Source: Methylocystis sp. (GTDB lineage: Bacteria; Pseudomonadota; Alphaproteobacteria; Rhizobiales; Beijerinckiaceae). From it: DNA of 24,283 nucleotides. A program made the position numbers and the translations under genes. Positions 1 through 24,283 of this stretch are shown piece by piece. Under the pieces are notes generated by a model. The model worked only from the letters and a program-made list of their open reading frames with translations, did no database searches and had not been told where the DNA came from. The stretch covers positions 1 through 24,283 of the forward strand of contig JALHNR010000015.1 in assembly GCA_022843525.1 (NCBI GenBank). Direction: 5' to 3'. The number at the start of each line of letters is the position of its first letter. Within the stretch, counting starts at the first letter, position 1.

Positions 1-641
1 TCGGACTCAAATTCACATCTCGATTATCCAGGGCGATGCGTCGATGGATGCCTCCGATCTCTGGAGAGCCTTAGCGGCGATTGAGCCAAGCGAGCGTTCG
101 TTCGACCAACGCCGTGCGCGAGGATGAATTCCAAGGTATCGATTTCGGAGGACCGCAAGCCTCGCTCGCGCTATTGCGGAAGCGAGCGGTGTGGCGCCCC
201 CTTAGCATCGACAGTCACGCGGGAAAGGCAATCCGTTCTCAGCCGCGACGTTCACTCACACGCGCCAATCACGTCACCCTTTTATAGCGGGCGTTGCTTG
301 CTATTACCGCACCGAGCGGCTTGCGTGTCGCAGCTTTCGTTGACAACGAAGGAAATTGGTGGATCATCGCGCCTGCGAGGGTGGCGATCCCTCTTTCAGG
401 CGGTATGCCCAAGCATCGCGGACGGCTCTTCAAAGCCGAGGATTCCGGATGCCGTCTTTATATCGACGTCTGTCTATGGACTTGACCGCTCGGCTCTACA
501 TTTGGCGGCGCGCCCCGGAGCGTCTGTTGTCGCGCCAGCAAAGCTGCGCGCGCAGCACGCGGCGGCTTTCTCATTGCGCCTCGCCTTGAACGCAGGCCGG
601 CGGGCGCTTCGAATCCATCCAAAATCAAAAGGAGAAAGCCC

Positions 642-1619
642 TTGGCTTCCGCGATCATTCGCATTGTTCTCTTAACGAGCGCCCTGGCGCTTGCAATAGG
701 CGCGCCGCAGCTGCGCGCCGAACCTGCGACGCCCATCAAGGGGACCGCCTATGTGACCTCGTGGTTCGGCGGCGTCGTTTCCGTTATAGATCTCGCATCA
801 GGCGCACTGAAGAAGAAAATCCCAGTCGGCATCCACAATCATAACGTCACGCTGCGTCCCGATCAGAAACAAGCTTGGGTCACGAACAACAACGCGGGAA
901 CCCTATCCATCATCGATACGCAAGCAAATAGCGTGATCAAGTCGCTGCCAACAGGAAAGGGTCCGCGACACATCTTTTTCAGCGCCGATGGCAAGGAAGC
1001 ATACGTTACGAACGAGTTCGACGACCGGGTGGAAATTTTTGACGCGCAGGCGGGTGCATCGCTTGGCGTCGTCAAGGCGGGCTCGATGCCGCATTTCGCG
1101 CTCGCTTCAGGCGACAGGCTTTTCGTCTCGAATTTCGGCGGCGGCGACGTGACGGTGCTCTCACGCGCAAAACGCCAGGCGCTCGCGACGATCGCTGTCG
1201 GAACGGGGCCGCTGGGCCAAGGCGCGACCAAGGACGGCAAGCGCGTCTATGTCGCCTGTCACAACGCCAATCACGTCGCCGTAATCGACGCCGAAAGCCT
1301 TCGGCGGATAGCGGATGTCGAGACCGATGCGGGCCCGGTGCAAGTCACGGTCGCACCAAATCAGACCTTCGCTTATGTCGCTAATGACGGGGCGGGCACG
1401 GTGCAGAAAATCGACCTTGCCGTGAACAAAGTCGTCAAAACGATCTCCATAGCGCCGGACGCGGGCAGTCACGGCGTCGGCTTCGCCGGCGACGGTCGCT
1501 GGCTCCTCATCACCAATACGGGAGCCAACAGCCTCTCGATCTTCGACACGCAGACGGATGAGATTGTGAAGACAATCTCCGTTCCGACAGCGCCTGAAGG
1601 CGTTGCGGTCCGGCGTTGA
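642..1619 (+). CDS. Secreted YVTN-family 7-bladed beta-propeller repeat protein
   Basis: An N-terminal signal peptide (MASAIIRIVLLTSALALAIGAPQLRA) is followed by seven roughly 40-aa repeats. Each repeat has the YVTN signature: AYVTS, AWVTNNNAGTLSIID, AYVTNEFDDRVEIFD, LFVSNFGGGDVTVL, VYVACHNANHVAVID, AYVANDGAGTVQKID, LLITNTGANSLSIFD. An AAGGAG Shine-Dalgarno sequence sits 8 nt upstream of the ATG, and the TGA stop is at 1617. Confidence 0.75.
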   Translation: MASAIIRIVLLTSALALAIGAPQLRAEPATPIKGTAYVTSWFGGVVSVIDLASGALKKKIPVGIHNHNVTLRPDQKQAWVTNNNAGTLSIIDTQANSVIKSLPTGKGPRHIFFSADGKEAYVTNEFDDRVEIFDAQAGASLGVVKAGSMPHFALASGDRLFVSNFGGGDVTVLSRAKRQALATIAVGTGPLGQGATKDGKRVYVACHNANHVAVIDAESLRRIADVETDAGPVQVTVAPNQTFAYVANDGAGTVQKIDLAVNKVVKTISIAPDAGSHGVGFAGDGRWLLITNTGANSLSIFDTQTDEIVKTISVPTAPEGVAVRR

Positions 1620-1906
1620 AAAGCATCTTTGTTGCGAAACGGGGGAGACGCTCGCAATTCGATGGCGCCAGACTGCCCGAATCAGTCTTGTTCTCTTTAG
1701 CTATAACGGCGCTTCGAAATTCCACGGACTATCGTCCGTGCCGCGGGCGTCGTTTAGCAGCTTTCCCTGCCCGCAGCGGATCAGAGACTTAGTTGCGCCG
1801 CAAAAAATCCCAGCCGTTCATGAGGATGGCATTTCCCTCAAGTGTTGCTACATTTGGCTGCGGTACGCGTTTGTCCCGCACCCGCGTTAATTTCGCCTGA
1901 GCCGTG

Positions 1907-2608
1907 ATGGAAATTATGCAACGATCTAATGCAGAGTGGCTGACGGCGCTTCAGGAGGGCGGTCGAGACCAACAGTTAGCGCTTGCGGACCTTCGAGCGC
2001 GACTGCTTGCGGCAATTCGGGCCTATTTGGCGAAAGGCTACGCCACGCAAGAATCAACGCGTTCAGATGAAGCGCAGCACCTTGCTGAAGACTGCGCACA
2101 AGAGGCCATTCTCATTATACAATCAAAACTTGGAGACTTTCGCGGCGAAAGCCGCTTTATGACTTGGGCTTATTCAATCGCAATCAGAGTCGTGCTCGGA
2201 GAGCTGCGCCGCCGTCGCTGGCGAGAAGCTACGATCGAGCGCGCTCAGCTTGGACAGACTTTGCCGGCTTGGCCGATTCAAGAACCGGGGCCGGAGCGCA
2301 GTCTACAGCAGCGCGAAGCGTGGACTCTACTGGCGCGACTTATCGGCGCCAAGCTTACTCCCTTGCAACGGACTGCACTTGTCGCTCACGCTTTTCAGGG
2401 AATGCCCTTGGACGAGGTCGCCGAATGGTTGGGTTCTAATCGGAATAGTCTTTACAAACTCATCCACGATGCGCGTAAACGGCTTAAGCAGGCTTTGCTC
2501 GAAGAAGGCGTGACGCACAAAGATCTTATTGCCGTGTTTGACGAGCCAAAATCGGGAACCCATCTCCATTCGGAGGGTAAGACTTCCTCCGTTCAACGCA
2601 TCTTATAA
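1907..2608 (+). CDS. ECF-family RNA polymerase sigma-70 factor
   Basis: Region 2-like (DCAQEAILIIQSKL..F.G.S.F.TWAYSIAIRV) and region 4-like (LTPLQRTALVAHAFQGMPLDEVAEWLG.NRNSLYKLIHDARKRLK) sequences are both present. The size and architecture are typical of ECF sigma factors. The start could be the GTG at 1904 or the ATG at 1907 or 1916. Confidence 0.8.
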   Translation: MEIMQRSNAEWLTALQEGGRDQQLALADLRARLLAAIRAYLAKGYATQESTRSDEAQHLAEDCAQEAILIIQSKLGDFRGESRFMTWAYSIAIRVVLGELRRRRWREATIERAQLGQTLPAWPIQEPGPERSLQQREAWTLLARLIGAKLTPLQRTALVAHAFQGMPLDEVAEWLGSNRNSLYKLIHDARKRLKQALLEEGVTHKDLIAVFDEPKSGTHLHSEGKTSSVQRIL

Positions 2609-2614
2609 TCAGTC

Positions 2615-2875
2615 GTGCCGGAACCCGACATGAAACACAAAGACTTTACCCGCCTCATTGACACCGTCTTCGCCGCTAAGAGCGGAGAGGAGATGCTGTG
2701 CACGGAATATTTTGATGAACTTCCACGTTACGTCGATATTGAGGCATCCGGTCAGGACGCCGGAGCCTTATTGCCCGAGGTTAAACACCATATGCATCAG
2801 TGCCCCGAGTGCGAAGAGGTTTATCTCGCCCTTCTGAGACTCGTGAACGCAGAAAAAACTTTTCCTTCGAGGTAA
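2615..2875 (+). CDS. Small zinc-binding (ZAS-type) anti-sigma factor
   Basis: This 86-aa ORF lies immediately downstream of the ECF sigma gene, 6 nt after its stop. It carries a C-x27-H-x3-C-x2-C arrangement (MLCTEY ... HHMHQCPEC) that matches the RsrA/ChrR ZAS zinc motif. It has no transmembrane segment, so it is a soluble anti-sigma. Confidence 0.6.
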   Translation: MPEPDMKHKDFTRLIDTVFAAKSGEEMLCTEYFDELPRYVDIEASGQDAGALLPEVKHHMHQCPECEEVYLALLRLVNAEKTFPSR

Positions 2876-2987
2876 GACCTCAGAATTCCGTCGCATCTAA
2901 GTCGTATCGGATCGAACTGGTTGGCGCGCGCGATCGAATCGATCGCCGGCATTGTCCCCGGTTCTCCGCTCGAAGGAGTGTGATGCG

Positions 2988-3965
2988 ATGCTAAGAACCT
3001 GGGCGCAGTTGGGGATTTCACGTTCGTTCGCGTTTTTGCTCATGTGGCCAGGCGCACTTCTCGCCGCTAGCGCAGCCTCTGCCGCCGACCAACATTTGAT
3101 CACGCTCAAAGCAAGCGCAATGCCGTCGGGTCAGCTGGCCTATGAGATGGTCAGTCACAAGGTCAAATCCTCCACAGGAAAGGAAAGCGACCTTATGGAG
3201 CGGTATGCGAGCGGTCCTACCATCCCTGGTCCCACGCTCGTCATGAAAGAGGGGGACGTCGCTGAGGTGACTCTTCAACATGGGATCGCCGACTCGGCTT
3301 TGCCGGTCAGCATCCATGTCCACGGCGTGCACTTCAAGATCGACAGCGATGGCACCATGAAGGTTTTGAATGGCGTCGCCGACGAAGCTGCGTTCCCAGA
3401 CAAACCTTACACATACAAATGGACGGCCGCGCCTGGAACGGCAGGCACGTGGGCCTATCACGATCATGCATTCGGCAATCCGATGCTCGGAGCCGAGGAC
3501 AAGGGGCTGTTCGGTACGCTCATCATCAATCCGGCGAGCGGGAAGGTTCCTGCGCTCATCGATGGCAAGATCGTCGACGTTGATCTTGCCGATGTGAAAC
3601 GCGAATTCATTATTTGGATGCATGAAACGACCTTTTGGGGCCAGGAGCTCAATCATATCATCGAGGGCGGCAAGGAGATTCCGTTATGGACTAATCCGAC
3701 CGTCGGTGCGCGCCTGGGCGAAAAGGTTCGCTTCCACGTCATGGGGCTTGGCACCGCGTTCCATACTTTCCATCTCCATGCGCATCGCTGGATCGAGCCC
3801 GGAGCAACCGCCGCCGTTGACACCGTCAACATTGGTCCAATCAGCCGCACCTCGTTCATCGTGAAGGCCGGCGAGGGTGTTGGCCCCGGCGACTGGCACT
3901 ACCACTGTCACGTTATCCAACACATGCAGTCTGGGATGATGGGTGATTTCCGCGTCATCGAATGA
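2988..3965 (+). CDS. Secreted two-domain multicopper oxidase (2dMCO)
   Basis: All four canonical MCO copper motifs appear in order: HVHGVH, WAYHDH, HTFHLHAH and HYHCHVIQHMQSGMM (the HCH-x3-H-x4-M motif carrying the T1 Cys). The protein is about 325 aa, so it has two cupredoxin domains rather than three. A signal peptide (MLRTWAQLGISRSFAFLLMWPGALLAASAASAA) is present, and an AAGGAG Shine-Dalgarno sits 10 nt upstream of the ATG at 2988. Confidence 0.8.
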   Translation: MLRTWAQLGISRSFAFLLMWPGALLAASAASAADQHLITLKASAMPSGQLAYEMVSHKVKSSTGKESDLMERYASGPTIPGPTLVMKEGDVAEVTLQHGIADSALPVSIHVHGVHFKIDSDGTMKVLNGVADEAAFPDKPYTYKWTAAPGTAGTWAYHDHAFGNPMLGAEDKGLFGTLIINPASGKVPALIDGKIVDVDLADVKREFIIWMHETTFWGQELNHIIEGGKEIPLWTNPTVGARLGEKVRFHVMGLGTAFHTFHLHAHRWIEPGATAAVDTVNIGPISRTSFIVKAGEGVGPGDWHYHCHVIQHMQSGMMGDFRVIE

Positions 3966-3992
3966 TCAATGACGAACGGGGGAGTTAAAGGC

Positions 3993-5834
3993 ATGAACCA
4001 CGCAACAATCATGAACCGCGTATCCTTTCTGACGTTGGCCGTGGCGACGACCTCGCTCGCTGCGTCGCTGTCGGCGCAGGCGAAAGACGCCGTGAAATCT
4101 GACGACGTTATCATCAGCCGCCCCGGCGTCCTACCGTCGGCCGTGCTGGAGATGACCGACGAGCCCGGCAAATGGTTCAAGGATCCCAAGAGCGGCGGCT
4201 CGCTCGTTGTGGTGAAGCCTGGCGAGGCGGTGCTCATCAAGATGACGGACACCAATACGGATCACACCATCACCAGTCTTGCCTGGCAGCCGGGCGCGGA
4301 CAAATTCCCGGTCGATCAGGAGAAGCCGTCGAACGCCAGCGTCACGCAGACCTTCGACAAACCGGGGCTCTATGTCTTCACCTGCAAGGTTCATCCCTAC
4401 ATGTTCGGCGCCGTTGTCGTCGACGATCCGAAGACGGAAGGGCTGGACATCGGCGGCGAATTGCAGCTCGTGACCGGCGCCAAAGTTCCGACGACAAGCG
4501 ACATCGCCAAGAAGCTGCTGCGCACCTTCTTCGTCGCCACGACGCCGGCGCTATGGCGCGACTATCGGCAGCCGAAGTGGGAGGTGAAGCTTCCCGATCT
4601 CGGACTCAATCTCGGCGGCGCGCAGATCAATCTGAGCGCGCTCAGCCTCTCGGCGCCGAACACGCTGCTGACGCCCCAGACGCCCGGCGTCGGCGAGGTC
4701 TGGGTCAACACGCAGTTTGAAGGCGTGAGCGGCAAGACGAAGTTCGGAACGGCGACGCAAATCGACGCGACGGACTGGACGCTCAAGAAAAAAGTCAAGG
4801 GCGTCGAGCAGAATATGAACAATCCCCACAATATGTGGCCCGATCCGACATATAAATACATTTATCAGACGGAATGGTTCGACAAGCGGCTGACCACCTT
4901 TGACCGCGAGAGCGGCAAAGTTCTTAACACACAGGTCGTTGGACAAAATCCGTCTCATGTGATGACGAGCCCGATAACCGGCATGCTCTATGTCGCCATC
5001 AATGGCGAGGACCGCGTGGCGAAACTGTCGCCTGGCGAATTCCCTTCGGCGATGGGCAACATTAATGTCGGCTCGCATTCCGGCCCGCACGGCCATCACC
5101 TCACCGACGACGGCAAATATATGATGACGCCGAACGCGCTGGCGGGAAGCGTTACCGTCGTTGATCTCGCGACCGAGAAAGCGACGGAAATTCCGACCGG
5201 CGGCGTTATCCCGATCGCGATCTGGAGCGACATGAACCATAAGGGCTATGCCGCCAATCTGCTCGGCACGCCCCCCGCCATGCTCTCCTCATTGACGGTG
5301 ATCGACATTGACAACAAGAAGAAGGTCAAGGACATCGACCTCGCTGCCGATTACGATCCGATCAGCGGCGCGCACAAGGGCGAAGCTTATGGCCTGCTTC
5401 CGATCCAGACCCCGGTGAGCCCTGACGGCAAATACGTCGTTACGGCGAACACGTTGAGCGCCACGGTCACGATCGTCGATGTGAAGACGGACAAGGTGGT
5501 GAAAAGCCTGCCCTGCGAAGCAGGCTGCCACGGCGTCAACTTCGGACACAAGAAGGGAGGCGGCTATTACGCCTATGTGGCGAGCAAATTCGCCAATGAC
5601 TTGATCGTTATCGACATGGATAAGCTCGAAGTTGTAGGCCGCATTCTGCTCGCGGATTCTAAGGACGGTCAGATCAACGCGCATAACGGCATGGGTGGAC
5701 AGGGCGTGTTGCCCTTGCCGATCGTCGAGCGGGGCATGCTTGCGCCCACGCTAAAACTCGCGGGAACAGGCAAGTTGAGCGCCGAAGTCGAGGGATGGCT
5801 CAAGCTTCTAACCAAGGAGCAACGCGGCAACTGA
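3993..5834 (+). CDS. Secreted fusion protein: N-terminal type-1 (amicyanin/pseudoazurin-like) cupredoxin plus C-terminal YVTN beta-propeller
   Basis: A signal peptide (MNHATIMNRVSFLTLAVATTSLAASLSAQA) leads a cupredoxin domain with His (DHTITS) ... FTCKVHPYMFGAVVV. This is a C-x2-H-x2-M blue-copper site. About 420 aa follow, carrying YVTN repeats (LYVAINGEDRVAKL, YMMTPNALAGSVTVVDL, YVVTANTLSATVTIVDV, AYVASKFANDLIVIDM) and several His-rich loops. A GGGGGAG Shine-Dalgarno precedes the ATG at 3993. Confidence 0.7.
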   Translation: MNHATIMNRVSFLTLAVATTSLAASLSAQAKDAVKSDDVIISRPGVLPSAVLEMTDEPGKWFKDPKSGGSLVVVKPGEAVLIKMTDTNTDHTITSLAWQPGADKFPVDQEKPSNASVTQTFDKPGLYVFTCKVHPYMFGAVVVDDPKTEGLDIGGELQLVTGAKVPTTSDIAKKLLRTFFVATTPALWRDYRQPKWEVKLPDLGLNLGGAQINLSALSLSAPNTLLTPQTPGVGEVWVNTQFEGVSGKTKFGTATQIDATDWTLKKKVKGVEQNMNNPHNMWPDPTYKYIYQTEWFDKRLTTFDRESGKVLNTQVVGQNPSHVMTSPITGMLYVAINGEDRVAKLSPGEFPSAMGNINVGSHSGPHGHHLTDDGKYMMTPNALAGSVTVVDLATEKATEIPTGGVIPIAIWSDMNHKGYAANLLGTPPAMLSSLTVIDIDNKKKVKDIDLAADYDPISGAHKGEAYGLLPIQTPVSPDGKYVVTANTLSATVTIVDVKTDKVVKSLPCEAGCHGVNFGHKKGGGYYAYVASKFANDLIVIDMDKLEVVGRILLADSKDGQINAHNGMGGQGVLPLPIVERGMLAPTLKLAGTGKLSAEVEGWLKLLTKEQRGN

Positions 5835-5945
5835 ACCATTGCAATTCAGCTCCGATGGATAGCCCCGAGCAGGGCTTCCATCGGGGTGATCAGTTGTTAC
5901 CGCAACAGACGCAGCACTCGCCGAATAATGTTAGGAGAAACGCGA

Positions 5946-6632
5946 ATGATCGAGCGTCAAGCCAACAAGACAGAACATCTGGTTTCGGCCCATGCAGATC
6001 GATTTCGTGACGGCCCGAGTCGTTTAATGGGTTTGGACAACAACTTTAGCGGAGTCCGAAGGTCGAAGCGTACCCAGGCTGAAGCTGAAGCGGCTGTGCG
6101 GGTTCTTATCGAATGGGCAGGCGACGATCCGAACCGCGAAGGTTTGATCGATACGCCTGAGCGGGTGGCGCGTTCTTATCGCGAATTGTTCGCTGGCTAC
6201 GCCGCCGATCCTCGCGAATATCTCAAGCGCACGTTCGAAGAAGTGGGCGGTTATGACGAGCTGGTCGTATTGAAGAACATCCGCGTCGTTACTTTTTGCG
6301 AACATCACATGCTGCCGGTGATCGGACGCGCGCATGTCGGTTACCTGCCGACAAACCGGGTCGTGGGAATCTCCAAACTGGCGCGGGTCGTGCACGGATT
6401 CGCGCGTCGATTACAGATTCAGGAGAAGCTAACCGCTGAGATCGCCGAAGCCATCCAGGAAATTCTCGAGCCGCAAGGAGTAGGAGTGGTCGTCGAGGCC
6501 GAACACAGTTGCATGACCTTGCGTGGCGTGAACACGCTCGGATCCACATTGACCACTAGCCGGTTACTCGGCGTAATCCGCGACGACGCCCGCTCACGAG
6601 AGGAATTCCTCGGCATGGTGCGCCGAGCCTAG
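5946..6632 (+). CDS. folE: GTP cyclohydrolase I (FolE type I)
   Basis: FolE signature stretches are present: [29 protein letters not shown] (the CEHH zinc site), GISKLARVV and QIQEKLT. An AGGAGAAAC Shine-Dalgarno precedes the ATG at 5946. The ORF's upstream extension to 5886 is probably not translated. Confidence 0.85.
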
Positions 6633-6704
6633 AATTTGGACCAGCGGCTGACGAAAGAAGCATTGGGAGCGGAACGCCATGGAAGATGGCATTCTCTAAG
6701 TTCT

Positions 6705-6765
6705 CCCGCTTGTAATTTTGCCTCGACCCGAGGGACCGGCTCTAGATGGAGACCGTTGCACGAGC
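6705..6765. repeat. Roughly 60-bp element also present at 19415-19478
   Basis: cttgtaattttgcctcgacccgagggaccggctctagatggagaccgttgcacgagcg is compared with cttgtaatttgtccccgagccaagggatcggctcgagatggagacctttgcccgaatcgcg. Both end with an ATGGAGACC start-like codon context. Confidence 0.5.
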
Positions 6766-7018
6766 GTTGTCGCCGATAATAGCTCGAGCCTTGAATCTGG
6801 AAGACGGGGGGTTTCCAAATCTGGAGATCCGCAACGGTGAGCTCGTTGGAACGATAGTTGCTTGTGCGGTAGAAATGCGCGCTGACCTGATCGTTATGCA
6901 GACCGATGGTCGCGATAGCGCTTTGGACTCGATCATCGGGAGCACAACCGAGCGCGTCATACACGAAGCGCCTTGCTCCCTAGATGACGTGAACCGAGAG
7001 CGTCTGTTTGGAAGGTAG
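6746..7018 (+). pseudogene. Universal stress protein (UspA-family) C-terminal fragment only
   Basis: ELVGTIVACAVEMRADLIVMQTDGRDSALDSIIGSTTERVIHEAPCSL matches the Usp C-terminal ATP-binding half (ADLIVMG..GR..L....GS..E.V...A.CPVL). An in-frame TAG lies immediately upstream of the first Met, so the N-terminal half is missing. Confidence 0.4.
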
Positions 7019-7057
7019 CGGCGACTCGGGAACTTTCACAGGGTGCTTTGCTTTTTG

Positions 7058-9409
7058 ATGCGCAGCGCCTGCCGGTTCGCTGCTGAGTTTCAGGAGGGCG
7101 TCGTGGAAAGCGCGCGTAAACTCTGGATCACGCTCATCGCCCTGTTGGTGCTCTCCTTTGCCGTGCTTCTGCTCATCGGCCGGGAAATAAGCGTCAAGGC
7201 GCCGCCTTTGCCCGAGCGCGTCGTTACGGAAACAGGACGCACGGTCTATACCCGTGCTGACATCGAGCGCGGGCGTCAGGTCTGGCAGTCCATCGGCGGC
7301 ATGCAGCTCGGCTCCGTCTGGGGCCATGGCGGCTACGTCGCGCCAGACTGGACCGCCGACTGGCAGCACCGAGAACTCGTCGCCATCCTGGACGCCTGGG
7401 CGCGCCGCGAGTTCGCGGCCGGCCGCTACGCTGATCTCAGCGAGGAGCAGCAGAGTTCTCTGCGGGGACGGCTGCGCCCGATGATGAGGCGAAACACCTT
7501 CGATCCGAAAACTGGGACAATTACTGTTTCTGAGGAGCGCGCTCAGGCGATCGACCTCGTCTCGAGCCACTATGAGAGCCTGTTCGGCGACGATCCGCGC
7601 AGTGCGGAACTTCGCGAGAACTACGCAATGAAGAACGGCACTGTCGACGACGCCGAGCATCGGCGGGCGCTAGGCGCCTTCTTCTGGTGGACCGCGTGGG
7701 CCGCGACCACGGAGCGGCCGGGAAGCCACGTCACCTACACCAACAACTGGCCGAGCGAACCGCTGGTCGACAACCGCCCGCCTGCGACCACCTTCATCTG
7801 GTCTGCGTTCAGCGTGGTATTCCTGCTTGCCGGCATCGGCCTGCTCGGCTGGCACCGCGCCGTCAGTCATGCACACGGCGCCGAGACGTGCGATGTGCCC
7901 GCGCGTGATCCGATGCGCAACGTAAGGGTCACGCCGTCCATGCGCGCGACCGCCAAATATTTTTGGGTGCTTCTTGCCCTGTTTCTCGTCCAGATCCTGT
8001 TCGGCGCCATAAGCGCCCATTACCAGGTCGAGGGGCAGCTGTTTTACGGCTACCCGATGGCGGAGATCCTCCCCTATTCGATCACCCGCACCTGGCACAC
8101 GCAATTGGCCGTGCTGTGGATCGCCACCGCCTGGCTCGGCACTGGGCTCTACATGGCGCCGGCGATTTCCGGGTACGAGCCCAAGTTCCAGGCGCTCGGC
8201 GTCAATGTGCTCTGGATCTGCTTGCTGATCATTGTGGTCGGCGCCTTCGCGGGCCAATGGCTCGCGGTCATGCAACGGCTGGGATTGGAACACAATTTCT
8301 GGTTCGGGCATCAGGGCTGGGAGTATGCCGATATCGGGCGTTTCTGGCAGTGGTTCCTTTTTATCGGCCTGCTGCTGTGGCTCTCCCTCGTCGGCCGCGC
8401 CTTGTGGCCGGCGCTACTGGCAAAAACTGAGTCACGCTCGATCGTCGCTCTTTTCTTCCTCTCGACGGTCGCAATTGGCCTGTTCTACGGCGCGGGGCTG
8501 ATGTGGAACGAGCATACGCATCTGTCGATGGTCGAATATTGGCGGTGGTGGCTGGTTCACTTGTGGGTGGAAGGGTTTTTCGAGGTGTTCGCCACCGCGG
8601 TCGTCGCCTTCCTGTTCACCCGCCTCGGCCTGGTCGCAGTCAAGCCGGCAACTTCGGCGGTGCTGTTCGCGACGATCGTCTTTATGGCCGGCGGCGTGAT
8701 CGGCACGCTCCATCATCTCTATTTCGCCGGCACTCCGATGTCGGTGTTGGCGCTTGGCGCCAGTTTCTCCGCGCTCGAAGTCGTGCCGCTCGCCTATATC
8801 GGCTTCGAGGCCTATGAGCATTGGCGGTTCTGCGGCGCCACGCCCTGGATGCAGCGCTATAAATGGCCCGTGCTGTTCTTCATCGCGGTCTCCTTCTGGA
8901 ATCTGGTGGGAGCCGGTCTGTTCGGTTTCCTGATCAACCCGCCGCTCTCGCTCTATTACATGCAGGGGCTCAACCTGACACCGCTGCACGGCCACACGGC
9001 GCTGTTCGGCGTCTATGGGATGCTCGGCATCGGCCTCGTGTTGTTCTGCCTGCGCGGAATGATGCCCGAACTCGTCTGGAACGAGAAGATCCTCAGCATC
9101 AGCTTCTGGTGCTTCAACGTGGGGCTGGGGATGATGGCGTTGTTCACGCTCCTGCCGCTCGGCACGCTGCAACTCCTTGCCGCGATCAATGAAGGTTATT
9201 GGTACGCCCGCTCTGAGCAGTTCATGCAGCAGCCGATCGTCGATCTTCTGGTATGGATGCGCGTGCCGGGCGACACGGTCTTTTCGATAGGCGCATTGGC
9301 CTTCGCCTGGTTCGTTGTCAGCCTGTGGCTCCGGCCGCGCCGCCAGCCTCATGAAGTGGAGCAGGAGGACAGGGAACTGGAGGCGGGACCGGCGAAGCGT
9401 GCGGCGTGA
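7058..9409 (+). CDS. norB: Quinol-dependent nitric-oxide reductase, single-subunit large NorB (qNOR/NorZ)
   Basis: The length is about 770 aa, as in qNorB. It has the N-terminal NorC-like periplasmic extension without a CXXCH haem motif. A heme-copper oxidase core with the His ligands follows: HLWVEGFFEVFATA, GTLHHLYFAG and FHQLDL-equivalents. Many transmembrane segments are present. The N-terminus aligns to the qNorB consensus: KLWITL, APPLPERVV, GGMQLGSVWGHGGYVAPDWTADW, TYTNNWPSEPL. The start is uncertain between the ATG at 7058 and the GTG at 7103; an AGGAGG Shine-Dalgarno lies just upstream of the latter. Confidence 0.9.
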   Translation: MRSACRFAAEFQEGVVESARKLWITLIALLVLSFAVLLLIGREISVKAPPLPERVVTETGRTVYTRADIERGRQVWQSIGGMQLGSVWGHGGYVAPDWTADWQHRELVAILDAWARREFAAGRYADLSEEQQSSLRGRLRPMMRRNTFDPKTGTITVSEERAQAIDLVSSHYESLFGDDPRSAELRENYAMKNGTVDDAEHRRALGAFFWWTAWAATTERPGSHVTYTNNWPSEPLVDNRPPATTFIWSAFSVVFLLAGIGLLGWHRAVSHAHGAETCDVPARDPMRNVRVTPSMRATAKYFWVLLALFLVQILFGAISAHYQVEGQLFYGYPMAEILPYSITRTWHTQLAVLWIATAWLGTGLYMAPAISGYEPKFQALGVNVLWICLLIIVVGAFAGQWLAVMQRLGLEHNFWFGHQGWEYADIGRFWQWFLFIGLLLWLSLVGRALWPALLAKTESRSIVALFFLSTVAIGLFYGAGLMWNEHTHLSMVEYWRWWLVHLWVEGFFEVFATAVVAFLFTRLGLVAVKPATSAVLFATIVFMAGGVIGTLHHLYFAGTPMSVLALGASFSALEVVPLAYIGFEAYEHWRFCGATPWMQRYKWPVLFFIAVSFWNLVGAGLFGFLINPPLSLYYMQGLNLTPLHGHTALFGVYGMLGIGLVLFCLRGMMPELVWNEKILSISFWCFNVGLGMMALFTLLPLGTLQLLAAINEGYWYARSEQFMQQPIVDLLVWMRVPGDTVFSIGALAFAWFVVSLWLRPRRQPHEVEQEDRELEAGPAKRAA

Positions 9410-9421
9410 TCCGCCACTTGC

Positions 9422-9820
9422 ATGGAAGCCTATTACTTCGAGATTCGCGCTGTCCACATCGCGGCGGCGCTCGCGAGCGGCGGCTTCTACCTTATGCGCG
9501 CGCTCGCTTTAAACTTGCTCGCCGCGTCATGGCCGCTGTCGATAGTCGCGCGGCTTGCCTCCTACTCGATCGATACCGTGCTCTTTACGGCTGCCCTCAT
9601 GCTGATGGCCGTCACGCGTCAATACCCGTTTGGTGACACTTGGCTGACCATGAAGGTCGTGGTCATGCTGCCGCTCTATATTTTCCTTGGTTACTGGGCG
9701 CTCCGAGCCAAGGCGTTCAAGTTGCGGTTGGCGGCGATGGCCGGCGCGATCGCGGCTTTTCTTTTGATTTATAGCATCGCACGCACGCACAGCCCGCGGG
9801 GCGTGTTTGCGCTTGGGTGA
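9422..9820 (+). CDS. Small 4-TM membrane protein, SirB2/YchQ-like
   Basis: This 132-aa ORF has four predicted hydrophobic helices. It resembles the SirB2 family, pairing AVHIAAALASGGFYLMRA against the HIIAAFASVALFLLRG-type. It starts 10 nt after the norB stop. Confidence 0.45.
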   Translation: MEAYYFEIRAVHIAAALASGGFYLMRALALNLLAASWPLSIVARLASYSIDTVLFTAALMLMAVTRQYPFGDTWLTMKVVVMLPLYIFLGYWALRAKAFKLRLAAMAGAIAAFLLIYSIARTHSPRGVFALG

Positions 9821-9861
9821 GAAACGTCGTCAGCTTGGTCGGCCTTGCCTCGAACCCGCCT

Positions 9862-11070
9862 TTACGTCGTTGGATGCAAGCGCTTCGTCGTCAACATCCC
9901 GAAATAGAGCAGCACGAAGAGCCCGTACGCCAAGCTCCACATGCCCCCGGCGGCGGCGATCGCAGCAAAGTAATACGCGCCCGTAAAAGGGGCGCCAATG
10001 CGCAGGATGGCCGCAAATGTTATGGCGATGTAGATCGCGGCCGTTCTCTGATCTGCGACGAGCGGGCGCCCGGTGTGGCCGCGCGTTGCACGAGTCATCA
10101 CCGCGAGCGTCATTGTTCCGATGGCGCCGACGGTGAGGGCATGCAGAGGCGCTGCAGAATCCGTGGCCCAGAATAGTTTGTTGCCGCCCATGAGCAGGAA
10201 GCCCAAGGGAACCCAGCCATATCCCAGATGCAGCACGAAGAGCATCGGTTCCGCCCGCGCGCTGACGCCGCGCCAGCGGATAAGACGTAGAAAGAGCGCC
10301 GCCCCGGCGATAATCAGGAGACCCGCCGTAGGCCCCGCGTCAGGGAACGCGGCCCAGGCGATGAGCGCCACAAGCGTCGCCGCCAGCGCGAAACGATCGA
10401 AAGCGCCGAAAGGCGCCGGCTCCACTTCAGCTGGCGAATTCTTCGCGAGCCAGTTGCGGGTGAAGCTCGGCGTGATGCGCCCCCCGATGATGGCGATGAG
10501 CATGACGAGGGTCGCGACGCCGACGCGGGCCCCGATGGCGCCCGTTGCGGCAAGGCCGATCGCTTCGAGATGCGTGAGCAAATTCCCGATAAAGAGAAGC
10601 GCAAGAGCGGCCACCATGGGCAAGTTGCGCCAGTTCCGCCCCGTGGCGATCTCGCGCGCGACAACGAAGATAAAGACCGCCGGGAAAGCGAGGTCGAGCG
10701 CCGCAGAGACGAGCGCAGGCGCACTATTTGAAGTCAGGACGGCGATGCGCCCCAGCAGCCAGAGAGCGACGAGGCCGGCGAGCGGCGCGCCTTGTAAGGG
10801 CAGTCGACCGGTCCAGTTTGGAATGGCCGTCAGCAAGAATCCCGCGACGACGGCGCCGCCAAAACCGAAGGCCATTTCATGCGCGTGCCAGAGAGAGGGC
10901 GCGAAGCGTGTCGGCAGTTCGGCCGCCGCCTCCAGATAGGCGATGGAGAGCGGCAGCCCGACAGCGGCCCAGAGCGCGGCAAAAAGGAAGAAGGGGCGGA
11001 AACCCGCTGAAAGAAAGATCGCCACAGGGTTTTGACTCGCCTGAGCGCGATATCGCGGAATTGGAGGCAT
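9862..11070 (-). CDS. nnrS: NnrS family heme-copper membrane protein (NO-response)
   Basis: The 402-aa protein is polytopic with about 12 transmembrane segments. It carries the NnrS hallmark N-terminus GFRPFFLFAALWAAV ... SLWHAHEMAFGFGGAVVAGFLLTAIPNWTG. It is convergent with the norB cluster. Confidence 0.85.
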   Translation of the reverse strand: MPPIPRYRAQASQNPVAIFLSAGFRPFFLFAALWAAVGLPLSIAYLEAAAELPTRFAPSLWHAHEMAFGFGGAVVAGFLLTAIPNWTGRLPLQGAPLAGLVALWLLGRIAVLTSNSAPALVSAALDLAFPAVFIFVVAREIATGRNWRNLPMVAALALLFIGNLLTHLEAIGLAATGAIGARVGVATLVMLIAIIGGRITPSFTRNWLAKNSPAEVEPAPFGAFDRFALAATLVALIAWAAFPDAGPTAGLLIIAGAALFLRLIRWRGVSARAEPMLFVLHLGYGWVPLGFLLMGGNKLFWATDSAAPLHALTVGAIGTMTLAVMTRATRGHTGRPLVADQRTAAIYIAITFAAILRIGAPFTGAYYFAAIAAAGGMWSLAYGLFVLLYFGMLTTKRLHPTT

Positions 11071-11084
11071 CGTTGACTTCCCCT
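10460..11084. repeat. Roughly 620-bp segmental duplication of the nnrS 5' region (second copy at 18703-19324)
   Basis: The two copies align by eye with only scattered substitutions and one in-frame 3-nt indel (gccgccgcctcc versus gccgtctcc). The homology stops about 15 bp upstream of the nnrS start codon at one end and inside nnrS codon about 204 at the other end. Confidence 0.75.
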
Positions 11085-11688
11085 TTGGAATTGATGATGG
11101 GCTGGCGCTCGGTCACTAACGCACACATCGAGCGCGCAGGTCGCGAGCCTCGCGTTAGAAGCCAGCGGAATGTCACGGAGGGGAGGGGAAGATCAATAGG
11201 CCTTCTCTTGCGACACCATTCCTTCTTCTACGCGGATTCCCCGCAGATTGCGAAGGCGTTGCGAGGAAAGCGTCGCGCGCCACCGGCGTGGGTTGCGCTC
11301 GGGGCGTTCCTCGCCCTTGTGACCGCGACGACATGGATATCGACGAGCTCTTCCGCGAACCGCCGCGGGCGGCTGAGCGATAGTGGCCGAATTCGGTAAC
11401 GCGATGGCCAAGCCGAACGCGCGTCACTGCCACTCGTGGTCAAATCGCGGCGCTCCCTGATCAGTGGTGCAGGATCCGTGCAACCTCATGATGGCGCTCC
11501 GGCCAGCGCGACAAGCATATCGACTCGGTCGTCACGAGCTCCATCAGCTGCGCCTCGGTAAAATCCTCTGTCGCTGCTGGCCTTTCAGGAATTACGAAAC
11601 ACCGCGCCGTCCCGCTGCTGTCCCACACCCTGATCTCCGTTTCCTCGGGCAGTGGACGCCAACCTCGGCGAGCACTTTCCGCGGCTCG

Positions 11689-11960
11689 CGGGCCGCGCGG
11701 GCGCGAAATACCGGATCGGCAATCCCAGCACCGGCCATGGGAAGCACGAGCAAAGCGAGCAGATGATCAGGTTGTGCACCTCGGGCGCGTTAGCGACGGC
11801 CCGCAGGTGCTCGCCCTCGGCGCCGGCCATTCCCTCGGGCAGGTCGAGTTTGGCAATTGCGGCCGGGGTGTCGGCCAGGAGCCGGGCCAAGAAGCCCGCG
11901 TCGGTCCACGCTCGCACGACGATCTTTCTTGCCGTTGAGCGGACGCGGTCCTGCGGATAC
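11689..11960 (-). pseudogene. Nitrile hydratase alpha-subunit-like remnant (N-terminus missing, C-terminus divergent)
   Basis: KIVVRAWTDAGFLARLLADTPAAIAKLDLPEGMAGAEGEHLRAVANAPEVHNLIICSLCSCFPWPVLGLP aligns to NHase alpha. It retains the metal-binding C(S/T)LCSC claw motif. The expected N-terminal roughly 80 aa are absent, and the frame is not alpha-like beyond GLPIRYF. Confidence 0.5.
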
Positions 11961-11972
11961 TTGAATGGCCGC

Positions 11973-12643
11973 TCATGCAGGTTCCTCCAAGTATATCTCG
12001 AACAGTTCGGCGTAAAGCGTCTGCGCGCCGGGTTCCGCGCGCGGACCCCACAATTCGGTCGGCGTGAACTCGACGATGTAGACGGGCATTGGATCGCCGA
12101 TGCCATCGCCAGTGTGCCAGAAGTAGACACAGTCGCCTTCGAGCACCTGCGCCACCGTGCCGCTCCGCCCCCGCAGATAGCCGGGCAGGCGAGTGTGCGC
12201 GCCAACTGGGACATTTGCGATCCGGACCCGCTGCCCGACGGCGAACTTCGAATGCGCGACGTCGCGCCGCGGGCTGTCGCCGTTACGTAGATATGCGATG
12301 ATCTGCTCGTCGATGGCTTCAGCCCGATCGGATCCCCTGGCCGAGCGCCGTCCGGCCTGGCCGCTTCGCCACGCAGTTAGCTTGTCCGCGAGGCTAATTC
12401 GTCCTCGCGCAGGTATCCTTGTCGACGAGGAATGGGGATGCCGCTGAGCCACTTCTCGTAGTAACGGAATTTGAAGTAGTCGAATGGATCCATCGCCTCG
12501 GCGCCAGCGCGCAGATCCGCCCATGTCCACATGTCGCGGAAGGCGGTCGGCACGTAGGCGATCGCGCAGGCCGGCACGGACGAGTCGAGATGGCCCGAGA
12601 GAGCCATCATCGCCACATAGATGCCGAATATCCGATTTCCCAC
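11973..12643 (-). pseudogene. Nitrile hydratase beta-subunit-like remnant, split by a frameshift
   Basis: The N-terminal piece (12377-12643: WTWADLRAGAEAMDPFDYFKFRYYEKWLSGI) sits in one frame. The C-terminal SH3-like piece (within 11973-12320: QRVRIANVPVGAHTRLPGYLRGRSGTVAQVLEGDCVYFWHTGDGIGDPMPVYIVEFTPTELWGP) sits in another. Both resemble NHase beta, and the frame changes near 12330-12420. Confidence 0.5.
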
Positions 12644-12817
12644 TGCCTCGGCAGGCTGGTTCAGAAAAAAGGGTCAATTCGGATCTGGAGCGCTTTTCCG
12701 ACGTTGTCCAAAATAGGCTCAGAGTTGTGGAAGGCAAAGGCCGCAACACGCCGACGGTGGAATCGGAGGATCAGGGACGACGCGCGCGGAAGATGCGGAG
12801 CGGCGGCGAATGAGCGC

Positions 12818-13130
12818 ATGACGCCTAAAGAAGTTGTCGCGCTGGTTCTTCAAGGCGGCGGCGCGCTCGACGCCTATTAGGCGGGCCCGTTCGAGGCGCT
12901 CGCGGCGGGGGATATTGTCCGCAGTGGCTCGCCGGCATTTCGATCGGCGCGATCAACGCCGTGATCATTTGCCGCAATCATCCGGAAAAGCGCGTCGAGC
13001 GCCTGCGCGCCCTTTGGGAACGCGTGATAAGCAGGACGCCCCTTCCCTTCAATCTGGACGGATTCCTCGGTCCCATTTTTGCCAACGCCAGCGCAAATCC
13101 CCTAGCGACGGTTGGCGCGCCCGGTTTTTA
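12818..13130 (+). pseudogene. Patatin-like phospholipase N-terminal remnant (nonsense codon plus frameshift, truncated)
   Basis: MTPKEVVALVLQGGGALDAY is followed by TAG where Gln (AYQAG) is expected. After a roughly 1-nt frame change near 12910, the sequence continues WLAGISIGAINAVII, which is the GxSxG nucleophile elbow. The remainder of the gene is absent, and an ECF sigma gene on the opposite strand follows. Confidence 0.5.
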
Positions 13131-13261
13131 GGCTGCGTCTACCGCCTCCGGCCCTCTTATGGCCCTATTCAGCGCCCGGCTATCCCACCTCATATCTTCC
13201 CTTCCGAATAGTTCCATCAAGCAGACTTATGCGGCTGAGGTACGGGGCTCTCGACCCGCCG

Positions 13262-13975
13262 CTACTCTTCGCTGGCCAGCCCTTCCGCTTTACAGCGTTC
13301 GAGGACACCGGTCACGATGCGGTCGCACCGCGCGCCGGCGAAGGCGAAAACGTCGCTTAAGCCCGCGTCCATCTCCTGGGCAAGGCTTTCGCGCAACAGG
13401 CTGCTAGCTCGGAAGAAGCGCGTACGCACCGTCGCCTCGGGGATCTCCAGCGCCTCGGCGGTTTCTTCGACGCTCATCTCCTCGATCGCGCGCAGCATGA
13501 ACACCGTCCGGAAGGCCTCCGGCAGAAGGTCGATGCGCGCCTCCAAGAGCTTGCGCATCTGAACCCGCATCATCGATTGTTCTGGGCTACGCTCAGGCTC
13601 ATCGTTCAGCGCTGTCTGGGCTTCAGATTCATGGGGCGTCATGGCAGCTTCCAAAGGAATGATCTGGGCACTCTTTCGCCACAAGCGGCCGAGCGCTTCA
13701 TGGGTCGTGATCCGCACAAGCCAGGTATAGAGCTTGCTCTCGGCGCGATAGTTTCCAAGCGCGCGCCACGCCCGCAGATAGGTGTCCTGGACGACATCCT
13801 CCGCCTCCGCATCATTGTGCACGATGCTACGCGCCGTACGGAACAGAAGCTGGTTGTGCCGTCGCATGATGGCTTCGAACGCCACTCCGTCACCGTCAGC
13901 GGCGCGCGAGATCAGCTCTGCCTCCGGCGTGGTTTTCGATAAGCTATTTGCCGCCTGACGCTGAAGTGATTGCAT
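13262..13975 (-). CDS. ECF-family sigma factor with a C-terminal extension
   Basis: ELISRAADGDGVAFEAIMRRHNQLLFRTARSIVHNDAEAEDVVQDTYLRAWRALGNY matches region 2. LPEAFRTVFMLRAIEEMSVEETAEALEIPEATVRTRFFRA matches region 4. About 40 extra C-terminal residues follow, including two Cys (ARCDRIVTGVLERC). A GGAGG Shine-Dalgarno precedes the ATG at 13975, and the ORF's upstream extension reaches 13987. Confidence 0.8.
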   Translation of the reverse strand: MQSLQRQAANSLSKTTPEAELISRAADGDGVAFEAIMRRHNQLLFRTARSIVHNDAEAEDVVQDTYLRAWRALGNYRAESKLYTWLVRITTHEALGRLWRKSAQIIPLEAAMTPHESEAQTALNDEPERSPEQSMMRVQMRKLLEARIDLLPEAFRTVFMLRAIEEMSVEETAEALEIPEATVRTRFFRASSLLRESLAQEMDAGLSDVFAFAGARCDRIVTGVLERCKAEGLASEE

Positions 13976-14195
13976 TTGCGCCTCCATTCATTGAACAGGT
14001 AGGCTACCGGCGTGCCTTTGCCGGCGCTGCCGCTATAGGGATCGCGCGCGCCGCGTCTTCCGGATCGCGCAGCAATTCCATCATGCCCGCGACCATCGCG
14101 AAAGCGATCAACGCGTCGATGAGTATCACGGCTCCTTTCCGGGCGTACGGGCGATGGCGGGGCGCCGTTCCGTCGTCGCCCTTGGCGTTGTCCGA

Positions 14196-14609
14196 CTAAT
14201 GTTCGAACTTCGTTGGGAAGGCGGCGATCAAACCGTTGGTCAGGGCATCGGCCAGCATCATCATATGAGCCTCCGCCTTTCCATATTCGGCGATGCCGTT
14301 GGCATATTTGCCCTGCAAAAGCCCCGTGGCGTAGACCACAGTTGTGTCGATATGCCCCTTGAGCCTGTCGCGTACCTTGGTTTGCGGCCAGTTCTCGTTC
14401 GCCTTGGCGAGAAAATCGGCAATTTCCTGCGCGTTTGCGTAGGCGGCTGCGACGGACTTGTCGGTGGCCGGCTTGTCGCCGGCCTTGGCGGCTTTCACGA
14501 CCTCGACGGCTGCGCCGATATGCTCCTGAAGCAGCTTGGTGAGCGCGTTACCAGCTGCATCGCCATAGAAGGGCTTGATAGCGTCGCCGATATCGGGCTG
14601 GTTCTGCAT
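14196..14609 (-). CDS. Hypothetical Cys-free helical (probably periplasmic) protein, 137 aa
   Basis: The ORF has no recognisable family. Its predicted secondary structure is alpha-helical, and it is Ala/Lys-rich with a Met-rich stretch ([10 protein letters not shown]). Its ATG overlaps by 1 nt (TGATG) the stop of an upstream 43-aa ORF that is purely a signal peptide. Confidence 0.45.
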
Positions 14610-14740
14610 CAGTCGCGCTGCATGTTAACGGAATAGGCGGCGGTCGGGCGGAAAACGGGAGTAGCCATAAGTGCGGCGGCGAAGCCCGCAAGGGCGAGGC
14701 GGCGATTAACGGCCGGGTGGAACATCTGCACGCGTGTCAT
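14609..14740 (-). other. 43-aa ORF encoding only a Tat/Sec-like signal peptide, probably the frameshifted 5' part of the downstream gene
   Basis: [43 protein letters not shown] has a strong AAGGAGAA Shine-Dalgarno 6 nt upstream. It ends 1 nt into the next ORF's ATG. A signal peptide with no mature domain is implausible as a standalone gene. Confidence 0.35.
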
Positions 14741-14809
14741 GACGGTTCTCCTTGGTCGATCAGTTTGCGTAGCGGCCGGTGTGATCGACTCGATGCGGCC
14801 CCGTACATT

Positions 14810-15137
14810 CGATGCGACCCTTTCGCGCTGCGTTCCCGTTGCACGAGATTTTTTTGGGGGAAAAGAGAAAGCTTCCGAGCAGGTCGAGCGGCAGAGTACG
14901 GTCAACTCTAAAACATCCTGCGACAACACAAGCGCTGGATCGTAAACGGGCTGCGGAGGCGCTAAAACTCATAGCGCCTCCGCTATCGCACCAGCGTGAA
15001 TTTACGGGGGTTCCCGACGGTACGATATTTCTGTACAGAGCGGTAGCTGCCGCTCAGTTTTTCTCCGCACTCGCGCCCTGTATATTAGATGCGACCATTC
15101 CGCGCTGCGTTCCCGATGCAGGAATATTTTTGGCTTT
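14810..15137. repeat. Two copies of a roughly 50-bp direct repeat about 280 bp apart (14810-14862 and 15089-15137)
   Basis: gtacattcGATGCGACCcTTtCGCGCTGCGTTCCCGtTGCAcgAGATTTTTTTGG is compared with gtatattaGATGCGACCaTTcCGCGCTGCGTTCCCGaTGCAggAATATTTTTGG. On the minus strand both read GGGAACGCAGCGCG.AA.GGTCGCATC. Confidence 0.5.
14943..14974. other. Strong hairpin (12-bp perfect stem, 7-nt loop)
   Basis: GCGGAGGCGCTA-aaactca-TAGCGCCTCCGC sits in the intergenic region between the split secreted-protein gene and DUF488. Confidence 0.4.
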
Positions 15138-15231
15138 AGGCGTGTGGCCGGGTTTGTTCGCTTGGGCGCGAGCATCGAGGCGTTGCTCGAAGCTCTGGCG
15201 TCGAAGCGCTGCCAATGCTGCGAGCGGCGGA

Positions 15232-15759
15232 CTACGGATAGATAACGGCGCCGTCAGGTTGAATGACCGCGCCTGGAGTGAGATGGGCCGGCTCCAGACG
15301 ACCTTCCCCCAAAATGTGGAAAACGGTCTCCCCGCTGGCGATAAGATAATCGGCGACGATGCGGCGGTGGCATCGCCACCATACGGCTTCCGAACACATG
15401 ATGGTACAGCGCCGCTTGCGTCCTCTGTCCAAGAGGTGTTGGAGGCCTGCCTGAAACTGTGTAGTAAGCGCATAATCGGCGTAGTTGTGGAAACTCTCGT
15501 TCGTCCAGAAGGCGTTGACAGTCGGAGATATGCCGCGTGACCTTCCACGAAGGCCACCGAGGGCAGCCATATGTTCATAAGAGATGGCGACGGCCGCCAA
15601 GGCGCCGGGAAGCGTGTTCTTGTCAAACTGTGGATTGGTTCGTGACTTCGGAATCGTTCTGATGTCCGCGACAAGAGCGATATCGGCTTCGCGCAGCAGA
15701 CCGATGAAAGCCTCGAGGGTTCGGTTGGAATGGCCGATGGTGAAAAACGGAAGCTTCAC
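15232..15759 (-). CDS. DUF488 family protein
   Basis: FTIGHSNRTLEAFIGLL...IALVADIRTIPKSR...F...L...L...GISYEHMAALGGLRG ... CSEAVWWRCHRRIVADYL matches the conserved DUF488 (YeaO-like) blocks. Confidence 0.75.
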   Translation of the reverse strand: MKLPFFTIGHSNRTLEAFIGLLREADIALVADIRTIPKSRTNPQFDKNTLPGALAAVAISYEHMAALGGLRGRSRGISPTVNAFWTNESFHNYADYALTTQFQAGLQHLLDRGRKRRCTIMCSEAVWWRCHRRIVADYLIASGETVFHILGEGRLEPAHLTPGAVIQPDGAVIYP

Positions 15760-15771
15760 GCGCGGCCTTCG

Positions 15772-15981
15772 TTATGCATAGTCGAGCGCGCCGCCCTTAT
15801 GCGCTGCGATGTGATCTGTCTTGTCGCTTTTGATTTCGTACTGGGGATCGTCTTTCGACGCGTGATGCGTGTGGCCTTTATAATCGAAATCTCTAATGTG
15901 AATGGCGATGATAGTCCCCGACACGCGTCCGGCCTCGGAGTTCCAGCTCACATGATCGCCGATCTTAAACTTCCGTGCCAT
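15772..15981 (-). CDS. DUF2945 (HVA1/Tudor-like) small protein
   Basis: The 69-aa sequence MARKFKIGDHVSWNSEAGRVSGTIIAIHIRDFDYKGHTHHASKDDPQYEIKSDKTDHIAAHKGGAL matches the DUF2945 consensus (KFK.GD.V.WN...G...G.I...H......G.....AS...P.Y.I..D....). Confidence 0.7.
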   Translation of the reverse strand: MARKFKIGDHVSWNSEAGRVSGTIIAIHIRDFDYKGHTHHASKDDPQYEIKSDKTDHIAAHKGGALDYA

Positions 15982-17063
15982 CGCTGCGTCCTCCCGGTTC
16001 CAAGAAGCGCTTCTCCCAAACAGATGGATCCGAAGTCTACGCCCGGCGCCAGCACCACGGAAGCCTAGGTCGTCGGCAGCCGGAAGGTGAAGGTCTCCAG
16101 AAAATTCAGTTCGACGGCCGTGCTGGAATAGCTCGTGTAACCAACGGATATGTCCCGACCGATATCTAACTCGAAGTCACCGCTGCAGGTCGTGCGCACG
16201 ACGCTGCCTTCAATGGCGGGCGCCAGATGATCCCTCCGTCCACCATACGCTCAAGATGGTGAAAAACCGGATAGCCCTGGACGCTTCCGCCACTCGCGGC
16301 GGTGTAGGTGTCTAGCCCGAGCACGAGCGCGTACGGACCGTGTCGCCGGCGAGCCGCAACTGGCTGACCCGCCTGAGCGAGGCGCTTGGGTAACCCGGAC
16401 GTTGGAAGGCAGCACAACGCCCTGATTGCTGCTGGCCTCGCGAATGGTGAATGCCTGCCGCAGCGTACCCATCGGACACAGCGCGATCCTTTGCAAAGGG
16501 GATTTCCCGGGCACCCAATCTGAATCCATTGCGCCGCGCTCCACGTCGTCGATCGCTTGCCGCGTCAGACCGTCTGGAATACGATCCAGAACGACTTGCC
16601 GACCCTGAAACAGCAGATGACGACGGGGACGAAGATGACTGCTGAATGGGACAGGTTCACGCTACGGAAATTGCCATGCTGAGGCTGATCCTGATAGCAA
16701 ACAGCCACGTTACCATTTTGCCAAGCCTTTGTATCAACCCGCCAATTCTGAATCCAACAATGGGCACGCAATTAGCCGATGAAGACGGCAAAGATGCAGC
16801 TTGCGTGATCGGTGAGCAATTTTCTGTCTTTCACCAAGGATGGCGTCCCGTCTGATGTTCTTCCTGCTACTTTCACCATTGACAGGCTTAGGTCCGACTC
16901 AGTTATCCTTGTCACGGCGATCGAGTTCGCGCTCAACCGCCTGCGGCTGATGACCCCTGCTCTACATTGTGTCGGAGTCCGTCGTTGCTCTAGTCGACAA
17001 CCGCGGATGATGTCGCGTAATACCGCCCAGTAGCGATTATAGAACGGAGCGAGGGTGGCGATC

Positions 17064-18647
17064 ATGGATAGGCCGGCCCGAATGATAGGCTGGCGATTCC
17101 TGCTGCTGAATGGCGCGGCGGGGGCGGCGAATGTCGTCATGCTCTCGAACGTTCCGGGCTACACGGTGCTCGCGCCCTATGCCGCCGGCAGTCTGCAGGG
17201 CGTGACGCCGAGCTTCGGCACCTGGGCGACCACCGACCACATGGTGGGAATCGCGCTCGGCCTGCCACTGTCGCGGTGGTTCTCCGGGCGCTTCGGCGAC
17301 TATCGCGTGCTGATCGGCGCGCTCGTTGTCTACGCCATCTTCTCGCTGATGTGCGCGGCGAGCGAAACCATCTGGTTTTTCGCGCCGATGCGCTTTCTCC
17401 TCGGACTTGCCGGCGGCGTCGCCCTTCCGCTCGCCCAATCCGTGACGCTTGCGCAATATCCGGATCACCAGCGCACGCTCGGCGTCGGCTTCTGGGGCGT
17501 CATGAGCATGGCGCCCTTCACCATCGGCGTATTCATGGGCGGCTTCTGGGCCGAATATTTCGACTGGCGCTGGCTATTTTATTCCAACGTCTTGGTCGTG
17601 ATGCCCGTCGCGGCGATCATCGCCGCGCTGTTCTACCGGCGCGGCTTTCAGCGCCGCATGACGCGCTTCGATACGATCGGCTTCATTCTGCTCGCCGCGG
17701 TGCTGCTCGGCGTGCAGACGATTCTCAACATGGGCAATGATTTCGACTGGTTCGCGGAGCCTCTCCTCGGATGGCTGCTGCTCGTCGTGCTGCTGGCGCT
17801 GCCGATGTTCATCTTTTGGGAGTTCGGCGAACGACGGCCCGCGCTAGACCTGCGTCTGTTTCTGCATCGCAACTTCGCCATCGCGACTTTCTGCTCGATC
17901 GTCGGCTTCCTGGTGATTCAGGGCCTGCTCTCGGTGTTCATCGTGCAATTGCAGGTGCTGCTCGGCTACACGTCCTCGCTCGCCGGCATGGTCTATCTGA
18001 TCATGATTTTTCTGGCGATGGCGGCCGCGGCCGTCGTGCATGAAATCACGAGGAACGTCGACGCGCGACTGATCGTGTTCCTCAACTTCATCGGTCTCGC
18101 AGTGACCTTTGTCTGGCTCGGACAATACGACAAGAACGCCTATTTCGATGACGTCAAGACGCCGATGTTCTTTTTCGGCTTCTCGCTCGCGATGTTTTTT
18201 GCGCCGCTCGCTACCCTCGCCATGACCGGGCTCGTCGGCGAACGACTGATCCGCGCGGCGGAAGAGCTCGCGATGCTGCGCACCGTGGCCGGCGCCCTGG
18301 GCATCTCGCTGCTCGGCGTTCTCTTCTTCCGCCGAACGCCGTTCCATCAGCTCGATCTCGCCGATCATTTCGGCGGACGGCGCTTCGCCTCGCTCGACCT
18401 GCTCGCCACTTTCCTGGATCGCATGCAGGCGATGGGCATGTCGCCCACCGCCGCGCAGAGCCGCGCGGCGCAGCTCATTCGACAGCAGGCGTCGATCCTC
18501 GCGCTCAACGACGTCTTTCTGTTCGGCGCAATGGCGTTCATCCTGCTCTCGGGAGTCGTCTGGCTCGCCTATCCAAGCTACGCGTCCAAGAAGCGCAAAC
18601 AATCGCTAACACGGCTTTCCGCCGAGGAACTGATGGAGCAGCCCTGA
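17064..18647 (+). CDS. MFS transporter, 14-TMS drug:H+ antiporter (DHA2/EmrB-like) type
   Basis: The protein is about 528 aa with about 14 hydrophobic segments. It carries MFS motif A (SGRFGDYRVLIGAL), typical GxxxG-rich helices and a PMRFLLGLAGGVALP block. The start is either the ATG at 17064 or the GTG at 17055. Confidence 0.85.
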   Translation: MDRPARMIGWRFLLLNGAAGAANVVMLSNVPGYTVLAPYAAGSLQGVTPSFGTWATTDHMVGIALGLPLSRWFSGRFGDYRVLIGALVVYAIFSLMCAASETIWFFAPMRFLLGLAGGVALPLAQSVTLAQYPDHQRTLGVGFWGVMSMAPFTIGVFMGGFWAEYFDWRWLFYSNVLVVMPVAAIIAALFYRRGFQRRMTRFDTIGFILLAAVLLGVQTILNMGNDFDWFAEPLLGWLLLVVLLALPMFIFWEFGERRPALDLRLFLHRNFAIATFCSIVGFLVIQGLLSVFIVQLQVLLGYTSSLAGMVYLIMIFLAMAAAAVVHEITRNVDARLIVFLNFIGLAVTFVWLGQYDKNAYFDDVKTPMFFFGFSLAMFFAPLATLAMTGLVGERLIRAAEELAMLRTVAGALGISLLGVLFFRRTPFHQLDLADHFGGRRFASLDLLATFLDRMQAMGMSPTAAQSRAAQLIRQQASILALNDVFLFGAMAFILLSGVVWLAYPSYASKKRKQSLTRLSAEELMEQP

Positions 18648-18689
18648 GAGACCGTTTGAGAATGGTTGCGACGGAGATAGGGGCGTGAT

Positions 18690-19310
18690 TCAAGCTCGGG
18701 ATTTGAAGCTCGGCGTGATGCGGCCCCCGATGACGGCGATGAGCATGACGAGGGTCGCGACGCCGACGCGGGCCCCCAAGGTGCCCATAGCGTCAAGGCC
18801 CATCGCTTCGAGATGCGTGAGCAAATTCCCGATGAAGAGAAGCGCGAGAGCGGCAACCATGGGTAAGTTGCGCCAGTTCCGCCCCGTGGCGATCTCGCGC
18901 GCGACAACGAAGATAAAGACAGTCGGGAAAGCGAGATCGAGCGCCGCGGAGAAAAGCGCAGGCGTGCTATTCGAAGTCAGGACGGCGATGCGCCCAAGCA
19001 GCCAGAGAGCGACGAGTCCGGTGAGGGGCGCGCCTTGTAAGGACAGCCGACCAGTCCAGTTTGGAATAGCCGTCAGCAAAAAGCCCGCGACGACCGCGCC
19101 GCCAAAACCGAAGGCCATTTCATGCGCGTGCCAGAGAGAGGGCGGGAAGCGTGTCGGCAGTTCGGCCGTCTCCAGATAGGCGATGGAGAGCGGCAGCCCC
19201 ACGGCGGCCCAGAGTGCGGCAAAGAGAAAGAACGGACGGAATCCCGCTGAAAGAAAGATCGCCAGAGGGTTTTGACTCGCCTGAGCGCGACATCGCTGAA
19301 TCGGAGGCAT
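18690..19310 (-). pseudogene. nnrS: Truncated second copy of nnrS (N-terminal roughly 203 aa only)
   Basis: The protein is near-identical to the NnrS N-terminus: MPPIQRCRAQASQNPLAIFLSAGFRPFFLFAALWAAV ... WHAHEMAFGFGG ... GGRITPSF. It then diverges and stops after KSRA. The nucleotide homology to 10460-11084 is evident by eye. The remaining about 200 codons are absent. Confidence 0.7.
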
Positions 19311-20223
19311 CGCTGACTTCCCCGGAATGAACGCTCCGCGCCATCTAATGAATTTACTCGGTTCTTTCCTACTTCCTGTTGCGGCGGTCGCTACACAGCA
19401 AGCAGACGCGGCCTCCTTGTAATTTGTCCCCGAGCCAAGGGATCGGCTCGAGATGGAGACCTTTGCCCGAATCGCGCAGCGTGGGTAACGATACATCGAA
19501 GAGGGGTCTGCGTCATTTTACAGGATTTGCATTGCCAAAGCGGTCTTCTGCATCTCGATAGCGCCTGACAAAGAAATCGAATTTGGGCTCGGGCACGGAG
19601 TGGCCGAAACCATCACCCTCCGCCGCATCGCTCTGTAGTGTGTCGCGTGAATGACTTCGGCGAGACGGATTTCATGGATCCGCTCCATCAAGGCGCTGAA
19701 TTTCGGCTTCCTTCTTGAGCCAGAAGCGCCCGATTTGCTCGGCGATAATACGCTCGATCTCGGGCACGAGCCGAATGCGCCTTCCGGCGTTCCTCGCTGT
19801 TGTTGTGCGAGACTCGAAATAAGTCGTGTGCACAGAAAACGCGACGCCATACGAAAGTAAGGTTGACCTTGGGATATCGAATCGCCTGAGGCGGCTCTCG
19901 AAACAGGTCACGCCCGCTGGCGACCGCCGTTACAACGCACGGATTTCATCATTTTGCCCAGAGACATAAACCTCGACGCCGTCGAGACGCGAAACGATCG
20001 GTCGGATGCTTTCGGCGGGCAGCATTGAAAAGGCCGTAGAAAGCGCATCGGCGATCGTCGCGGTCTGAGCGATCCATTCCGCTTTACAGCCTGTGAAGAT
20101 GAAGCGTCGCTACCTCGCCGACGGCGCGATCACTTGCGCCACGCCGGTCATGGCGGCCGAAGAGCTGGGCGCACGTCGACTTGTCGTGCTGCCGACCGGT
20201 CACGCCTGCATGCAGGTTCGTGA

Positions 20224-20445
20224 ACTCCGCTGGATCAACTGGTGGAGATCCGTCGCAAGATTGCCGATTTAAAGCGGCTCAAGCGGGGGATGGAGGAAAT
20301 GGCGGCGCAGTGCAGCGGAAAGCGAACGCCCGAATGCGCGATCATCGACGCTCTTTTCGATACGCGGCATCCATCCGATGAACACCGTGGGCGTCAGCCG
20401 CCATCCAAGAGTGCGCGCGCGGCGAAGAGCGCCTTGCCGATCTAA
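20224..20445 (+). pseudogene. C-terminal fragment of a CueR/HmrR-type MerR-family copper-responsive regulator
   Basis: PLDQLVEIRRKIADLKRLKRGMEEMAAQCSGKRTPECAIIDALFD carries the dimerisation helix plus the C-x7-C metal-binding loop followed by (I/L)IxxL, as in CueR. A TGA sits in frame immediately upstream, and no HTH N-domain lies in any frame upstream. Confidence 0.5.
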
Positions 20446-21220
20446 AACGCTGTCACGGCTGTCGGCTGGCGTCCCTCGCTGGCATCTGCCGAATTGGGCC
20501 GGTTAGATGAACGAACGGGGTGACAAAAACTGTCGATGTTGCGGAGCCGCTCAAGGCGATTAGGCGCCATAACCTGGCGCAACAACTTTCGTCTGAATTT
20601 CCAAACGGCGGCGAATGGCGCCGCCGGCTCATGTTTCTCGCTTCTTCCGTTCCTTTCGTGCGCCTCTTCTGATTGCGTCATCGCCGGCGCAAGCCGAGTG
20701 CTCGTCTGTTCAGATCTTGACCGGGATCGCCGCTGTTTTTGCACTCCGCATCGTTGAGCCGCTTCGTTTATCGGTCACCTTCGTACGCCGCGGAATTGCG
20801 GGCGTCGTTGTTCCCCAAAGTCGTTTTGCCTGGCGCAGTGCCTATTCTTTGCCGGTTGGACCCGTGATTGTGGACTGCCGTGAGATCGAAGCGAGCCCCT
20901 CGTCAAGGTTCACGAGGTCTGATTTCCCGACGATCGGAATTCGCAGCGACTTTCCCATCGCTCTCCGTTGCGCCCGCCCGCCTCCGTTGCATGGCGTTTG
21001 GTCCTATGGCCGCAGTCGCCACCCAAAACCCTGCGGCCGCAACGATTTTCCCCTTGGCGCTCAAGCGCCAATTCCTCGCGCAACAAAATCGCCGCGGCCT
21101 TAGGGTCCTCCGCTTCTCACTTCGGCCTCGCGCTTTCCGGCGCTTCGGTTATGGCGTCGCCTTTTGCGGCCATCACGGACAGCCATCGCAACCGGGGCAA
21201 ACGCCCCAACGATGGAGAGC

Positions 21221-21593
21221 ATGATGAAGACTTTCGCGGAATTCCAAATCCTCGGCCGCATCAACAAGGCAGACGACACGCGTTTCGATCTGCGCCAACT
21301 ACGCATTCAAGGACCGCAACGGCGAGACGAAGGACAAGCCCTATTGGAACGAGATTACGATCTGGAGCGAGAGCGCGCGCAAATACGTCTGTGACTATGC
21401 GAAGCCCGGCGATCTCGTTGTAGCGCGCGGCACGCTGAAGCAGGGAAGCTTCGAGACGGACGGCGAGAAGGTCTATACTGTCGACCTCAACTGCGACGAC
21501 TTCTCGATCCTCGCCTCCGCTAAGATGGACAAGTCCGACGAGGAAACCGAGGCGGCGCCCGAGATGACGAAGAAGACCGCAAGACGCAAGTGA
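21221..21593 (+). pseudogene. ssb: SSB-like OB-fold single-stranded DNA-binding protein, apparently frameshifted
   Basis: Frame a (MMKTFAEFQILGRINKADDTRF) resembles the SSB N-terminus (ILIGRLG.DPELRY). Frame b, from about 21285, continues ICANYAFKDRNGETKDKPYWNEITIWSESARKYVCDYAKPGDLVVARGTLKQGSFETDGEKVYTVDLNCDDFSIL plus an acidic tail. Compare SSB (ATNERWKDKNGE..ERTEWHRVV.W...AE....YLKKGS.V.VEG.L..R.W). A GGAGAG Shine-Dalgarno precedes the ATG at 21221. Confidence 0.5.
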
Positions 21594-21600
21594 ATCGAAC

Positions 21601-21625
21601 GAGGGGCGGCGAACGCCGCCCCTCG
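21601..21625 (+). terminator. Perfect GC-rich hairpin immediately after the ssb-like stop (intrinsic-terminator-like)
   Basis: GAGGGGCGGCG-aac-GCCGCCCCTC forms an 11-bp perfect stem with a 3-nt loop, 8 nt after the TGA at 21591-21593. No strong U-tract follows, which is common in high-GC genomes. Confidence 0.5.
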
Positions 21626-21658
21626 TCCAGCTCGTATATCTTGCATAGGGCGGTCCGA

Positions 21659-21905
21659 GTTTGTCCCGGACAAACGTTTTAGACTAGGCCTTGCCTTTAG
21701 AGCTCCCCAGAGCACGACAAGACTTTTCAGCAGTTTGCCCAAGGCAAACTTTTCGCCGCTCGCCGCGCAGGGGCGGGCCGAGTTTGTCCAGGACAACCTT
21801 TTTCGGCGACGCCAAATGTTGATCTCAGATTTTTCCAAGCGGTGAGATTGAGTTTCCCTGGGGCAAACATTCCCGCTTGGTTGCTGGAGTTTGTCCGGGA
21901 CAAAC
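21659..21905. repeat. Array of five related palindromes GTTTG(T/C)CC-N1-3-GG(A/G)CAAAC (parS/iteron-like) upstream of parAB
   Basis: Copies lie at 21659-21675 (GTTTGTCCcGGACAAAC), 21733-21749 (GTTTGCCcaaGGCAAAC), 21782-21797 (GTTTGTCCaGGACAAC), 21852-21868 (GTTTCCCtgGGGCAAAC) and 21889-21905 (GTTTGTCCgGGACAAAC). Each is preceded by (G/C)AG and followed by a T-tract. Copies 1 and 5 are additionally embedded in a longer roughly 70-bp direct repeat (..GGCCTTGCCTTyAGAGCyCCC..). Confidence 0.55.
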
Positions 21906-22084
21906 TTTTTTGGCGCCGGGCCTTGCCTTCAGAGCCCCCGAAAAGGCGACAAAGCTCGTGAGTCCAGCTTGCCCGGGGTAAGGACTTCGACGCCCTGGCG
22001 GGCGCAAATGACCGCTTGCCTCTCTTACCCCCGTGAAATTTTGCAGTGGTTCTCATTCGGCGCGCCGGGGCAAAAACTCCGGCG

Positions 22085-22098
22085 TCGAATCGATTCGA
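22085..22098. promoter_or_regulatory. 14-bp perfect palindrome TCGAATCGATTCGA about 70 bp upstream of parA (candidate operator)
   Basis: The 14-mer equals its own reverse complement. An overlapping GAATCGA repeat extends it (gtcgaatcgattcgaatcgac). It is positioned in the parA promoter-proximal region. Confidence 0.4.
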
Positions 22099-22168
22099 AT
22101 CGACAGAGCCAGAGGAGACAGACTATGACGGCCGCCAATCGAGATTGTCGTGACGACCGAGCAGCCTC

Positions 22169-22917
22169 ATGAAGGCGCTCGTCGTGAACAATGAGAAGGG
22201 CGGCGTCGGCAAGAGCACGATCGCCGTGCATCTCGCCTGGTATTTTGCAGAGCGCGGTAAACGCGTTCTTTTCCTCGACCTCGATCCACAGAGCAATGGC
22301 ACAACGACGCTTGCGGCGCATGCTGTTGGGATCGACGCCGCTGCCCTCTTTGCGCGCCCGGTCGCCGTTCCATCGATGGCGAGCGCTGGCATTCGGGTCC
22401 TGGGCGGCAGCGCCGCCTTGCGCGGCATCGTCGCCGTAGACGGCAAGCTAATCGAACAATTCCGCTCCAATATTAAAGACGCGTCGCGCGCCTATGACAT
22501 TGCGGTCATCGACACGCCGCCAACCTTCGGCGTGCGCAATCTCGCGGCGTTGATCGCAGGTCAGTTCGTGCTGGCGTCGATCGACCTCGACGACTACGCC
22601 TCGAGGGCATTGAAACGCTGCTCAAGCACATCCTCGGCGTGAAGCAGAAATACAATTCCGGCCTCGAGATCCTCGGACTGATCCCCAATTGGCTGCAGAC
22701 AACCTCGCCGCACCAGCGGGAGAATTTGAAGAGCCTCGTCCAGAGGTTCGGCACGAAATACCTGTTCGACGGCGTGATCCCGCAACGCTCGTAGATCGGC
22801 GAGGCGTTGGCGGAGAAAAAGCCGGTCTGGAACTTACCGAAGACAGCGGCGCGCGAGGCCGGCCGCGAGATGCGCATCGTATTCGACAAGCTCGCGACGA
22901 AAATGGAGATGGCATGA
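22169..22917 (+). pseudogene. parA: ParA/Soj-family partition ATPase carrying a 1-nt frameshift and an in-frame TAG
   Basis: The N-terminus MKALVVNNEKGGVGKSTIAVHLA has the deviant Walker A. After DLDDY the ParA sequence continues only in the -1 frame: LEGIETLLKHILGVKQKYNSGLEILGLIPNWLQ...VIPQRS. A TAG at 22792-22794 follows, then IGEALAEKKPVWNL, which matches the canonical VIPRNVRLSEAPSHGKPV. The frame switch is consistent with a missing C in the CCC run near 22600. Confidence 0.7.
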
Positions 22918-23972
22918 GCTACGCTCGCAAACTCGATGATGTCGCGTTGCTGCTGGACGAACTCGAGGGCCTCGAATCGTCTGCCTCGAGCGGCAAGCCT
23001 CTCGAAATCCCGCTTTCGTCAATCGAGGAAGACCCAGATCAGCCGCGGCGCGCTTTCGACGCCGAGACGCTGGAGGAGCTCGCGGCCTCAATCCGGGAAC
23101 GCGGCGTCCTTCAACCGATCGGCCTCACTCCAGTGGGTCTCAATGGAATGCACCGAACCGTCTTCGGGGCGCGGCGCTTTCGGGCGGCGCAACTCGCTGG
23201 CCGCGCGACGATCGCGGCGTTCATTCATTCGGGAGAGGCCAGCGACCCTTACGACCAGATGATCGAGAATATCCAGTGGGACGACGTTTGGGCCGCGGAT
23301 ATCGCCGCATTCATTGCTTCCCGCCTTGCGGCGGGCGAGAAGCAGAAGGACATCGCGCTGCGGCTCGGCAAGGACAAGAGCTATATCGCCATGTATGCGG
23401 CTGTCGCGCAAATGGCGCCCGTGCTGCGAGAGCGGTTAACGACCTCGCCGATCCGCGCCGTCTATGAATTGCATCAGATGTGGAGAAAGTTTCCGCGGGC
23501 CGTCGAGGCGTTTTGCGCGCAACATGACTCGTTCACCCGCGTACAAGTGGTCGCATTTTGCGAAGGTCTGAGCGGTCGGCCGCCGCGGACTGATGATTCG
23601 CCGCTGAGTGACGAACTGCATGACGCAGCCAATCCACATGACGACGGGGCCTTGCCGGGCGCGGATCGAAAGTTGAATTGCGCTCCGCAGGGACGGAAGC
23701 GTCGAACTCGGTCGGCTAGATCCATCCGGATGCGCTCGCGACGAAGCGCGGCGCCATTCGACACGACCAGAGCGACGGGCGTCCGAAGTGGCGCTGGCGA
23801 CGTTACGTGTCGAGCATGGGCAGCGTTACGGGCGGCTGTTGTTGGAGTGCGGATCGAGCAAGAGCGAGGCGCACGGTCTGGTCTTCTCTTCGAAGACGAC
23901 GGCACGGTCGAGGATGCGCCTCTCGCTGCGTTGCGGCTCGTGTCGCTGAAGATAGGCCTAGCGAATTCGTGA
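22914..23972 (+). CDS. parB: ParB/RepB-family partition protein
   Basis: The ATG overlaps the parA stop (ATGA). The ParB box is present: EIPLSSIEEDPDQPRRAFDAETLEELAASIRERGVLQPIG ... FGARRFRAAQLAG. An HTH-like middle region follows. The C-terminal roughly 120 aa are Arg/Ala-rich and of low complexity. Confidence 0.65.
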   Translation: MSYARKLDDVALLLDELEGLESSASSGKPLEIPLSSIEEDPDQPRRAFDAETLEELAASIRERGVLQPIGLTPVGLNGMHRTVFGARRFRAAQLAGRATIAAFIHSGEASDPYDQMIENIQWDDVWAADIAAFIASRLAAGEKQKDIALRLGKDKSYIAMYAAVAQMAPVLRERLTTSPIRAVYELHQMWRKFPRAVEAFCAQHDSFTRVQVVAFCEGLSGRPPRTDDSPLSDELHDAANPHDDGALPGADRKLNCAPQGRKRRTRSARSIRMRSRRSAAPFDTTRATGVRSGAGDVTCRAWAALRAAVVGVRIEQERGARSGLLFEDDGTVEDAPLAALRLVSLKIGLANS

Positions 23973-24283
23973 CGGCAAGCCGGCCTTCACATCGTGCGTC
24001 ATGTAGCGGCTTTTCCATCCCGTAGGGACGAAGCGTAGCGGAGCGCCCGGAGGCCGCACGCGTTCTTCAAATAGCGCCGTAGTGAGGCCGGAGGGTGTGG
24101 GAAAGGCGCGGGCAAGAATCTAAGGGGGGGTCGGCAGCCTCGTCTCAATCTTCATGCCGCTGCGAACAATCCGAGGTCAACCGACGAACACGCCGGCACG
24201 CGAAGTCGACTAATCGGAATCGAGCCATCAGACTTGAAAGTGGAGCGCATCGTGTTTTTCGGAGGGGAGTGCAGGATAGGCTT

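Follow-up and report, generated by a model that had tools for sequence, protein, structure and literature searches.

A conserved multicopper oxidase and cupredoxin-propeller gene pair in methanotrophs: a candidate sigma-controlled periplasmic copper oxidase

The window analysed here is the whole 24,283-nucleotide stretch of a Methylocystis sp. contig (JALHNR010000015.1). The locus is plasmid-borne, and this plasmid lineage is 98% identical to M. rosea pGW6_2. The features are as follows.

642..1619, + strand: g1, secreted seven-bladed YVTN/YncE-type propeller with signal peptide (Pfam and NCBIfam matches)
1670..1688, + strand: terminator-like hairpin and T-run after g1 (consensus scan)
1822..1857, + strand: conserved element upstream of g2, GGCATTTCC...GTTGCTACAT, kept across Methylocystis and Methylocella loci
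1904..2608, + strand: g2, ECF (group 4) sigma factor (Sigma70_r2 and r4_2 matches)
2577..2605, + strand: promoter-like motif GTAAGAC-N14-GCATCTTA, within the 3' end of g2 and just 5' of g3 (PWM and regex scans)
2630..2875, + strand: g3, soluble ZAS-like anti-sigma factor, 81 aa (alignment of 22 orthologues)
2872..2900, + strand: promoter-like motif GTAAGAC-N14-GCATCTAA before g4 (PWM/regex scans)
2889..2990, + strand: 5' leader of g4 (sequence conservation)
2988..3965, + strand: g4, secreted SLAC-like (type B) two-domain multicopper oxidase (MCO) with the full Cu ligand set (Pfam, PDB)
3993..5834, + strand: g5, secreted type-1-copper cupredoxin plus seven-bladed propeller, 613 aa
5853..5885, + strand: intercistronic hairpin between g5 and folE (compensatory changes)
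5946..6632, + strand: folE, GTP cyclohydrolase I copy (PF01227, E 7e-70)

An earlier note on this DNA had read g1 to g5 as one tightly spaced cluster, in which a sigma/anti-sigma pair serves three secreted proteins of an uncharacterised periplasmic copper redox system in an NO-detoxification neighbourhood. The gene calls agree with it: all five ORFs lie on the + strand, each with the predicted identity (ORF calls, Pfam/NCBIfam profile searches), and folE, qNor (Pfam domains NorB_cytochrome_c-like and COX1) and NnrS follow downstream in the order given (profile search). The spacing is indeed tight between g2 and g3 and between g4 and g5, but not between g1 and g2 (gap of ~285 bp) or g3 and g4 (112 bp).

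The propeller g1 scores 156 bits against TIGR02276 (cut-off 27.85) and E 1.4e-22 against PF21783; it is closest in type to the LutB/TIGR03866 accessory propeller, at 233.8 bits, under the 287.3 cut-off. That g1 to g5 make up a single co-regulated system linked to NO detoxification is hardly credible. The genes share a strand and are adjacent here and in four near-identical loci or plasmids, and g1 too has His at channel-lining positions, as judged from its sequence. However, g1 was found only in the three nearest loci (L005, L006 and L010) and two M. rosea plasmids, and is missing in 53/56 methanotroph-clade loci. The sigma-type motif described below was not found before g1, qNor or NnrS in PWM and regex scans. 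A terminator-like hairpin lies 3' of g1, although we treat it as suggestive only, because such sites in the region are in total not above shuffle expectation. The qNor and NnrS genes, present here, are confined to the closest, plasmid-type copies and not conserved with the module, which makes the NO-detoxification neighbourhood circumstantial. The co-conserved core is the ECF sigma gene g2, the anti-sigma gene g3, g4 and g5, plus the folE copy in Methylocystis; g1 is a neighbour outside it, and the secreted proteins of the core are two, g4 and g5, not three. What is upheld is a periplasmic copper redox system, so far uncharacterised, that a sigma/anti-sigma pair would control. Four points go beyond the earlier note: the g4-g5 pairing, archaeal and actinobacterial fusions, folE in the regulon and the plasmid location. 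No description of the module in methanotrophs was found in the literature searched.

The sigma factor g2 exceeds the TIGR02937 cut-off (79.2 against 42.9 bits), and of the 44 methanotroph-clade loci whose upstream sequence reaches at least 2.5 kb, 21 have an ECF sigma gene upstream of g4. Its partner g3, which probably starts at ATG 2630, has no transmembrane segment, and one Cys and the motif HHxHQCxxC are invariant among 22 aligned orthologues. The match of g3 to the RsrA model is weak (20.3 bits, cut-off 62.5), and no zf-HC2 match was obtained in the Pfam search. The family comprises just 73 clusters among 5.8e9 proteins; the few with an organism name come from methanotrophs or a gammaproteobacterial MAG. 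This anti-sigma family is dedicated to the g4-g5 module. In gammaproteobacterial methanotrophs that do not have the sigma pair, a divergent SufR-like Cys4 regulator replaces it (13/44 loci). Since some loci have the sigma/anti-sigma pair and others the SufR-like protein, two unrelated Cys-based cytoplasmic sensors are likely to control g4-g5.

Upstream of g4, the bipartite motif GTAAGA-N16-CATCTAA is present in 22/22 distinct sigma-bearing intergenic sequences. It is exact in all of them, alpha and gamma, with a spacer that is not conserved; by our own calculation, chance alone would give ~0.04 exact matches over the 2.9 Mb scanned. The copy before the anti-sigma gene stands at the identical place in 13 distinct loci. 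These positions support the view that the sigma factor would control the module. The element at 1822..1857 is unlike this motif, gamma MAGs carry a related GTTGTTAC box, and the element is probably a promoter or operator of g2. In the g4 leader, the box CGTCGCATC (2889-2897) could pair with GATGCGATG (2982-2990), a stretch that contains the start codon of g4, and an inner GC hairpin lies at ~2924-2950. The 9-bp helix is closed in the MFE fold at a z-score of only -1.46; its arms are invariant, hence no covariation signal is possible. In two loci (L007 and L044) compensatory changes alter the sequence of the g5-folE hairpin and keep its fold. The folE gene lies 3' of g5 in 11 Methylocystis loci and is probably co-transcribed with g4-g5; in a Methylocella locus (L013) it stands between the anti-sigma gene and g4 with its own copy of the sigma motif ahead. 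It belongs to the sigma regulon.

Translation of g4 starts at ATG 2988, with the RBS GAAGGAG ahead, and the protein contains Cu-oxidase_3 and Cu-oxidase_2 domains (Pfam). Its best PDB match is 3t9w (E 3.5e-32); SLAC structures align with it at all four HxH motifs as well as at the type-1 ligands HCH...H...M, and the trinuclear ligands are kept. For g5 the start is ATG 3993, behind GGGGGAG; its residues are numbered here with ATG 3969 as residue 1. The protein opens with a signal peptide and the peptide SDDVIISRPGVLPSA, after which come the cupredoxin (residues ~58-152), a conserved linker domain (~153-280), the seven-bladed propeller (~281-585) and C-terminal helices. The type-1 Cu ligands H99, C139, H142 and M145 are shared by 90% or more of the 26 diverse members aligned. 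Conserved in the propeller are H287, H330, H374, H376, H521, C516, C520 and Q480, of which the His and Cys stand at the start of the innermost strands in successive blades; C516, C520, W290, Y299 and W303 are invariant. The g5 family has no characterised member.

These residues bear on what kind of propeller g5 might be. A CuZ-like reductive propeller fed by the cupredoxin, which would make g5 a reversed-order relative of NosZ or an NO reductase or dismutase, seems very improbable to us. The CuZ site is built of seven His, whereas g5 has just four to five conserved His and two invariant Cys, and the one Cys of its cupredoxin makes a type-1 site, not CuA. Weak matches to the L-NosZ model and TIGR04244 lie far under the cut-offs (61.7 against 700 bits and 16.8 against 625). 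The genes nosDFYL/R were not found among the gene matches near the examined loci, and an O2-reducing MCO would be an odd obligatory partner of a reductase. Archaeal 'CuZ domain-containing proteins' with 2-3 N-terminal cupredoxin domains were put forward as N2O-reductase candidates in a 2026 paper, which itself rated that role unlikely (PMC13464753).

The invariant Cys, Trp and Tyr residues are in line with an oxidase for a non-nitrogen substrate, such as reduced sulfur (methanethiol, sulfide, thiocyanate), Mn(II)/Fe(II), or an amine via a Cys/Trp/Tyr-derived cofactor, with the MCO as a built-in terminal oxidase. The g5 type-1 loop matches in length the C-x2-H-x2-M loop of amicyanin, the partner of methylamine dehydrogenase, and copper propeller enzymes for thiocyanate and methanethiol are a precedent. 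The family is also widespread in soil bacteria besides nitrifiers and methanotrophs. Nevertheless, no conserved sulfur- or amine-metabolism neighbours of g4-g5 occur in the loci examined, the methanethiol oxidase model gave a negligible match, to g1 only, and the enrichment in methane and ammonia oxidisers is left without explanation. We consider such a substrate improbable.

The arrangement of the genes suggests that g4 and g5 act jointly. A g4 orthologue (66-98% identity) lies directly 5' of g5 in 49/49 methanotroph-clade loci with upstream sequence, a count that includes one locus (L054, 1-nt overlap) scored by hand, and in a Nitrosocosmicus locus (L076) two g4-like genes stand immediately 5' of the g5 homologue. 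Moreover, seven representative clusters carry the two-domain MCO and the g5-like part in a single polypeptide of ~930-1110 aa, with named members from Nitrososphaera, Nitrosocosmicus and Amycolatopsis. One fusion (P0363) shares 51% identity with g4, every Cu ligand included, and 41% with g5; L088 is another archaeal fusion. The fusions are strong evidence that g4 and g5 would act as one enzyme. Given that all methanotroph loci examined contain the pair, and that soil ammonia-oxidising archaea have it as a single protein, the module could represent a hitherto unrecognised enzyme acting in nitrogen-oxide or copper chemistry.

We infer that g4 and g5 together make up a single periplasmic copper oxidase with two subunits. 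The central channel of the g5 propeller would hold a metal site lined by His and Cys, where a small substrate would lose electrons. These would travel via the amicyanin-like type-1 Cu of g5 to the type-1 Cu of g4 and on to the trinuclear centre, where O2 would be reduced to water. The genes would be silent until a cytoplasmic thiol-reactive signal knocks out the Zn/thiol anti-sigma factor g3. The freed sigma factor g2 would then transcribe from the GTAAGA-N16-CATCTAA promoters before g4-g5(-folE), and would also read the motif before g3, giving negative feedback. The substrate may be a reactive nitrogen intermediate from ammonia co-oxidation by methane monooxygenase, so that the module would detoxify nitrosative stress. 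We give this proposal as a whole a probability of about 45%. The architecture and regulation are probable, and a stress-induced periplasmic oxidase is the best-supported reading that the sequences suggest; the nitrogen substrate is put forward tentatively.

The favoured substrate is hydroxylamine, or nitroxyl or NO derived from it, and the main rival is copper handling. The closest non-methanotroph relatives of g4 and g5 are found in ammonia-oxidising archaea, Nitrospira and Nitrosospira, and an archaeal two-domain MCO with an extra cupredoxin converts NH2OH to HNO using O2 (PMC11761707). The present copy adjoins qNor and NnrS, and in three Ca. Angelobacter loci the g5 homologue has an H-NOX gene immediately beside it, but the former adjacency comes from one plasmid lineage and the latter from one genus. 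No match of the g4-like archaeal MCOs to the Nmar_1354 structure was found at E < 1e-10, and therefore the hydroxylamine analogy is valid at the level of enzyme class only. The g5 family is also present in Acidobacteriota, Chloroflexota, Rokubacteria and Amycolatopsis, groups not known as hydroxylamine makers, which counts against a nitrogen substrate. Likewise, Cys-based sensors would answer Cu(I) and oxidants equally, which counts against a nitrogen-specific reading.

Copper is known to act on thiol and Fe-S sensors, and this favours a role in copper homeostasis, in hosts with a very high copper flux. Cytoplasmic Cu(I) would then displace the anti-sigma Zn or damage the Fe-S/Cys4 regulator, and g4/g5 would convert periplasmic Cu(I) to Cu(II) or in some other way process copper for uptake. 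High copper demand is common to methanotrophs and ammonia oxidisers, and both pGW6_2 and M. rosea SV97 carry genes for RND efflux, TolC and FixH/YtkA-type proteins upstream. In N. viennensis, copper limitation induces no genes more strongly than the two-domain MCOs (MCO4), which were suggested to serve uptake as Cu(I) oxidases (PMC7785015). However, the g5 site is of the true His-Cys-His-Met electron-transfer type, not the chaperone type, g4 read by eye contains no CueO-type Met-rich insertion, and motif scans placed no copper ATPase or CopC/D gene in the regulon. Outer-sphere oxidation of Cu(I) would presumably not need a separate catalytic propeller. We judge copper homeostasis unlikely, though a serious competitor.

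The proposed oxidase resembles several known systems in part. With Nmar_1354 of Nitrosopumilus maritimus (MCO4-type, PDB 9CCK; PMC11761707) it shares a two-domain MCO with a trinuclear O2-reducing centre, an extra 'dangling' type-1 cupredoxin beside the MCO type-1 site, and a host that makes hydroxylamine with a copper monooxygenase. In contrast, the module carries its extra cupredoxin on another protein or, in the fusions, downstream; Nmar_1354 does not have the large propeller of g5; and g4 and its archaeal relatives are SLAC-like, with no 9CCK match at the same threshold. The Streptomyces SLACs (type B; PDB 3t9w, 3cg8) share with g4 the two-domain layout, four HxH motifs and the C-terminal HCH...H...M, but they work alone on phenolics, whereas g4 has a cupredoxin-propeller protein as its obligatory partner or fusion part, and its signal peptide, judged from sequence, seems Sec-type rather than twin-arginine. 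NosZ, including clade III 'lactonase-type' L-NosZ, differs from g5 in its reversed domain order, its CuA in place of type-1 Cu and its nos accessory genes, and g5 has fewer conserved His and two invariant Cys. In methylamine dehydrogenase, as is proposed for g5, electrons go from a seven-bladed propeller subunit to a cupredoxin with a short C-x2-H-x2-M loop. However, its TTQ cofactor sits in a small subunit of its own, amicyanin, a free protein, reduces a cytochrome rather than an MCO, and beyond the fold no relationship can be detected by sequence (amicyanin model 18.3 bits, cut-off 110.2). Finally, like SigR-RsrA pairs, g2-g3 combines an ECF sigma gene with a small soluble anti-sigma factor encoded right after it, bearing HxxxCxxC and one upstream Cys, and a sigma-dependent promoter would precede the regulatory genes. 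It differs from them in that the g3 family is tiny and bound to one output operon, and in that the feedback promoter would lie before the anti-sigma gene instead of the sigma gene.

The five forward-strand open reading frames claimed by the earlier note in 642-5834 are all present in the order stated, and the three genes that it placed downstream (folE, qNor and NnrS) were confirmed after g5. The features are as follows.

642-1619, + strand: g1, secreted YVTN/YncE propeller (TIGR02276, 156 bits against a cut-off of 27.85)
1904-2608, + strand: g2, ECF (group 4) sigma factor (TIGR02937, 79.2 bits against a cut-off of 42.9)
2577-2605: second copy of the promoter-like motif, inside the 3' end of g2 and ahead of g3
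2630-2875, + strand: g3, predicted anti-sigma factor of 81 aa, ATG start at 2630, no Pfam hit
ATG at 2988 behind GAAGGAG, + strand: g4, two-domain multicopper oxidase (MCO), Cu-oxidase_3 plus Cu-oxidase_2
ATG at 3993 behind GGGGGAG, + strand: g5, 613 aa, cupredoxin plus 7-bladed propeller
3' of folE: qNor and NnrS, in the order g5-folE-qNor-NnrS

Co-conservation holds for g4 and g5 but not for g1. When one genome per species was scanned, at least 579 loci were found to encode a g5 relative, and the best 80 of these were used. The methanotroph clade (at least 65% identity; Methylocystis, Methylocella, Methylocaldum, Methylococcus, Methylomicrobium, Methylotuvimicrobium, Methylobacter, Methylohalobius and others) comprised 49 unique loci with upstream sequence, and a g4 orthologue (66-98% identical) lies directly 5' of g5 in every one, with an overlap of 1 base in locus L054. 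Two g4-like genes stand directly 5' of the g5 homologue in a Ca. Nitrosocosmicus locus (L076), and a Nitrospira locus has the order g5, larger MCO, g5 paralogue. No propeller gene adjoins the g4-like MCO of Nitrosopumilus (protein cluster P0214).

The two genes are also found as single chains. An exhaustive g5 profile search returned 257 representative clusters at E <= 1e-30, many of them 930-1110 aa long. In 7/10 long representatives scanned, MCO domains lie N-terminal to the g5-like part; they are Cu-oxidase_3 plus Cu-oxidase_2, or Cu-oxidase_2 alone in P0361, one of the seven. P0363 shows 51% identity to g4 over residues 55-343 (E 4e-103), with all copper ligands kept, and 41% identity to g5 over residues 363-964 (E 6e-137). 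The named members of the fusion clusters are Nitrososphaera, Nitrosocosmicus and Amycolatopsis, and the same fusion is present on an archaeal 1.84-Mb contig. The methanotroph gene order equals the domain order of the fusions, MCO and then g5 part. Such single chains imply that the MCO, the type-1 cupredoxin and the propeller are assembled in a fixed way. A 2026 paper refers briefly to archaeal 'CuZ domain-containing proteins' that carry two or three cupredoxin domains at the N-terminus (PMC13464753), and we take them to have the same architecture.

A more distant g5 clade (44-49% identity) includes Nitrososphaera, Nitrospira, Nitrosospira, Acidobacteriota, Chloroflexota and Rokubacteria; among its Nitrospira is the comammox MAG CG24E. 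No partner recurs across the phyla of this clade, the H-NOX of one genus excepted: in Ca. Angelobacter (L072, 11797-12378; L073; L075) an H-NOX (haem-NO-binding) gene is convergent with the g5 homologue and directly adjoins it. Annotation of neighbours in Methylocella, gammaproteobacterial MAGs, Chloroflexota and Blastocatellia gave no recurring functional partner. NVIE_019240, 3' of the copper-limitation-induced MCO4_b of N. viennensis, was considered as a g5 homologue and set aside, as homology was not established.

The claimed membership of g1 in the cluster was not upheld: the gene occurs only in three loci (L005, L006 and L010) and two plasmids, its upstream region is motif-less, and a terminator-like hairpin lies 3' of it. 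Its assignment to the PQQ-catabolism-associated propeller LutB/TIGR03866 was rejected because the score was below the cut-off (233.8 bits against 287.3) and the expected neighbours, an ABC transporter or PQQ dehydrogenase, are absent from the window and from pGW6_2, a plasmid of M. rosea GW6. The NO-detoxification neighbourhood was likewise too broad a description of the cluster, as qNor and NnrS accompany the plasmid-type copy only.

The window is 98% identical to pGW6_2 (219 kb, MOBP-mobilizable), and a second M. rosea plasmid matches it equally well. This identity and the ParA and ParB/KorB partition genes at 22169-23972 indicate that the whole window is plasmid-borne and potentially mobile; the trait can thus move between Methylocystis strains. 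A second copy, 82% identical, is located on a 3.5-Mb scaffold of M. rosea SV97, which is presumably chromosomal, and one MAG carries both versions. An Rfam search of window positions 1-7100 found no known RNA. Between folE and qNor, a 90-aa ORF at 6746-7018 (...ADLIVMQTDGR...GSTTERVIHEAPC...) resembles by eye the C-terminal part of a universal-stress-protein-type domain and could be a remnant gene. Nitrile-hydratase alpha- and beta-like genes (11585-12749, minus strand), absent from the annotation table that PLSDB gives for pGW6_2, lie between NnrS and a second sigma gene. A second, shortened NnrS ORF (18690-19496, minus strand) covers the family model in its first half only. An MFS transporter is encoded at 17055-18647; L009 and L044 have a similar gene close to the module, and in L044 a sigma motif is found about 0.9 kb 5' of it.

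The claim that g4 encodes a two-domain multicopper oxidase was borne out, with both domains, four HxH motifs and the domain-2 type-1 ligands present. The HVH, HDH and HLH motifs and the HCH...H...M type-1 site have one-to-one counterparts in the alignment with SLAC-type small laccases, and the best PDB match is 3t9w (E 3.5e-32). By this alignment g4 is a predicted type B / SLAC-like two-domain MCO, and its intact trinuclear centre implies O2 reduction. The plasmid MCOs of Methylocystis SC2, which are induced by high ammonium (PMC9600857), were considered as direct evidence and rejected. A tblastn search of g4 and g5 over all PLSDB plasmids matched the two M. rosea plasmids and otherwise gave two weak, g4-only matches to Streptomyces MCOs, which indicates that the SC2 plasmid MCOs are unrelated to the module.

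The secreted cupredoxin-propeller fusion claimed for g5 was likewise confirmed in both domains and in the type-1 ligand set. A signal peptide is followed by the cupredoxin (about residues 58-152, numbered from the ATG at 3969), a conserved linker domain and the propeller (about 281-585). Across 15 sequences, archaeal ones included, the ligands H99, C139, H142 and M145 do not vary, and in a more diverse set of 26 their conservation is 90% or higher. By these ligands the N-terminal domain is a predicted type-1 (blue) copper cupredoxin of the amicyanin/pseudoazurin kind. Its loop C-K-V-H-P-Y-M has the short C-x2-H-x2-M spacing, a feature of amicyanin. Matches to amicyanin and pseudoazurin models are weak (equivalog 18 against a cut-off of 110), and the g5 profile matches the pseudoazurin 2ux6 at E 2.7e-4. 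A profile search of PDB sequences gave no specific relative and an exact-protein look-up gave no match. PGAP labels both g3 and g5 'hypothetical protein'; other sources label g5 'YVTN propeller', 'copper oxidase' or 'multicopper oxidase type 3'.

An AlphaFold2 model of g5 (pLDDT 86, pTM 0.86) has the linker domain and a 7-bladed propeller. C516 and C520 (in a C-x3-C-H-G motif), W290, Y299 and W303 are invariant; H287, H330, H374, H521, Q480 and N389 are conserved at 90% or more, and H376 is invariant in a smaller set. Each of the propeller His and Cys residues starts the innermost strand of a blade, one residue past the Pro conserved in the YVTN repeat. We infer a putative metal or cofactor site in the central channel. 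The 7-bladed fold is also what would be expected of NosZ, and a NosZ-like reductive role of g5 was considered. NosZ has a two-Cys CuA cupredoxin and seven His ligands for CuZ, whereas the g5 cupredoxin is type-1 with a single Cys and its propeller has four to five conserved His. In addition, the NosZ and L-NosZ models score far below their cut-offs (NF052460, 61.7 against 700; TIGR04244, 16.8 against 625), nos accessory genes are absent, and the obligatory partner g4 reduces O2. It is therefore unlikely that g5 acts as a reductase of this kind.

The ECF sigma identity claimed for g2 rests on curated models above threshold, with sigma-70 regions 2 and 4 both over their cut-offs (PF04542, 34 bits; PF08281, 34.4 bits). 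The gene for g3 starts 22 nt past the g2 stop, and its product has no hydrophobic segment obvious on reading. One Cys and HHxHQCxxC are invariant in g3 orthologues (alignment, n=22); as aligned, this pattern is the apparent ZAS H-x3-C-x2-C signature plus a fourth, upstream ligand. The ZAS claim for g3 thus stands on its signature motif but not on the curated zf-HC2/RsrA models, since no Pfam family matched at E <= 0.01 and TIGR03988 (RsrA) scored 20.3 bits against a cut-off of 62.5. The g3 family has only 73 clusters among 5.8 billion proteins, and the few with organism names are from methanotrophs or a gammaproteobacterial MAG, so that g3 looks like a dedicated sensor. The sigma/anti-sigma pair lies 5' of g4 in 21/44 methanotroph-clade loci with enough upstream sequence, namely in Methylocystis, Methylocella and one group of gammaproteobacterial MAGs.

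In 22/22 distinct sigma-bearing sequences the motif GTAAGA(C/T)-N14-GCATCTAA, also written GTAAGA-N16-CATCTAA, is located directly past the anti-sigma stop codon and ahead of g4. Its spacing is constant and its spacer sequence is unconserved; it overlaps the stop codon in alpha lineages and lies 22 nt past it in gamma lineages. The second copy, GTAAGA-N16-CATCT[TC]A, within the 3' end of the sigma gene and just 5' of g3, was found in 13 distinct loci. By our own calculation, chance alone would give about 0.04 exact matches in the 2.9 Mb scanned. We infer that g2 itself recognises GTAAGA-N16-CATCTAA. The window has no further site at threshold, and hence g1, g2, qNor and NnrS are without the motif.

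Sites in relatives, ahead of the gene for a 182-aa secreted protein and ahead of folE in the Methylocella MAG L013, point to other candidate members of the regulon. In L013 (6225-11833) the anti-sigma gene is present in two copies, and folE lies between them with its own sigma motif, placed between an anti-sigma gene and g4. This is an independent arrangement that again ties folE to the regulon. In Methylocystis folE is 3' of g5, past a hairpin kept with compensatory changes; because of this position and the L013 motif, folE was counted in the regulon. A literature search on SigR/RsrA/folE gave nothing for folE as a known ZAS-regulon member, and that idea was dropped.

Other observations concern the same motif. 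A third one with perfect spacing, GTAAGAT...CACATCTAA, would drive the 182-aa protein (L006, 5369-6018, minus strand), whose gene ends 8 nt left of window position 1. The protein matches no Pfam family, and near its C-terminus two hydrophobic stretches look on reading like TM helices. At its mature N-terminus it carries RSDDVFLSRPGVPPSA, which matches the mature N-terminus of g5, KSDDVIISRPGVLPSA, and this peptide is conserved only in the g5 clade with a separate MCO partner; it may be a common docking peptide or membrane tether. A second ECF sigma gene (13262-13987; region 13262-15095, minus strand) lies after a 137-aa ORF without family match, and a related motif, GGAACG-N15-GCATCTAA, ends at 15085 by this system. 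The region appears to be a paralogous ECF system whose -10 element is similar. In the g4 leader, the -10 box region CGTCGCATC (2889-2897) is the reverse complement of GATGCGATG (2982-2990), which holds the g4 start codon; both arms are invariant from Methylocystis through the gamma MAGs, and an out-of-frame mini-ORF, ATG CGA TGC TAA, overlaps the g4 start. Transcripts reading through from g2-g3 could sequester the g4 start codon, and sigma-initiated ones would be without the 5' arm. The fold z-score of the leader is only -1.46 and the arms show no covariation.

Thirteen gammaproteobacterial methanotroph loci (within L029-L059) are without the sigma pair and have a SufR-like regulator instead, whose gene adjoins g4 and is transcribed divergently in most of them. 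One example is the following.

L029, 7981-8664, minus strand: SufR-like regulator

The regulator has a winged-helix domain and a domain with four invariant Cys and two His, and is similar to SufR over its full length (81.8 bits, under the cut-off of 178.8). With the ZAS pair in some loci and this regulator in others, two unrelated cytoplasmic Cys-based sensors serve one periplasmic pair.

The simplest reading is that a substrate would be oxidised at the propeller site of g5 and that electrons would pass from the type-1 copper of g5 to that of g4, to the trinuclear centre and to O2. We favour hydroxylamine, nitroxyl or NO as the substrate because hydroxylamine is a product of the copper monooxygenases in organisms where the family is prominent, the sensors of both kinds belong to classes responding to thiol- and Fe-S-reactive species, qNor and NnrS adjoin the window copy, and H-NOX adjoins the homologue in Angelobacter. 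The main rival is that the module handles copper: RND/FixH-type genes are found nearby, and archaeal two-domain MCOs are strongly induced under copper limitation (PMC7785015). The full proposal, that the g4/g5 complex and the single chains of Nitrososphaera and Nitrosocosmicus form a new class of copper enzyme in which a His/Cys metal centre of the propeller oxidises hydroxylamine, nitroxyl or NO with O2, is tentative, and we give it a probability of about one in four.

It has long been asked how hydroxylamine and NO are dealt with, in place of or beside haem enzymes, in organisms that have copper monooxygenases. The question is particularly open for ammonia-oxidising archaea, which have no hydroxylamine oxidoreductase, and it bears on N2O emissions from methanotrophs. 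With its 257 representative clusters, the g4-g5 module is a concrete and widespread candidate. If the proposal is true, methanotrophs and soil ammonia-oxidising archaea would have a haem-free route for hydroxylamine, nitroxyl or NO, and NO, HNO and N2O would have a new source or sink in biology. If the substrate is copper or another compound, the family would still be novel enzymology: a three-module copper oxidase not described before, with a new, presumably catalytic, propeller. The module is directly testable because natural single-chain fusions can be expressed, and the dedicated sigma/anti-sigma switch provides a genetic handle.

A precedent is Nmar_1354, a two-domain MCO whose additional cupredoxin lies 13.5 A from the type-1 site; this enzyme oxidises hydroxylamine to nitroxyl (PMC11761707). 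The likeness is at class level only: g4-like proteins are SLAC-like and gave no match, among the hits examined, to the sequence of its structure, 9CCK. This entry, the presence of which in the database copy is unconfirmed, is absent from the best 60 of 120 PDB matches of g4 and, with the same proviso, from the matches of g4-like archaeal proteins at E < 1e-10. The earlier note knew of no characterised system of such composition. Neither the g5 family nor the g4-g5 pair is in any solved structure, curated family model or paper of the searched library, and the pair is undescribed in the literature searched for YVTN/propeller and multicopper oxidase in methanotrophs or ammonia-oxidising archaea. 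Each part is of a known kind (ECF/ZAS switch, SLAC-type MCO, blue-copper domain, 7-bladed propeller). What appears to be new is their combination into one enzyme with a novel conserved His/Cys site in the propeller.

What the first reader, a model, noticed from the sequence alone, without database searches (positions are those of the whole stretch)
3993..5834. Cupredoxin to beta-propeller fusion with 'inverted N2O-reductase-like' domain order
The N-terminal domain has a textbook type-1 Cu site: His ... Cys-x2-His-x2-Met (FTCKVHPYM), as in amicyanin and pseudoazurin. It is followed by a roughly 420-aa YVTN propeller carrying several His-rich loops: NPHNMWPD, GSHSGPHGHHLTDDGKY, CEAGCHGVNFGHKKGGGYY, QINAHNG. 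NosZ and thiocyanate dehydrogenase use His clusters in a 7-bladed propeller to bind multinuclear Cu. In NosZ the cupredoxin is C-terminal and binuclear CuA. Here the order is reversed and the site is mononuclear T1. This could be a new propeller-type copper enzyme with a built-in electron-entry domain.
Basis: partly seen in the sequence, partly recalled or inferred. Interest (0 to 1): 0.75.

Follow-up and report, generated by a model that had tools for sequence, protein, structure and literature searches.

The report
Blue-copper propeller partner of a laccase
The gene encodes an exported protein made of a blue-copper electron-transfer domain and a seven-bladed propeller whose central pore is ringed by invariant histidines; it is always encoded beside, or fused to, a small laccase-type copper oxidase in methane- and ammonia-oxidising microbes, so it looks like an undescribed copper enzyme system whose substrate is still unknown.

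Summary
Window 3993-5834 (or 3969-5834) is a real gene for a Sec-exported protein. It has an amicyanin/pseudoazurin-like type-1 copper domain (H99, C139, H142, M145, conserved) and a 7-bladed YVTN propeller (AlphaFold pLDDT 90).

Five invariant His (287, 330, 374, 376, 521) and two invariant Gln (480, 578) all sit at the start of the innermost strand of their blades, so they should ring the central channel. That points to a metal site.

A SLAC-type two-domain multicopper oxidase lies directly upstream in 53 of 53 methanotroph loci. It is fused to the same cupredoxin-propeller in Nitrosopumilus, Nitrosocosmicus, Nitrosomonas and Nitrosospira.

Homology to NosZ or TcDH is not supported: L-NosZ scores 62 bits against a cut-off of 700, there are five His rather than seven, and the site is T1 rather than CuA.

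Best reading: an extended multicopper oxidase in which a propeller metal site exchanges electrons, through T1 Cu, with an O2-reducing laccase. The substrate is unknown; hydroxylamine/NO or Cu(I) are the leading guesses. I found no paper on the family.

The parts
3969..5834 (+). Target gene: exported cupredoxin-propeller protein (621 aa; the likely start is 3993, giving 613 aa)
   Evidence: ORF. RBS before 3993. PGAP start in the orthologue. 64-98% identical orthologues in methanotrophs and 44-49% in Nitrososphaera.
3993..4082 (+). Sec-type signal peptide (MNHATIMNRVSFLTLAVATTSLAASLSAQA|KD)
   Evidence: Read from the sequence. Residues 1-52 are disordered in the model. The cleavage site is inferred.
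4137..4448 (+). Type-1 (blue) copper cupredoxin domain. Ligand codons: H99 4263-4265, C139 4383-4385, H142 4392-4394, M145 4401-4403. The loop is amicyanin-type, C-x2-H-x2-M.
   Evidence: Ligands invariant or nearly so. Foldseek to pseudoazurin, amicyanin and plastocyanin. PDB profile hit to pseudoazurin 2ux6, E 3e-4.
4449..4673 (+). Linker subdomain (helix 178-191 plus short strands) between the cupredoxin and the propeller
   Evidence: DSSP of both models; pLDDT above 90.
4674..5738 (+). Seven-bladed YVTN-type beta-propeller with velcro closure (the C-terminal strand joins three N-terminal strands). Ring codons: H287 4827-4829, H330 4956-4958, H374 5088-5090, H376 5094-5096, Q480 5406-5408, H521 5529-5531, Q578 5700-5702. 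Paired Cys: C516 5514-5516 and C520 5526-5528.
5739..5834 (+). C-terminal helical tail (three short helices) and stop codon
   Evidence: DSSP. The segment TLKLAGTGKLSAEVE is absent from the Nitrososphaera-type sequences in alignment A1. Its role is unknown.
2952..3965 (+). Partner gene: SLAC-type two-domain multicopper oxidase (likely start 2988, 326 aa). All four Cu motifs are intact: HVH, HDH, HTFHLH, HCHVIQHMQSGM.
   Evidence: Pfam Cu-oxidase_3 plus Cu-oxidase_2. Small laccase 3t9w, E 4e-32. Motifs. Present directly upstream in 53 of 53 methanotroph loci that have upstream DNA. 50% identical to the MCO part of the Nitrosopumilus fusions.
1904..2608 (+). ECF sigma factor upstream of the pair
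   Evidence: Pfam Sigma70_r2/r4_2. Conserved upstream in 23 loci, mostly alphaproteobacterial methanotrophs.
2615..2875 (+). 86-aa ORF with an H-x3-C-x2-C motif (HMHQCPEC); putative zinc-binding anti-sigma factor
   Evidence: ORF. Annotated as a hypothetical CDS in the M. rosea plasmid. Conserved in 23 loci. No Pfam hit, so the role is inferred from the motif only.
5886..6632 (+). GTP cyclohydrolase I (FolE) immediately downstream; co-located in Methylocystis-type loci only
   Evidence: Pfam, 234 bits. Present in 12 loci.
642..1619 (+). Cupredoxin-less paralogue: a YncE-family propeller that keeps the same His/Gln ring
   Evidence: Pfam YNCE. BLASTP E 5e-19, with HNHNV, GPRHIFF, PVQVTV and AGSHGVGF aligned to H287, H330, Q480 and H521.
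7043..9409 (+). Context: quinol-type nitric oxide reductase (qNor), intact here
   Evidence: Pfam NorB_cytochrome_c-like plus COX1. Linked only in Methylocystis plasmid-type loci.
9862..11070 (-). Context: NnrS (NO-stress-associated membrane protein)
   Evidence: Pfam NnrS, 375 bits.

Best explanation
The protein is the substrate-side module of an extended multicopper oxidase. After Sec export it sits in the periplasm with the small-laccase-type two-domain MCO encoded 27 nt upstream of its likely start.

Its propeller holds a metal centre, most likely one to three Cu ions. The centre lies at the mouth of the central channel and is ligated by H287, H330, H374, H376 and H521, with Q480, Q578 and M289 nearby. 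A small periplasmic substrate is oxidised there.

Electrons then pass to the protein's own type-1 Cu (H99/C139/H142/M145), on to the T1 Cu of the MCO, and finally to the MCO's trinuclear cluster, which reduces O2 to water.

Shown:
- the domain folds;
- the invariant T1 ligand set;
- the invariant inner-strand His/Gln ring;
- the intact MCO copper motifs;
- strict gene adjacency in methanotrophs, and MCO-cupredoxin-propeller fusion in ammonia oxidisers.

Inferred:
- that the ring binds metal, and that the metal is Cu;
- physical contact between the two proteins;
- the direction of electron flow;
- the substrate.

My substrate guess rests on which organisms carry the system and is not shown. In order of preference: a nitrogen intermediate of CuMMO chemistry (hydroxylamine, HNO or NO), then Cu(I) or another reduced metal.
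For: (1) The T1 site and cupredoxin fold are established.

(2) All five invariant His and two invariant Gln lie at the first position of the innermost strand of blades 1, 2, 3, 6, 5 and 7. H287, H330, H374 and H521 persist in 50%-cluster representatives down to about 30% identity. The generic YVTN template 1l0q has P-x-G at those positions.

(3) The MCO is directly upstream in 53 of 53 methanotroph loci, both alpha and gamma.

(4) Single-chain MCO-cupredoxin-propeller fusions of 893-1130 aa occur in Nitrosopumilus adriaticus, Nitrosocosmicus franklandus, Nitrososphaeraceae, Nitrosomonas and Nitrosospira. All keep every T1 and ring residue.

(5) In Nitrosospira, Nitrosomonas and Nitrosocosmicus the trinuclear-cluster ligands are split. 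An upstream MCO-like protein keeps only the domain-1 motifs, and the fusion keeps only the domain-2 motifs. This implies an obligate heteromer and an O2-reducing site that selection has maintained.

(6) There is a precedent. The archaeal MCO4 Nmar_1354, a 2dMCO with a pendant T1 cupredoxin 13.5 A from the MCO T1, couples NH2OH oxidation to O2 reduction (PMC11761707).

(7) Distant relatives swap the MCO for an N-terminal cytochrome c or a CuA domain. That fits a conserved catalytic propeller plus T1 relay coupled to interchangeable electron partners.

(8) An unverified lead: on Methylocystis sp. SC2 plasmid pBSC2-2, three consecutive genes are annotated 'MCO type 3', 'MCO type 1' and folE2, the same order as here. 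They rise 15-, 4.3- and 3.9-fold at 75 mM versus 1 mM NH4+ (PMC9600857 supplement).
Against: - No metal, complex or activity has been observed.
- Many relatives (Nitrospira, Nitrososphaera gargensis, Acidobacteriota, Chloroflexota) are stand-alone, with no MCO within 6-10 kb. The MCO is therefore not universally required.
- CuA and cytochrome c partners in distant relatives are typical electron-entry modules of reductases.
- Passing electrons straight to O2 conserves no energy, so this would be a detoxification or accessory route, not the core energy pathway.
- The distribution within ammonia oxidisers looks patchy.
- The Methylocystis island also carries Cus/Czc metal-efflux systems, which points to metals rather than nitrogen.
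- Orthology of the SC2 proteins was not verified.
Confidence: 0.5

Rival explanations
1. Reductase reading, close to the reader's. The T1 cupredoxin is an electron-entry domain that feeds a catalytic Cu site in the propeller. That site reduces a nitrogen oxide (N2O, NO or nitrite), as CuA feeds CuZ in NosZ or T1 feeds T2 in NirK. The neighbouring MCO is then a parallel or protective O2-scavenging activity.
For: - L-NosZ is the best-scoring NCBIfam model for this protein and for most distant relatives (62-144 bits).
- P0161 has a bona fide NosZ/COX2-type CuA domain (H-x34-C-x3-C-x3-H-x2-M; 72.7 bits to the C-terminal region of the NosZ model) ahead of the T1 domain and propeller.
- P0215 and P0218 have an N-terminal cytochrome c.
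- qNor and NnrS lie next to the pair in this window.
- Clade III NosZ is reported to lack the canonical nos accessory genes (PMC13477213), so their absence here is weak evidence.
Against: - Scores are an order of magnitude below the cut-offs (700 and 625) and no better than those for other YVTN families.
- There are five invariant His, not seven.
- The site is T1, not CuA, in this protein and in all close relatives.
- NosZ is absent from the fold-search top lists.
- Covalent fusion to an O2-reducing MCO, with trinuclear-cluster ligands kept under selection, is hard to reconcile with an O2-sensitive N2O-reducing site.
- The qNor/NnrS linkage is confined to Methylocystis plasmid-type loci.
Confidence: 0.15
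2. Copper or metal handling. The pair is a periplasmic cuprous (or Fe(II)/Mn(II)) oxidase or copper-trafficking system. The propeller's His/Met ring is a metal-ion binding or hand-over site rather than a catalytic cofactor. It serves the unusually high copper demand of organisms that use copper membrane monooxygenases.
For: - The phyletic pattern (methanotrophs, AOA, AOB, Nitrospira) equally tracks high copper demand.
- The Methylocystis plasmid island is flanked by two Cus/Czc RND systems and a FixH-family gene.
- An ECF sigma with a Cys/His-motif ORF lies upstream, and an ArsR-type HTH regulator is divergent in 16 gammaproteobacterial loci.
- Archaeal MCO1 and MCO4 respond to Cu limitation and were proposed to oxidise Cu(I) (PMC7785015).
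Against: - There are no CopB/PcoB, CopC or CopD partners at the locus in the window or in the related loci examined.
- A T1 relay plus a deeply conserved ring, 45-50% identical between archaea and bacteria, looks more like an enzyme than a chaperone.
- CueO-type cuprous oxidases need no extra module.
- This reading overlaps the best explanation if Cu(I) is simply the substrate.
Confidence: 0.15
3. Non-catalytic propeller. The YVTN domain is a scaffold or docking platform, as in S-layer YVTN domains, YncE, or the cobalamin-binding BtuG. The His ring holds a structural ion or a ligand such as a corrinoid. Only the T1 domain is redox-active, acting as a dedicated electron carrier for the MCO.
For: - The closest structures are non-enzymatic YVTN proteins (1l0q, YncE, BtuG).
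- In N. gargensis the gene sits beside cbtA/cbtB cobalt-transporter genes.
- No known catalytic family is matched.
Against: - 1l0q lacks the His.
- There is extreme conservation of the ring and of neighbouring motifs (IYQTEWFD, GGGYYAYV, GMGGQG) across domains of life.
- The propeller is persistently coupled to redox modules of four different kinds: T1, MCO, cytochrome c and CuA.
Confidence: 0.1

Closest known systems
Nitrous oxide reductase NosZ (clades I and II) and the lactonase-type clade III L-NosZ (He et al., Nature 2025, as cited in PMC13477213)
   Same: A 7-bladed propeller whose inner strands supply His to a central metal site, joined to a cupredoxin electron-transfer domain and exported. 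L-NosZ is the top NCBIfam hit.
   Different: - The domain order is reversed.
- The site is mononuclear T1 (one Cys) rather than binuclear CuA.
- There are five invariant His from four blades rather than seven.
- Scores are 11-62 bits against cut-offs of 625-700.
- The partner is an O2-reducing MCO.
- NosZ does not appear in the fold-search top lists.
MCO4 lineage of ammonia-oxidising archaea (Nmar_1354, PDB 9CCK): a two-domain MCO with a pendant T1 cupredoxin that oxidises NH2OH to HNO with O2 (PMC11761707)
   Same: A two-domain trimeric-type MCO plus an extra T1 cupredoxin as an added electron relay, found in ammonia oxidisers. The fused relatives have exactly MCO followed by cupredoxin.
   Different: - Here a His-ringed propeller follows the cupredoxin.
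- In this window the MCO is a separate polypeptide.
- The MCO part is SLAC-like; 9CCK is not among the 60 best PDB matches.
- The family is not confined to archaea.
Streptomyces-type small laccase (SLAC; two-domain MCO with T1 in domain 2)
   Same: The partner gene 2952-3965 matches at E 4e-32 and has all four copper motifs.
   Different: SLACs act alone on phenolic substrates. This one is genetically locked to, or fused with, a cupredoxin-propeller. In some lineages its cluster ligands are split over two genes.
Copper nitrite reductase NirK and cytochrome cd1 nitrite reductase NirS
   Same: Same logic as NirK: a T1 Cu relays single electrons to or from a His-ligated catalytic metal. Same layout as NirS: an N-terminal electron-transfer domain followed by a catalytic propeller. 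A NirK C-terminal cupredoxin (6hbe) is among the sequence and fold hits.
   Different: There is no NirK T2-site architecture and no haem d1. NirS has an 8-bladed propeller and a cytochrome c domain.
Amicyanin and pseudoazurin
   Same: The fold, and the His...Cys-x2-His-x2-Met ligand loop of amicyanin length. The best sequence match is a pseudoazurin engineered with the amicyanin loop, 2ux6.
   Different: This is a domain of a 613-aa protein, not a free carrier. It scores far below the equivalog cut-offs (18 bits against about 110).
Thiocyanate dehydrogenase (TcDH)
   Same: From general knowledge: a 7-bladed propeller with a His-ligated multinuclear Cu site that oxidises a small substrate and passes electrons to an external carrier.
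   Different: No significant sequence or fold match was found here. The only possible trace is a 40-residue, E 0.2-0.3 hit to unnamed TAT-signal proteins. TcDH has no built-in cupredoxin.

Membership tests
NosZ (clade I/II N2O reductase) | Whole-protein score above the curated cut-off of TIGR04244 / TIGR04246 (625 bits) | tested here: not met
   16.8 and 11.1 bits.
NosZ (clade I/II N2O reductase) | Seven conserved His ligands of the CuZ cluster in the propeller | tested here: not met
   Only five invariant propeller His (287, 330, 374, 376, 521), and four in distant relatives.
NosZ (clade I/II N2O reductase) | C-terminal CuA cupredoxin with H-x34-C-x3-C-x3-H-x2-M | tested here: not met
   The cupredoxin is N-terminal with a single Cys (C-x2-H-x2-M). 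In the target, the only C-x3-C (C516/C520, residues 516-520) lies in a propeller strand, and the rest of the motif is not conserved. The distant relative P0161 does have a true CuA domain, but at the N-terminus.
NosZ (clade I/II N2O reductase) | nosR/D/F/Y/L accessory genes nearby | tested here: not met
   None among the window genes scanned. This is a weak criterion, because clade III loci also lack them.
L-NosZ (clade III lactonase-type N2O reductase, NF052460) | Equivalog score of at least 700 bits over the 480-position model | tested here: not met
   61.7 bits, matching only model positions 78-254. Relatives score 33-144 bits. Equivalence of the His positions could not be checked because no L-NosZ sequence was available.
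Type-1 blue copper cupredoxin (amicyanin/pseudoazurin class) | Cupredoxin beta-sandwich fold | tested here: met
   Domain model pLDDT 94; Foldseek top 50 are pseudoazurin, amicyanin, plastocyanin and CuA/NirK cupredoxins.
Type-1 blue copper cupredoxin (amicyanin/pseudoazurin class) | His ... Cys-xn-His-xn-Met ligand set, conserved | tested here: met
   H99, C139 and H142 are invariant and M145 is kept in at least 90% of 62 sequences. The set is kept in all named AOA/AOB fusions.
Type-1 blue copper cupredoxin (amicyanin/pseudoazurin class) | Score above curated family cut-offs (Pfam Copper-bind 21.2; TIGR02375 109.85; TIGR02657 110.2) | tested here: not met
   17.0, 18.0 and 18.3 bits. It has the fold and site of the class but is not a member of those equivalog families.
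Type-1 blue copper cupredoxin (amicyanin/pseudoazurin class) | Binds Cu with the 600-nm band and the narrow A-parallel EPR signal | not testable with these tools
   Needs purified protein.
YVTN / YncE-like seven-bladed beta-propeller | Pfam PF21783 and TIGR02276 above cut-off; 7-bladed fold | tested here: met
MCO4 lineage (AOA 2dMCO with pendant cupredoxin) | 2dMCO and T1 cupredoxin in one chain, close in sequence to Nmar_1354 (9CCK) | tested here: not met
   They are separate genes in the window. The fused relatives have the same order, but 9CCK is not among the best 60 PDB matches of either the window MCO or the Nitrosopumilus fusion.
SLAC-type two-domain multicopper oxidase (partner gene 2952-3965) | Cu-oxidase_3 and Cu-oxidase_2 domains with HxH, HxH, HxxHxH and HCHxxxHxxxxM motifs | tested here: met
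   Pfam. 3t9w at E 4e-32. Motifs at residues 110, 158, 259 and 306.
Thiocyanate dehydrogenase | Sequence or fold similarity to solved TcDH; trinuclear Cu ligand set | tested here: inconclusive
   No chain named thiocyanate dehydrogenase appears at E up to 10 in single-sequence or profile PDB searches, or in the fold-search top lists. The ligand set was not compared residue by residue.

The most novel reading that the evidence does not exclude
The MCO plus T1-cupredoxin plus His-ring propeller system is a copper-only oxidase for hydroxylamine, nitroxyl or NO. It is shared by methanotrophs, ammonia-oxidising archaea and ammonia-oxidising bacteria. The propeller holds a new kind of His-ligated (multi)copper catalytic centre, and the system is a haem-free counterpart of hydroxylamine oxidoreductase. 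That would supply a concrete candidate for the missing nitrogen-oxidising enzymology of ammonia-oxidising archaea, and for hydroxylamine detoxification in methanotrophs.
Probability: 0.15. Interest if true: 0.95.

Novelty: new variant of a known kind. Interest (0 to 1): 0.74.

Why it matters
Ammonia-oxidising archaea lack the haem enzymes that bacteria use to oxidise hydroxylamine. Which copper proteins do that job has been an open question since their discovery. Methanotrophs also have to dispose of the hydroxylamine that their methane monooxygenase makes from ammonia.

This family has three properties that make it worth attention:
- It is built from copper modules and has an unexplained, deeply conserved His-ringed propeller.
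- It is genetically locked to an O2-reducing laccase.
- It is concentrated in organisms that use copper membrane monooxygenases.

It is annotated as 'hypothetical', 'YVTN propeller' or 'multicopper oxidase type 3', and I found no paper about it.

Even if the substrate turns out to be a metal ion, two things would be new to multicopper-oxidase biochemistry: the three-module electron path, and the split-ligand heteromeric laccase seen in Nitrosomonas, Nitrosospira and Nitrosocosmicus. The system is directly testable, because tractable methanotrophs (Methylotuvimicrobium) carry the simple two-gene version.

Tried and rejected
- Model geometry. The sandbox holds only FASTA files, so I could not measure His-His or T1-ring distances. 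I used the DSSP blade register instead.
- AFDB fold search. The afdb50 library was not available.
- L-NosZ sequences. I looked for true L-NosZ proteins among 32 distant relatives to compare His positions. None reached the cut-off; the best was 143.5 bits. The primary L-NosZ paper and Kerou et al. 2016 (the MCO lineage definitions) are not held.
- Literature. Ten full-text searches found nothing on this family. They covered architecture terms, accession numbers, AOA/MCO/hydroxylamine, L-NosZ and Methylocystis.
- Neighbourhoods of stand-alone relatives. The neighbours are radical SAM/DUF547/glycosyltransferase in Nitrospira, CbtAB in N. gargensis and unrelated genes in a marine contig. I rejected them as lineage-specific synteny that gives no functional signal.
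- SC2 orthology. I could not confirm that SC2p2_01200 is the orthologue. pBSC2-2 is not in the plasmid collection, was not seen among the contigs carrying the Methylocystis protein, and its plasmid paper is not held.
- The CuA-like string. C-x3-C-x3-H-x2-M occurs in blade 6 of the gammaproteobacterial orthologues. I rejected it as a CuA site because it lies in a propeller strand, its His and Met are not conserved (N and H in the window protein), and the two Cys are replaced together in other members, which suggests a disulfide.
- Opposite-strand ORFs inside the gene (4551-5240, 5289-5684). I treated them as high-GC shadow ORFs.


Full report
**What is at the coordinates.**
The + strand carries an ORF 3969..5834 of 621 aa.
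PGAP uses the same start for the 98%-identical Methylocystis protein WP_245435095.1, which is 613 aa and annotated 'hypothetical protein'.
- The N-terminus reads as a Sec signal peptide ending AQA|KD. Residues 1-52 are disordered in the model.
- The window is 96.8% identical over 7.6 kb to two Methylocystis rosea plasmids, and ParA/ParB-KorB genes lie at 22169-23972. The sequence is therefore a methanotroph plasmid or a close relative of one.

**The cupredoxin.**
FTCKVHPYM is present.
- In alignments of 20 and 62 homologues (methanotrophs and Nitrososphaera-type archaea, down to 44% identity), H99, C139 and H142 are invariant and M145 is nearly so.
- Standard HMMs miss the domain: Pfam Copper-bind 17 bits against 21.2, pseudoazurin 18 bits against 110. 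This explains the 'hypothetical' annotation.
- Residues 53-235 modelled alone (pLDDT 94) retrieve pseudoazurin, amicyanin and plastocyanin as the top Foldseek hits.
- The best sequence hit is a pseudoazurin carrying the amicyanin ligand loop (2ux6). That matches the C-x2-H-x2-M spacing.
- The T1 claim is therefore as well supported as sequence and fold evidence can make it.

**The propeller and its histidines.**

I could not get coordinates, so I mapped the invariant residues onto the DSSP strands. Each blade begins with its innermost strand, and the invariant residues sit at the start of that strand:

| Blade | Motif at start of innermost strand | Ring residue |
|---|---|---|
| 1 | P-H287-N-M-W | H287 |
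| 2 | P-S-H330-V | H330 |
| 3 | P-H374-G-H376 | H374, H376 |
| 4 | P-I-A | none |
| 5 | P-I-Q480 | Q480 |
| 6 | C520-H521-G | H521 |
| 7 | G-Q578-G | Q578 |

- By the standard topology of propellers, these positions ring one mouth of the central channel. This step is inference from established topology.
- Generic YVTN proteins have P-x-G at these positions (alignment to 1l0q).
- Across one-per-50%-identity representatives, H287, H330, H374 and H521 (plus Q480) persist down to about 30% identity. H376 is kept within the closer subfamily.
- C516 and C520 are replaced together (A/A, T/T), as a disulfide pair would be.
H330 was overlooked.

Ending 27 nt before the 3993 start is a 326/337-aa two-domain multicopper oxidase.
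- It has Pfam Cu-oxidase_3 and Cu-oxidase_2 domains.
- It is closest to actinobacterial small laccases (3t9w, E 4e-32).
- All four copper motifs are intact.

A scan of one genome per GTDB species found relatives of the target in 562 species.
- Among the 80 best loci, every methanotroph locus that has upstream DNA (53 of 53) has this MCO directly upstream. These include Methylocystis, Methylocella, Methylocaldum, Methylococcus, Methylomicrobium, Methylotuvimicrobium, Methylobacter, Methylohalobius and Methyloglobulus.
- In 23 loci an ECF sigma factor and a small ORF precede the pair. The small ORF is window 2615-2875 and carries an H-x3-C-x2-C motif.
- FolE follows in 12 loci.

**Fusions.**
The exhaustive representative search gave 2061 relatives at E of 1e-3 or better, including many proteins of 650-1100 aa.
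- Pfam shows that these carry an N-terminal two-domain MCO.
- A search with one of them returned MCO-cupredoxin-propeller fusions from named organisms. These are Nitrosopumilus adriaticus, Nitrosocosmicus franklandus, Nitrososphaeraceae MAGs, several Nitrosomonas, and Nitrosospira.
- All keep the four T1 ligands and every ring residue. The window MCO is 50% identical to the MCO part of the Nitrosopumilus fusions.
- Adjacency in one set of lineages and fusion in another is strong evidence that the two proteins work together.

**Split ligands.**
In Nitrospira sp. Nsp2's relative Nitrosospira sp. Nsp2, in a Nitrosomonas sp. and in Nitrosocosmicus, a second MCO-like gene of 334-355 aa precedes the fusion.
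- In the alignment, this upstream protein keeps the two domain-1 HxH motifs but has lost HxxHxH and HCH...M.
- The MCO part of the fusion has lost the domain-1 motifs but keeps HTFHLHAH and HCHxxxHMxxGM.
- In two-domain MCOs the trinuclear cluster forms between domain 1 of one subunit and domain 2 of the next (established knowledge).
- The cluster can therefore only assemble at a hetero-interface. This argues that O2 reduction is retained and that the subunits form an obligate complex.

**Comparison with known systems.**
- NosZ: 11-17 bits against 625; five His rather than seven; T1 rather than CuA; reversed order.
- L-NosZ (clade III): best NCBIfam hit, but 61.7 bits against 700 and covering only model positions 78-254. 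That is similar to hydrazine synthase beta (50) and the PQQ-associated propeller family (49).
- The nearest functional precedent is the archaeal MCO4 Nmar_1354. It is a two-domain MCO with a pendant T1 cupredoxin 13.5 A from the MCO T1, and it couples NH2OH oxidation to O2 reduction (PMC11761707). The present system looks like that design with a propeller added, but from a different, SLAC-like MCO lineage.

**Wider family.**
- Distant relatives also carry an N-terminal amicyanin- or pseudoazurin-like domain.
- Some add a cytochrome c domain (P0215, P0218).
- One, P0161, has a genuine CuA domain (H84-x34-C119-x3-C123-x3-H127-x2-M130). It matches the C-terminal 100 positions of the NosZ models at 72.7 bits, and it lies ahead of the T1 domain and the propeller.
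- The constant core is T1 plus a His-ring propeller. The variable part is the outer redox partner: MCO, cytochrome c, CuA or none.
- A single reading that fits all of these is a substrate-oxidising propeller that hands electrons either to O2 (through the MCO) or to the respiratory chain (through cytochrome c or CuA).
- The opposite direction, a reductase fed by those modules, cannot be excluded. I keep it as the main rival.

**What the substrate might be.**
Nothing computed here identifies it.

For a nitrogen intermediate:
- The organisms that carry the system point that way: methanotrophs, AOA, AOB, and stand-alone forms in Nitrospira.
- The MCO4 precedent points the same way.
- In this window the pair is linked to an intact qNor and NnrS.
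- As a lead only: on Methylocystis sp. SC2 plasmid pBSC2-2, three consecutive genes are annotated MCO type 3, MCO type 1 and folE2, the same order as here. They rise 15-, 4.3- and 3.9-fold at high ammonium (PMC9600857). I could not verify orthology.

For metals:
- Cus/Czc systems flank the island.
- Metal-type regulators are nearby.
- All these organisms have a high copper demand.

Against a core energy role:
- Stand-alone forms also occur in Acidobacteriota and Chloroflexota.
- Occurrence within ammonia oxidisers appears patchy.
- Electrons given to O2 through an MCO conserve no energy.

**Verdict.**
- The interpretation 'new propeller-type copper enzyme with a built-in electron-transfer domain' is reasonable and is strengthened by the ring geometry and by the MCO linkage.
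- The NosZ/TcDH kinship is analogy, not membership.
- The family is uncharacterised: ten full-text searches found no paper on it, and databases call it hypothetical, YVTN, YncE or 'multicopper oxidase type 3'.
- I rate it a new variant of a known kind (cupredoxin-linked propeller and multicopper enzymes) with high interest. Function is still inferred, and no metal site has been demonstrated.

Noticed in passing
L088 7010-10934 (Nitrosospira sp. Nsp2); L089 6948-10751 (Nitrosomonas sp.); L080 2516-6364 (Ca. Nitrosocosmicus): These loci carry a pair of MCO-like genes with complementary copper ligands. The upstream protein keeps only the domain-1 HxH motifs. The MCO part of the downstream MCO-cupredoxin-propeller fusion keeps only the domain-2 motifs. 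This implies a heteromeric trinuclear cluster. The two AOB loci also have a NarL/GerE response regulator upstream.
   Followed up: partly
window 642-1619 (+): A second, cupredoxin-less YncE-family propeller (325 aa, with a signal peptide) keeps the same inner-strand His/Gln ring as the target (BLASTP E 5e-19). The island therefore holds two members of the His-ring propeller superfamily.
   Followed up: partly
protein P0161 (565 aa, metagenomic representative): This distant relative has a three-module layout: a NosZ/COX2-type CuA domain (with the full H-x34-C-x3-C-x3-H-x2-M motif), then a T1 cupredoxin (CEMHPYM), then a His-ring propeller. P0215 and P0218 instead start with a cytochrome c domain.
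   Followed up: partly
window 2615-2875 (+): An 86-aa ORF between the ECF sigma factor and the MCO carries HMHQCPEC (H-x3-C-x2-C), the zinc-binding anti-sigma motif. It has no TM segment and no Pfam hit, and it is conserved in 23 loci.
   Followed up: partly
window 7043-9409 (+) compared with L090-L093 6135-7842: The quinol NO reductase gene is one intact 788-aa ORF in the window. In near-identical metagenomic contigs it is called as two genes (218 aa and about 548 aa). It has no CDS in the M. rosea plasmid gene table, which suggests a frameshift or pseudogene in those copies.
   Followed up: no
window 11585-12749 (-): Two overlapping ORFs hit nitrile hydratase alpha (93.9 bits) and beta C-terminal (101.9 bits). 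They overlap by about 240 nt, so one start is probably wrong. It is unclear whether this is a true nitrile hydratase, a thiocyanate-hydrolase-like enzyme or a precursor-peptide-type protein.
   Followed up: no
window 18690-19496 (-) and 9862-11070 (-): There are two NnrS genes. The second matches only model positions 2-188 of 371 and is probably truncated.
   Followed up: no
PMC9600857, supplementary file 4 (Methylocystis sp. SC2 plasmid pBSC2-2): SC2p2_01190 ('MCO type 3'), SC2p2_01200 ('MCO type 1') and folE2 have consecutive accessions I4EBB9, I4EBC0 and I4EBC1. All three rise with ammonium load (log2FC 3.9, 2.1 and 2.0 at 75 mM versus 1 mM). The gene order matches window MCO / target / folE. 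Orthology is unverified.
   Followed up: partly
L001 9444-9946 (Ca. Nitrososphaera gargensis): The stand-alone archaeal homologue is annotated in GenBank as 'cupredoxin containing protein with WD40/YVTN repeat-like-containing domain'. It sits divergently next to cbtA/cbtB cobalt-transporter genes and upstream of a Rieske/NAD-binding oxidoreductase.
   Followed up: no
L030 3841-4488 (-) and 15 other gammaproteobacterial methanotroph loci: A 215-aa ArsR/HTH_5-type regulator with a MetOD1-like C-terminal domain is conserved divergently upstream of the MCO gene.
   Followed up: partly

Follow-up and report, generated by a model that had tools for sequence, protein, structure and literature searches.

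The contig and its intact nnrS gene

The window analyzed here is an entire draft contig of 24,283 bp, which appears to be a piece of a Methylocystis-type plasmid. Its NO-handling part contains genes for a YncE-like propeller protein, an ECF sigma factor and a nirK-like two-domain copper oxidase as well as folE, and continues with a quinol-type NO reductase, sirB, nnrS, a second ECF sigma factor and an MFS transporter. The right end carries ssb, parA and parB/korB. The transporter gene (17055-18647, plus strand, Pfam MFS_1) is the last gene of a block that is shared with Methylocystis rosea: positions 1-18705 of the window are colinear with plasmid unnamed2 of M. rosea BRCS1 at 96-98% identity, and they are also colinear with pGW6_2 of M. 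rosea strain GW6 and with one Methylocystis metagenome-assembled genome (MAG). Compared with the M. rosea plasmid, the window is a mosaic. Most 200-nt bins are 97-100% identical, identity falls to 88-90% at the 5′ end of the NO reductase and to 82-90% in the 3′ half of nnrS, and the bins covering positions 17401-18600 in the MFS region reach 99.5-100%. Alleles have evidently been exchanged among these plasmids, and clock-like arguments about age are thus unreliable and are to be used with care.

The intact nnrS gene of the window (copy 1; 9862-11070, minus strand) encodes a protein of 402 amino acids. It is a full-length member of the NnrS family, matches the whole Pfam profile PF05940 (positions 2-371 of 371, E = 5e-112, 375 bits) and shares 92.8% DNA identity with the NnrS gene of the M. 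rosea plasmid. Six histidine residues (positions 62, 64, 167, 281, 310 and 332 of copy 1) are invariant in 122 of 122 homologues. A passage in PMC3345576, citing Bartnikas et al. [quoted passage not shown] A search for solved structures related to NnrS found none. We considered an internal 6+6 duplication in NnrS, which would make a dimer of half-proteins plausible, but rejected it: the N- and C-terminal halves do not match in BLASTP, and hhalign of the two halves (112 sequences) returns a probability of 0.07.

A direct repeat and a truncated nnrS copy

Comparison of the window with itself, a check suggested in a preliminary description of this DNA, reveals one direct repeat on the same strand. 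It is found as two blocks of 91-92% identity (10461-10760 / 18704-19003 and 10925-11083 / 19165-19323), the spacing of which changes from 8243 to 8240 nt due to a 3-nt indel. In a full alignment the homology is unbroken and extends over ∼620 nt, from 10461-11083 in copy 1 to 18704-19323 in copy 2. The homology is beyond chance, and bears out the earlier report of a duplicated segment of ∼620 bp from the 5′ end of nnrS. The two copies had also been called near-identical, which they are not. They share 92.3% identity (560 of 607 aligned positions, with 47 substitutions), and their proteins differ by 16 amino acids and by one codon that is deleted in copy 2 through the in-frame 3-nt indel. Divergence is even along the repeat (7.4-7.9%). 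The longest exact runs common to both copies measure 56, 49 and 42 nt, and in principle copy 2 could act as a recombination substrate, as had been proposed.

Both repeat copies lie on the minus strand. The unit in copy 1 comprises nnrS codons 1-203 and 13 nt of upstream sequence. The start codon is found in both copies (ATG at 11070 in copy 1 and at 19310 in copy 2), together with a GGGGAAG ribosome-binding-like motif and the short common stretch upstream that had been noted before, which amounts to 13 nt, or ∼22 nt when a 3-nt gap is allowed. We compared this boundary with that of another nnrS allele, L084, which belongs to a norB-sirB-nnrS module in another assembly and in a different context. 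The homology of copy 1 to L084 ends at 11083, the same point at which its homology to copy 2 ends, and copy 2 matches L084 up to position -31 from the ATG (19341). Three nnrS alleles are hence seen in three upstream contexts, with homology lost within 13-31 nt of the ATG. This points to a normal module boundary, as expected if copy 2 came from another context. The proposal that the promoter-proximal region of nnrS had been carried along in the duplication does not hold, as only these 13-31 nt are shared upstream.

The open reading frame in copy 2 (nnrS′; 18690-19310, minus strand) encodes 206 amino acids, which correspond to NnrS residues 1-202 followed by KSRA and a stop codon. Its product matches Pfam NnrS positions 2-188 of 371 only (192 bits), in agreement with the earlier observation that the C-terminal half is lacking. 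Copy 2 clearly stems from the NnrS family, like copy 1, and keeps the conserved N-terminal motifs including WHAHEM. It holds three of the six invariant histidines (H61, H63 and H166), the three located in the C-terminal half being absent, and has about six hydrophobic segments compared with about 12 in full-length NnrS. In a collection of 5.8 billion clustered proteins the 206-residue product forms a singleton cluster, represented by this contig only. With half of the profile, three of the six histidines and an invariant proline gone, nnrS′ appears to be a fragment of a family member and not a working member. Without half of its invariant histidines the protein is probably disabled, if one considers that NnrS is described as haem- and copper-containing in the passage of PMC3345576 cited above.

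The retained 202 codons of nnrS′ are all open, with no stop codon and no frameshift, and the sole indel is in frame. Of the 77 alignment columns that are at least 95% conserved, 76 are unchanged. Seven replacement residues in copy 2 are absent from all 122 full-length homologues; these include P91S, which replaces a proline invariant in 122 of 122 homologues, and A174D, which is located in a hydrophobic segment. Copies 1 and 2 are separated by a dS of 0.21 and a dN of 0.04, and the low pairwise dN/dS of 0.19 would reflect divergence that mostly took place before the truncation. When changes are assigned to branches, copy 2 shows an excess of amino acid changes. Strict polarization, in which the copy 2 base has to differ from copy 1 and M. 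rosea and to be absent from two outgroups, yields 15 nonsynonymous and 9 synonymous changes on the copy 2 branch. Polarization by the majority of three outgroups yields 13 and 13, respectively, versus 3 nonsynonymous and 12 synonymous changes in the copy 1 lineage. Omega is about 0.4-0.6 on the copy 2 branch and 0.09-0.16 among intact alleles. With 15 of 24 changes being nonsynonymous, an omega of 0.2 or less is rejected for the copy 2 branch (p ≤ 0.006), whereas neutrality fits (p = 0.18). Fisher's test on the nonsynonymous and synonymous counts of the copy 2 and copy 1 lineages gives p = 0.10, and the asymmetry of 13 versus 3 nonsynonymous changes gives p = 0.02. We regard this as a moderate signal of relaxed constraint on the copy 2 branch.

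The preliminary description had raised the possibility that copy 2 is expressed as an N-terminal NnrS fragment. A useful product of this kind seems unlikely, given the relaxed constraint, the loss of an invariant proline and the three missing invariant histidines. Loss of function is in our analysis inferred from the truncation and from the relaxed constraint, and not from an internal frameshift or stop codon. The open frame, the retained start codon and ribosome-binding-like motif and the unchanged conserved columns are also expected of a young-to-middle-aged pseudogene at ∼4% branch divergence. No sigma-70-like promoter could be recognized upstream of copy 2, which is weak evidence. A 55-nt element upstream of copy 2 was not found, with the pattern used, in the other loci compared, and no Rfam RNA family matches anywhere in the window.

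The junction and the scar to the right of it

The MFS transporter gene and nnrS′ are convergent. The stop codon of nnrS′ is located 42 nt past the stop codon of the transporter gene (18647), and nnrS homology ends 56 nt past it, close to where the end of copy 2 had been placed before. A novel junction between the 3′ flank of the transporter gene and the middle of nnrS can be mapped to 18698-18705, the window being colinear with M. rosea up to 18705 and homologous to nnrS from 18704. Beyond this point the M. rosea plasmid runs on with unrelated DNA, which contains fragments of an IS5-like transposase and of tniB. At the junction, shared sequence among the three is limited to a few bases (GGG..TGA), and neither the window nor the M. 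rosea locus contains terminal inverted repeats or a second copy of the right end of the block. The junction thus appears to carry the signature of an illegitimate, microhomology-level join. We find no evidence that the shared block is a discrete transposon.

To the right of copy 2 we find a patchwork of 1.5 kb, which starts with 265 nt of unassigned DNA. It is followed by the remnant of a tni-type transposon (19607-19885, minus strand), which retains ∼60 nt from the start of a TniA-like DDE transposase gene together with ∼220 nt of upstream sequence. This remnant (tniA′) shares 83% identity over 282 nt with M. rosea pGW6_1, where the counterpart overlaps the start of an annotated DDE-type integrase/transposase gene that precedes a gene with a Mu-transposase C-terminal domain and tniB. 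Next to it lies the C-terminal fragment of a merR-like HTH regulator gene (merR′; 20202-20445, plus strand). It is 81% identical to part of an HTH gene that adjoins merTPA on M. rosea plasmid unnamed1, and 76% identical to merR in L085, a locus discussed below. The plasmid backbone genes ssb, parA and parB/korB (20846-23972, plus strand; Pfam ParB_N and KorB) share 74-83% identity with M. rosea plasmid unnamed1 and about 80% with a plasmid from M. parvus (OBBP). The backbone differs in type from that of the M. rosea plasmid which shares the left block.

Copy 2 resembles gene remnants at mosaic junctions in the accessory regions of plasmids in that it is truncated at a microhomology junction, lies among other gene fragments (tniA′ and merR′), is absent from closely related plasmids and shows an excess of amino acid changes. 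It is unlike them in that its frame is still open, its decay is only moderate, and no IS end or target-site duplication can be found at the junction.

Age and origin of the truncated copy

Comparison with related genomes, which the preliminary description had recommended, reveals that the two M. rosea plasmids and the MAG contain the block with copy 1 and lack copy 2, with synteny ending at 18705. In the 35 kb of the M. rosea plasmid that we inspected there is no second nnrS, and the sole match to copy 2 is the single nnrS gene (90.7%). In the 5′ half of the gene, copy 1 is 92.3% identical to copy 2 and 96.1% identical to the M. rosea allele, and copy 2 shares 91.1% identity with the M. rosea allele and 88.9% with L084. 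Where one of the three sequences differs from the other two, copy 1 agrees with M. rosea against copy 2 at 37 sites, copy 1 with copy 2 at 14 sites, and copy 2 with M. rosea at 7 sites. Within the first 270 nt of nnrS, 2 sites separate copy 1 from the M. rosea allele (99% identity); identity between copies 1 and 2 is 92.6% there, and copy 2 deviates from both other sequences at about 20 sites. At about 10 of these, copy 2 keeps the state found in the outgroups (L084, Methylocystis sp. JAN1 and M. parvus). Copy 2 thus has outgroup states at sites for which copy 1 and M. rosea have derived states in common, and hence branched off before the split between copy 1 and the M. rosea allele. Synonymous distances from copy 1 are in line with this order, at 0.12 to M. 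rosea, 0.21 to copy 2 and 0.27 to L084.

A cluster of sites at which copy 1 agrees with copy 2, at gene positions 274-321, could suggest gene conversion between the two copies. These sites are however interspersed with changes found in copy 2 only, and the cluster seems better explained by an L084-like patch in M. rosea. We looked in protein collections, among cluster members and in species-representative genomes for a full-length allele that would resemble copy 2 more than copy 1 does, and found none. The protein searches were run with copy 2 as query, where the matches listed were all at most 360 amino acids long and included no full-length genes, and with a chimera of copies 2 and 1. Copy 1 (91.6% amino acid identity) is the closest relative found for copy 2, a point that speaks against a second allele from another context.

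We consider it probable, at roughly 70% and with the uncertainty about its origin included, that copy 2 has no function and is what remains of a second nnrS allele after this was cut by an illegitimate junction. This second nnrS, distinct from the intact gene 8 kb away, would once have been full length in a context of its own. A single illegitimate event, a deletion or crossover with only a few bases of microhomology, would then have joined the downstream flank of the MFS transporter gene to the middle of the second nnrS, and would have taken out its 3′ half and whatever lay between. The stump keeps the start codon and the ribosome-binding motif and would since have drifted under relaxed constraint; it is located, with other gene fragments, in a 1.5-kb scar that separates the NO block from the ssb-parA-parB backbone. 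The open frame, the in-frame indel, the 76 of 77 conserved columns and the retained ATG and ribosome-binding-like motif speak against a relic, and copy 2 may have a weakly selected function.

An origin in its own context is favored over an old tandem duplication in situ, which we regard as unlikely. According to the latter, 8243 bp (10461-18703) would have been duplicated head to tail and the second unit deleted almost completely, leaving ∼620-640 nt, and the M. rosea plasmids would either never have had the duplication or would have collapsed it by homologous recombination. As in tandem duplication junctions, the copies are in direct orientation and the end of a unit is joined to the start of a unit, at a spacing of 8240-8243 nt. 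The end-to-start geometry of an 8.24-kb unit does fit, but any truncated copy in direct orientation gives the same geometry. The uniform divergence of the copies, and copy 1 being the closest known relative of copy 2, are also in line with a tandem origin. Unlike in such junctions, the copies are 8% diverged, the second unit measures only 0.6 kb and ends, on its far side, at a natural module boundary. The duplication would have to predate the split between copy 1 and M. rosea, and the MFS region is 99.5-100% identical to M. rosea, yet copy 2 is 8-9% diverged. A tandem origin requires both a second deletion that by coincidence ends at the module boundary 13-31 nt upstream of the ATG, and that copy 2 was lost precisely from all relatives sequenced, namely two M. 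rosea plasmids and one MAG, and it is for these reasons that we prefer a second allele from another context.

The preliminary description saw in the repeat a recent rearrangement, and copy 2 does sit at a rearrangement junction. A recent duplication of the neighboring gene does not fit, as the branch leading to copy 2 is older than the split between copy 1 and the M. rosea allele. That the 5′ end of the neighboring nnrS was recently duplicated together with its promoter-proximal region is hardly credible: direct repeats on a single contig, with the start codon included, would fit, but the copies are 92.3% identical and not near-identical (dS 0.21), copy 2 falls outside the group formed by copy 1 and the M. 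rosea allele, and upstream sharing is limited to 13-22 nt. Site patterns and synonymous distances together thus speak decisively against a recent duplication of the neighboring gene.

It is also very improbable that the repeat is an assembly artefact, such as a chimeric contig or a mis-join between two co-occurring strains or plasmids. The window is a draft contig, and the exact 32-mer across the junction has no match among metagenome contigs, which is neutral with respect to an artefact. The copies, however, differ at 47 sites within one contig, which argues against a collapsed or doubled repeat. A mis-join in an assembly graph needs a shared k-mer, whereas the junction has a microhomology of few bases and is situated where the repeat ends rather than within it. 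Copy 2 in addition has unique substitutions that are found in no other known allele.

A functional half-NnrS, that is, a six-helix membrane protein that would work by itself, as a dimer, or through interference with full-length NnrS, appears improbable to us as well. The open frame with its in-frame indel, the conserved ATG and ribosome-binding-like motif, the about six hydrophobic segments, the retained H61, H63 and H166 and the pairwise dN/dS of 0.19 would be compatible with it, as would an nnrS N-terminal half that is independently fused to a cupin domain in another genome (see below). It is contradicted by the branch omega of 0.4-0.6, by P91S and the six other residues never seen in the family, by the three missing invariant histidines, by the unsupported 6+6 internal duplication and by the product being a singleton protein, and weakly by the lack of a recognizable sigma-70-like promoter. 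We likewise give little credence to an active stump in a wider sense, in which the 206-residue, six-helix N-terminal half would serve as a modulator or subunit, or the 0.6-kb, 92%-identical repeats as a switch. If the switch were true, recombination between the repeats would delete an 8.2-kb segment with the genes for an ECF sigma factor and the MFS transporter, and would make a hybrid nnrS.

The appropriate annotation for copy 2 is that of an nnrS fragment or pseudogene, and it is to be taken neither as a second NO-stress gene nor as proof of a recent duplication. It marks the place where the NO-detoxification block shared with M. rosea plasmids at 96-98% identity meets a different plasmid backbone, and fits a picture in which illegitimate and homologous recombination reshuffle such blocks between Methylocystis plasmids. 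As such, the relic would be an ordinary by-product of plasmid reshuffling, of little import beyond annotation.

A second case of an nnrS gene cut centrally is found on a JGI metagenome contig (L085), where the N-terminal half is fused to a cupin domain (P0002). Its nnrS part shares 81% DNA identity with copy 2, and mer genes are present on the same DNA. The break is however located about 25 codons later than in copy 2, the cupin domain is fused in frame, and neighboring genes and orientation are different. The nnrS-cupin fusion stems from an event independent of the one that generated copy 2.

Identity to the M. rosea plasmid

We scored identity between the window and the colinear M. rosea BRCS1 plasmid unnamed2 in 200-nt bins and found a mosaic. 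Most bins share 97-100% identity, but the 3' half and middle of nnrS (window 9801-10800) reach only 82-93%, and the NO reductase gene drops to 88-90% at its 5' end (7001-7400). This pattern suggests allele-sized recombination patches. An ORF (11973-12749, minus strand) that encodes a nitrile hydratase beta C-terminal domain occupies part of the interval from nnrS to the second ECF sigma factor, and at the edge of this ORF (bin 11801-12000) the window and M. rosea differ by a 115-nt indel. The window further contains a 57-nt direct repeat (14798-14854 and 15075-15131, 82% identity, 277 nt apart), which lies in surroundings without Pfam-recognisable genes and of which the M. rosea plasmid has both copies as well.

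Immediately beyond the point that matches the junction in the window, the M. rosea plasmid likewise carries an accumulation of mobile-element debris. An N-terminal fragment of an IS5-like transposase (positions 27163-27426 of the plasmid locus examined) is found there together with a tniB fragment (27395-28018), the latter sharing ∼91% identity with tniB genes on M. parvus and M. iwaonis plasmids.

Truncated nnrS genes and a 55-nt element

A truncated nnrS of independent origin is present on the JGI metagenome contig Ga0620843_0000155 (positions 8001-9083 of the locus examined). Its N-terminal half shares 81% DNA identity with copy 2, the truncated nnrS ORF of the window (nnrS'), and continues without a frame change into a ChrR-like cupin domain, the fusion protein having 360 amino acids. 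A merA-merP-merT/merR cluster is located ∼1-5 kb away from this gene.

Upstream of copy 2 we located a 55-nt element (window 19416-19470) that is 84% identical to window 6709-6763, a stretch that precedes the quinol NO reductase gene (7043-9409) by ∼280 nt and is conserved in the M. rosea plasmid too. The element has + orientation at both sites and is thus inverted relative to nnrS'. The element has no Rfam match, and a search of the other loci retrieved for comparison did not find it with the pattern used. It may represent a regulatory site.

parA and palindromic repeats in the plasmid backbone

The parA gene of the window (22169-22794) is apparently in two pieces, with a 157-amino-acid ORF (22169-22642) followed in a different frame by the ParA C-terminal part (22639-22794), whereas the M. 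rosea homologue is one undivided gene of 259 amino acids. The apparent split could be caused by a frameshift or by a sequencing error.

Between ssb and parA, the palindrome AGTTTGTCCnGGACAAAC occurs three times (21658-21675, 21781-21798, and 21888-21905), each time within a 43-nt direct repeat and with a spacing of 107-123 nt between repeats. The palindrome is absent from every locus retrieved for comparison, and by chance no copy would be expected. The three copies probably correspond to partition (centromere-like) or operator sites.

Follow-up and report, generated by a model that had tools for sequence, protein, structure and literature searches.

Plasmid RK2 carries about 12 O_B sites. O_B reads TTTAGC(C/G)GCTAAA and is bound by KorB (PMC2680271), a CTP-dependent sliding clamp with proximal and distal operator sites at promoters around the plasmid (PMC11790492). 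On the IncP-9 plasmid NAH7, parS_NAH (TTTCTCGCATGCGAGAAA) lies upstream of parA, is bound by ParB in EMSA, and has been linked to the control of conjugation genes (PMC12421886). On the IncU plasmid RA3, the order korA-incC-korB-orf11-parS is followed by mobC-nic, and KorB acts at parS and at operators that include mobCp (PMC7414963).

Here, we analyze a 24,283-nucleotide stretch of Methylocystis DNA (the window) in which palindromes of the form GTTTG(Y)CC-N-GG(R)CAAAC are repeated near a par operon. The palindromes exceed chance, are conserved at homologous par loci, and change together with ParB. We conclude, at a probability of roughly 0.8, that a KorB-family ParB binds and loads at this local cluster of sites, which is similar to parS and O_B and serves as a centromere and probably as an autoregulatory operator. 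The kind of element, a plasmid centromere/operator of a KorB-type ParB, is known, and the feature itself is without description in the literature searched: no paper contained the motif strings, and none joined Methylocystis, plasmid, and ParB.

Results

Five palindromes lie between ssb and parA

The five palindromes of the original prediction were found again. A pattern search of the whole 24.3-kb window located all five at 21659-21905 and none elsewhere (Table 1), and 0.00 matches were expected from 100 dinucleotide-preserving shuffles; thus, the array is not a product of chance. A looser scan in which two mismatches were tolerated gave one extra match, at 6339, that is unrelated. The centers had been described as varying from 1 to 3 nt, but all five sites are 17 bp long with equal half-site spacing, and the apparent variation was an artifact of how the arms were drawn. 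Half-site spacing differs between ParB clades, not inside the window array.

Table 1. Coordinates of features in the par segment of the window. Related loci are designated by L numbers.
Feature	Coordinates	Strand	Description
ssb pseudogene	21224-21593	+	14-nt deletion at 21268 versus all relatives; Pfam SSB on intact homolog
GC-rich hairpin	21599-21626	+	Directly after ssb; 13-bp arms, -27.9 kcal/mol, z -5.75; equivalent in relatives
Site 1	21659-21675	.	GTTTGTCCCGGACAAAC; perfect 17-bp palindrome; identical copy at equal position in L005 and L007
Companion repeat	21687-21720	+	GGCCTTGCCTTTAGAGC...GACAA / GGCCTTGCCTTYAGAGC...GCGACAA; after site 1; second copy at 21919-21952, after site 5
Site 2	21733-21749	.	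GTTTGCCCAAGGCAAAC; 7-bp outer arms perfect, one inner mismatch; L005 counterpart is GTTTGCCCAGGACAAAC
Site 3	21782-21798	.	GTTTGTCCAGGACAACC; one mismatch
Site 4	21852-21868	.	GTTTCCCTGGGGCAAAC; degenerate, two mismatches; same degenerate copy in L007 (GTTTCCCTAGGGCAAAC) and L093
Site 5	21889-21905	.	GTTTGTCCGGGACAAAC; perfect palindrome followed by T6; perfect site nearest parA, center 272 bp from the parA ATG
Candidate sixth site	21967-21983	.	GCTTGCCCGGGGTAAGG; four mismatches, strongly degenerate; kept in L007
Conserved block	22028-22049	+	CCCC(T)GTGAAATNTNGCAGTGG; relatives read CTGTGAAATCTCACAG; between array and parA
parA pseudogene (Walker-type ParA)	22169-22917	+	1-nt deletion at 22601 and in-frame TAG ending at 22794
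parB (KorB family)	22914-23972	+	ORF open but damaged

The sites are irregularly spaced (74, 49, 70, and 37 bp), and spacings of 74-79, 48-49, 67-70, and 36-37 bp recur among the window, L003, L005, and L007. As the five-site layout is common to the window and L005, it is not a recent duplication. Moreover, site 4 was degenerate ancestrally, since L007 and L093 share its degenerate copy, and a sixth site is possible, if weak. L007 lacks 125 bp between two repeats. A larger direct repeat of roughly 70 bp had also been claimed. The repeat exists, but its identity is just ~65-80%, in families D1 (43 nt, three copies) and D5 (34 nt, at the two positions of the companion repeat). We note that the companion repeat ends in a half-site-like GACAA(A)G and that similar blocks follow a site in L001, L003, L005, and L007.

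The T-tracts reported beside the sites are real, lie on the parA side, and are conserved in relatives. Across the 17-bp class of sites (see below), T occupies positions +1 to +5 in 14-20 of 23 sites and the tract is always on the parA side. Palindromes followed by T-tracts could act as weak intrinsic terminators or attenuators and thereby shield parAB from read-through out of ssb, and indeed, sites 2 and 5 fold better than shuffled sequences (z of -2.4 and -2.9). The stems are weak, however, at -4.5 to -12 kcal/mol, and sites 1, 3, and 4 fold no better than shuffles. The 1-nt center forces a 3-nt loop, a terminator scan called none of the sites, and a far stronger hairpin, likely the end of the ssb transcript, already follows ssb. 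Finally, sites of the 15-bp class keep the palindrome without the T-tract. Termination is therefore a very improbable function of the array, and we note that the one-sided T-tract is also not accounted for by the ParB-site model. Separately, a search for known RNA families in Rfam at a permissive E value gave only a sub-threshold match to sX6.

The sites are conserved at, and confined to, homologous par loci

Using a ParB alignment as the query, we retrieved 71 loci, the closest 19 of which belong to Methylocystis, Methylobacterium, Methylorubrum, and one alphaproteobacterial MAG. The order parA-parB-mobC-relaxase is kept in all 19, and ssb lies upstream in most. On plasmids of Methylocystis and Methylobacterium, the conserved module consists of ssb, sites, parA, parB, mobC, relaxase, and T4SS genes, and it belongs to the conjugative backbone of Methylocystis repABC megaplasmids. 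The window reads, from left to right, ssb, GC hairpin, array, conserved block, parA, and parB, and the predicted placement of the array between ssb and parA recurs in relatives with the same module order.

Within L001-L018 (12-18 kb each), the GTTTGYC...GRCAAAC palindrome is found only in the spacer upstream of parA, at 1-5 clear copies per locus. L019 has a single site, directly after parB and upstream of mobC. The proposed centromere (parS) reading fits, as sites occur at every homologous par locus examined, are confined there, and have a form that tracks the ParB clade.

Further copies were sought in an entire replicon, the complete 204,886-bp M. parvus plasmid pMpar-2. Exactly two perfect copies were found, both in the ssb-parA spacer (166,800-166,895), and matches at up to two mismatches equaled the shuffle background. 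pMpar-2 is a repABC replicon with repABC at 1-3773, ~38 kb from the motif, and the whole-plasmid scan found no perfect copy near repABC. The repABC plasmids of alphaproteobacteria carry parS sites that are GTT...AAC palindromes of similar length, and the array had been likened to them. That identity was rejected, as it needs a different protein, RepB, whereas the cognate protein here is of the KorB family, and the motif and repABC are unlinked in pMpar-2.

The original prediction also offered iterons or a replication origin, and the array is a dense repeat cluster in a noncoding region of a plasmid. The units, however, are palindromes rather than direct repeats, and their spacing is irregular. 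Moreover, no rep gene is adjacent in the window, the pMpar-2 replication genes are distant from the motif, and neither an AT-rich region nor DnaA boxes were seen. We consider a role as iterons or origin to be extremely unlikely.

A motif-first search with an exact 21-nt pattern against metagenomes returned 20 loci. In eight of these, ssb, parA, or parB is present and the sites occupy the same spacer; the eight comprise the seven multi-site loci other than L087, plus one further locus. No ParB was found in the 11 single-site loci. ORFs were scanned in two of the 11, L091 and L101, and the sites fell in ordinary genes, e.g., fumarase. We therefore rejected the single-site matches as par sites.

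Separately, L087 (Ga0099798_10317) contains ~25 tandem 20-bp units with the same palindrome (GTTTGCCCSGGGCAAAC) at 3705-4346. The tandem array is flanked by a long inverted repeat, the contig is ~50% GC and poorly coding, and no match to the ParB profile was found in the 13 kb of L087.

Site class covaries with a KorB-family ParB

Genes for a Walker-type ParA and for a ParB with ParB_N and HTH domains, both damaged in the window, were identified next to the array by Pfam and tblastn. By its sequence, the ParB is a member of the KorB family. Pfam matched ParB_N and the KorB HTH domain in the intact ParB homolog, and KorB_C was matched as well in intact relatives. The best PDB relative was RK2 KorB (8qa8; E value, 7e-29), with 1r71 also matching, and tblastn against plasmids reached KorB-annotated genes of PromA-like plasmids and of a Neisseria conjugative plasmid. 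Residue R209 is the equivalent of KorB R240 and is invariant in relatives, which matches the conserved outer half-site. KorB T211 maps into a 3-residue gap, so no residue-to-base argument is possible. The KorB sequence used for the mapping agrees with the PDB alignment, and the residue numbers T211 and R240 are reportedly those of Khare et al. 2004.

Three classes of half-site spacing coincide with three ParB clades. Sites of 17 bp (GTTTGYCC-N-GGRCAAAC) accompany ParB proteins at least 59% identical to that of pMpar-2, sites of 15 bp (GTTTGYC-N-GRCAAAC) accompany proteins ~50% identical to it, and sites of 16 bp (GTTTGCCCGGGCAAAC) accompany proteins 41-53% identical to it. The predicted recognition helix varies by site class as well (GKDKSYIAMYA, AKSKGFVAMHA, and GKDRSFVAMHA). 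The 17- and 15-bp classes are not separated by SSB (78-89% identity), MobC (69-84%), or relaxase (73-81%), and they are separated slightly by ParA (84-92% for 17 bp versus 78-80% for 15 bp). In the 15-bp class, SSB, MobC, and relaxase are 73-89% identical to their pMpar-2 counterparts.

Another regulator, KorA/TrbA-like or a host factor, could bind the palindromes such that linkage to parB is incidental. A second element (CTGTGAAATCTCACAG) and the companion repeat share the spacer, and thus other factors probably do act there. Site class, however, follows the ParB clade, whereas SSB, MobC, and relaxase fail to separate the two Methylocystis classes and ParA differs just slightly. In addition, no candidate regulator gene is annotated in the module, and the site shape fits known KorB-family sites (PMC2680271, PMC12421886). 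We think it unlikely that such a regulator is the main ligand, and ParB remains the better candidate.

One locus looked like a counterexample to the covariation. L093 pairs 17-bp sites with a ParB of the 15-bp class, but it was set aside, as an ISL3-type transposase junction has removed parA, so that ssb and array of the 17-bp class are now joined to a parB of the 15-bp class. The rearrangement junction of L093 is at the site cluster. We note that an ISL3-like transposase ORF (7349-8320) begins directly after the third palindrome of L093, in place of parA.

The generic palindrome scan was controlled on IncP-like loci, where it recovered O_B (TTTAGCSGCTAAA). Other KorB-like loci each had a repeated palindrome of their own, e.g., TTTGTCATGACAAA, TTGGACATGTCCAA, and CTTGCACCGTGCAAG. 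Consensus O_B was found only in the IncP-like control loci. Both the different motif sequence and the two purely local perfect sites of pMpar-2 set the array apart from a global regulon of the RK2 KorB type.

Site position moves with the genes, being after parB in L019 and before both parA and mobC in Bradyrhizobium and Agrobacterium. In the latter, KorB-like par modules on Bradyrhizobium pNK6c (L080; 3146 and 5280) and an Agrobacterium plasmid (L081; 3093 and ~5640) each place one 14-bp palindrome ahead of parA and nearly the same sequence ahead of mobC (TTGGTTCAAACCAA and TTGGTTTGAACCAA; TTTGCTCAAGCAAA). The pairing suggests coupled control of partition and mobilization genes. In a separate observation, the MAG Site1BBin15 contains two modules of the same class, L005 and L007.

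The par module of the window has decayed

The par segment of the window is ~80% identical to pMpar-2 and 92% identical to L007, a Methylocystis MAG contig. parA had been called a pseudogene, and both of its lesions bear this out (Table 1); Pfam matched AAA_31/CbiA in the intact homolog. It had also been asked whether ParB still uses the array, but the parB ORF is itself damaged. Relative to L007 and other relatives, parB has lost 2 nt at 23692 and gained 2 nt at 23885. These changes, 193 nt apart, cause ~64 codons to be misread, which cover part of the linker and part of the C-terminal dimerization domain. In addition, the window ParB carries R122W, the loss of an arginine that 18 relatives and RK2 KorB all retain.

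Judged from the sequence, the inactivation of ssb, parA, and parB looks real and specific to the module, because the large cargo ORFs elsewhere on the contig remain open and because neither the 14-nt deletion in ssb nor the TAG substitution in parA is a homopolymer error. With all three genes inactivated, the array in the window probably is a relic or else is usable only in trans with a ParB of the same class. The par module of the window thus should be annotated as decayed, not as functional in partition.

The cargo itself, at 1-19323, is an accessory island that matches M. rosea plasmids NZ_CP044330 and NZ_CP034088 at 96.6% identity. The island encodes the large subunit of an NO reductase, NnrS, a multicopper oxidase, sigma factors, and an MFS transporter. 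Similarity to the M. rosea plasmids stops ~1.5 kb ahead of the conserved block upstream of ssb.

Other conserved elements flank the array

The conserved block between the array and parA may be a promoter, an operator, or a 5'-UTR hairpin. It takes the form CCCCTGTGAAATCTCACAGTCG (CTGTGA-N4-TCACAG) at ~598-622 of L008 and occurs at equivalent positions in L001-L019, across all three ParB clades. In loci of the 15-bp class, it starts ~9-12 nt past the last site. In L001 and L003, variants of the block keep their pairing only via G-U, which would fit an RNA hairpin of the parA leader better than a binding site for a protein.

Two further features lie near the start of parA. A perfect 14-bp palindrome, TCGAATCGATTCGA, occupies 22085-22098, ~75 bp ahead of the parA ATG, and a related palindrome, CGATTCGAATCG, is present in L003, L005, and L007 and not in L001. 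At 22126-22173, an upstream ORF of 15 codons ends in ATGA and overlaps the parA start. Its ATG is in frame with parA in L003 and out of frame in L001, and the ORF is either a variable N-terminal extension of ParA or a noncoding leader.

Upstream of ssb, a noncoding segment of ~296 nt (20930-21225) surpasses ssb itself in conservation among 11 loci. Taken as single-stranded DNA of the ssb template (-) strand, the segment is predicted to fold into one long imperfect hairpin (-77 kcal/mol; z of -3.8), and its alignment has 92 predicted pairs with one compensatory pair. No -35/-10 pair was identified in the segment. Because the genes read toward the presumed oriT, upstream of mobC, the segment may serve a leading region as a single-strand promoter of the Frpo type (compare PMC9849209).

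Discussion

How the array might work can be proposed by analogy with RK2 KorB. In relatives with an intact module, a ParB dimer would recognize each 17-bp palindrome through its KorB-type helix-turn-helix, with the arginine conserved with KorB R240 probably reading the outer half-site GTTTG/CAAAC. Bound to CTP, ParB would close as a clamp and spread across the ssb-parA spacer, and the Walker-type ParA would then move the nucleoprotein complex to achieve partition. The same complex would probably repress a parAB promoter located between the array and parA, resulting in autoregulation. A scan of the ssb-parA spacer found no sigma-70-like promoter, and the conserved blocks, inspected by eye, had no convincing -35/-10 pair; because no promoter was located, we only infer the operator role.

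Whether partition is the main purpose of the sites can be questioned. Alternatively, the sites may chiefly be operators of a conjugative or establishment module, at which ParB clamps would silence ssb, parAB, and perhaps mobC once transfer is complete, in the manner of KorB in RK2 and RA3, while RepAB partitions the plasmid. We regard this alternative as possible, if doubtful. pMpar-2 already has repABC for partition, which speaks against the array as its sole centromere. Modules of the same class also co-reside in single isolates, namely, Methylocystis sp. B8 (L010 and L013) and H62 (L009 and L015), an arrangement that is awkward for a sole centromere on account of incompatibility. If the co-resident modules are on different replicons, they argue against a sole centromere or imply that cross-talk is tolerated. 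The only site of L019 is upstream of mobC, as is the second palindrome of the distant relatives, and there is precedent for such control, as RA3 KorB regulates mobCp (PMC7414963) and NAH7 ParB activates transfer genes from parS (PMC12421886). Moreover, as in leading regions, the genes of the module read toward the presumed oriT and a hairpin precedes ssb. The Methylocystis loci lack a site at mobC, however, and in relatives ParB always comes with an intact Walker ParA that is conserved at 78-91%, which argues for segregation. Operator function also overlaps the reading of the array as ParB loading sites, and the two are not mutually exclusive.

We speculate on a joint reading that goes further and that we consider rather unlikely as a whole. 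Sister clades of KorB-like ParB may have changed specificity by altering the distance between half-sites, such that GTTTGYC...GRCAAAC is used at 15, 16, or 17 bp. If so, new identities of centromeres or operators could arise through spacing. The system may in addition be mainly an establishment/transfer switch of a conjugative leading region and not the centromere of the plasmid. For co-resident plasmids, arrays that have lost their genes, as in the window, could then remain in place as decoys or titration sites.

The array, as a cluster of probable ParB loading sites, provides a testable candidate centromere/operator for a widespread and unstudied conjugative backbone of methanotroph megaplasmids (Methylocystis, Methylobacterium), the traits of which include genes for denitrification, hydrogenase, and methanobactin. 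The most interesting aspect of the finding is the series of 15-, 16-, and 17-bp spacings. Three half-site spacings in closely related ParB clades make up a compact natural series for the evolution of ParB/KorB specificity.

Relative to parS of the repABC plasmids, the central bases misfit the quoted consensus, GTTNNCNGCNGNNAAC, and both the protein and the map position differ. NAH7 resembles the module in having a TTT...AAA inverted repeat upstream of parA, but the sequences are otherwise unrelated beyond their TTT/AAA ends, and NAH7 has six dispersed sites and a KorA-like ParR. As in RA3, the partition module directly adjoins mobC and the relaxase gene. RA3 has korA, and its parS is downstream of korB, whereas the cluster here is upstream of parA except in L019.

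The module differs from RK2 in several respects. The site sequence is not that of O_B, and site length is 17, 15, or 16 bp versus 13 bp. The sites form one local cluster, with just two perfect copies on pMpar-2, whereas those of RK2 KorB are dispersed around the plasmid, a difference that counts against too close an analogy. ParB has the 3-residue gap around T211, and, unlike in RK2 with its korA, no gene is annotated between ssb and parA in L001 or L002. ParB shares the three-domain architecture of ParB_N, KorB HTH, and KorB_C with RK2 KorB, its best solved relative, and keeps the R240-equivalent arginine invariant. A short Walker ParA, IncC in RK2, is encoded immediately upstream of it. Finally, the site, like O_B, is a TTT...AAA palindrome around a single-base center (TTTAGC-S-GCTAAA in RK2 and GTTTGTC-N-GACAAAC in the 15-bp class).

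Follow-up and report, generated by a model that had tools for sequence, protein, structure and literature searches.

Does the partition module near the end of this contig still function, and if it is broken, how far has the damage gone? The window, the whole stretch of DNA analyzed here, is one entire contig of 24,283 bp. The initial annotation described a recently inactivated plasmid-type partition system at 22169-23972, with a doubly disrupted parA and an intact parB, or, less likely, a parA expressed through recoding. Comparison with intact relatives supports an inactivated plasmid-type partition module, since lesions are found in both ParA and ParB. The region is, with high probability, a dead and decaying copy of a backbone block of conjugative Methylocystis (more distantly Methylobacterium) repABC plasmids.

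Lesions in the partition genes

The parA pseudogene is located at 22169..22917 on the plus strand and corresponds to a small ParA of 249 aa that lacks an N-terminal DNA-binding extension. Its ORF opens at the ATG at 22169 with MKALVVNNEKGGVGKST, and a deviant Walker A motif, KGGVGKST, is found at aa 10-17. The frame-repaired protein matches AAA_31 (103 bits, cut-off 27, 1.9e-29) and CbiA (79.6 bits, cut-off 25.4, 2.4e-22), and shares 78-94% amino acid identity with intact Methylocystis ParA proteins. It scores 80 bits against NCBIfam ParA_partition, whose cut-off is 180, and is therefore not an equivalog of that model.

The parA frame does break near 22600. tblastn searches, alignments and an identical independent assembly place the break at 22600/22601. 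M. parvus ParA aligns with 84% identity over aa 1-144 and with 86% over aa 145-247 in the -1 frame (E=4e-118), which bears out the strong homology reported for the shifted frame. The lost base had been taken for a C in a CCC run. It is instead the A in the Ile145 codon ATC. This base stands between C and T (C[A]T), outside any homopolymer, and its loss turned GCC-ATC-GAC into GCC-TCG-AG. This ATC is invariant in 15/15 relatives (GCN-ATC-GAN). The original frame ends at a TGA at 22640-22642. Further downstream, the TAG at 22792..22794 on the plus strand is present in frame as annotated, but its proposed origin from CAG is wrong; it derives from TCG (Ser209) through a C-to-A change at 22793. Codon 209 encodes Ser (TCG or synonymous) in 12 Methylocystis relatives and Ala in three from Methylobacterium/Methylorubrum. 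In addition, ParA columns invariant in the relatives are replaced only in the window (P69S, P137S, F168I, R175W and R182H), with none replaced in the closest relative, a MAG of Methylocystis sp. Site1BBin15 (L005). The deletion and the TAG leave the ATPase without a single uninterrupted frame. Judged from its sequence, the window parA is a pseudogene of the family and not a functional member.

A full-length ParA could in principle still arise by a programmed -1 frameshift at ~22600 combined with read-through of the TAG. The clean homology in the shifted frame and the retained ATGA overlap with parB would agree with such a device, to which we nevertheless give virtually no credence. All of the 15 relatives are single-frame, with ATC at the shift site and TCG or GCN at the position of the TAG. 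Neither feature is conserved, in line with the earlier view of recoding as the less likely reading. The sequence GAC TAC GCC TCG AGG holds no X XXY YYZ slippery heptamer. Searches across the window found no tRNA and matched no Rfam family, leaving neither a tRNA nor a known RNA element to assist recoding. Three neighboring genes are broken by unrelated lesions, constraint on the module is relaxed (see below), and the broken fragments are unique to this contig, which argues against a conserved recoding device. Recoded expression of ParA was rejected on the missing heptamer, the lack of conservation of shift and stop, and the broken neighbors. We return to parA as a pseudogene. Translation from its start would end at 22642, 270 nt before parB, making a full-length ParA impossible and the ATGA coupling therefore moot.

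The KorB-type parB is located at 22914..23972 on the plus strand. As reported, it starts at an ATGA overlap, formed at 22914-22917 by the TGA of the shifted parA frame and the parB ATG. The gene was also described as intact. Its ORF is open, but compared with intact relatives the gene is damaged by a GT deletion, a TC insertion and the substitution R122W. Alignment to L005 and L027 places the 2-bp deletion (GT) at 23691/23692, in the linker region, and the 2-bp insertion (TC) at 23885-23886 puts the original frame back, both on the plus strand. The ORF is still open because the insertion compensates for the deletion. Between the two indels, residues 260-324 (65 residues) are read out of frame. 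Counted from the start of parB, the conserved block LRVEHGQRYGRLLLECGSSKSEAHGLVF lies in frame +1, and the ORF yields CRAWAALRAAVVGVRIEQERGARSGLL instead.

The N-terminal part of ParB retains recognizable domains. ParB_N (PF02195) matches with 69.7 bits (cut-off 26.3, 2.3e-19), and the KorB DNA-binding domain (PF08535) with 60.2 bits (cut-off 22.3, 2e-16) at aa 141-209. The arginine patch GxRRxRA is present as GARRFRAA at aa 85-92. The C-terminal part differs. The Pfam KorB_C model gave no signal in the parB ORF as it stands, and gave a weak match in the frame-repaired protein (15 bits, E=0.024, aa 294-345), being weak in intact relatives too. A profile of the ParB family searched against the PDB matched the KorB entry 8qa8 at 4e-43, the DNA-binding domain of KorB in 1r71, and its C-terminal domain in 1igq at 7e-6 (profile positions 289-341). 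Approximately 31 of the ~52 residues in the C-terminal domain are replaced by nonsense sequence. By this alignment, the initial half of the KorB-C-type domain of ParB is lost to the frameshift pair. KorB-C is the dimerization domain of RK2 KorB.

The window ParB also carries replacements found in no relative at invariant columns, namely I82T, R122W and L125V. R122W turns the ENxQR motif into ENIQW. All 14 relatives compared have Arg at this motif position, as do KorB and Spo0J; the Asn that corresponds to KorB N146 precedes it by three residues. Substitution of N146 abolishes CTP hydrolysis in KorB (PMC11790492). parB is preceded by a GGAG Shine-Dalgarno sequence of its own, from which any ParB product would start, and such a product would be made without its native C-terminal domain.

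Reality, extent and age of the damage

The damage had been thought to be limited to parA. Besides parB, two further genes of the block are hit. The ssb pseudogene, at 21224..21593 on the plus strand, is shifted in frame after codon 14 through the loss of 14 bp between 21267 and 21268, as seen in DNA alignments to M. parvus and L005; tblastn splits the gene into two frames. mobC, which lies past the contig end, contains a 1-bp insertion ~240 bp beyond that end, read on a contig of the Logan assembly of SRR22388165.

This Logan contig, retrieved through an exact-protein look-up, also bears on the reality of the lesions. Compared with the window at the assembly level, it is identical to positions 21535-24283 (100% over 2,749 bp), including all lesions located there. 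It runs 828 bp further, taking in mobC with its frameshift and then 86 codons from the start of the relaxase gene. An alternative explanation is that sequencing or assembly errors created the lesions and the organism itself has intact genes. The contig is short and comes from a draft or MAG-type assembly, and several 1-bp indels at other places separate the window from M. rosea BRCS1, as such errors would produce. We consider the chance of this very slim. The independent assembly agrees in every base of the overlap. The lesions are atypical of homopolymer errors: one substitution, one insertion of 2 bp, and deletions of 14 bp, 2 bp and 1 bp, the last of these outside a homopolymer. Indel errors are also unable to yield an excess of nonsynonymous changes and unique changes at invariant residues. 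Large cargo ORFs of the same contig are unbroken, with uninterrupted frames for qNor (788 aa), NnrS (402 aa), an MFS transporter (530 aa) and others. Sequencing error is thus an unlikely cause. The broken protein fragments have no other carriers among ~15 billion proteins.

Intact versions of the block are found in related bacteria. A scan of species-representative genomes yielded 21 loci. At ~14 of these, from Methylocystis and Methylobacterium/Methylorubrum, all block genes present are single uninterrupted frames, where the genes counted for each relative are those that it holds (parA, parB, mobC and relaxase, plus ssb in most). ssb is uninterrupted in 11 relatives. The best annotated match is plasmid pMpar-2 of Methylocystis parvus OBBP (NZ_CP092970.1), 82% identical at the nucleotide level. 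It contains, all intact and in a row, ssb, parA (249 aa, WP_016921244.1), parB (353 aa, WP_016921245.1), mobC, relaxase and T4SS genes. Plasmid unnamed1 of M. rosea BRCS1 (NZ_CP044329.1) also carries the ssb-parA-parB-mobC-relaxase block. The closest relative is L005, with 92% nucleotide identity and 94% ParA identity. Across pMpar-2, BRCS1 unnamed1 and L005, the repaired window ParA shows 84-94% identity.

Both pMpar-2 and L005 share with the window the gene order, the ATGA overlap of parA and parB and a palindrome upstream of parA. They differ from it in the state of the genes. The block genes are intact in pMpar-2, BRCS1 unnamed1 and L005, whereas ssb, parA, parB and mobC are each disabled in the window. 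The window block also abuts cargo other than that in these three, across a scarred junction.

In a second MAG, L018, a homologous module is also linked to this cargo, but arranged differently. The L018 parA carries a 1-bp deletion of its own, 13 nt downstream of that in the window, plus a truncation. The decay lesions in L018 and the window differ from each other. The window, L005 and L018 form a trichotomy, in which the three possible groupings are backed by 2, 3 and 3 informative sites.

Constraint was gauged on ssb, parA, parB and mobC (2045 nonsynonymous and 658 synonymous sites in total), with three outgroups used to polarize the differences that separate the window from L005. The window branch shows nonsynonymous and synonymous changes in a ratio of 38:16, the L005 branch one of 23:28 (Fisher p=0.011), from small polarized counts of 54 and 51 sites. 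This corresponds to an omega of ~0.76 on the window branch versus ~0.26 on that of L005. For parB alone, the window branch has 13:5, which is neutral-like. The module contains at least seven independent disabling lesions. Together with the omega of ~0.76, these lesions indicate a long period without selection, and they do not support the 'recent' inactivation put forward in the initial annotation.

Palindrome cluster and origin of the block

Between ssb and parA lies a cluster of palindromes. A terminator-like, GC-rich hairpin is located at 21599..21626 on the plus strand, directly after the ssb stop codon; it is an inverted repeat (I6) whose 13-nt arms are 100% complementary. A promoter and terminator scan of 20400-24283 gave no more than chance-level results. 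Downstream of the hairpin, at 21659..21905, the 17-bp palindrome GTTTGYCCNRGRCAAAC occurs five times (starts at 21659, 21733, 21782, 21852 and 21889), against 0.06 copies expected by chance between ssb and parA. Three of the five are perfect or mismatched solely beside the central base. These copies are putative parS or operator-like sites.

The distribution of the palindrome follows that of ParB. It is found 190-510 bp upstream of parA in L001, L005-L009 and L018, and it is absent from relatives whose ParB belongs to another subclade and shares only ~50% identity. This co-variation suggests that the palindrome is the likely binding site of the KorB-like ParB, and we regard it as a putative site for a KorB-type ParB on this comparative evidence. 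For this uncharacterized subclade of KorB-like ParB proteins, the region singles out the conserved 17-bp palindrome as the likely target. The predicted candidate target sequence of ParB is GTTTGTCCCGGACAAAC.

The number of sites varies. The window and L018 each have five, and the remaining carriers, including the intact relatives, have two or three. Compared with L005, a 125-bp expansion in the window contributes two extra palindromes. The five-site layout is common to L018 and the window, so the expansion either predates decay of the window copy or is ancestral.

The cluster raises the question of residual function. With ParA, SSB and MobC dead, the palindromes, with or without the altered ParB (its CTPase-fold N-terminal domain and HTH), might be retained as a centromere-like or operator decoy. 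Such a decoy would tie up, by titration, the KorB-type ParB made by related plasmids and so cause incompatibility or exclusion; alternatively, an intact module in the same cell might serve the sites in trans. Five sites in place of two or three, three of them perfect or nearly so, are in keeping with this. So are a parB frame restored by a compensating indel, with an open ORF and its own GGAG, and the preservation of the GARRFRAA patch and the HTH. Both the NCBI and the Logan contigs break within the module, as would occur with co-occurring similar copies, and M. rosea BRCS1 carries both plasmid types. We nonetheless judge residual function improbable. The changes in parB on the window branch are neutral-like (13:5), R122W falls on a motif position that is otherwise invariant, and half of the C-terminal domain is lost. 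Roughly one in three second indels would bring the frame back by chance, and the five-site layout of L018 places the expansion before the decay or in an ancestor. The narrower proposal, that the five-site cluster, possibly with the altered ParB, has been kept as a decoy centromere or operator and acts as a determinant of partition-based incompatibility or exclusion, would be a shade less probable again. If true, the decoy would disturb the action of KorB-type ParB from related conjugative plasmids of Methylocystis, or be served by that protein.

Decay of the whole block remains the preferred reading, and the rest of the contig suggests how it came about. Across positions 1-19323, the window is 96.6% identical to M. 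rosea repABC plasmids; searches of PLSDB and GTDB representative genomes gave best relatives at 92-97% identity. This region carries cargo genes for YncE propellers, a multicopper oxidase, folE, qNor, SirB2, NnrS, ECF sigma factors and an MFS transporter. The gene order shared with the M. rosea plasmid breaks off at a truncated NnrS paralogue at 18558..19310 on the minus strand; beyond it lie a piece of an HTH gene and then the module. Of 402 aa, the paralogue retains the 244 at the N-terminus (tblastn 77% over aa 1-244; Pfam NnrS profile 2-188/371). Its location at the end of synteny marks it as a rearrangement scar. The HTH-domain fragment, at 20230..20415 on the plus strand, covers aa 91-152 of 159 (tblastn 76%, E=7e-28) and is a second junction scar. 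On plasmid unnamed1 of M. rosea, the corresponding HTH-domain gene is a neighbor of the mer operon.

At the other end of the block, a noncoding stretch between parB and mobC (24005..24113) is near-invariant over 10 lineages and may be oriT-associated. It has no Rfam match, folding of 24000-24120 gave z-scores of -1.3 and +0.2, which is no signal, and an inverted-repeat search near these positions found just one small palindrome. A second conserved block, directly upstream of mobC, starts at 24268..24283, where the contig ends.

These observations are consistent with the following course of events. The backbone block has the order ssb, palindromic ParB-site cluster, parA, korB-like parB, oriT-like noncoding block, mobC and relaxase. 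It may have been joined to an M. rosea 'unnamed2'-type cargo plasmid via recombination or cointegration, leaving the gene-fragment scars at the junction. Since Methylocystis plasmids are replicated and partitioned by repABC, the ParA/KorB-like pair would have been dispensable or conflicting there, selection would have ceased, and mutations would have accumulated.

repA-repB-repC are present on the complete plasmid closest to the contig. For the plasmids of Methylocystis SC2, repABC replicons have also been described (Dam et al. 2012, cited as reference 50 of PMC3794950). The 96.6% identity of the cargo with an M. rosea repABC plasmid suggests that the module is probably a redundant second system, tied to the transfer region and distinct from the primary partition system of the replicon, that has decayed, where the presence of repABC, or of another intact KorB-type module, on the same molecule is extrapolated from relatives.

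Plasmids with an intact module also bear repABC, and RepC homologues are found on them; redundancy alone leaves the decay of the window copy unexplained.

Overall, the module is a case of ordinary gene decay on a mosaic plasmid, which will not surprise plasmid biologists. Mosaic Methylocystis repABC plasmids appear to shed a redundant IncC/KorB-like block and keep their copper and nitric-oxide cargo. The locus also illustrates that an open ORF with a coupling overlap can be a pseudogene; -2/+2 frameshifts mask the damage, and close relatives reveal it.

Comparison with repABC and IncP-1 systems

The module resembles the repABC cassettes in that both contain partition pairs of the ParA/ParB type and are located on Methylocystis plasmids. 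Profile scores separate them. The repaired window ParA reaches 57 bits against TIGR03453 RepA (cut-off 348), and the ParB of L005, the closest intact relative, reaches 49 bits against RepB (cut-off 201). These sub-threshold scores indicate that the module is a separate second ParA/ParB pair and not repAB. No repC adjoins the module in the window or in the relatives.

In its predicted make-up, the module also shows likeness to IncC-KorB of IncP-1 plasmids (RK2/RP4). Several differences accompany this likeness. The two systems are distant in sequence. The palindrome GTTTGYCCNRGRCAAAC measures 17 bp, compared to 13 bp for the OB site in IncP-1. Unlike in IncP-1, no korA was identified here, and the host replicons of the module are repABC plasmids. 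The ENxQR Arg of KorB is Trp in the window. The features in common are a small Walker-type ParA paired with a KorB-like ParB, and palindromic sites upstream of the operon. As in KorB (domain architecture according to PMC11790492), the N-domain of the ParB family has the CTPase fold and is joined by a KorB-type HTH, a flexible linker and a β-barrel of the KorB-C type.

Conserved noncoding blocks between parB and mobC

Two noncoding blocks are found in the interval between parB and mobC. The first is located at window positions 24005-24113. The second begins at 24268, reaches the window end at 24283 and continues to about position 24303 in L004, a Logan contig assembled from SRR22388165 reads. 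Across 10 plasmid lineages, both blocks are almost invariant and better conserved than the flanking genes, whereas ParB identity there is only about 50%. Neither block matched an Rfam family, RNA folding gave nothing significant, and no long inverted repeat was found in them. The blocks are probably related to oriT or to the relaxosome.

Decay in the module and the ends of the contigs

Beyond the window end, the mobC gene of the same lineage (L004 2801-3320, about 50-570 bp past the window end) is also frameshifted. A 1-bp insertion splits it into two called fragments of 100 and 85 amino acids. The start of the relaxase gene is intact in L004, where the contig stops after 86 codons. Both the NCBI contig and L004 end within the module. 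The break points, comprising window positions 21535 and 24283 and the L004 ends, are located inside ssb, in the relaxase gene and just ahead of mobC. Such breaks are to be expected if the sample contains similar copies of these segments side by side.

An independent decayed copy of the module is present in the metagenome-assembled genome Methylocystis sp. Site2BBin3 (L018 8011-14719). Its ssb is intact, and the five palindromes upstream of parA are arranged as in the window. A separate 1-bp deletion disrupts its parA, which breaks off near residue 195 and then runs into sequence homologous to window 11944-16070. In Methylocystis sp. B8 (contig12, L014 8870-9855), the relaxase is found in two frames, split near codon 40, in an otherwise intact module. 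This may be another transfer gene in decay.

Comparison of the cargo region with the M. rosea plasmid

The window and M. rosea BRCS1 plasmid unnamed2 differ by 13 single-base indels, concentrated in window 11164-13161. Five of them fall within an ORF encoding a nitrile-hydratase-beta C-terminal domain (11973-12749, minus strand). No CDS is annotated across the matching stretch in the BRCS1 gene table, so either the window or the BRCS1 sequence is decayed or error-prone there. The window encodes an intact quinol-type nitric-oxide reductase of 788 amino acids (7043-9409), with NorB cytochrome c-like and COX1 domains. Its BRCS1 homologue may be a pseudogene, since no CDS is listed in the homologous stretch (L002 15632-18447). 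A second, truncated NnrS copy (window 18558-19310, minus strand) retains the N-terminal 244 amino acids, which share 77% identity with the homologue of the window's intact NnrS (9862-11070). The window is syntenic with the M. rosea plasmid up to exactly this truncated copy.
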